Source of the DNA: a virus
Lineage: Duplodnaviria > Heunggongvirae > Uroviricota > Caudoviricetes
Virus record (IMG/VR): IMGVR_UViG_3300028422_000701
Reading direction: 5' to 3' (one strand)
DNA length: 44,396 nucleotides
Numbering within the stretch: the stretch's first letter is position 1; every line of letters starts with the position of its first letter. This document shows, in pieces, positions 1 through 44,396 of this stretch. The notes under the pieces are model-generated. The model saw only the letters and a list, made by a program, of their open reading frames with translations. It was not told where the DNA came from and ran no database searches. The position numbers were made by a program, and so were the translations under genes.

Positions 1-392
1 TGTTTTTTATCTAACATATATTTAGCACGTCTACCTGTAATAGCTCTTAAGTCACTACCAGTACCAATATCTATTTCTGTTTCAGTTATTTCACTTAAAG
101 TATTAGCTCCACTAATAACTCCGTCTGTAACTGTAATAGTTACACCGTCAACTTTAACCCCACCTAAGGTAATATCTGAAGCGGTAGGTAAAATATATTT
201 ATTTGCCTCTATTTCAATATTATCCAATTTTGTTTTATAATCAGTTGTAAAATCATTACTAGTTAATGACTTGCCAGCTACTTTATCCACTTTACCATCT
301 AAACTTGTTTGTAAATCATTTACATTAGCTAGTGGTATTTTTTCAATAATATTTCCATTAGTGTCCACAGTGGCTATTCTTACTCTTGCCAT
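1..392 (-). CDS. tail fibre protein, truncated by the window edge
   Basis: ATG at 392 with GGGGGA RBS, open to the edge; KVDKVAGKSLTSNDFTTDYKTKL...LPTASDITLGGVKVDG is a common phage fibre shoulder motif; not in the ORF track. Confidence 0.75.
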   Translation of the reverse strand, partial: MARVRIATVDTNGNIIEKIPLANVNDLQTSLDGKVDKVAGKSLTSNDFTTDYKTKLDNIEIEANKYILPTASDITLGGVKVDGVTITVTDGVISGANTLSEITETEIDIGTGSDLRAITGRRAKYMLDKK

Positions 393-404
393 TATACATT
401 CCCC

Positions 405-650
405 CTAAATAGTATTAACATATATAACACCATTTTCAATATTTCCATTTTTAGTTTGTATGGTAGTATTATATGCATATACTTCAGTTAAATTTTCAAT
501 TTCAAAACAATAGGCAATAGCCTGTGTATAAACATCAAATTGTAAATAACATTCTGTGTCATTGTTTTCAAGTACAATATATGCTATGTCTATTTTAGTG
601 ATGTCTGTAAATTTTAAACGATTTCTTGACATACTATCAACTCCAAACAA
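405..650 (-). CDS. small tail-tip region hypothetical protein
   Basis: ORF packed between fibre genes; likely start is ATG 632 with GGAG RBS. Confidence 0.6.
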   Translation of the reverse strand: MFGVDSMSRNRLKFTDITKIDIAYIVLENNDTECYLQFDVYTQAIAYCFEIENLTEVYAYNTTIQTKNGNIENGVIYVNTI

Positions 651-1407
651 ATGATGTATCTTGGGTTACTTGACTATTATATATAGTAAGTGCTCCAGAA
701 CTTTGTGTACCTTGCATTACAGTAAAATTGTTAATATAAACATAAGTATCTACATAACCACCACCTGAATTAATACCATAAACGTGTACGTAGCCTCTAT
801 ACAACATTCCCCAAGTACCTAGGGTAAAAGATAAATTTGGATATTGGTGTCTTCCATATCTGTTAGCTGTACTAGTAACACCATTAAAATTAATTACACC
901 ATTACCAGTTCCTTCATAGTCAAAATCTATTCTTACAACTGCCCAAGTACCTGCGTAAACATAGTTCGATGAATAAGAATGATATGCAGTACCACCATAA
1001 TATGTAGTCCATCTAATTCTACCGTCACCTAACCACCAAATTGCCCAACCATTAGTAGTATTACCAAAGTTGGCTACAAGTCTGTCACCGTTAACGTCCT
1101 TAGTACAATAAGCATAGAAATGAAAAGCATTTTGGTTTAAATTATAATTGGAACCAGCTATAGCTCCGTAGGAACCACTTACATTAAAATAAAGTTGTTT
1201 ATCGCCATAAGTAGCAGTTAATTTTTTTGTTATAGTTGTTAAATTACCATTACTATCCCGTACTTGTATACGTTGTATGTCTCTTAACACACCATTTTCA
1301 TCCAATGCTTTAACGTTAAGACAGTTAGTATCTGTAGTACCAGTGGCTAACTGTCCACGTTGTGTCCCACTAGAATCTTTTAAAATAATGTTACCTAGTT
1401 TTGCCAT
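637..1407 (-). CDS. putative receptor-binding protein with C-terminal lectin/LamG-like beta-sandwich
   Basis: position in tail-tip cluster; G/N/Y/T/W-rich beta-strand pattern (GWAIWWLGDGRIRWTTY...GTWAVVRIDFD); AGGAGG RBS. Confidence 0.6.
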   Translation of the reverse strand: MAKLGNIILKDSSGTQRGQLATGTTDTNCLNVKALDENGVLRDIQRIQVRDSNGNLTTITKKLTATYGDKQLYFNVSGSYGAIAGSNYNLNQNAFHFYAYCTKDVNGDRLVANFGNTTNGWAIWWLGDGRIRWTTYYGGTAYHSYSSNYVYAGTWAVVRIDFDYEGTGNGVINFNGVTSTANRYGRHQYPNLSFTLGTWGMLYRGYVHVYGINSGGGYVDTYVYINNFTVMQGTQSSGALTIYNSQVTQDTSFVWS

Positions 1408-1419
1408 AATATTCCTCCT

Positions 1420-3627
1420 TTAATATATAAAGTAAATAGTTGAATTAGTTGTACCTGCACTTCCACTAACAACACTAATATTATAACCGTCTATAGTATC
1501 TGCATCCCCTGTTATGCTTGCAGGTAATTTTGAATTACCATTTAATTTTAGTAACTTATTTGGTGCTGAAGATGTAACAACATCCTCTGCTAGAACTAAA
1601 TCAGTAACGTGTTTACCATCAACTGTATCAGCATCTCCTGTTATACTAGTAGGTAATTTAGCATCGTTATCCAATTTAAGTATTTTATTTGCTTCAGCCA
1701 CAGTGACAACGTCTGTACTATTAACAAAATCAGCACTACTCTTACCTTCTAAAGTTTGAGCATCACCTGTAATGTCAGCAGGTAATTTAGCATCTGCGTT
1801 TAACTTTAGTAATTTATTTGCCGTTGGGTTTGTAGCAATATCAGATGTAGGTACTTTAGCATTTAATAAATCTGAAATTTGTAAAGAATTAAATAAATTA
1901 TTTGCACTTGGTGTTGAATTACCAATAGAAATACCACTATCTTTTATTACGGAACCAGTTGTACCATCAAATACACATATATTATTGTTTACAGCTAATT
2001 GTGGTCCTACAACTGTTCCTTCTCCACCACCACCTAAAGTAATTGGAGCAAGTAATTCAATAACCTGTAAAATAGCATCTTGTGCTGCAATAGAACCACT
2101 ACCATCAACCATATAAAGTACTACTATATCGTTAGCATTTACATTAAAGTAACAATAACCACTTAAATATGCGTCAGTTTCAGTTTTACTAATTGCAACA
2201 GAGCTAGATGTTGGAATAGTTTGGTATAAAGTACCATCCCTATAAATTCTTAAAAAACTTTCTAAGTTAATAACATCACTACTTGATACATTAATAGTAT
2301 AATCAAGTAAATATGTACCTGCTTTTAAAAATTGAGCTCCATGAGCTGATATAGCTGAGATATTAGCTAATTGTAAGTTATCTCCCTGTGTATTACTTGA
2401 TGTATCTAAATCAATGTAACTACCTTCATTTGTTATAGCAACAATGTTGCCATTATATAATGTAATTGTACTTACTTGCCCATCAGTTAATGTTTCACTT
2501 AATTCAATTCCGTTTCCATAAATATTAGTTTTTAAAAATGAATTAGGGATTAATGCTGGAACGTTTGATAAGTCTTCTATTTTTAAATTAACTGCTCCTG
2601 TATATCCATTTACACTTGAAACATCATCTGTATTATCTTTCTTTTTCCAATTTGTGCCATCATACATAGCAGAGTCACCATTATTAAAAGTTAAGTCTGC
2701 TACAGTACTATAATAACTATTTGTATCACAAGTATAACAATCTCCGGCGTTATTTCCAGTGCTTGGTAGATCCCCACCTGTTGTAGAACCAGCACTACCA
2801 AAAGTACCTTTAAATTCCATTACACTAACTGGTAATTGGCTTATAGTTAGCTTTCCACCAGCGTCTAACGTTGCTAAACCATTTGCGACACCAACTAGTG
2901 TACTATCTACTTTTCCCGTTTGTAGAGCTTGTATTTGGGTTGTATGTCCAGCTATATTTGTAGTAGCATTATTAACTTGGTCATTAATACTTTCGTTAAT
3001 ACTTTTTTGATTATCTCCTCTTGCCATTAATGTAGGTGTGTTAGAAGTATTTAAAATACTATAATCACGTAATTGAACTAAGTTTTTTATTGTACTACTT
3101 GCATATGTTCTTAAATCAGTTACGTTATTAACACTTATCGTAGTTTGTCCATAAGTTAAAGTTGTTTTGTATAAAGGTAAAAAACATTTATTACTAATAT
3201 CAATATCGGTTGGGTAAGTAGGATCAACTGGTTGTGAACTTGGTTCTCCTGTAATAGTTGATATATATATTTCCCTATTGTCCCTATCTACCATTAAACC
3301 AACCATTGCAACTAGTGAATTGTTAACGGTTAATAGTTCCATACAAAATGTTAAATCAATAGTCATATATGGGCTACCATCATTGTTATCTTCAAATTTA
3401 ACAAAGAAACCATACTTGTCACCTATAAAGGCAGAACCTTTACAAATGTTTAATTTTAAACCACTTGTAGCATATAAGTTAAAGTCATTTAATTCTTCAT
3501 CTTTTTTTATAACACCACTTGTTATAATAGAACCTAAGTAACTCATAAAATCCAAGTCACTGTAAGGTCTATCAGGTAATTCATCTCCCTTTGATTGAAA
3601 GAAATTGCTATGTTTTCTATATACCAT
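1420..3627 (-). CDS. upper baseplate/tail fibre protein
   Basis: follows Dit; start moved to ATG 3627 (AGGAGGTG RBS); fibre motifs NGLATLDAGGKL and VSSVNGYTGAVNL; three 43-aa C-terminal repeats. Confidence 0.7.
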   Translation of the reverse strand: MVYRKHSNFFQSKGDELPDRPYSDLDFMSYLGSIITSGVIKKDEELNDFNLYATSGLKLNICKGSAFIGDKYGFFVKFEDNNDGSPYMTIDLTFCMELLTVNNSLVAMVGLMVDRDNREIYISTITGEPSSQPVDPTYPTDIDISNKCFLPLYKTTLTYGQTTISVNNVTDLRTYASSTIKNLVQLRDYSILNTSNTPTLMARGDNQKSINESINDQVNNATTNIAGHTTQIQALQTGKVDSTLVGVANGLATLDAGGKLTISQLPVSVMEFKGTFGSAGSTTGGDLPSTGNNAGDCYTCDTNSYYSTVADLTFNNGDSAMYDGTNWKKKDNTDDVSSVNGYTGAVNLKIEDLSNVPALIPNSFLKTNIYGNGIELSETLTDGQVSTITLYNGNIVAITNEGSYIDLDTSSNTQGDNLQLANISAISAHGAQFLKAGTYLLDYTINVSSSDVINLESFLRIYRDGTLYQTIPTSSSVAISKTETDAYLSGYCYFNVNANDIVVLYMVDGSGSIAAQDAILQVIELLAPITLGGGGEGTVVGPQLAVNNNICVFDGTTGSVIKDSGISIGNSTPSANNLFNSLQISDLLNAKVPTSDIATNPTANKLLKLNADAKLPADITGDAQTLEGKSSADFVNSTDVVTVAEANKILKLDNDAKLPTSITGDADTVDGKHVTDLVLAEDVVTSSAPNKLLKLNGNSKLPASITGDADTIDGYNISVVSGSAGTTNSTIYFIY
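1489..1850 (-). repeat. three tandem 129-bp (43-aa) coding repeats NKLLKL..KLP..ITGDA.T.DG
   Basis: equivalent GCA anchors at 1502, 1631 and 1760. Confidence 0.85.
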
Positions 3628-3628
3628 A

Positions 3629-4534
3629 TTATACACCTCCTTCTGATGATAAATAATTGTTTTTGTATCTAAAGGCAACTACTGGATAATTTTCTCCAGC
3701 GTAATCTTGTACCCCAATAGTATTAGCTCCGGGGTATAATTGAATATACTCGTCAGTAAGATCCATATAAGCAACTAAACTTTTAATATAATTATCGTTT
3801 ATATCGTATAAATTAATTGATTCCTTACCAACAGTAGTATTTATATGTACGTATTCATCCTCACCAATTGAATAATCAATCTTTAGATTACTTATTACAT
3901 TCTTGTAAATTCGTGAAATAGCAACTCCACTAGCAGGTCCAAATACATAAATGTCAGGTGACACAGTATAATCACCTTTAACTTCAACTGTATCAAGATG
4001 TCTATCCCAAGAAAAATAAGTAGGTAATGTAAAGTCAAATTTAAAATCTTGTACTTGGTCTCCAAATACTTCCGTAGTATAATCTTGGTCTTTAAAAAAT
4101 GGGCTATCACAAACTAATGTAATACTCATTACTTTATAACCAACTACCTTAGTAGATTCAATAATATTATGGGATAAATAACGAGCCTGTGTAGATGTAA
4201 TTTTACCATTTATACCAGTATATGTAACCACTACTTCTCCTATAAATGGGTTTAACAAACTTACTATATCTCTAAAGTATTCATTTGTTTTTTCATTACT
4301 ACCTGTTAAAACATGAATGTTAAAAGATAAAATTCTTTGGTCTGTTGTTATATCAACAGTTTGAGCTCCTTGTTTATATGGAATTTTTTCAGTTACATAA
4401 TCTACGTTAAAATTTTGAGTAAAACCTGTTAAGTCTGTAACTGCAACTTCTACAGGGTAAATACTATTTTGATATAAATTAGGTACTAACTCTAATGAGG
4501 AACCATTAGAGTTAGTTATATTTATTTTCCACAT
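3629..4534 (-). CDS. distal tail protein (Dit)
   Basis: directly after tape measure; size and motifs (ITLVCDSPFF, GDYTVSPDIYVFGP, QLYPGANTI) typical of siphophage Dit. Confidence 0.8.
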   Translation of the reverse strand: MWKINITNSNGSSLELVPNLYQNSIYPVEVAVTDLTGFTQNFNVDYVTEKIPYKQGAQTVDITTDQRILSFNIHVLTGSNEKTNEYFRDIVSLLNPFIGEVVVTYTGINGKITSTQARYLSHNIIESTKVVGYKVMSITLVCDSPFFKDQDYTTEVFGDQVQDFKFDFTLPTYFSWDRHLDTVEVKGDYTVSPDIYVFGPASGVAISRIYKNVISNLKIDYSIGEDEYVHINTTVGKESINLYDINDNYIKSLVAYMDLTDEYIQLYPGANTIGVQDYAGENYPVVAFRYKNNYLSSEGGV

Positions 4535-4535
4535 A

Positions 4536-7500
4536 TTATGACATCTCCCATCTTATTGTATCTTCAATAGCTTGGTTAGTTAAAACATTTTTAATTTTGT
4601 TTGTACTAGTTGAAGTATTAAATGTATTGTTATTAGTTATGTTAACTGACTTATTATTTTGTGTTGTTGTGCCTTGGTTGTTATCACTATCAGTTACTTG
4701 GTTGTTATTATATGGAGTTAATGATGTACCTAAGCTAGCGTTAGCATTAAGCTCTACATCAGCCATAGTGTTTAAATCGTTTAAAACTCCTTGTAATCCC
4801 TTAGTCATTGTTTTACTTACATTAGTTAATTGTTGGTCAAAACCTACTCCAATTCCTTGTGCTAGGTATTTACCAATTTGGTCTCTCATAACTCTTGAAG
4901 GTGATTTAATACCAAAGAATTTTTTTAACCCGTCTGTAATATCACTACCAAAACCTTTTATTTTATCAATAACCCAGTCTTTCATAGATTTAATACCATT
5001 CCATAAACCTTTAACTAAGTTTACACCAATGTCTCCAATACCACTTAAACCTTCACCAATTCCTTTAATTAATTTTACAGTAAGCTCTCCAGCTTTTACT
5101 AATAGGTCAGGAATTGATTTAATGAACCCTACTGCTAGGTTTCCAACTAATTGAATACCCATAACAATAAATTCAGGTATTTTACTTGCAAGTAAAGCAA
5201 GTATTCCAACTACAAGTTGTAACACAGCTACGAGTAATTGTGGTAAAGCTTGTAATAAACCTCCGGCAAGTGCAACTACTAATTTAATTGCAGCTTCAAC
5301 TAATAAAGGTAAATTATCAATAAGGGCAGTAATTAAAGCGTCTAGTAATTGTAATGTAGCATCTATAATTAATGGTAAATTATCTATCATTGCCTGCATT
5401 AATGTAGTCATTAATGTAATCATTGCGTCTATAAGTATAGGTAAATTATCTATTAATGTATTAAATATTGTAATTATTAAATTAATTACAGCATCTATTA
5501 TTGTAGGTAAATTGTCAATTAGTGCTTGAGCTAAGCCCATTATTAATTCAAGTCCAGCTTGTAATATTAAAGGTAAATTGTCGACTAACGTTTTTACAAT
5601 GTTGTTTAATATTGAAATAACTGACTTAACAATTAATGGCATATTATCAATAAGCGCTTTTCCAAGAGCTTTTATTATAAGTAAACCAGCCTTAATTATG
5701 TCAGGTAAAACTTTAACAAGTGAATTTATAACAGTAGTTATACCATTAATTAATACAGGTATTAAGTCAGGAATAGCGTCAGCTAAACCTTGTGCAAGAG
5801 CAACTAATATTCTTCCTCCTGCTTCTATTATAACAGGGAATAGTTGTGTAATAACACTAATAAATGTTCCAAATATTGTTGTAATAGTAGAAACTATTAG
5901 TGGAAGGTTATCAACTAATGCGTCAGTTACTAGTTTAAATATTTCTATTGCAGTACTTACTAATGTAGGTAAGGCAGTGTTTATTATATCAAGTATTTGT
6001 GGTATAATAGTTGCAAATGAATTAGTAAATTCTGTAATAACTGCAGGTAACTTTTCTGTTAATGTAGTCATTGTTGTTAATAAATTTGTAATAAAATTAT
6101 TAACGGCAGTTTTAGAATTTTCTAATAATTGTGTAACATTGAATTGTTTATTAGAGTTTAGGATTGCTAAGAAAGCACCAACACCCGTAGTAGCACCAGT
6201 TGCAGCTAAAGCTAAATTCATTATGCTACTTACTGCACCTTTTATTACATTACCACCTATAGATAAAATTCCTTTACCTATTTTTGCAAATCCATCCCCA
6301 ACTGCAGATAATGATTTTTGTAATGCACTTCCAGTAGCAGAAGCTATACTACTAAATATAGAAGGTAATTTCGCAACCCCACTTTTTAATAAATTTGCAG
6401 CTCCTGTTGTAGCATTTGTTAAACCAACTCTTAATTTGTTAGTTAACGATGTACCAACGTCTATTGCTTTATCTTTTAAAAGTGATAAGCCTCCACCAAC
6501 TACTAATTTAACGTTCATTTGTAAATTTTTAAGTGAATTAATTACCCCACCATTACTTTCAATACTATCTCTAAGTAATGACAAACCTCCGCCAATAACC
6601 ATTTTTGCACTGTCACGAAGATCTTGAAGAGCATATATTGGTCCGCCACTCTTTTTAATTCCATCCGATAAGGATTTAAAACTATTAGTTAAAAATGAAA
6701 TAGGTTTACTATCTGTAAACTTAGTCCATAAGTCTTGGGCTGCATTTTGAACTGTTTTAAATGGTGAAGCTAATGTTCCTAAAGCAGTGTTTAATTTATA
6801 AACCCAGTTGTAAGTACCATCAGTATTTAACATAACATTAATAAAGTTTTTAAATTTACCTTCAGCATTGTCAATACCACTATTTAGTACCCCTTGTGTT
6901 TTAGTCCAAGAAGAACTTAATTTTGTACTTACAGCTCCCGATAAATTATTAATAGTGTCTGTAAAGAAACCTGTTTTCTTAGTTGTGTTTTCTATACCTT
7001 CAGTTATAGGAGCGATTACATCTGCTATTCTTGTAAGTAAAGGTACTATTTGTTGTATATTGTTTTGCATAGTAGTGGCATTTTTTTCTGCATTTTTTGT
7101 GCCATTACTTGTTACTTGGAACATATCTCTTATGTTATCAGATAATAATCCAAATTTTGTAATTACACCACCAACTATTTTTATAATAGGTCCAATAGCT
7201 ATTGCTATACCTAATAAAGCAACAATATTACCCTTAGTTAATAGTTTAAAATTTTCAGTTAAGGCAGTTAAGTTTCTAGTATTTGTTAACGCCTCTGCAT
7301 CTGCTTCAGCCCCAAGTTGTTTATTTTGGTTTATTTTTTCTTGTGTCTCATTTATTTGTGAATTAATATCAGCAAGTTCTTTTGCTTTTTGTGCAGCAGT
7401 GTAAGAATCACTAACATCAGTTTCCATTATTTTTGATCTTTGTTCTGTTAATTTATTTAAAGATGTTTGTGCTGCATTTTCTAATTTTTTGTATAAACTA

Positions 7501-8978
7501 GATTCTTGAGCACATTTTAATATTGTTTGTTCTAAACGTAATTTTTCTACTGCGGAATCATTACCTTCAGCTTGAGCATTAACAATTTCCTGTTCAATAT
7601 CTGAAAGACGTTTTTGTTTATCATTTATTCCTGTAATAGTATTATACGTTTCTGTTAATTTGCTATTGAAGTTTTTAGTTAAACCAGCCATACTTCCTAC
7701 TGTATCAAATAATGCTTCAACCGATTCATTACAGTAATCTAATATGCCTCCAAAACTAGTGAAAGCTTCTTTAAAATCATCTAGTCCAGCAGGTAAATAG
7801 TTAAACCAGTTTAATGCATCTATTAATTTTCTTACTGCTGGTTCTGCGATTACTTCAACATAATCATATATATTTTGAGCAGCTGTTTCAATTGAAGATT
7901 GTAATATAGTCATTGCCCCACTTAAACCAGTAAGTAAAGCATTTTCCATACGTTCAGCTGCACCATAACTTTCATCCATTAAGACTATAAAATCTTGAAA
8001 TGATAAGTTAGTGTCGTCTGTAGTATCCCCTACACTTTGGATTAATGATAACATAGGTGTAATAGCATTTGTAGTAAAAATTGCCTTTAAAGCAGCATTC
8101 TTTTCCTCATCAGTTAATCCATTTAATTTAGTTGCAAGTTCCGTAACAATAGTAGATAAACTTTTAAATTTACCATCACTATCATAAGCACTGAACCCCA
8201 TTTTTTCCATTGCTTCTCTAGCACCAGATGTAGGAGCAGATAAACTAATTAAAGCTTGTCTTAAACCACGTCCTGCTAAACCAGCATTTAACCCACGGTT
8301 TGAAACGTAAGCTAATGCGGCAGCAACTTCATTGAATTCAACACCTAAGTTACTAGCAACAGAACCTGTAAATTTCATTGCTTCTGCAATATCAGTAACG
8401 TCTGCGTTTGAACTAGCAGCGGCTGTTGCTAAAACGTTGATTGCGTCTGATAAACTACTTATTTTTACTTCAACACCATCAATAGTTTTAGTTACGTAAG
8501 TGTCTGCACTTTTACCAAATTGGTATAATACGGCAGTTGCAGTTGCAGCAGCTTCTTCCATACTTTGACCACTTATTGTAGCTAAAGATGTTACTGCTTC
8601 AATACTACTTAATACTTGGTCAACATTTAAACCTGCTTTTGATAATTCAGCCATACCTTGTGCAACTTCTGTTGATGTTTTTGCCGTAGCAGCACCAACT
8701 TCTTTTGCTTTTTGGGTTAATCTATCCATTTCTTCAGTAGTAGCATTTGTAACACCTTTAACGTTGTTCATAGCTGTTTCAAAGTTTCTACCATAAGCTA
8801 TAATAGCTCCACCTGCAGCTAATAAAGGTATACTTACTGCATTAGTAAGTAAACTACCGAAGTTAGTTACCGCAACACCGAATTTTGTTACTATACCTTG
8901 GGCTTTTGTAAACCCAGTTTCTAATCCACTAACATCCGCAGTTAAGGCAACTACTAATTCTTCTATTTGTTTATCCAT
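4536..8978 (-). CDS. tail tape measure protein (TP901-like)
   Basis: 1480 aa; N-terminal FETAMNNVKGVT...EVAQGMAELSKAG core, amphipathic LIDNLP repeats, C-terminal FFGIKSPSRVMRDQIG. Confidence 0.95.
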   Translation of the reverse strand: MDKQIEELVVALTADVSGLETGFTKAQGIVTKFGVAVTNFGSLLTNAVSIPLLAAGGAIIAYGRNFETAMNNVKGVTNATTEEMDRLTQKAKEVGAATAKTSTEVAQGMAELSKAGLNVDQVLSSIEAVTSLATISGQSMEEAAATATAVLYQFGKSADTYVTKTIDGVEVKISSLSDAINVLATAAASSNADVTDIAEAMKFTGSVASNLGVEFNEVAAALAYVSNRGLNAGLAGRGLRQALISLSAPTSGAREAMEKMGFSAYDSDGKFKSLSTIVTELATKLNGLTDEEKNAALKAIFTTNAITPMLSLIQSVGDTTDDTNLSFQDFIVLMDESYGAAERMENALLTGLSGAMTILQSSIETAAQNIYDYVEVIAEPAVRKLIDALNWFNYLPAGLDDFKEAFTSFGGILDYCNESVEALFDTVGSMAGLTKNFNSKLTETYNTITGINDKQKRLSDIEQEIVNAQAEGNDSAVEKLRLEQTILKCAQESSLYKKLENAAQTSLNKLTEQRSKIMETDVSDSYTAAQKAKELADINSQINETQEKINQNKQLGAEADAEALTNTRNLTALTENFKLLTKGNIVALLGIAIAIGPIIKIVGGVITKFGLLSDNIRDMFQVTSNGTKNAEKNATTMQNNIQQIVPLLTRIADVIAPITEGIENTTKKTGFFTDTINNLSGAVSTKLSSSWTKTQGVLNSGIDNAEGKFKNFINVMLNTDGTYNWVYKLNTALGTLASPFKTVQNAAQDLWTKFTDSKPISFLTNSFKSLSDGIKKSGGPIYALQDLRDSAKMVIGGGLSLLRDSIESNGGVINSLKNLQMNVKLVVGGGLSLLKDKAIDVGTSLTNKLRVGLTNATTGAANLLKSGVAKLPSIFSSIASATGSALQKSLSAVGDGFAKIGKGILSIGGNVIKGAVSSIMNLALAATGATTGVGAFLAILNSNKQFNVTQLLENSKTAVNNFITNLLTTMTTLTEKLPAVITEFTNSFATIIPQILDIINTALPTLVSTAIEIFKLVTDALVDNLPLIVSTITTIFGTFISVITQLFPVIIEAGGRILVALAQGLADAIPDLIPVLINGITTVINSLVKVLPDIIKAGLLIIKALGKALIDNMPLIVKSVISILNNIVKTLVDNLPLILQAGLELIMGLAQALIDNLPTIIDAVINLIITIFNTLIDNLPILIDAMITLMTTLMQAMIDNLPLIIDATLQLLDALITALIDNLPLLVEAAIKLVVALAGGLLQALPQLLVAVLQLVVGILALLASKIPEFIVMGIQLVGNLAVGFIKSIPDLLVKAGELTVKLIKGIGEGLSGIGDIGVNLVKGLWNGIKSMKDWVIDKIKGFGSDITDGLKKFFGIKSPSRVMRDQIGKYLAQGIGVGFDQQLTNVSKTMTKGLQGVLNDLNTMADVELNANASLGTSLTPYNNNQVTDSDNNQGTTTQNNKSVNITNNNTFNTSTSTNKIKNVLTNQAIEDTIRWEMS

Positions 8979-9006
8979 TTATAATGTTCACCCCCGTGAT
9001 TATTAG

Positions 9007-9318
9007 TTACATTTGTGCTAGGTCAGCACCTTTAACATTACTTCCACCAGAAGTACTGTTTGTTGTTTTGTTATTGTTTTTATTAAGTGCTTTTTTCCAT
9101 TCTTCAAAACTCAATTTAGTTTGAGACTTTATGTACATCTCAAATAGTTTTTCATCATGTACTTTTTCGTAGGCTTTAACTGTTTTTATAGCCCCTATTT
9201 CAACAGGAGTGTCATATATAAAATCTACGTTACCCCCATAACGCATATTTAATGTATCTTCTATATTGTACCAACCAATCTTCTCTTCAAAGCCTAAATA
9301 CGTGAGAAGAATTTGGTA
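9007..9318 (-). CDS. tail assembly chaperone frameshift extension (gpGT-like)
   Basis: the -1 frame is open from the GGGTTTT heptamer (9324-9318) through the 79-aa ORF 9007-9246. Confidence 0.8.
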   Translation of the reverse strand, partial: YQILLTYLGFEEKIGWYNIEDTLNMRYGGNVDFIYDTPVEIGAIKTVKAYEKVHDEKLFEMYIKSQTKLSFEEWKKALNKNNNKTTNSTSGGSNVKGADLAQM

Positions 9319-9824
9319 AAACCCGATTGTGTAAATATCGCTTGTAAAGCACCTACTGCTTCATCCATATCAAAGTCTAATACTTGTTCTTGTGTATAAC
9401 CAATTAAGAAATAAGACATAAATTCTGCAACTATATCAAACTTAAATGCAACTAAGTTAACAAGTTGGTATAATAATATAACAAGTTCATCGTTTTTTTC
9501 GTTATTCTTATTATAATGTTCTTTTACAGCTTGTCCTACTTTTGTAACATCATTGTCGTTGTCTAAATATAATTGTTGTATTTGTTCCTTAGTAAAGTTA
9601 ACTCTTAAGTATTCTTCTATTTCTGTTGGGTTGCTAAAATTAATTGAAGACTTTCTATTAAAAATTGTTTTTGTTATTTTTTTAAGGTCATCTTCTGTTA
9701 AACCTAGTTTAGTAATAAATTCAGCCATCTTTTGAATATCTCTAAATTTAAACTCCTTAACTTTATATTCTTTTACACTTTCTTGTTCATCTAGTATTTC
9801 TACTATTTCATTTTCTTTTTCCAT
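9294..9824 (-). CDS. tail assembly chaperone (gpG-like)
   Basis: between major tail and tape measure genes; in-frame slippery heptamer near the 3' end. Confidence 0.8.
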   Translation of the reverse strand: MEKENEIVEILDEQESVKEYKVKEFKFRDIQKMAEFITKLGLTEDDLKKITKTIFNRKSSINFSNPTEIEEYLRVNFTKEQIQQLYLDNDNDVTKVGQAVKEHYNKNNEKNDELVILLYQLVNLVAFKFDIVAEFMSYFLIGYTQEQVLDFDMDEAVGALQAIFTQSGFTKFFSRI

Positions 9825-9849
9825 TTTTATTTTCCTCCCTTATAATAAT

Positions 9850-9882
9850 AAAAATAGGGAAACGAGTTCAACCCGTTCCCCC
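9850..9882 (-). terminator. intrinsic terminator after major tail gene
   Basis: GGGAACG/CGTTTCCC stem followed by a T run on the minus strand. Confidence 0.65.
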
Positions 9883-9896
9883 GTGTGGTAGTTTAA

Positions 9897-10802
9897 TTAA
9901 GCAGCAGTTGTAAAGTTAATTACTACTGTATCTGTAGTTTGTCCATAAATGTCTGCTAAACTATATACTAATGTATATTGTGCAGTACCAGTTAAGGCTT
10001 CACTTGGTGTAATAGTTACTATCTTATATGTATTGTCTAATGTTAATGATGTTGCTATTTTACCAACTCCATCTTTTAATAAGAATACATTGTTTGCAGT
10101 AACATAACCACTATTAATTGCATTTGTTGATGTTAATGTAATAGCAGCAGTTTTACTTACGTCAGTAGCAGCATCAGCAACACTTGAAGTAATAGCAAAT
10201 GCTGGAGCAGCTTCAATTACATAAGTGAACCAAGTAGTTCCTTCTCCTGCGTATCCGTCTGATTCTTCATCAGCAGTTGCCATAATAATGTTTTCTTGGC
10301 GTCCGTTACCGAAGTTTTTAACATAATTTGTTGCAACGAATTGAGCTTTAATAGTTCCAGTTTGGAAGTTAACACTATCGTTTTTAGTTTCATTTGAACT
10401 TTCTGGTTCACTGAATCTACCTTTAAATAGTTTAACGTAACTGTAAGTACCATTGTCATATAGTTGTCTAAACATAATTGCAACATAAGGTGCATTGTAT
10501 GTACTTGTTCTATATTTAGTAGCTCCTGATTCAGCATAACCTAATAACTCTGTTAATAAGTCGTCAGGTAAGCTATCCTTTTCAATTTCTACGTCTACAG
10601 TTCCAACAACTGAGTATGAAATTGATGGTTTATTATCAGTGTATAATGTTTCAGTACTAACATTAGGAGTTATAGTAATTTTAATTAAGCCAGGAACTGC
10701 ATAAGGTGTTTCATATGAAATTGTACTTTCAGTATCTGTTATTAATTTTGCTATGTATAATTTATCTAATCCTATACGTACTTTACTTGTGTTTTTTGCC
10801 AT
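9897..10802 (-). CDS. major tail protein (phi13-like) with C-terminal Ig-like domain
   Basis: VRIGLDKLYIA, ETLYTDN, YVKLFKGRFSEPE motifs; C-terminal ITLTSTNAIN...VTITPSEAL...YTLV is Ig-like. Confidence 0.9.
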   Translation of the reverse strand: MAKNTSKVRIGLDKLYIAKLITDTESTISYETPYAVPGLIKITITPNVSTETLYTDNKPSISYSVVGTVDVEIEKDSLPDDLLTELLGYAESGATKYRTSTYNAPYVAIMFRQLYDNGTYSYVKLFKGRFSEPESSNETKNDSVNFQTGTIKAQFVATNYVKNFGNGRQENIIMATADEESDGYAGEGTTWFTYVIEAAPAFAITSSVADAATDVSKTAAITLTSTNAINSGYVTANNVFLLKDGVGKIATSLTLDNTYKIVTITPSEALTGTAQYTLVYSLADIYGQTTDTVVINFTTAA

Positions 10803-10819
10803 AAATATCTTTCCTCCTT

Positions 10820-11230
10820 TTAATTATTTATATTTACAGGTCTAGTATAGTACAATGAAGTACTATATATTTTTTCTTGTTGTTTGTTTTTATCAGATGA
10901 ATTGTCCTTATTATATCCGAGATTTATCATAACTACATCTAATGCTTCAGTTATTTGAAGTAATGTAATAGTACTAGTCATACTACTAGGTAACCATATA
11001 TCCAGCTCGAAAGTAACTAATTCCTTAACAGGTTTGTTATCTCTAAAAAATATATTTTTTCTTCCTTCAATGTTGTAAGTTAGTCTAGGAAAGTAACTAG
11101 TATCTTCGGTGTTATTATAAAGTTCAATGTCTGGAAAATATTCAGTTATTTTAGTTGTATCGTTACTAAAAAATGTCATTAAATCTGTATCAGTAGTTAA
11201 TGCCTTATACAATTCTTGTTTTATATTCAT
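10820..11230 (-). CDS. tail terminator protein
   Basis: position before major tail; FPRLTY...FELDIW pattern. Confidence 0.7.
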   Translation of the reverse strand: MNIKQELYKALTTDTDLMTFFSNDTTKITEYFPDIELYNNTEDTSYFPRLTYNIEGRKNIFFRDNKPVKELVTFELDIWLPSSMTSTITLLQITEALDVVMINLGYNKDNSSDKNKQQEKIYSTSLYYTRPVNINN

Positions 11231-11694
11231 TAATATTGTATATTAGTTATATATTCAATAGCAACCTTACGTAATCTTTTAGAATTTTTATAAACAGCTT
11301 GATAAAAGTAATATGTAGGACGTTGTCCGTAGGTAAACCAAAAGTCTCCATATCGGTCCATATAAACCCAACCATTAGGTCTTCCAACAGAAATAGTATT
11401 ATATATACCAGTACCATATTCAGGGTAACTAGCGTATTTAGAAGTGGAACCAACTTCTACTTTTAAAGCAGCCTTATTGGTTTTTCTATATATACTTTTG
11501 TATAAATCTCCACTATTAACTAAATCGTAGGATTTTATATTTGCTTTAACATCTTTCTTAATATTAGCCCCAAGTTCAACTAATGAATCATAAGTTGCAT
11601 TAGAAATTTTATTAAGGGTTCTATTAAGTACATATTTCATTGCTGTACTTGAATCTTGCCCAGATTCAGTTCTAAAGGAAACATTTGCTGACAT
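11230..11694 (-). CDS. HK97 gp10-like tail completion protein
   Basis: SGDLYKSI...EVGSTSKYASYPEYGTG...GQRPTYYFYQA motifs. Confidence 0.85.
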   Translation of the reverse strand: MSANVSFRTESGQDSSTAMKYVLNRTLNKISNATYDSLVELGANIKKDVKANIKSYDLVNSGDLYKSIYRKTNKAALKVEVGSTSKYASYPEYGTGIYNTISVGRPNGWVYMDRYGDFWFTYGQRPTYYFYQAVYKNSKRLRKVAIEYITNIQY

Positions 11695-12032
11695 TATTTA
11701 ACCATTGGTTCTAATGTACATTCCATAGTTGTTTTAAACCATGAAGCAATTTGTTTTATAACGTAAAGTTTATTATTAATAATAACTCTATCTCCTTCTT
11801 TAATATGTTCGTTGTAGTCTAAATACAAAGTGTTTATTATCCCAGTTGAAACTGTTCCAAATTCATCGTTTGTAATATAACCACTTTCCACTTGGAAATC
11901 ACAAGGTACAGTAGGGTAAACAACTATGTAATCACCTTTACTTAAAGTTCCCTCACTGTTTTGTGTAGGGGTACTTGCTTGTAATATATCACAAGTGTTA
12001 GTATAAACTAAAATACTATCTATACCGTACAT
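11694..12032 (-). CDS. head closure/head-tail adaptor
   Basis: synteny; IKEGDRVIINNKLYVI pattern. Confidence 0.7.
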   Translation of the reverse strand: MYGIDSILVYTNTCDILQASTPTQNSEGTLSKGDYIVVYPTVPCDFQVESGYITNDEFGTVSTGIINTLYLDYNEHIKEGDRVIINNKLYVIKQIASWFKTTMECTLEPMVK

Positions 12033-12034
12033 AT

Positions 12035-12298
12035 TTATTCCTCAGGTAATAGGCTTTTTAATTCTTCTACTGACATTGACTTATCATAATTTATATGTAA
12101 TTCATTTAATTTTGTCTGAATATCTTTTTTGGATGGTTTAACATCCTTTTTTATTTCATATTTAGTAATACAACCAAGTTGTAAATAAACTTTTGCAGTT
12201 TTTTCATCCAACATAATTGTACTTCCTTTTGTGTATACTTTTGTAGGTTCATCAATTTTTGTAATTGACATATCTTGTACAAATATATATTCTGTCAT
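12035..12298 (-). CDS. small head-tail region protein with HeH/LEM-like C-terminus
   Basis: KKDIQTKLNELHINYDKSMSVEELKSLL; synteny. Confidence 0.55.
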   Translation of the reverse strand: MTEYIFVQDMSITKIDEPTKVYTKGSTIMLDEKTAKVYLQLGCITKYEIKKDVKPSKKDIQTKLNELHINYDKSMSVEELKSLLPEE

Positions 12299-12309
12299 TC
12301 TATCACTCC

Positions 12310-12939
12310 TTATATGTATAAATTTTTATAAGTTTCAATAACTAACTTATCGTCATTACTTAAGTTACTATCATTATATGTAACACTAATTTTTCCTTGA
12401 CGTAATGCAGATATACCGTAATGTTTTCTATTTCTTACCATTTTAGCAATAGTTAAAGTTATAACTATGTCTTCTAAATCATAAGGTAACGTTCTAGGGT
12501 TTTCCTGTGTTGCGTCCTTAGGTAGTACATAACCATAAGTATATGTAACTTTATAACATAAACGTTTACCCACGCTATCCTCAGTTAATCCCGCTATATA
12601 ACCGCAGTTGTCCCACATGCTAGTACCATATATAAGACCTTTTTTAAATAATTTTAAGTCATCTAAGTAATCTGTAATTAAACTATCATTATGATAAATA
12701 CTTTCTACACTTAGTATAGGTCTATTGGATGTAATTAAATACTGTCCACCGCCGTTTAAATATTCAGTAGTAGTACCTTTACATAAATTGTAACCTATTT
12801 TTGATTGTATAAAATCACTGACTGCATTTATTTGTCGTATAATTTGGTTATCTTTACTTGTATCAGTATCAGCAATGCCTAGTTCATCTTTTATTGTTTC
12901 AACAGTTGTTAATGCATTGTTGGCTAATGTTTCATTCAT
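12310..12939 (-). CDS. head-tail connector (gp6-like)
   Basis: LTTVETIKDELGI, VTYTYGY, LPYDLE motifs; synteny. Confidence 0.8.
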   Translation of the reverse strand: MNETLANNALTTVETIKDELGIADTDTSKDNQIIRQINAVSDFIQSKIGYNLCKGTTTEYLNGGGQYLITSNRPILSVESIYHNDSLITDYLDDLKLFKKGLIYGTSMWDNCGYIAGLTEDSVGKRLCYKVTYTYGYVLPKDATQENPRTLPYDLEDIVITLTIAKMVRNRKHYGISALRQGKISVTYNDSNLSNDDKLVIETYKNLYI

Positions 12940-12977
12940 TGCTTCACTCTCCTTTATACATAAAGCTAGTGGAGGAA

Positions 12978-13157
12978 TTATTTTCCACTTAATTTAGTTT
13001 TTATTTGTTCTATAATAAGAAGTTTAGAACTAACGTTATTTAAAATAATTCCTTTATCCTTAGCATATTTTATAAGTTGTTTTTTAGTTAATTTTGAAAG
13101 TTCTAAAGTGTTAATAATTCTATTACTTTCAATACCCTGTATAGTTCTTGTTATCAT
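12978..13157 (-). CDS. 59-aa Rho-N/HeH-like small protein
   Basis: hand-translated MITRTIQG...LSKLTKKQLIKYAKDKGIIL; weak RBS. Confidence 0.45.
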   Translation of the reverse strand: MITRTIQGIESNRIINTLELSKLTKKQLIKYAKDKGIILNNVSSKLLIIEQIKTKLSGK

Positions 13158-13172
13158 ATAGGTTAAAATTTA

Positions 13173-13502
13173 CTAAACTTTATCGTTGTAAATTTTGTCC
13201 CCTAATCCAAGAGCTACTAATGTTGCATCAGTTGCAGTAAACTTAACATATTTACCTAAACTTCTAACGTTTAAGTCGTATGTTAATTCTACAGTTCCTG
13301 CAGTTGCATTTTCGTATGAAATTGTGTCGTAAGTTTTGTAAGTTCCACCAACAGTGTCACAGTATGAAATTACAACTGAACCTGTTTTTGTAGTAGCAAC
13401 AGTAATAAGTAACATAGCTGATTCGTAGTTACTAACATCTTCTGCTACACCGCTTTCAATTACTTTTAAAGCGTGAGTTAATTTTGAATAATTCATTTTC
13501 AT
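13173..13502 (-). CDS. capsid-associated hypothetical protein (possible decoration protein)
   Basis: first gene after major capsid, AGGAGG RBS. Confidence 0.5.
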   Translation of the reverse strand: MKMNYSKLTHALKVIESGVAEDVSNYESAMLLITVATTKTGSVVISYCDTVGGTYKTYDTISYENATAGTVELTYDLNVRSLGKYVKFTATDATLVALGLGDKIYNDKV

Positions 13503-13552
13503 TTTTATTCCTCCTTATTTGTTATTATATGTATGAATTTTATAATAGTAAT

Positions 13553-13580
13553 ATAGGAGTGGGTAACCCCACTCTCTATA
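13553..13580 (-). terminator. hairpin/terminator after major capsid gene
   Basis: GAGTGGG/CCCACTC stem. Confidence 0.55.
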
Positions 13581-13599
13581 CTTTTAATTAAATTATTGA

Positions 13600-14787
13600 T
13601 TAGGCAACTGTGTAGAAATTAAATACTACGAATGCTTCACCACGAGCTAATTTAATGTCGTGTTTCATGATACCTCTAAATACAGTAAAGTCTGATGTAA
13701 AGGCATTAATAACTTTTCCGTCAGTGTCTGTAAATGTAGTTGATTTGTCTAAGTCAAATTCAAAGTTGTATTCTTCTCCAACCCATACTTCATTCCATTT
13801 TCCTAAGAAAACGTCAGTCTTAACATTGTTAGTAGTATCACTTGGTATTTGGTTACTTACTAAACATTTACGTCCTAGTAATGTACCCATAGTTGTTAAT
13901 TCAGTATTAACATGACCTTCGTCTGCAACAACTTCGTTAACTAATGCTAACCAAGCGTCCCAGTTAATTGCAAATCCAATTGAAGCGTCGTTTACATTGA
14001 TATTTTTCTTACCAAGTTTTGCTAACATTTCATATAATGCAGCTCTTGTAATAACAGCAGTTTTAGCAGTGTATTGAATACCGTCAGTATTTCTAATACC
14101 TAATGGTTGGTCTTCTCCACCAGTACCATATAATAATGCGTAGTCCATAGTTTGAACCATAGATTCCATCATTGTATCTCTTAAAATAACGTCTGCTTGG
14201 TATGTGTTAGTTCTTAGTAAGTCATTTGATATAGCAGTTAAACTCATTAATTTTTTAGAACTTAATTTAATACGTCCAATTTTAATGTCTGAGAAGTCTG
14301 CAGCTCCACCTTCTGGAATATATTGAGCAGTTAATTTACCGATTAGTTTGTTAACTGATAAGTTTCCTCTTGGCATTGGAACAATTTTAGCTCCCATAGC
14401 TTTAACTACTGTTAAGTTGTAAAGTAATTCAATGAAATCAGCACTAAATTCTTCTGGAATTAAGAATGATCCTTGGTTACCTTCCATTAAAGCTTTTTCA
14501 GTAGCTTCGATTTCTTTAACAAATGATGTGTCTTTTGCGTAAGAATCTTTTAAATACTTAACAGCAAATGTTGATGGGTTAGCTCCTTTTGCAGCGGCTT
14601 CTTGAGCAAGTATTTGTGCTTTAACGCAACGTGCGAATGCGATACCTTTCATATCACGATCTTTGTTTTGTTCAATTGATTTAGTAGTTTCTAATAGCAT
14701 GTCAGCATATTTTGATTCTAATGATTTCATGTTATCAGTAACTGTTGATTTAATTTCGTTTAGTAATTCTTCTTTATTTATGTCCAT
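13600..14787 (-). CDS. major capsid protein, HK97 fold
   Basis: GSFLIPEEFS, LYGTGGEDQPLGI, TLLGRKCLVS, VFLGKW motifs; N-terminal delta-like coiled coil. Confidence 0.95.
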   Translation of the reverse strand: MDINKEELLNEIKSTVTDNMKSLESKYADMLLETTKSIEQNKDRDMKGIAFARCVKAQILAQEAAAKGANPSTFAVKYLKDSYAKDTSFVKEIEATEKALMEGNQGSFLIPEEFSADFIELLYNLTVVKAMGAKIVPMPRGNLSVNKLIGKLTAQYIPEGGAADFSDIKIGRIKLSSKKLMSLTAISNDLLRTNTYQADVILRDTMMESMVQTMDYALLYGTGGEDQPLGIRNTDGIQYTAKTAVITRAALYEMLAKLGKKNINVNDASIGFAINWDAWLALVNEVVADEGHVNTELTTMGTLLGRKCLVSNQIPSDTTNNVKTDVFLGKWNEVWVGEEYNFEFDLDKSTTFTDTDGKVINAFTSDFTVFRGIMKHDIKLARGEAFVVFNFYTVA

Positions 14788-14809
14788 AATTTTTCCTCCT
14801 TATAAATTA

Positions 14810-15727
14810 TTACTTTAAAAAGTTTTGTATTGTTTCTACGATAGCACTTTTAACACTTTCAATGTCTAAAGTTTTGTCTTCCGTAGGTTCTTCTACTACT
14901 GGTTCTACAGTAGGTTCTTCAGTAGGTTGTACTACTGGTTCCTCATTTGAATCTTCTTGCACATTTTCAGATTCTATAGGTTGTGGGTTTACCACATCTG
15001 TAACTTGCTCTGGGTCTTTATCTTTATCTTCTTGTTCAGAAGATTCAATTGATTCTAATGATTTTGAAGCTAATGTTTTAATTTCTACTAAAGCATCTTT
15101 TAATTCTTTAACTTTTGCCATTGCTTCATCTGTATCTATGTTAACTTTTATGTTAATGTCTTGATTTTTCATTGTATTGTCCTCCTTATCTTGTTCTTCG
15201 CTTTCTTTTAACATTTTTTTGTAAGCACTTAAATCGTTATCACTAACAATACCCTTACTATATGCTAATTGTAAAGCTTCTGAATTTGCAGGAACTGGTA
15301 CGGCTGATAATTCAAGTAATTCTTGTCTGTCACTTATAAAAGTATCCTCGTCAAAGTGCCATTCTTTAATCATAAAACCAACACTTGTAGCATTTAAAAA
15401 TCCACCTTTGTATAAGTTATATACAGTTTTTGCAAATTCATATTCTTCAGTTGCAAATTGAATGTCAAATACTAAGGCTTTTTTAGTTGGGTCAATACCT
15501 ACGTTAGTAGCTTTACCTATTGGTAATGAATGACTATCGTGTGCCCATAAAAATACAGGGTTTTTTAAATAATTTTCAAGTTCCCATCCATCAACTTTAA
15601 CTATATCTCCTTGACGATCTTTTGTTTCTGTTGAACCAATAAAACGTAATGTTCTTTCGTCTAATTCTTTTATTTTAAAGTTGTATTCTGATGATTTGGT
15701 CTTTAAATTGTTTTCCTTGTTTTTCAT
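14810..15727 (-). CDS. HK97-family prohead protease
   Basis: DRQGDIV, NPVFLWAHD, GFLNATSVGF, LLELSAVPVPAN motifs. Confidence 0.95.
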   Translation of the reverse strand: MKNKENNLKTKSSEYNFKIKELDERTLRFIGSTETKDRQGDIVKVDGWELENYLKNPVFLWAHDSHSLPIGKATNVGIDPTKKALVFDIQFATEEYEFAKTVYNLYKGGFLNATSVGFMIKEWHFDEDTFISDRQELLELSAVPVPANSEALQLAYSKGIVSDNDLSAYKKMLKESEEQDKEDNTMKNQDINIKVNIDTDEAMAKVKELKDALVEIKTLASKSLESIESSEQEDKDKDPEQVTDVVNPQPIESENVQEDSNEEPVVQPTEEPTVEPVVEEPTEDKTLDIESVKSAIVETIQNFLK

Positions 15728-17111
15728 CTATACCTTCACCTCCTTGGTTGTTTTTATTACTGTCGTCGTTTGGATCTTTTGGATCTGTGTCATTAGAATC
15801 GTCAGTATTTTGTTGATCATCACTTTGATCGTCTATATTGTCTGTTGCAGGATCCTCAGTATCCTCTGCTCCAGTAATAAACTGTTTTGTTTTTATATTA
15901 TAAAATTGTTTTTTAGTAGGTAATATTAATGCATCACCCATTTCACAGTCAGCAGCTAAAGGTTGTCTTCCTGTTTCAATTCTATATTCGTTTATGGTAA
16001 TTCCTCCACGGTCTAATCCTTCGTTTGCACGCTTAAGTTCAAATTCTTTATCTTCTATTGTTTTACGTTCAAATCTAAAAACTAAATTTTCTGAATTTTT
16101 GTATAATGATAATAATTGGTGAGTAATTGCTTCTTCAAATTCTACAAATTGTGGTTCAAGTACCTCATTTATATAAATGTCACGAGCAGCAACAACTGTT
16201 GCTTTATTACTATTTTCAACATTACCCATTATTTCAGGTGGTATACCAAAATGTTGCATTGCTAAGTCTCTATAAAATTTTCTTGATTCAATAAAGTCCA
16301 TTTCTTTGTTAGTACTATTTAATACGTGTACTTTTGCTTCCCAGTTTAAGAAAGCAGCTTTATTACTATTTGTAAGTCCCCCAAATTTTTGAACCCATCT
16401 TTTTTCAAGGTTTTCAATATTATCGTCACTTGTTCCATCTGGAGCAGTAACTATAATGTTTGGTGTTGCATCGTTAAAAAAGAATCTTTTAGCAAATTTT
16501 GCCATGTATTCATCTGTTTCAAGTTCATCACCAATTTGTTCCACCCTACCAATACCACGTCCAATAGGATTTAGTGGGTCTGGATTTTTACGGTAAAACA
16601 TATCTTCTTCATTTACTTCAATACGGTTAGAACTACTTTTTAATTCTACTATGTAAGTGTTTCTTTCCTTTTTAGGTAATTCTTTTATCCAATCAGGTGG
16701 TAAAAACCATAAAAATGTAGGTTCACCGCTTTTATTTTTTTCTATTAAAGCAAAACTTTCTCCACGTACTAAAAAATGTACTTGAGATAAGTATAAATCA
16801 GCACTACCTGTTGTATGATAAACATTATTTGGTTGTTCATACAACATTTTAATTAATGGGTGGTTAGGTACTAATGTTAATTGTCCATTTCTAGATTTTC
16901 TATATACGTTACCACGTTTTGTACTTATATCACGGGACATCTTAGTAACTGGAGCCATACGTGGGCTTGTGTTATAAGTCTTTAACCAGTCTTCACCGTT
17001 TCTTTTTGGTGGTTCCCCACGTAAAGGTTGCATAATATCTCCTAAATATTTTTTAGTAAACCTTTTTTCTACTGTTGGTACACCAAAGAGTTTTAAAAAT
17101 GTATTATTCAT
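15675..17111 (-). CDS. HK97-family portal protein
   Basis: GESFALI, FFFNDATP, FGIPPEIMG, GITINEYR motifs; acidic tail. Confidence 0.95.
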   Translation of the reverse strand: MNNTFLKLFGVPTVEKRFTKKYLGDIMQPLRGEPPKRNGEDWLKTYNTSPRMAPVTKMSRDISTKRGNVYRKSRNGQLTLVPNHPLIKMLYEQPNNVYHTTGSADLYLSQVHFLVRGESFALIEKNKSGEPTFLWFLPPDWIKELPKKERNTYIVELKSSSNRIEVNEEDMFYRKNPDPLNPIGRGIGRVEQIGDELETDEYMAKFAKRFFFNDATPNIIVTAPDGTSDDNIENLEKRWVQKFGGLTNSNKAAFLNWEAKVHVLNSTNKEMDFIESRKFYRDLAMQHFGIPPEIMGNVENSNKATVVAARDIYINEVLEPQFVEFEEAITHQLLSLYKNSENLVFRFERKTIEDKEFELKRANEGLDRGGITINEYRIETGRQPLAADCEMGDALILPTKKQFYNIKTKQFITGAEDTEDPATDNIDDQSDDQQNTDDSNDTDPKDPNDDSNKNNQGGEGIDEKQGKQFKDQIIRIQL

Positions 17112-17295
17112 TTCTTTCCTCCTTATTTAGAAGATTCCTTTCACTTTTATCATAAGTAACTAATATGGTTTTATAAGCATCAATGTATGCTTTAACCTTA
17201 GCTTCTTCTATTTTATTTAATTGTTCTGTAAGTAATTTTTGTTCCCATCTTTGTATAGATGTTAATAAGTTTAACCTAAAATTATCATTTTTCAT
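17104..17295 (-). CDS. hypothetical protein
   Basis: ORF between terL and portal with overlapping stop/start. Confidence 0.55.
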   Translation of the reverse strand: MKNDNFRLNLLTSIQRWEQKLLTEQLNKIEEAKVKAYIDAYKTILVTYDKSERNLLNKEERNE

Positions 17296-17316
17296 ATTAT
17301 TTTAAATACCAATAAA

Positions 17317-18897
17317 CTAAAATATTTTTAGTTCTTTTGATATAGCTCCTTTCGTAACATATATTTGTCTACATCCTTGACTGAATGAGTCGCAGAAGTC
17401 ATCGTGTTGTACGTAAGGAAATCTAGTTAAATCATTTAAAGCATCTTCTACCCAATAGTAACGTGTTATCATATCGCTTGTGTCAATACTAGGTATGTAA
17501 ACATTTCCAGCTTCCACATAAGGTGAAATACTATTCATTCTACTATATTTATCCTCTTCAGGAGTAATTGGTAAAATACCCGGAATTGTACTTTGTAATG
17601 TTTCTATAATGGCAGGTCCATTTGCTTTATCTTCCACTAATATTACTATTGGAATATTAGCTCCATATTCAATAAATATTTTCTGCCATTTCTCTCTCAT
17701 ATCGTCAACTGCGTCTAATGTATCTAAGAATCCAACTTGTTTTTTAAAGTAATCTACTAAATACGTTGTAACACCGTTTGTTAATAACACGGCACAAGCA
17801 ACGTAGTCAGCAGTTTGTTTACCTTTAAAACTCATGTCCCAACTTTGGTATAATTTCCATTCTTTTGGAGCAAAACCAGTATTATAAAAAGGTAATACTT
17901 TCCATTTTTTAAACCAAAAACGTTGTAACAAACTTCCCCCCTCAGGAGCCGGATCTTGTAGGTACTGTGACTCGTAAGTTCTTGTACCTTGTTCTTTTTT
18001 AGTTTGTTCTATCCAACTTTTTGGCATTCTTTCTTTCCATAAAGATTCGTTGGCTCTAAATAAATATTGTTTCTTAGTAATTGGTCCAGTATACACAATA
18101 TCATGGTCAGTTGTTACTGGTAAAACTATAAACTTGTAAAAGTCTTTATAGTTCTCTATAATAAATCCACTTGCGTCATTGTAATGTAATCTTTGTTGTA
18201 TATTTACAATAACACCTGTAGAATAATTATTTAAACGTGATGGTAATGTCTGTCTAATAAAGTCAATAACTGATTTTCTATCTGCTTCTGACTCAGCCAT
18301 TCTTGGGTTTTGAATATCATCTAGGAATATCATATCCCCACCTTTTCCGGTTAATGTACCACCGATAGAGGTACTAAACATACTACCTTGTGCAGTGTTT
18401 TCAAAAAAGGTTTTGGTATTTTGTTCTTCCTTTAGTTTAACTATATGACCCCAGTTTGCTTGATACCAGTCACTTTCAATTATTTCTCTTCTTTTTTTGT
18501 TTAATTCCATTGATAGGTCACTACTGTACGAAACTGTAATAAATTTTTTACTTGGACAATGTATCCAAACCCAACAAGGAAATATAACATTAATAAACAA
18601 ACTTTTCATTGTACGTGGAGGAATGTTAATATTAACACGGTAAACAAGTTCCGTTTCACAAATTGATTCAACTTCTTCTTTACTATATCCTATTGCTTCT
18701 CCTAAATCACGTAAAACTAATAGCACTAATTCTTCTTCTAAATAGTGTAAGTGCCAGTTGTCACTAAATTCAGTTCCTGGCTCTATAACTTTCCAGGCCT
18801 GTCTTGTAAATTCTAACAAATTCTTTTCTGCTAAAATCTTTTCTATTACTTCAATTCCACCATTATCTTTTAAATACTGAACTAAATCTTTATCCAT
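17317..18897 (-). CDS. terL: terminase large subunit
   Basis: Walker A-like INIPPRTMKS, Walker B IFLDDIQNP, nuclease SWDMSFK, EDKANG and HDDFCDS. Confidence 0.95.
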   Translation of the reverse strand: MDKDLVQYLKDNGGIEVIEKILAEKNLLEFTRQAWKVIEPGTEFSDNWHLHYLEEELVLLVLRDLGEAIGYSKEEVESICETELVYRVNINIPPRTMKSLFINVIFPCWVWIHCPSKKFITVSYSSDLSMELNKKRREIIESDWYQANWGHIVKLKEEQNTKTFFENTAQGSMFSTSIGGTLTGKGGDMIFLDDIQNPRMAESEADRKSVIDFIRQTLPSRLNNYSTGVIVNIQQRLHYNDASGFIIENYKDFYKFIVLPVTTDHDIVYTGPITKKQYLFRANESLWKERMPKSWIEQTKKEQGTRTYESQYLQDPAPEGGSLLQRFWFKKWKVLPFYNTGFAPKEWKLYQSWDMSFKGKQTADYVACAVLLTNGVTTYLVDYFKKQVGFLDTLDAVDDMREKWQKIFIEYGANIPIVILVEDKANGPAIIETLQSTIPGILPITPEEDKYSRMNSISPYVEAGNVYIPSIDTSDMITRYYWVEDALNDLTRFPYVQHDDFCDSFSQGCRQIYVTKGAISKELKIF

Positions 18898-19496
18898 TAA
18901 CTACCCATTTCATCTTTAGCTTCATTTTTTAAAGTTATAAGTAGTGTTTTTAAATCGTCAGTAGATAATTGTTGTAATTGTTGTACATTTGTGTTTATGG
19001 TAGTTGTTTTTGCTACCTCAGTTTTATTTTTCCATTGTTCTGAACGAACATTAGTAAGTGCAAATTTTAACATTGCTCCATTTCCACGTGCATGTTTTCT
19101 AAGTTCTACAATTTCACCTGTTTTCTTATTAACATCTTCTTCTGTATAATCATAACCTTTGGCTTCTTGATACATACTTGTTTCAAGACTGTCCGCTAAT
19201 AGTTCATTTCCAAAATCATATGCTTCTTTTAATTCAGGTATTGTGTTTTTGTAGTGTAAAAATATACTAGAACTAATATCTAATATTTTTGCTATCTGTG
19301 CAACATTCATACCATTTTCACGATATTTAGTAATGTCTTGTAGATAAGGTCTTACCTTGCGTTCATAAGTTATAGTGTAAGGATTAGCATTCTTAGGATC
19401 TAACGAAGGTGCTAAGTCTAAGTTTACATTAATAAGTTCCCCACTATCAGGATCTATAACTTCAGTTGTAATAAAATCTTTAGGATTTCTTTTCAT
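18897..19496 (-). CDS. terS: terminase small subunit
   Basis: upstream of terL; HTH (GMNVAQIAKILDIS), GYDYTEE and FALTNVRSEQWKNK motifs. Confidence 0.85.
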   Translation of the reverse strand: MKRNPKDFITTEVIDPDSGELINVNLDLAPSLDPKNANPYTITYERKVRPYLQDITKYRENGMNVAQIAKILDISSSIFLHYKNTIPELKEAYDFGNELLADSLETSMYQEAKGYDYTEEDVNKKTGEIVELRKHARGNGAMLKFALTNVRSEQWKNKTEVAKTTTINTNVQQLQQLSTDDLKTLLITLKNEAKDEMGS

Positions 19497-19553
19497 TTAC
19501 TCACCCTCCTAGATAGGTAAGCGTAATATGGGTTATATTTTATTTATACATAC

Positions 19554-19582
19554 ATTATAACACATATTGAATAAAAAGTCAA
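19554..19582 (-). promoter_or_regulatory. sigmaA-type promoter of the virion operon
   Basis: TTGACT-17-TATAAT with extended TG. Confidence 0.75.
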
Positions 19583-19634
19583 GTGTTTTTGACAAATTTC
19601 TCAAACTTTTTTATTTACATTTGTTTACAGTTGC

Positions 19635-19784
19635 TCCATTTGGGGTTAGGCGTTCCATTTGGGGTTATGCCCCCTTTTGTTACCCCAAAAAGAGGTTTTT
19701 GACTTTATAACATAGGCGCTAACAAGTTTTATTAAAAATTAACCTCTTCCATTTGGGGTTAGGCGTTCCATTTGGGGTTATGCC
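19635..19784. repeat. four TCCATTTGGGGTTA iterons forming two identical 37-bp pairs
   Basis: copies at 19635, 19654, 19748 and 19767. Confidence 0.9.
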
Positions 19785-19944
19785 GCCTGAACCCTTTATT
19801 TATAAAGGTAAATCCCTAAGATGTAAATATAATGTAAACACTAAAAACTCACTATATATATATATTATAATAAGTATATTAGTATAATAAGTATATTACT
19901 AGTTACTAGGGTTACTAGGGAAAATTTCGTTTTTAAAATTTCAC

Positions 19945-19973
19945 TTTACTTTTTTAGTATATCGTTGTATAAT
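19945..19973 (+). promoter_or_regulatory. sigmaA-type promoter
   Basis: TTTACT-17-TATAAT. Confidence 0.6.
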
Positions 19974-19992
19974 ATATTTACGAGGTGGTAGT

Positions 19993-20358
19993 ATGGAAAT
20001 AATTGGGTACGAAGGTTTATATGAAATAAATGAAAATGGTGAAGTTTTTAGGTTACCACGATATTATAATACTAAAAATGGTTTACGTTATTATAACAAA
20101 AAAAGGGTACAACCTACAACAAAATTTGGAGGACAACAAGTAGTTTTAACAAAAGATGGTAAAAGAACTTGGTATCAATTAAAGTATTTAGTTGCTTTAC
20201 ACTATATACCCAACCCTAATAATTATAACCACACTATGTATATAAAAAGTACTGGGGATAATATCAATATACCTATAAATATTAAATGGGTAAGTGAAAG
20301 TGAATATTTAGAAAATTTCAAAAATAATCGTTACAAAAGTATTGACATTTCTAGATAG
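19993..20358 (+). CDS. NUMOD4 domain protein with degenerate HNH
   Basis: IIGYEGLYEINENGEV is NUMOD4; LVALHYIPNPNN...NIKWVSESE follows HNH spacing but lacks the His/Asn residues. Confidence 0.75.
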   Translation: MEIIGYEGLYEINENGEVFRLPRYYNTKNGLRYYNKKRVQPTTKFGGQQVVLTKDGKRTWYQLKYLVALHYIPNPNNYNHTMYIKSTGDNINIPINIKWVSESEYLENFKNNRYKSIDISR

Positions 20359-20370
20359 ATATGTTATAAT
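20342..20370 (+). promoter_or_regulatory. consensus sigmaA promoter
   Basis: TTGACA-17-TATAAT with extended TG. Confidence 0.75.
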
Positions 20371-20424
20371 TTATTTAACAAACAAAGATTATATTATTTT
20401 AACCCCCAAAATAATTAATAATGT

Positions 20425-20808
20425 TTGTTAAAACAGAAAGAGGTGCTGATAATGTATTTTAAAGATAAAATGTATGTTAGATTGAATTTAAAAGAAGACC
20501 ACCCCCTATACAAAGAATTCAATAACAGAATTGCAAAATTACTAAGTAATGGGGAAGGTAAGTTACTACTGGATATTTGTCCAACACAATATGTACTTGA
20601 GGGAGAACAAGAATGTGATTGGTTAGTAAGTGTTACGGACCTTGCCGACAGAATAAGAGTTACACTTGGGGTTATTTTAGATGATGTAGGAAACGAATTA
20701 AATGAAATAGACGCAAGAGTAGTTGATAAAATGTCAAACTTGGAATTATATAAATATCTTTGTCAGCAACTTACTGACTGTATTGAAATAGTAAAAAATA
20801 GGGATTAA
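20425..20808 (+). CDS. hypothetical protein
   Basis: ORF track; GAGGTG RBS before the internal ATG. Confidence 0.65.
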   Translation: MLKQKEVLIMYFKDKMYVRLNLKEDHPLYKEFNNRIAKLLSNGEGKLLLDICPTQYVLEGEQECDWLVSVTDLADRIRVTLGVILDDVGNELNEIDARVVDKMSNLELYKYLCQQLTDCIEIVKNRD

Positions 20809-20809
20809 T

Positions 20810-20986
20810 ATGGAAAATAATTCTTTTTTATGTAAGAATTGTGGGTCTGAAACTTTTAATCAGGACACCTACCCATTTTGTAGTGTAGAGTGTATGATTG
20901 AGTACATAGAAGGGGAACAAGATTTTAATTATGAAAAATACGAAGATGAACAAGACATCCTTGAACACGAGGGCTTGGAAAAATAA
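20810..20986 (+). CDS. small Cys4 zinc-finger protein
   Basis: hand-translated MENNSFLCKNCGSE...YPFCSVEC, 58 aa. Confidence 0.6.
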   Translation: MENNSFLCKNCGSETFNQDTYPFCSVECMIEYIEGEQDFNYEKYEDEQDILEHEGLEK

Positions 20987-21398
20987 ATATATTTTTATTG
21001 ATATGGACGGAGTCATTGCAGATTTTGAATTACCTAATGGTCAACAAGATGTTACTGACTGGAATATAGAAGGTGTATGCCTTAATAAACGTCCTATAAA
21101 AACAATAATAAAAAAACTTAAAAAACTAAGTAAACATAATGAACTTTATATTTTTTCCTGTGCCCCAAGTAAAGTTTGGGAAGATGAAAAAATATTGTGG
21201 TGTAAAAAATACATTCCTTTTGTAAAAGGTTATTTCTTCTTTAATAAAATGGAAGAAAAAGTAGATTTTTTTAAACAAAAAGATTGTAGTACTTATATAA
21301 GTAAAAAAGCAATTGTTATAGAAGACACCACTGAAACAATATTAAACCTACGTAAAATAGGTGTACAAAGTTATCATGTAATTAGTTTAATTATATAA
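20931..21398 (+). CDS. HAD-family 5'(3')-deoxyribonucleotidase-like phosphatase
   Basis: IFIDMDGVIADF motif I, IFSCAP motif II, VIEDTTE motif IV. Confidence 0.8.
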   Translation: MKNTKMNKTSLNTRAWKNKYIFIDMDGVIADFELPNGQQDVTDWNIEGVCLNKRPIKTIIKKLKKLSKHNELYIFSCAPSKVWEDEKILWCKKYIPFVKGYFFFNKMEEKVDFFKQKDCSTYISKKAIVIEDTTETILNLRKIGVQSYHVISLII

Positions 21399-21420
21399 TT
21401 TGAAAAGTAACAATAAACAC

Positions 21421-21449
21421 TTGTAAATTGTTACTTTTTATGTTATAAT
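21421..21449 (+). promoter_or_regulatory. sigmaA-type promoter, TTGTA class
   Basis: TTGTAA-17-TATAAT. Confidence 0.65.
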
Positions 21450-21472
21450 TAATTTAATAAAGGAGGGCGTAT

Positions 21473-21568
21473 ATGTTTGGTTTATTTTTACTTATTAGTT
21501 TATTATTTGGACTTATAAGTTTTAAAGCATTTATTATTTTATTATTACTATACGTATTTTTTGATTAA
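21473..21568 (+). CDS. 31-aa hydrophobic peptide
   Basis: AAGGAGG RBS; [31 protein letters not shown]. Confidence 0.6.
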   Translation: MFGLFLLISLLFGLISFKAFIILLLLYVFFD

Positions 21569-22346
21569 TATGAAAAAATATGTTTGTTATGGTGATTTTG
21601 TCTTTAGTAAAAATGATGGTGACATTCATTATATAACTGGTCGTAGATTAGCTGATTTGTATCATGTTGACCCAAAAGAATGTGTATTTATAGATAGAGA
21701 AGATTATAATATGTATGGTCAACTTAAATTTCCAATAAAAAAGATTGAAAATTTAATTCCTTTAAAACCTAGTTACGAAGGTTATTACCACAACCCTAAT
21801 ATTAAAAAGAAAATAATATTTTTAGATTTTGATGGTGTTGTAAATACTATATATTTTGACCAAAATGGTAAGGGAGATTATGGTTCTGGCTCTGATAATA
21901 AAGTTAATAACTGGCAAGCAATATGTTGGTTAAATGAATTATATGGTAAAGTTCCTTATTCTATTGTAGTTACATCTTGCTGGAGAACCAGTAGAACAAA
22001 TGAAGAATTACAAACAATACTTTATAATAGTGGTTTAAATAAAGAAATAGAAATACTTGGAAAAACTATAGAATTAAACACACATAAAGGGGATTATACC
22101 TTTAAATTGTTTGGACATTGGTTTTGTAAACATACAAGTCGTGGTAGGGAAATAGATTATTGGTTAAGAAATTTTAATACTTTACCTAATGATTTACCTA
22201 TAAAAATAAACCATACTACCAATAACTTTATAATACTTGACGATGATAAAGATATGTGGAAGCATAAAAAACATTTAATACAAACTACCCAAGCAGGTTT
22301 TACAGTAGTAGAATACGATAAGGTGTTAAATAAATGGAAACAATAG
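21561..22346 (+). CDS. HAD phosphatase (HAD_SAK-like) fused to an N-terminal small phage domain
   Basis: [38 protein letters not shown]; N-terminal [10 protein letters not shown]...LADLYHVD domain. Confidence 0.75.
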
Positions 22347-22555
22347 CACCTAGTTTAATAAAACAATTACGTGAAATTACAGGTAGTGGTATGTGTGAAT
22401 GTAAGAAAGTATTAGAAGTAACTAATGGTAATTTGGATGATGCAATTGCCTTATTGTGGGAAACAGGGATAGCCGTAAACACTAGAATATCAAGGTGTAA
22501 AACGTATGAGGAAGCCTACAAAATTATGAAAAGTAATAGAAATGGGGAGAAATAA
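22334..22555 (+). CDS. stand-alone EF-Ts N-terminal (UBA/TS-N-like) domain protein
   Basis: [35 protein letters not shown] matches the EF-Ts N-terminus pattern VKELRERTGAGMMDCKKAL...NGD.E.AI. Confidence 0.8.
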
Positions 22556-22902
22556 TGCCAACAGTAAAAATAGTTAACAACAATGATTTTATTAATGATG
22601 AAATATCAATAAATAATGGAGACTTAATTATAATATACAAAGGAACAGATGTTATTAATCATTTATTTGTATCTTCTTACAGGGGAGATGAGGTAGGACA
22701 ACACAATAGACAATATTGTAGTGTTATACAATTAGAATCAGGTCTTTTATACAAAAATAGTCCTTTAAAAAGAAAAACAAATGTAGCCGAATTAAAAAAT
22801 TATTTATTTGAAAATTATTCTACCTACCAAAATTGTTATTTGTTTAAAATAATAAAAAATAAAAATTATAGTTTAAACATTAAATTAAAGGAAGGTGACT
22901 AA
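22555..22902 (+). CDS. hypothetical protein
   Basis: ORF track, coupled to upstream gene. Confidence 0.65.
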   Translation: MPTVKIVNNNDFINDEISINNGDLIIIYKGTDVINHLFVSSYRGDEVGQHNRQYCSVIQLESGLLYKNSPLKRKTNVAELKNYLFENYSTYQNCYLFKIIKNKNYSLNIKLKEGD

Positions 22903-22903
22903 A

Positions 22904-23059
22904 ATGGAATTTATAATTACATTATTAATATTTATAATAATTTTACAATATTTTGGTATTGAAATATTTTATAAAAAAGAAAATAAAAAAGTTAACATAA
23001 CAAAAGAGACTAATAATGTTATAAATAAAATAAAAAAGTGGTTTAATGAAAATTTATAA
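22904..23059 (+). CDS. small membrane-anchored protein
   Basis: hand-translated 51 aa; GGAAGGTGA RBS; hydrophobic N-terminus. Confidence 0.55.
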   Translation: MEFIITLLIFIIILQYFGIEIFYKKENKKVNITKETNNVINKIKKWFNENL

Positions 23060-23387
23060 CAAAATAACAGAACTTGAAGTTTTAAACTTATTTGGTAACG
23101 TTGAAGTTATAGGTATGGGTTTTGTTCCTAAACGTCTTGTTGTACAAGAACTTAAAACGTCCTTATACCAAGTTAATAAATGTTGTAAAAGTTTAGTAGA
23201 ACAGGGTTTTTTAAAAACTTATAAAACAGAGCCATTTCATGATATTGAATATGAAAGTGGTATTGATTATGGTAATAGTTTATCTATTTGGGTAACTACT
23301 ATTACTGATAGTGGTGTAGAAGAATTAAAAAGGAATGATTTATATCATCCTTGGTGGGAAGGAATGAACAAAGATTTATGGAATTAA
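23046..23387 (+). CDS. hypothetical protein, possible winged helix
   Basis: LVVQELKTSLYQVNKCCKSLVEQGFL resembles a wHTH. Confidence 0.55.
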   Translation: MKIYNKITELEVLNLFGNVEVIGMGFVPKRLVVQELKTSLYQVNKCCKSLVEQGFLKTYKTEPFHDIEYESGIDYGNSLSIWVTTITDSGVEELKRNDLYHPWWEGMNKDLWN

Positions 23388-23710
23388 AAGGTTTACAAGT
23401 AAAAGATATAATTAAAATTCCATCAACTATTTACTTATGTCCTTATTGTGGTAAAAAATTATTAAGTAAAAATAGTTATAGAAATCACCTTATACAAGGT
23501 TATTGTTTAAATTATGACCATGAATATGAACTTAAGAAACAACAATATAATAACTGTGAAATAACAACAAATGAATTTTTCCAGTGGGTAATAGATAATG
23601 GTTATGATGACGTTTTATATATAAGTGATAAAGAGAAAGAACAACTAAGTGAGGAGTTACGTAACAAATTACAAAATAATTATTTTAATGGGGATGATTA
23701 TTATGAGTAG
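23351..23710 (+). CDS. hypothetical protein with C2H-type zinc finger
   Basis: YLCPYCGKKLLSKNSYRNHLIQGYC. Confidence 0.6.
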   Translation: MVGRNEQRFMELKGLQVKDIIKIPSTIYLCPYCGKKLLSKNSYRNHLIQGYCLNYDHEYELKKQQYNNCEITTNEFFQWVIDNGYDDVLYISDKEKEQLSEELRNKLQNNYFNGDDYYE

Positions 23711-23948
23711 TTATATTATAAAAGACTACGATAGGTTTTACGACATATATGAAACATTAATATGTAATTATTGTGGTATAACTAACTATGGAGATGCGAG
23801 TGTAAATACAGGTCCTTATAATTTATGTGAAGGTGGTAATAACTTTTATAATTGTAATAAGGCTATGGATTACCTTGTTAATGAACTTGATACGGAATCA
23901 CAACAAGAATTATTATATAAAGGTATAATAGAAAAGAGGAGTTATTAA
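23649..23948 (+). CDS. Cys-containing hypothetical protein
   Basis: ORF track; CNYC motif; likely start ATG 23703. Confidence 0.6.
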   Translation: MRSYVTNYKIIILMGMIIMSSYIIKDYDRFYDIYETLICNYCGITNYGDASVNTGPYNLCEGGNNFYNCNKAMDYLVNELDTESQQELLYKGIIEKRSY

Positions 23949-24175
23949 TGGAAGATACAGAGTTTGGATTTTTTATGGGTATTGTAGTTGTTGGGTTTTT
24001 AGTGTTTATTTTTTGGGCAATATCAACAACAACTACTAAATACTACTATGTAACAGAAGATGGGCATATTGGTATGAGTTACCAATGTAGTACAACTGAT
24101 AATATAAATATTTGTGATGTTAACAATAAGTTAATTATAGTAGATTACTTTGAGAGTAATGAGGAGGAAGATTAA
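23948..24175 (+). CDS. membrane-anchored hypothetical protein
   Basis: N-terminal hydrophobic helix. Confidence 0.6.
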   Translation: MEDTEFGFFMGIVVVGFLVFIFWAISTTTTKYYYVTEDGHIGMSYQCSTTDNINICDVNNKLIIVDYFESNEEED

Positions 24176-24884
24176 TATGAATAAAGAACAATTTATACAA
24201 TTAATAGAAAATTCTAAAATTGATACTAATGGTAATTTATATTATATAGAAGAAATTGGTGTAAAAGAACCTGTTGAAATAGAAAATGATAGTACACACA
24301 GGGTTTACTTTGGTACTATAACAACTATATGTGCAGATTTACTTGAATTTATAGATCCGGATGATAACAGTTTATGTGATAGACATTTTATAAATGATGA
24401 TACACTTGAATGTAAACTTGTTAGAGAAGAAGTAAAAGTTAAAGAAGAAACTTGTCCTAACCCTAACGGTGAAGAAGGTATATGTTATAATTTTGATAGA
24501 CTTGGTGGACGTTGTGGGTGTATGGATTGTGAATTACTTGATACCTTACCTAATGGTATGTTTAATGAAGGTGATCCATTGCCAGGACTTACAAAACAGT
24601 TAAATGTACAACATTATTTAACCGCAGTTGATACTTTAATGAATGAATATGATGCCTTTTATTTTCAAAATAAGTATAGTAATTTTGAAAATTGTACACA
24701 TCCAAACGAATTTACAATGTTAAATGATTTGTTGAAGGACGATTTAGTTTCTATGAAAGCTCTTGGTTGGATTAAAAACTGTTACGACTGTTATAATGTT
24801 AATGATTATGTTAACAATACAAATAGTGCTTTTAGTTACTTAAAAACTAAAATAGAAGAGGTGTTAAATGAAAGAAACAAATGA
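24150..24884 (+). CDS. hypothetical protein
   Basis: ORF track; GAGGAGG RBS. Confidence 0.65.
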   Translation: MRVMRRKINMNKEQFIQLIENSKIDTNGNLYYIEEIGVKEPVEIENDSTHRVYFGTITTICADLLEFIDPDDNSLCDRHFINDDTLECKLVREEVKVKEETCPNPNGEEGICYNFDRLGGRCGCMDCELLDTLPNGMFNEGDPLPGLTKQLNVQHYLTAVDTLMNEYDAFYFQNKYSNFENCTHPNEFTMLNDLLKDDLVSMKALGWIKNCYDCYNVNDYVNNTNSAFSYLKTKIEEVLNERNK

Positions 24885-25293
24885 AACATTAAATAGATAT
24901 GTTAATACAGAAGCCCTAAATAAGTACATACAAGTACTAAAATATAATTACACAATAGATGACAATGATATTTCCGATGGTCATCATACATTTAGGGAAT
25001 TATACGATTATAGAATGTTGTATAATGCGTTGTTTATAAACCAATGTGCTAAGGATGGTAAAATAGAAGTATATAAATCTAAAAAACATGACGACGGTTT
25101 TGAATGCTTTGGCGGTGGTTGGTTTATAGTTGTAGCAGTATTACCAACTGGAATAGTTGACAACCATTATAAATTAGAGTACTGGGATTTATTTGAGTGT
25201 GAAGAAGCAGAAATTGATAGACAAAAGTATGATGGACATACACCACAAGATGTAGCAAATAGAATGTTTAAATATTTACAAGGAGACTATTAA
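24868..25293 (+). CDS. conserved phage protein (WDGH-like motif family)
   Basis: ISDGHHTFRELY...GWFIV...YWDLF...YDGHTPQDV. Confidence 0.65.
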   Translation: MKETNETLNRYVNTEALNKYIQVLKYNYTIDDNDISDGHHTFRELYDYRMLYNALFINQCAKDGKIEVYKSKKHDDGFECFGGGWFIVVAVLPTGIVDNHYKLEYWDLFECEEAEIDRQKYDGHTPQDVANRMFKYLQGDY

Positions 25294-25294
25294 A

Positions 25295-25651
25295 ATGAGT
25301 GAATATGTAAAAAACAAGGTTATAAGACGTAGGGTGTCAAAAGATTATTATGACTTAATGGAGTTTACACCTTTACATAACGGTTTCGTATTAACATTTG
25401 GGCTTGATCCAGACACAAGTAAGTACTGTTACTTTTTAGACAAAGTATTATACCATAAGTATGGGGCTAATAGTGGTGATTATGGTAGGGTAAGAGAATT
25501 AACTAACGAAGAGTTAAAACAATATTTACCTGAATTTAAAACACTATTAAAAAGTACTAAAAAGAAAGACTTACGTTATGTAGATTACTGTTATTATAAT
25601 GGTGTAGACAATATGGGGTACTTTGAAGTAGGGGAGTATGATTATGATTAA
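25295..25651 (+). CDS. hypothetical protein
   Basis: ORF track, packed operon. Confidence 0.65.
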   Translation: MSEYVKNKVIRRRVSKDYYDLMEFTPLHNGFVLTFGLDPDTSKYCYFLDKVLYHKYGANSGDYGRVRELTNEELKQYLPEFKTLLKSTKKKDLRYVDYCYYNGVDNMGYFEVGEYDYD

Positions 25652-25895
25652 GAGGATATTTAGTAAAAAAGTTTTTAGTTACTTTGTGTCTTATAGTTAT
25701 GTAACTAGTAGACATAATGGTAACGGTATGATAGAAATACGTACAACTAAGAAATTAAAATTTAAAGATTTAAGTAAAACCATAGACGTAATATTACCTT
25801 TTTTACAAGAAATAGTACCTGAAGCTGTAAAAAATAATATTGTAATATTAAATATTATTTTAATGGGAAAGGTTAAAGGTGATAAAAATGAGTAA
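25638..25895 (+). CDS. hypothetical protein
   Basis: ORF track, overlapping neighbours. Confidence 0.6.
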   Translation: MIMIKRIFSKKVFSYFVSYSYVTSRHNGNGMIEIRTTKKLKFKDLSKTIDVILPFLQEIVPEAVKNNIVILNIILMGKVKGDKNE

Positions 25896-26238
25896 TGACG
25901 ATAATGTAATAACTAGTTGTAGACCTGAACCCTTTGATATAACAAATATTAAGTCCTTGGATGAAATGAAAAAAGAGTTTGGAGAACAACTTGAAAGTTA
26001 TATGTACACCTGTATAGTTGAATTCTTAGAATCCTTAACAAACAATTCAATTGCAGTCTATGACTTAGAAAAAATTAACCAACAACTACTTACTAAACTA
26101 ATGTTTGCATTATGCCCTACTGACCACCAACTTGATGATAGTTACAAACAAAAGTTTAAAGAAGCTATACTTAACAACTTAGATAAAGATACAGATACAA
26201 TTAGGAAAATACTAAGGGGTATTTGGGATGAACAATAA
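25879..26238 (+). CDS. hypothetical protein
   Basis: ORF track. Confidence 0.6.
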   Translation: MIKMSNDDNVITSCRPEPFDITNIKSLDEMKKEFGEQLESYMYTCIVEFLESLTNNSIAVYDLEKINQQLLTKLMFALCPTDHQLDDSYKQKFKEAILNNLDKDTDTIRKILRGIWDEQ

Positions 26239-26512
26239 GTGTACAGTTGTAGTAAATGATTTTAAATGGGAAAAAGGTGTAAATGATATTGAGTACATTA
26301 AACTACTTGAACAACTTGTACAACACCAAAAAGAAACTATTGGTAATGCTATAAAAAAGTTACACGAAAAAAACTATTATGAAATTGCTTGGGAAGAACT
26401 TAAACAAGTTACCAGCGTAAAAAGAATGGAAAAATTTAATGTTGACAGTATGTTAGATATTAAAGAAATAGAAAAGAAATATAATTTAGGAGGAAATTAT
26501 GAAAGTAAATGA
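26228..26512 (+). CDS. hypothetical protein
   Basis: ORF track. Confidence 0.6.
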   Translation: MNNKCTVVVNDFKWEKGVNDIEYIKLLEQLVQHQKETIGNAIKKLHEKNYYEIAWEELKQVTSVKRMEKFNVDSMLDIKEIEKKYNLGGNYESK

Positions 26513-27002
26513 TAGAGTTATGTTAGTTAGTGTAGAGAGTGAAGTAAAAGGTCTATACACTGATAGATTAGGTAAAACAGGAATTGTTACTAGAAATTAT
26601 GGTGATTTTGTTAGTATAGCATGGGACGATAATTATTTAGGGTATAATACACCTTATACAAAAAATGTTAAACTATTAGATGACTTATTTAATAAACGTT
26701 GTTTAAAAAATAATGACTTAGTAACATTTAAAAATGGTACTACAGCATTACTTATAGGTATAGACTTTTATACTGTAAAAGACGGGTTTATTATGAACAC
26801 ATTAGAAAGTGCATTAACAGATTATAATGAAGACTTAACTACTATTAATCGTTACCAAAAAAACTTTGATATTGTAAAAATTAGTAGATTAAGTAACCAA
26901 CCACTATATAGTAAAATGTATGAACGTAAACAAGAACGTACATTACAACAACTAAAAGAAGAACTTGGTTATGACTTTACATTAATAGAAGATGAGGGCT
27001 AG
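26499..27002 (+). CDS. hypothetical protein with SH3/KOW-like N-terminus
   Basis: MKVNDRV...LGKTGIVT...VSIAWD; AGGAGG RBS. Confidence 0.6.
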   Translation: MKVNDRVMLVSVESEVKGLYTDRLGKTGIVTRNYGDFVSIAWDDNYLGYNTPYTKNVKLLDDLFNKRCLKNNDLVTFKNGTTALLIGIDFYTVKDGFIMNTLESALTDYNEDLTTINRYQKNFDIVKISRLSNQPLYSKMYERKQERTLQQLKEELGYDFTLIEDEG

Positions 27003-27336
27003 TATGGAAGAAATAGTAAAACAGTACTTGCAAGAAAAAGAAAATAAAATAACAGAATTAACTGGTAAACTAGAAGAAGTAACTCGTGAACTTGAAAGTG
27101 AAAAACTTTCACAATGTAATATTGATAATTACTTACAGTTACAAAATTATGTTAAAAAAGATTTAATTAAAACACATGAATACCATTTTAAAAATATGGA
27201 ATTTAAGGATGGTGACTTAGACCAAGGTTGTTATCATTATAATGAACTACGTACATATTTAATTAGTTTTGGTATTACTGACCTTAATTTTATACACACA
27301 TTAATTAACGACGTTTACAACGAAATGGGTAAATAA
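26992..27336 (+). CDS. coiled-coil hypothetical protein
   Basis: ORF track. Confidence 0.6.
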   Translation: MRASMEEIVKQYLQEKENKITELTGKLEEVTRELESEKLSQCNIDNYLQLQNYVKKDLIKTHEYHFKNMEFKDGDLDQGCYHYNELRTYLISFGITDLNFIHTLINDVYNEMGK

Positions 27337-27338
27337 GT

Positions 27339-27590
27339 ATGAAAAGGATTGACAAAATTAAAAGTATGTCCTTAGACGAAATGGTTGTTTTCCTTGAAGA
27401 CTTATTATACAACGAAGATAGTTGTGAGGGTTTATGTTGTTACGATTGTATGTATTTTGGTACACATCATACTGATAAAAGTTACATAGGTACAGAATAT
27501 GAACACTTGTATGAATGTAAAGGTTGTGAAAATGAAAATGATCCTACCTTAAAAGTTTGGTTAAACAAGGAGGTACAAGATGAAAAGTAA
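27339..27590 (+). CDS. Cys-rich hypothetical protein
   Basis: RIDKIKSMSLDEM...CYDC...CKGC...WLNKEV. Confidence 0.6.
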   Translation: MKRIDKIKSMSLDEMVVFLEDLLYNEDSCEGLCCYDCMYFGTHHTDKSYIGTEYEHLYECKGCENENDPTLKVWLNKEVQDEK

Positions 27591-27819
27591 TGATATAGTT
27601 TTAAAAAATAAATATGTAGTAAAACAAATACCTAAAACTAATGCCAAAGGTTTTAATACATTAAAAGTTGGTGATATTATAGAAATAACTTTACCATTAA
27701 CTTATGGTAGGGGTAGGGGTTTATATGCTTATTACCCTTTAATTAATGGTATACCTTGTGCTGGTATACCATTAATACAAAAATTAATGAATAAAGGTAT
27801 GGTACTTGAGGAGGTATAA
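27580..27819 (+). CDS. hypothetical protein
   Basis: ORF track; GGAGG RBS. Confidence 0.6.
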   Translation: MKSNDIVLKNKYVVKQIPKTNAKGFNTLKVGDIIEITLPLTYGRGRGLYAYYPLINGIPCAGIPLIQKLMNKGMVLEEV

Positions 27820-28324
27820 TATGGTAAAATCACGTGGTTTTCATATTTGTAAAAATGGTAAAGATACAATAGTACTAGATGGTACTACTTATAGTGGTAA
27901 GTGGGTTTATGGTTACCATTGGGTAAGTGAAAGTTATTGTTGTTTTGCAAATGAGGGTACTGACAGACACTATATAAGACAACAAAAAAATCATGATTGG
28001 AATCTTACTTCACAAGAAGATTATGAGGTTATTCCACAAACAGTAGGTTTATTTACAGGGTTAACTGATAAAAATGGTAAAGGTGTTTATAACGGAGATA
28101 AAGTAAAAATGCATTACTTTTTTGAAAATTTTAACCCAGTAAGTTTAGGTGTATACGAAGACGAAAATGAAGTAACAGGTATTGTATGTTGTGATAATAA
28201 ATATGGTACAGTACTTGAAGTACTAAATAGTAATAAAGAATATGTATTTTATCATATATATGATTATGTACAAGAACCAACTGAAGAACTTGAAGTACTT
28301 GGTAATATGTATATGGAGGTTTAA
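27806..28324 (+). CDS. YopX family protein
   Basis: GKWVYG...EVIPQTVGLFTGLTDKNGKGVYNGD...LEVLGNMY. Confidence 0.85.
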   Translation: MRRYNMVKSRGFHICKNGKDTIVLDGTTYSGKWVYGYHWVSESYCCFANEGTDRHYIRQQKNHDWNLTSQEDYEVIPQTVGLFTGLTDKNGKGVYNGDKVKMHYFFENFNPVSLGVYEDENEVTGIVCCDNKYGTVLEVLNSNKEYVFYHIYDYVQEPTEELEVLGNMYMEV

Positions 28325-28327
28325 ATA

Positions 28328-28678
28328 ATGTACGAAATTAAAAAGGAACTGGACAACAAAAAATATAAAATTATAAATGATCTAAATGTTGAGGGTATAG
28401 TTATTGACTATGATGATGTTATGGATATATTAGATAAATATGATAATCAACCTGATTTAGAGGAAGATTTAAAAGTAGCATTAAAGGAAACAGTAACTAT
28501 GGGTGACTTAATAAATACCAATAAAGAACTTATAAAGAAGTATGAAGATAAAATAAATGACTTAAATGAAACACGTAATATGTGGTTAGATAAAGGTAAT
28601 TATTCTATGGTTGGTAGTTGTGACGATAAAATAAACACACTTTATATGGTAGTACAAGATTTAAGGGGGAGGTACTAA
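28328..28678 (+). CDS. hypothetical protein
   Basis: ORF track; GGAGG RBS. Confidence 0.6.
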   Translation: MYEIKKELDNKKYKIINDLNVEGIVIDYDDVMDILDKYDNQPDLEEDLKVALKETVTMGDLINTNKELIKKYEDKINDLNETRNMWLDKGNYSMVGSCDDKINTLYMVVQDLRGRY

Positions 28679-28957
28679 ATGAAATTAAGAACATTAATTG
28701 ATGAACTTAATAAGTTATACTGTAAATACGGTAATGTTGACGTAATGGTTGACTTCCAAACAGGTGGAGACGGTAATTACAGTTTTTACAACGGTAGTAA
28801 ATTACTTACTTACAGTGATGAAACACCTGATACTTTATTTACTAATGTGTTAATAGAAGAAATACTTAGTATTGACGAAGTTACAAATAACACAGGTAAA
28901 GTAACAGGTATAGTATTAAATAATTACAGGAATGGAGGAAATAACAATGATTTATAG
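28679..28957 (+). CDS. hypothetical protein
   Basis: ORF track; GGGAGG RBS. Confidence 0.6.
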   Translation: MKLRTLIDELNKLYCKYGNVDVMVDFQTGGDGNYSFYNGSKLLTYSDETPDTLFTNVLIEEILSIDEVTNNTGKVTGIVLNNYRNGGNNNDL

Positions 28958-29141
28958 AGTTATATGGGGTTTAATATGTGCATGGTTATTAAGTGCATTT
29001 GGGTTTGATACTTTAATGACAAACGGGATATTAGAACTTACAGGGGTTACAATAACAACAAGTACATACTACTTAATTATAGTATTACTTAATGTAATGA
29101 GACCAAGACGTACTGGCGTTACAATTACAGGCAGTAAATAG
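28932..29141 (+). CDS. small membrane protein
   Basis: two hydrophobic segments; likely start ATG 28947. Confidence 0.6.
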   Translation: MEEITMIYRVIWGLICAWLLSAFGFDTLMTNGILELTGVTITTSTYYLIIVLLNVMRPRRTGVTITGSK

Positions 29142-29325
29142 GAAGCCCTTATAGGCACAAAAAATTTTTTATAAAATTATTAGGCACTTTTAAAAATAGG
29201 TGTCTTTTAATTTAGCCATTTTTATTTTTGAAATTGGGGAGCCAATAGGGCACTTTTTTTGGGACATTATATACCTCATTTTGGGAGCCTTATAGGAGCA
29301 AAAAAATTGGACTTTATATACCTCA
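29141..29325. repeat. degenerate 47-bp tandem repeats (GGGAGCC..ATAGG.CA and GGAC.TTATATACCTCA) with A/T tracts
   Basis: units at 29236 and 29283; partial unit at 29141. Confidence 0.75.
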
Positions 29326-36869: not shown

Positions 36870-37028
36870 ATGATGGAGGACGTTGTCAAAATAAGTATTA
36901 AAGTATACTATAAAGACAAAACTGAAGAAGTTGAGTTTGATGATTGGTCTGCAGCTGAAGCATATATACAAGTAGTTAATAAATCCAAAGATTTTAAGAA
37001 CGTTAGTTTAATTAAAGGAGGTGATTAA
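36870..37028 (+). CDS. 52-aa hypothetical protein
   Basis: hand-translated; AGGAGG RBS; promoter at 36821-36849. Confidence 0.6.
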   Translation: MMEDVVKISIKVYYKDKTEEVEFDDWSAAEAYIQVVNKSKDFKNVSLIKGGD

Positions 37029-37272
37029 TATGTTTAAAAAAATAAAACAACCAAAATATGTTATTGAAATAAAACTTTTTGAGACATTAGAATTAATTGA
37101 CACAAAAGTAGTTACTAAAAAACAATATCATAAAGTGTGCACCGATTTAGTTAAATTAATATCAAGTCGTTTTAAAACATATAATACTAGAACAAGGGAA
37201 CGTAGTTTTATTGTATATAATGAAAAAGAACTAGTAGGTTATGTAGTAGGTATAAGGGAGGTCATTAAGTAA
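37021..37272 (+). CDS. hypothetical protein
   Basis: ORF track. Confidence 0.6.
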   Translation: MINMFKKIKQPKYVIEIKLFETLELIDTKVVTKKQYHKVCTDLVKLISSRFKTYNTRTRERSFIVYNEKELVGYVVGIREVIK

Positions 37273-37697
37273 TGAGATTATGGCATTATAAACTAATTCC
37301 ATATTTACCCCAAAAACAATTAGTTTCTCAGTGGAGAGAATGTATTGCAATAAAGGGAATGTGGGAAAAAGGAAAATTAGTTAATCAACCATTAGTTGGG
37401 TATGTAACAAAGTATAACAAAAAGTATTTCTTTAATTATGTTCAAACACTTGTAGAAGAGTTAGAAAGAAGAAAAATAAACTTTCAACAAAAGTATTATC
37501 TTGACTTTATAAACTTTTGTGATGTATATAATAATCGTACTAATGATTTAAAATGTTTAACCTACAATGAACAGGATCAAGATTATTTAGTTATTTGTTA
37601 TTATAATTTAAAAGAAAAACACTTACGTGGAATGATAAGTGATATTGAATGGTTAAATATAGAAAGTAGGTACTTACATGAAATATGTATTATGTGA
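37272..37697 (+). CDS. pyrimidine-dimer DNA glycosylase/endonuclease V family protein
   Basis: MRLWHYKLIPYLPQKQLVSQWRECIAI...LVEELERR family signature. Confidence 0.75.
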   Translation: MRLWHYKLIPYLPQKQLVSQWRECIAIKGMWEKGKLVNQPLVGYVTKYNKKYFFNYVQTLVEELERRKINFQQKYYLDFINFCDVYNNRTNDLKCLTYNEQDQDYLVICYYNLKEKHLRGMISDIEWLNIESRYLHEICIM

Positions 37698-37908
37698 CCA
37701 CTGTCGTAAAAAAATTAAGTTTGGAGACCATTTTTATAATGATGGTATACACTGTGCAGTCTATTGTAGTCCAAAATGTTACATTAATGCAAATACAACA
37801 GTAGAGGTGTATATTTTAAACGATAGTGAAGCAGAAGATAACCGTTGTGAAGTATTTATAGAAGAAGATAACTTATTAAATAAAGAGAATAAAGGAGAAA
37901 TTAATTAA
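37678..37908 (+). CDS. small zinc-finger protein
   Basis: CDHCRKKI...YCSPKC. Confidence 0.65.
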   Translation: MKYVLCDHCRKKIKFGDHFYNDGIHCAVYCSPKCYINANTTVEVYILNDSEAEDNRCEVFIEEDNLLNKENKGEIN

Positions 37909-37922
37909 CATTTCACCTTTTT

Positions 37923-38357
37923 TTGTTGTATTATACACCCGAAAATGGTATAATATTAATATACATAAGTAAAGGGAGGAAGATATGTATGGAAGAAAAA
38001 GTATTTAACAAAATGAAAGAGTATGGTTGGAATTTAGATAATTTTAAACAAGTATCTGATTATCATTATAATTTTTTAAGTGATAGTTTTGAATGTTTAA
38101 AAGAACCTAAAAATTGGGAACAAGGAATGAGTTTAATTGATAAAAATGAATTCTTTGATATGACAGCTTTTGTGTGTGACTTTATGAGAGCAGTAAATGA
38201 TATAACAAAGGAAAATGAACTATCTAATTTTGACGATATTGTAGAGTACTTGTTTGATAATTGTGACAATGAAGAACTTGAAAAGATAGCAACGTGGTGT
38301 TTAAAAACTGTAAAGATATCAAGAAAATTAATAAAGGAGGAAGAAGAGAATGAATAA
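37923..38357 (+). CDS. acidic hypothetical protein
   Basis: likely start ATG 37989 (GGGAGG RBS); promoter at 37926-37954. Confidence 0.65.
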   Translation: MLYYTPENGIILIYISKGRKICMEEKVFNKMKEYGWNLDNFKQVSDYHYNFLSDSFECLKEPKNWEQGMSLIDKNEFFDMTAFVCDFMRAVNDITKENELSNFDDIVEYLFDNCDNEELEKIATWCLKTVKISRKLIKEEEENE

Positions 38358-38904
38358 AAATATTGATAGTGTAGTTAGTGGTATGGATACACAGTTTAAG
38401 TATATGTTACTTGACAGGATGAAACAAGACTGTAGATATTTTCTAGGTAATGGTGACGGCAATGTAAAAAACTTATGGGCTGGGGACATTGAATTACAAA
38501 TAAAATATATGAAATGTATTTACAATAGCTTAGTAGAAAAACCTGAATGGATAAGTTTAGATGATATTAGTATATTTGAAAAAGCAATGTTATATACTAG
38601 TTCACCTAAAACGTCAGTTATTATTGAATATAGACCTTGTGATACTAATAGCAGTTATCTTGAAGATGTTATTAATGTTATTGCTATTGTACCAAGTGAC
38701 GAAGAATATATAAGTAAAGAAATAACAAGATTGTTTGTAAAATATGTATGTGAAAGTGGTTATGGTGAAGACGTTTTAGAAGATGTTGAAAGAGACATAA
38801 CACAACATATAAAAAGAACTGGTAACACTTATGTTCTTGATTTTGACGACGAACAGGAAGAAGAAGGTTATTATTATACTTTAATAGTGAAAGAGGTTAA
38901 GTAA
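38350..38904 (+). CDS. LPD11-like domain protein
   Basis: FKYMLLDRMKQDCRYFLGNG...LWAG...QIKYMK...KPEWIS resembles large polyvalent protein domain 11. Confidence 0.7.
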   Translation: MNKNIDSVVSGMDTQFKYMLLDRMKQDCRYFLGNGDGNVKNLWAGDIELQIKYMKCIYNSLVEKPEWISLDDISIFEKAMLYTSSPKTSVIIEYRPCDTNSSYLEDVINVIAIVPSDEEYISKEITRLFVKYVCESGYGEDVLEDVERDITQHIKRTGNTYVLDFDDEQEEEGYYYTLIVKEVK

Positions 38905-38906
38905 AA

Positions 38907-39167
38907 ATGGAAAAACAAAACTATAACGTTACGTTAACTGTATATTTAGTTGCAATATTAGTTGATGTTTTAAACAAGTGTTATGGGTATAACTGTGGGT
39001 TATCACTATATGATTTAGATAGGTTTGTACAAAATAAAGTAATTCCTGATTTTAAAGGTTACGATACTAATTTTAACGACGAACTTAATTTAGTTGATAG
39101 CATATACAAATATTTTGATACACTTAACCTAGAAGAATTAAATGATGAATGGGGGTTTATGAACTAA
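38907..39167 (+). CDS. hypothetical protein
   Basis: ORF track. Confidence 0.6.
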   Translation: MEKQNYNVTLTVYLVAILVDVLNKCYGYNCGLSLYDLDRFVQNKVIPDFKGYDTNFNDELNLVDSIYKYFDTLNLEELNDEWGFMN

Positions 39168-39574
39168 TGCAAACAAAAATTGTAAAAGGTGAAAAAGTAA
39201 CTTATACAACTAATGATAAAACTATATATGTGTCTGACGATGGTATCAAGGAAAGTTTATATAAAGAAGTTATAGAAGAGTATGAAGCAACTAAAGACAT
39301 AAAACACCAAAGAGTAGATTTTGAAAGTTTAGAATATGGGTACGATTTGTACCTAGTTGAAAATGAAGAACAAAAGAAAATATTTAAAAAATATTTCAGA
39401 GTTAGCATATATGCAGACTTTGACATACCAATAGGAAAATGGTTTTTATTTAAACGTGACGAGGATGATTATTCAAGTGGTAGTTATATTTATTCTATAG
39501 AAGAAGTAATTGAAAAAACAACTAATGACTTAAATATTTTAACCAGTTTCTTAAACACAGACATGAATAAATAG
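39149..39574 (+). CDS. hypothetical protein
   Basis: ORF track. Confidence 0.6.
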   Translation: MGVYELMQTKIVKGEKVTYTTNDKTIYVSDDGIKESLYKEVIEEYEATKDIKHQRVDFESLEYGYDLYLVENEEQKKIFKKYFRVSIYADFDIPIGKWFLFKRDEDDYSSGSYIYSIEEVIEKTTNDLNILTSFLNTDMNK

Positions 39575-39728
39575 TAGTTTGAACCACTAATTTAATTACA
39601 TTTTAAACCATGAAAAGTAGTTGGTGGGTATTAGGTTATTAAATAAGTATTAAAACCTGTTAAAAGCGCTTTAAATACGAGAAAAATAGGGTATTTAAAG
39701 TGTTTTTAATACTAAAAGGAGGGTAAAT

Positions 39729-39932
39729 ATGAGAAACTATATATTAAGGTTGTATGACCAGTTTAAACAAGAAGGTATAAATAAAGACACACTAAAAGAT
39801 AACTTTATTTATATGTATGAATTAGTTTGTGAAAAAACTAAAGGTACTAGGTTTGAAGGTAAAGAACAATTTATTATGAATGCTATAATAAAAGAATTTA
39901 AAGGGGAGGCTAGACAATATGGAAACAAATAA
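39729..39932 (+). CDS. hypothetical protein
   Basis: AGGAGG RBS. Confidence 0.65.
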   Translation: MRNYILRLYDQFKQEGINKDTLKDNFIYMYELVCEKTKGTRFEGKEQFIMNAIIKEFKGEARQYGNK

Positions 39933-40146
39933 AATTAAGATAACAGGAAATAGATATAACCCAATGTGGGAAAAATTAGAAGTTGGAGTTATACCTTATC
40001 TTGCAGATTATCGTCTTAAATTATCACGTAAAAAATATGAATTAATAGGTGGTAACCAGGTAGCTAAAGACAACAAATTATATTGGATAATATGGGACGA
40101 TGACTATAACTTTTCACTTGAAGAATATGGTTATTATGTTGAATAG
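39919..40146 (+). CDS. hypothetical protein
   Basis: GGGAGG RBS. Confidence 0.6.
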   Translation: METNKIKITGNRYNPMWEKLEVGVIPYLADYRLKLSRKKYELIGGNQVAKDNKLYWIIWDDDYNFSLEEYGYYVE

Positions 40147-40221
40147 TTTACTTTTTTCAGTATAATAATGTTTTATTTCACCACCATTTATGGTATAATA
40201 TAATTAGTAAAGGAGGATATT

Positions 40222-40497
40222 ATGGAAAAATTAACATTAAGACAATTAACAGAAAAAACTAATTGGACTAAAGCAGTTATAGTATTCACACCCCAAGGTT
40301 TTAGACCTGAGTTTAGTGAAGAAAGACAACGTAGTTATGAAGTATTACGTGACAACAAATATTTTGACCCAACAATGATTGGACGTAGTTTATATGGTAA
40401 CTGTTTAGATGGTACTGACCACGGTGTTAGGTTAGATTGGTACATACACGCTAGTGAAGAACCTTGGATTGTTGATTATTGTTATGTAGTAGAGTAG
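40222..40497 (+). CDS. conserved hypothetical protein of mobile elements
   Basis: RSYEVLRDNKYF...SLYGNCLDGTDHGVRLDWY; promoter at 40171-40199. Confidence 0.65.
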   Translation: MEKLTLRQLTEKTNWTKAVIVFTPQGFRPEFSEERQRSYEVLRDNKYFDPTMIGRSLYGNCLDGTDHGVRLDWYIHASEEPWIVDYCYVVE

Positions 40498-40709
40498 GTG
40501 ATAATATGATAGTTTATTGTTTAGAACCTAATTATAGTAAGAAAAAAGAATTCATTATACAACAACAATCTTTTAACAAATCTACTAAAGAACTAACATT
40601 GTTAAATGAAAAAAAGTTTACACATGAACAACTTACTTACTTAACATTGAATGCTTTAATTAGATTGGCATTCGGTGATTACAGTGAAATAAAAATCTGG
40701 ACTTATTAA
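40479..40709 (+). CDS. hypothetical protein
   Basis: ORF track. Confidence 0.55.
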   Translation: MLCSRVGDNMIVYCLEPNYSKKKEFIIQQQSFNKSTKELTLLNEKKFTHEQLTYLTLNALIRLAFGDYSEIKIWTY

Positions 40710-40755
40710 TATATAGTAATCAGGGGGTTACTGGTTTATTGAAAGGAAGATTATT

Positions 40756-40962
40756 ATGAGATATGGTGAACCTGTTGACTTAGACAAGTACACCAAATGT
40801 ACTATCACTTGTAAATGTGGTCACCGTATTAGCACTAGTACTTTTAAAAAAGGAACAAAACATTTTTGTAATTGGTGTGGAAAAGAAATAGTTGACCCTA
40901 AAAGTGAATTTAAAAATAAACTACAAGAAACTATAAACAAAATGAACAAGAAGGAGGTTTAG
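40756..40962 (+). CDS. small zinc-ribbon protein
   Basis: CKCGH...FCNWCG. Confidence 0.65.
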   Translation: MRYGEPVDLDKYTKCTITCKCGHRISTSTFKKGTKHFCNWCGKEIVDPKSEFKNKLQETINKMNKKEV

Positions 40963-40963
40963 T

Positions 40964-41476
40964 ATGATTATAGACGACTTAGAGGAAGATAAAGTAGAAG
41001 TAGATAAAGCCATTGAATACTTAAAAGATTTTGATATTGACAATTTTCATCTTTATGACAAATATTCTGACTTTATAAAAACCATTCCAAATGGTACAAA
41101 GGTTATTAAAGACACACAAGTAGATTGTGAAGCTTACATAGTAGGTTTGAATTTTACTATTACTATGGGTTATTATACTAATTATAAAGAAATTAAAGAT
41201 AGTACTTACTATTTTCCTTTATATGGTGTAGCAGACAATTTAGAACAAATTATTAATAAACATTCAGAAGAATTAGATAAAGATTCTAATTATATAATTT
41301 TAATGACCCCAATGGATAGACGTGAACAACCTAGCCGTGATGGTTGGAGATGGCACAAATGGGGTGAATATATAGGTGTACAAGAGCCACAGTGTGAATA
41401 TCTGTATGATGAAAAAGATATTGATTTAGTTTACGTTTACAAAATAGTAGAAGTAACAAAAAAGAAAGAAGGATAA
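40964..41476 (+). CDS. conserved phage protein
   Basis: GWRWHKWGEYIG...PQCEYLYDE motif. Confidence 0.7.
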   Translation: MIIDDLEEDKVEVDKAIEYLKDFDIDNFHLYDKYSDFIKTIPNGTKVIKDTQVDCEAYIVGLNFTITMGYYTNYKEIKDSTYYFPLYGVADNLEQIINKHSEELDKDSNYIILMTPMDRREQPSRDGWRWHKWGEYIGVQEPQCEYLYDEKDIDLVYVYKIVEVTKKKEG

Positions 41477-41479
41477 TAA

Positions 41480-42148
41480 ATGGAACTAATTAAAGATTTA
41501 AGACAAAAAAGAAAAGCACAAGGATATACTCAAGGGCAGGTAGGTAAACTACTTGGAATACATGGTAGTCACTATTCTAGAATAGAAACTGGACAACTTA
41601 TTCCAGATGAAAGTTTAACTATTAGAATAAATAATTTATTTATGCATAAAGATACAACTAAAGATGTTGAAAGTGAGTGCATTAAACAAACTATTAATGG
41701 TAAGAAAATTACATTACCACCTATTTATAGAACAACAAGAGAAAAAATTAATTTAAGTTTAAAAGAAGTTAGTAAATTAACTGGAATACCAGAGTCAACA
41801 CTAGGTAAGTACGAAACAGGTGCACAAAAGTGTACAGTTGAACGTAAAGAAAAGTTGGATGAATTATATAAACAATATATTCCAACTATTACTAAACGTG
41901 AACAAGAACCAAAAGAAGTAAAAGAAGTTATAAAACGTGCTGTTCCTAAAGAATCAAAAGAATTATATATAGATAATAAGGTTGTAGAAGAAAAAGCTAG
42001 TGTGGATGAAGAAAAACAAACTCTTATATTGGAAAATAAGATGCTTACTAAAGAACTTGAATTAACTAAACAACAATTATATTTCACACAAGGTTTATTA
42101 AATAAAATGTTTACTAACGTAAGTGAAATAACAACTAAGAAGAGATAA
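41480..42148 (+). CDS. tandem XRE-type HTH transcriptional regulator with C-terminal coiled coil
   Basis: LRQKRKAQGYTQGQVGKLLGIHGSHYSRIETG and REKINLSLKEVSKLTGIPESTLGKYETG. Confidence 0.85.
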   Translation: MELIKDLRQKRKAQGYTQGQVGKLLGIHGSHYSRIETGQLIPDESLTIRINNLFMHKDTTKDVESECIKQTINGKKITLPPIYRTTREKINLSLKEVSKLTGIPESTLGKYETGAQKCTVERKEKLDELYKQYIPTITKREQEPKEVKEVIKRAVPKESKELYIDNKVVEEKASVDEEKQTLILENKMLTKELELTKQQLYFTQGLLNKMFTNVSEITTKKR

Positions 42149-42150
42149 TA

Positions 42151-42444
42151 ATGACAAAATATTATAAGGATACCATTGAATTAAATAGTAGTAAGATACT
42201 ACCACTTAATCAAGTTCTTTCGCTAGTAGGTTTAGAACCTAAGTATAATGACGAAGTTAAAATTTCAGCCAAACACATAAATTATTTTCTTGACAACATG
42301 AACAAAAAGTTCAATACAAACTATAAAATGGACGTGCTTAATAATAGACAACACGAATGGGTATGGAATAATATAAAAGTAGAAATTGTAAGTATAACGA
42401 ATAGTTATACCCAATGTACAGTTTTTCTTAAAATAGTGTTGTAA
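42151..42444 (+). CDS. hypothetical protein
   Basis: ORF track. Confidence 0.55.
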   Translation: MTKYYKDTIELNSSKILPLNQVLSLVGLEPKYNDEVKISAKHINYFLDNMNKKFNTNYKMDVLNNRQHEWVWNNIKVEIVSITNSYTQCTVFLKIVL

Positions 42445-42467
42445 AATACGTTATTTTGTGGTATACT
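42439..42467 (+). promoter_or_regulatory. promoter of the candidate sRNA
   Basis: TTGTAA-17-TATACT with extended TG. Confidence 0.75.
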
Positions 42468-42473
42468 TATAAT

Positions 42474-42605
42474 GTACTTGTTTAATGGGTACAAAATGGT
42501 TGTAGTATAGACCAATACACATACTGAGTGAATTTAATACCTACCTTTACTTTAATAGATAAACTCAGTACTAACCCTATATATAATGTATAGGGTTTAT
42601 TTTTT
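42474..42605 (+). ncRNA. candidate anti-Shine-Dalgarno small RNA
   Basis: own promoter and terminator, no RBS-led ORF; stem TACTGAGT/ACTCAGTA encloses TACCTACCTTTACTTT, the exact reverse complement of 29762-29777. Confidence 0.7.
42573..42605 (+). terminator. intrinsic terminator
   Basis: AACCCTATA/TATAGGGTT stem plus T run. Confidence 0.8.
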
Positions 42606-42703
42606 CACTAAAAAATACAACTTTTCATAAAAAAATGTTGTAATTTCTAATATTATGGTGTATACTATTAATGTAAATAAAAAAAGAAGGAGGTTTAATA
42701 GTT

Positions 42704-43000
42704 ATGCAAAATAAAATAAATAGAGTTAACAGTGAAGTGGTAACTGTTAGAATGGGGTCAAATGTTAAAAATTGTGTACTTACAATTAAGAACAGAATTT
42801 ATAATTTAGGACTAGGTTACCAAAGACCAAGTTGTGCTAATGTTATTACAGTAGACAACAAAACAAGAAAATTAATTGAAAACACTCAAAAACAATATTT
42901 AGATGAAATGAAAGATCAATATAATTTATCTGACGCAGATGTAACTTATATTAAAAATCATCTAAATGTTCACAACAGTAAATACTTAAGAGTGAAATAA
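42704..43000 (+). CDS. hypothetical protein
   Basis: GGAGG RBS; promoter at 42638-42666. Confidence 0.7.
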   Translation: MQNKINRVNSEVVTVRMGSNVKNCVLTIKNRIYNLGLGYQRPSCANVITVDNKTRKLIENTQKQYLDEMKDQYNLSDADVTYIKNHLNVHNSKYLRVK

Positions 43001-43014
43001 TTTTATTTACAAAC

Positions 43015-43126
43015 TAAGAAACCAGTTCAAAGAACTGGCTTTTTTGTACCTAATGTATGATTAATTATACCATTTATGGTAGTATATATATTCTTAAATA
43101 AGAGAAGCTAGGATTAATAATCTACT
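43015..43126 (-). ncRNA. candidate small RNA on the minus strand
   Basis: perfect TTGACA-17-TATAAT at 43161-43133 pointing left, no RBS-led ORF, ends at the bidirectional terminator. Confidence 0.45.
43022..43045. terminator. probable bidirectional terminator
   Basis: CCAGTTC/GAACTGG stem with T/A runs on both sides. Confidence 0.7.
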
Positions 43127-43262
43127 AGGTAGATTATACAACTTTTCAACTCATTTGTCAAGAGGAAATCGAAAAATTTTCACTTTTTGATATAAGTTTT
43201 CACTTTCGACTTGACTTTTGAATTTTTTTGTGGTATACTTATATTAAGGAAGTGAATGTAAA

Positions 43263-43502
43263 ATGGAAAATGTACCAAACTATTTTTATATTAATAGATG
43301 TAAGAAAATGATAAAAGCAACTCCACAACAAGTGAAAGTTAAATTAATAGTTTTTAAAAATGATAATGGTGTTAGGGTAGAACAAAATACAGTTGACTAT
43401 GTTAGTGGTAACACTTATGAATTAGGGGACGAATTTTGTGGTAGTGTTTATGAATACACTTATCCAAGTAACATTAAAATAATCGAACAAGACAAGTATT
43501 AA
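43263..43502 (+). CDS. hypothetical protein
   Basis: promoter TTGACT-17-TATACT starting at 43211. Confidence 0.6.
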   Translation: MENVPNYFYINRCKKMIKATPQQVKVKLIVFKNDNGVRVEQNTVDYVSGNTYELGDEFCGSVYEYTYPSNIKIIEQDKY

Positions 43503-43581
43503 TTTTTCATTTATTAATGTTGTAATTCAACACCATTTTTGGTATAATAATAATGTACTAAAAAAAGGGAGGTATAATACA

Positions 43582-43902
43582 ATGAAATTAATTACAAAGG
43601 AAGTAGAAAATAAGTTCTTAAAATACCCAATAGGAAGTCAAGACGGTAAAGGTAAGGATGCATTAGTAATTGCAAAATTCTTTAATCCTTGTGGTGCAGG
43701 TACTTGGTTAATAACTGAGGCTGAAAAAGATGGGGATGATTGGTGTATGTTTGGTTACTGTAATATAACTGATTGGGAATGGGGATACGTTATGTTAAGT
43801 GAACTTATTAGTGTTAAGCTACCATTTGGATTAACAGTAGAACGTGATATGCACGTACCCGATGGTGCAACTGTTGGGAGTATGGTTAAAGATTATGAAT
43901 AA
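43582..43902 (+). CDS. DUF2958 family protein
   Basis: VIAKFFNPCGAGTWLITE...FGY...EWGYVMLSEL...VERD signature. Confidence 0.8.
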   Translation: MKLITKEVENKFLKYPIGSQDGKGKDALVIAKFFNPCGAGTWLITEAEKDGDDWCMFGYCNITDWEWGYVMLSELISVKLPFGLTVERDMHVPDGATVGSMVKDYE

Positions 43903-44176
43903 ACCAATAAGTAAAATGACTAAAGCTGAACTACTTGTGTATGTAAAAAATATACAAGAAGAACTAGATGAAGCAAGAACTGATTTAGCTGTAGCCTACT
44001 CAGACAATGATGATTTACAAGAACAAATTGATGATCTTGAAAACAATGAAGAAGGTCCTGTTGGTATAATTAATGTTGATAACTTTATATTTAAACTTAA
44101 AATAGAAAACTTACATAGTGATAAATTAGAAAGTTTTATTAACGAATATATAACATACCATAATAACCCTATTTAA
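43844..44176 (+). CDS. acidic coiled-coil hypothetical protein
   Basis: likely start ATG 43895. Confidence 0.6.
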   Translation: MICTYPMVQLLGVWLKIMNKPISKMTKAELLVYVKNIQEELDEARTDLAVAYSDNDDLQEQIDDLENNEEGPVGIINVDNFIFKLKIENLHSDKLESFINEYITYHNNPI

Positions 44177-44311
44177 AGCGCCTACACGGGCGTTTTTGTT
44201 TGGGGGTATAAACACCCACCTACCAATGAAAAGTTAAATTAAAGGGTATTAAACACTTGTTTTTCGTACATATTAATGGTATAATGTATTTAATAAAGGA
44301 GGGATTTAAAC

Positions 44312-44396
44312 ATGGGAGAAAAAAATGTATGTGATATTATACTAGAATCACAAAAAGTATTTAATAGTACTATAAATGATTTAATGTCATTACCAC
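44312..44396 (+). CDS. hypothetical protein, truncated by the window edge
   Basis: AGGAGG RBS; promoter at 44257-44285. Confidence 0.55.
   Translation, partial: MGEKNVCDIILESQKVFNSTINDLMSLP

Follow-up and report, generated by a model that had tools for sequence, protein, structure and literature searches.

Trans-acting small RNAs (sRNAs) of Firmicutes, e.g., RsaE/RoxS and RNAIII of S. aureus, present C/U-rich loops that pair with Shine-Dalgarno (SD) sequences and block translation. The c4 antisense RNA of the phages P1 and P7 acts on the icd-ant mRNA; it is cut out of the operon transcript that also contains its target, from a position just upstream of the latter, and it uses two loops. DicF, which is encoded by the Qin prophage, is an enterobacterial, Hfq-dependent RNA that targets host genes such as ftsZ. 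The RNAs sar of P22 and OOP of lambda and the antitoxin RNAs of type I systems have their genes opposite or next to those of their targets. For prophages of enterobacteria, trans-acting regulatory RNAs are well documented. In large lytic-type phages of low-GC hosts they are, to our knowledge, scarcely known, and we know of few that target early genes of the same phage from a distant locus.

The stretch of DNA that was analyzed here (the window, 44,396 nt) forms the last 44.4 kb of an IMG/VR virus record that is 108,396 bp long and has a terminal overlap of 144 bp. The phage is uncultured. It has a G+C content of about 30% and a siphovirus-type genome with genes for an HK97-type capsid and a tape measure protein. 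The nearest isolate is Bacillus phage Flasso, at a capsid identity of only 33%, and the host is probably a low-GC Gram-positive bacterium. Toward its end the window contains a short unit (42439-42605), for which a first-pass annotation had proposed a small RNA that is antisense to the ribosome-binding site of a distant, recoded gene (29785-30219, in the following 29785). The reading put forward here is that the unit specifies a trans-acting anti-SD RNA that originated from an inverted start region and would repress 29785 strongly and other genes with GGTAGG-type SD sequences weakly. We give this reading about an even chance of being correct.

Comparison with Known Regulatory RNAs

The features of trans-encoded sRNAs that were found at the locus are a promoter and a terminator with no SD-led ORF between them, complementarity to a separate locus, and predicted accessibility of both pairing sites, with one outstanding target. 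As in the cases of RsaE/RoxS and RNAIII, the predicted RNA would be a discrete molecule of about 100-150 nt with its own promoter and intrinsic terminator, here read from sequence signals alone. It also shares with them an open, pyrimidine-rich loop that is complementary to the SD sequences of distant mRNAs, several candidate targets with a common motif, and occlusion of the 30S subunit as the expected effect. In contrast to these RNAs, it is encoded by a phage and seems to be aimed at the phage's own genes, and a single perfect match of 16 nt takes the place of short C-rich seeds. There is no relation to them in sequence or in Rfam, and the targeted motif is a GA-free SD variant that is private to a small set of genes.

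With c4 of P1/P7 the unit has in common that a phage RNA is predicted to pair in trans, via a loop, with the ribosome-binding region of a phage gene and to repress its translation. However, the unit has one loop and is a separate unit downstream of its target, at a distance of 12.8 kb. Membership in the c4 type was rejected because the unit is separate and downstream, has a single loop, and matches no Rfam family of phage antisense RNAs. Like DicF and other trans-acting sRNAs of prophages, it is an RNA of phage origin that would pair across the start region of a distantly encoded gene, a pairing that ranges from imperfect to perfect in this group; unlike for DicF, the best predicted targets are early genes of the phage itself, in a host that is probably Gram-positive and low in GC.

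The proposed antisense occlusion of a ribosome-binding site is shared with P22 sar, lambda OOP, and the type I antitoxins, and two of the secondary candidate targets, 30304 (49 aa) and 33825 (52 aa), encode small hydrophobic peptides, as type I toxins are. The gene arrangement is different, because the unit is located 8.7-12.8 kb from every candidate target, and on this point the earlier comparison with type I antitoxins fails. A type I toxin-antitoxin system was rejected for two reasons, i.e., the nearest candidate (33825) is 8.7 kb and the best (29785) 12.8 kb away, and the best target is not a small (<60 aa) hydrophobic peptide but a basic protein of 144 aa. A cis-antisense RNA of the sar/OOP type was rejected as well, because unit and target are on the same strand and 12.8 kb apart. 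The kind of mechanism, i.e., SD occlusion by a loop-displayed antisense sequence, is known, and the unit itself is best placed outside every described family.

The Putative Transcription Unit and Its Predicted Fold

The features of the locus are listed in Table 1. The promoter P1, which had been claimed on the basis of its TTGTAA and TATACT hexamers at a distance of 17 nt, is present, and a TGG just upstream of the -10 hexamer gives it an extended -10 element. It belongs to a promoter family, TTG(T/A)xx-17-TG(n)TATACT, with eight sites in the whole genome. The other seven of the eight are located directly upstream of genes, and the family includes the promoters of the target gene and of the next gene downstream of the unit. 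The same promoter type was found in a related phage, G001 (TTGTAATTTC...TATAAT). The strong terminator was likewise recovered, with an 11-bp stem plus a U-tract, and it is among the few strong ones in the early region. The promoter family, the recurrence in G001, the terminator, and a hairpin that begins exactly at the predicted +1 are credible transcription signals, and they look real.

Table 1. Positions of the features discussed in the text (window coordinates unless a relative is named; SD, Shine-Dalgarno sequence).
Feature	Position	Strand	Remarks
Structural genes	1-19,500	minus	
Small genes	from 20,000 onward	+	
Target gene promoter TTGTAT-17-TGGTATACT	29664-29692	+	same family as P1
Predicted primary target site AAAGTAAAGGTAGGTA	29762-29777	+	GA-free SD AGGTAGGT at 29769-29776, 8 nt before ATG
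Target gene, 144 aa without Asp/Glu	29785-30219	+	recoded member of a family of phage proteins; located in the GA/TC-free island 29352-30502
Secondary candidate target	30285-30298	+	start region AAAAGGTAGGTGTA of the 49-aa membrane ORF 30304-30453; net -12.2 kcal/mol, rank 5
Secondary candidate target	30452-30470	+	start region TAGTAAAGGGTAGGTAA of a short ORF starting at 30472; net -14.7 kcal/mol, rank 3
Secondary candidate target	33797-33824	+	start region AATTAAAAAAGGTAGGTGTTAA of the 52-aa membrane ORF 33825-33983; duplex -23.0, net -14.9 kcal/mol, rank 2
Promoter P1	42439-42467	+	-35 TTGTAA 42439-42444, 17-nt spacer, extended -10 TGG-TATACT 42459-42467 (TATACT 42462-42467)
Predicted non-coding transcript, about 132 nt	42474-42605	+	start placed 7 nt after the -10; end is the U-tract of the terminator
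5'-terminal hairpin	42474-42492	+	begins at the predicted +1; from the fold, pairing probability about 1
Second small hairpin	42497-42514	+	from the fold
Display hairpin	42522-42570	+	perfect 8-bp stem 42522-42529/42563-42570, followed by a weak inner helix of 5 bp (42532-42536/42556-42560) and an apical loop of 19 nt (42537-42555)
Anti-start-region element TACCTACCTTTACTTT	42538-42553	+	in the apical loop; exact complement of 29762-29777
Intrinsic terminator	42573-42605	+	11-bp stem 42573-42597 with a 3-nt loop, then TATTTTTT
Promoter P2 (TTGTAA-17-TATACT)	42638-42666	+	just past the terminator; serves the next gene
Neighbour gene, 98 aa, third diverged family paralogue	42704-43000	+	has GAAGGAGGT as a canonical SD; outside the set of predicted targets (gain in cofolding, -1.2 kcal/mol)
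GA-free SD sites in relatives	L060 9984-9992; L056 1261-1269; L061 386-394; L062 4020-4030 (minus); L071 5307-5316 (minus)		

Between P1 and the terminator there is no SD-led ORF on the plus strand. The only frames have 4-21 codons and all of them lack an SD, in agreement with the earlier description of about 130 nt without such an ORF, and a peptide encoded on the plus strand inside the unit was rejected for this reason. The Rfam searches at the gathering score and at E <= 10 yielded no credible family (the best sub-threshold match was Hrs12, with 26 bits compared to a cut-off of 70), and a search of the unit for tRNA and tmRNA yielded none.

The fold of the predicted 132-nt RNA has a minimum free energy (MFE) of -32.0 kcal/mol (z = -2.44 compared to shuffled sequences), and the MFE and centroid folds are identical. 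The 8-bp stem that had been noted earlier is perfect in both. A 5'-terminal hairpin fits a stable RNA in a Firmicute-type host, and the hairpin at the predicted 5' end of the unit is consistent with such an RNA. The predicted transcripts of promoters of the same family (29699-29747, 30822-30845, and 33796-33845) have AGTTAA(A/T) as their first nucleotides and a hairpin at the 5' end, as is the case for the RNA unit. In a Firmicute-type host, this would fit a protection of the RNA against 5' exonuclease.

The -35 box of P1 contains the TAA stop codon of the ORF 42151-42444. Because of this position, the hairpin of the unit would also be present at the 3' end of the mRNA of the upstream operon, and the 42474-42605 RNA could alternatively be this 3' end.

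The Match between the Loop and the Start Region of 29785

The 16-nt perfect antisense match claimed in the first-pass annotation is exact (16/16). Both sequences would be transcribed from the plus strand, and in the window the 16-mer has these two copies only, even at two mismatches (0.11 expected for this word). The complementary stretch spans positions -23 to -8, counted from the first base of the start codon at 29785, and thus includes the SD.

The length of the match alone is a weak argument and insignificant, because 60 block-wise dinucleotide shuffles yielded on average 0.83 16-mers per genome that were complementary to one of 155 start regions. In the real genome about 25 independent exact inverted 16-mers are present. 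Nearly all of them consist of two similar start regions on opposite strands, and the loop of the unit is the only element found that is in the sense orientation of local transcription and away from any gene start. The significance stems instead from the position of the match, which is on the transcribed strand in the apical hairpin loop of a 132-nt orphan unit, and from an extended similarity to other start regions that is described below.

A pure coincidence would mean that an unrelated non-coding spacer happens to carry a 16-mer complementary to a ribosome-binding site, and the roughly 25 inverted 16-mers as well as the shuffling result of 0.83 speak for it. However, out of 2 x 108 kb, this match falls into a 19-nt segment of an orphan unit that has 132 nt, the similarity reaches two other start regions past the shared core, and the word carries the rare GGTAGG variant, with ACCTACCT occurring a single time on the plus strand of the whole genome. 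We consider a coincidence very improbable.

Accessibility and Ranking of the Predicted Targets

A sequestered loop had been named earlier as a possible objection. RNA folding predicted the loop to be open, with a mean unpaired probability of 0.91 for the 16 nt and an opening cost of 0.42 kcal/mol. The target stretch was also predicted to be unpaired in the 5' UTR. It is cheap to open (0.07-0.3 kcal/mol) because the structure of the leader is a 5' hairpin well upstream.

In a raw duplex scan of the whole genome, which did not include accessibility, 29785 was only about fifth, behind a site in the tape-measure gene and others. The ranking was then redone on start regions with opening energies included. 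Among 156 start regions (mean net interaction -2.8 kcal/mol, sd 4.6), 29785 was first with -23.0 kcal/mol, and the following ranks were occupied by 33825 (-14.9), 30472 (-14.7), 34524 (-12.6), and 30304 (-12.2 kcal/mol). The gap between the first and the second rank was about 8 kcal/mol, so that a target prediction of the kind suggested earlier, here on start regions, singled out the gene that had been named. The GGTAGG variant is present in four of the five top-ranked start regions. Cofolding of the full-length RNA again put 29785 first, and the adjacent gene 42704 gained only -1.2 kcal/mol.

The loop was also compared with the anti-SD of 16S rRNA as a competitor for the same sites, using a Bacillus-type 16S 3' end. 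At the five variant sites the pairing with 16S had -9.5 to -13.5 kcal/mol, and the pairing with the loop had -17.6 to -23.7 kcal/mol at four sites and -13.8 kcal/mol at 30879. The loop thus outpaired this Bacillus-type anti-SD by 5-13 kcal/mol at four of five variant sites and by 0.3 kcal/mol at 30879. At three canonical sites its advantage over 16S was at most 2.3 kcal/mol, and at two of the three it lost or tied.

The loop is CU-rich and can pair moderately with many SD sites, and the operon that ends at 42444 would have the unit as its 3' end. Both features speak for a real sRNA or 3'-UTR element with another job, e.g., as a sponge, as a terminator/insulator module between cassettes, as a stabilizer of the upstream operon mRNA, or in the regulation of host mRNAs; the match to 29785 would then have no part in this job. 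A perfect match of 16 nt to one start region of the phage is not required for any of these roles, nor is a gap of 8 kcal/mol, and we regard another role as quite unlikely.

The region also contains three tiny hydrophobic ORFs, 30304-30453 (49 aa), 33825-33983 (52 aa), and 33985-34113 (42 aa), two of which have GGTAGG start regions. They could be host-takeover or exclusion peptides.

The Origin of the Loop Sequence

The reverse complement of the loop together with its flanks, CTATTAAAGTAAAGGTAGGTATTAAATTC, matches three start regions. The match to the start region of 29785 is the 16/16 described above. With the start region of 33825 (ATTAAA--AAAGGTAGGTGTTAA) 20 of 21 positions are identical with one 2-nt gap, and with the start region of the recoded gene in the relative L060 (TAAAGGT-GGTATTAAATT) 18 of 18 with one gap; in both cases p was <= 0.005 compared to shuffles. 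In addition, the reverse complement has the form GTAAAGG plus GGTAGGT that is typical for early-gene start regions. GTAAAGG followed by an SD is the form of the start region in 10 genes of this phage, and in the relative L071 GTAA(A)GGTAGGTA likewise serves as a start region. Because of the matches to 33825 and L060 and this form, the loop is best explained as an inverted copy of an early-gene-type start region and not as a chance word.

Descent from a start region leaves next to no room for coincidence, yet it gives rise to another explanation. The loop may be a functionless remnant, i.e., a rearrangement may have left a short inverted fragment of an early-gene start region in a 3' UTR or non-coding spacer between two cassettes. 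The complementarity would then be a by-product of descent, and the RNA, if it is produced, would have no regulatory role. This explanation draws on the clear descent of the loop, and it fits that identical 16-mers between start regions are common in this genome, that the early region has a mosaic structure of small cassettes and contains paralogues, and that the unit is conserved in no relative found. It does not account for the precise position of the element in the apical loop, with perfect 8-bp arms on either side; we estimate the chance of such a bracketing at well under 1%. Nor does it account for the fact that the element is on the strand that would be transcribed, with a family promoter ahead of it and a terminator behind it that is among the few strong ones. 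Furthermore, the identity to the target has been kept at 16/16, while both flanks have fully diverged and share nothing with the flanks of the target. A remnant is therefore somewhat unlikely in our judgement, but it is the strongest of the competing explanations.

When the minus strand is read, the sequence has all the hallmarks of the start regions of this phage, and the element could be the ordinary ribosome-binding site of a micro-ORF on that strand (ATG at 42520, 23 codons). However, the nearest start codon is 16 nt past the GGT, compared to 7-9 nt in the real genes of the phage, there is no ATG, GTG, or TTG at a proper spacing, and the frame would run into P1 and the end of the plus-strand gene. 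A minus-strand promoter of the family type is absent, the neighbouring genes and the GC skew are all in plus orientation, and the hairpin is no terminator in that direction. The minus-strand micro-gene was rejected for its wrong spacing between SD and start codon, and its probability is very low.

The Target Gene and Its GA-Free Island

The island that surrounds the target gene contains only four GA/TC steps, and a run of 692 nt has none at all; the longest GA/TC-free run elsewhere in the genome has 127 nt. The SD of the target gene, AGGTAGGT, is best read as AGGAGGT turned GA-free. The GGTAGG variant is also present beyond the island, at 30864 and 33808.

DpdA of the phage CAjan modifies G in GA and GGC contexts (PMC7544227). 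For DpdA of the phage iggy, modification strictly in GA is reported (PMC10484667). In view of these published target motifs the island may be unmodified, and it is plausibly a patch of DNA that escapes deazaguanine modification.

Islands of the same kind are present in related contigs, i.e., at 3194-4464 in G001 (L062), at about 9434-10490 in L060, at about 890-1813 in L056/57 (with a 672-nt run), and at 4741-6685 in L071. Each of them holds Asp/Glu-free genes, usually including a recoded member of the target's protein family. The GA-free SD that replaces GGAGG differs from lineage to lineage and is GGTGG, GGGGG, or GGTAGG. Because the lineages use different replacements, the variant is best understood as following from a constraint at the DNA level and not as a conserved private signal.

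The family of the target protein has about 13 detectable homologues, and its genes are often present in two to three copies per phage, which are sometimes divergently arranged (L072). The predicted structures of 30879-31262 and of the homologues P0004-P0016 have a disordered basic N-terminus, which is followed by a confident three-helix bundle (pLDDT > 90). Searches with fold and sequence against PDB, Pfam, and PHROGs yielded no match. The product of 29785 itself is basic and soluble and is also predicted to be a three-helix bundle. The protein encoded by 42704-43000, directly downstream of the unit, is a diverged paralogue of 29785 and 30879. It has 32% identity to the G001 copy (E = 6e-14) and the conserved C-terminal motif TYIKNHLNVHxSKYL. 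Since 42704 is a paralogue with a canonical SD, the unit is paired with a canonical-SD version of the same protein of which the RNA would silence the GA-free version.

Distribution in Related Phages

Searches for the locus itself found no relatives. A blastn search with the locus against 50,697 phage records had no match. The exact 16-mer had 46 single, unrelated matches in IMG/VR, none of them with a second copy. A scan with the hairpin pattern gave 0 matches in IMG/VR and two chance matches in GC-rich Porphyromonas DNA among 185,579 species genomes. The HTH protein and the 98-aa protein had no relatives in IMG/VR, and the flanking 97-aa and 98-aa proteins were singletons among 5.8 billion proteins, the only matches being the window's own. 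The terminase led to just two short contigs, with 36% identity. The whole genome of Bacillus phage Flasso lacks a GA-free island, GGTAGG start regions, and an anti-element, but Flasso is too distant for this comparison to carry weight.

Relatives were found via the protein family of the target, namely G001, L056/57, L058/59, L060, L061, L071, and L072. The nearest complete one is G001 (102 kb), with a capsid that is 56% identical. Its structural and replication proteins are 40-60% identical to those of the window phage, and its early genes, like those of L071, are not shared except for the target's family. G001 and L071 have GA-free islands and variant start regions, and a search of both for antisense copies of the start regions of their own recoded genes revealed only terminator arms and other start regions. 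Because the element is missing in these two in spite of their islands, the antisense arrangement does not appear to be conserved in the group. The element would be lineage-specific or young, which argues mildly against an ancient function and is silent on a recent one.

Several observations were made on the promoters and leaders of the family genes in the relatives. In G001 (L062 930-1090 and 1900-1950), 1 kb contains at least three copies of a promoter module of about 45 nt (cacatttaccccTTGTAA...TATAAT), two of them as a tandem ahead of the family gene, and tandem promoters are also found ahead of the family copy in L071. A tandem layout like that of P1 and P2 upstream of family genes thus seems to recur, with the intervening terminator and antisense loop only in this window. 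A homology between the P1 leader of G001 and the inverted loop was rejected, because the similarity was no better than that of shuffled sequences. The leaders of family genes with normal composition open right after the -10 with GTAA(A)GGTGGTA (L058 about 940-960, L072 about 877-905, and L062 about 987-1000). SD elements that stabilize mRNAs are known in Bacillus, and this SD-like sequence at the very 5' end is reminiscent of them.

Proposed Mechanism and Biological Meaning

In the proposed mechanism, the unit would be transcribed from its own early-type promoter into a trans-acting antisense RNA of about 130 nt that ends at the intrinsic terminator, and the same RNA would also arise as the 3' end of the upstream operon transcript. 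The open 19-nt loop of the third hairpin would pair via 16 contiguous bases with the unstructured leader of 29785-30219 and cover its SD, and it would pair more weakly with the other GGTAGG-type start regions, i.e., those of 33825, 30472, and 30304. Pairing would keep the 30S subunit off and lower the translation of 29785 and the GGTAGG genes, while genes with a canonical GGAGG, among them the neighbouring paralogue 42704, would remain largely unaffected. We infer the production of the RNA, its binding, the repression by binding, and any timing of these steps from the predictions described above.

Of the initial trans-acting RNA reading, the pairing of the loop with the SD of the recoded gene is the part best supported in silico, and the type I antitoxin arrangement did not hold. 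The proposed shut-off of the "earliest genes" would depend on an assumed genome end and an assumed order of entry. In addition, the RNA unit and the target gene have promoters of one class, and this common class does not account for a simple early-to-late switch.

A more far-reaching possibility, which we put forward tentatively and would not expect to hold in full, is that the phage runs a private translational channel. Early genes with GGTAGG sites around a GA/TC/GC-free island would be shut off by a dedicated complementary RNA, and GGAGG genes, including the paralogue, would be left untouched. This would be an orthogonal SD/anti-SD pair that toggles between a "modification-free" and a normal copy of a protein.

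If the loop is merely a scar, the finding is ordinary. If the RNA is real, it gives a simple handle on an odd module, i.e., an island without DpdA target motifs, which has counterparts in at least four related contigs and contains Asp/Glu-free genes in every case. It would mean that this module is actively switched off, and that a no-GA constraint at the level of the DNA has created a distinct class of ribosome-binding sites, which can be selectively addressed by a regulator.
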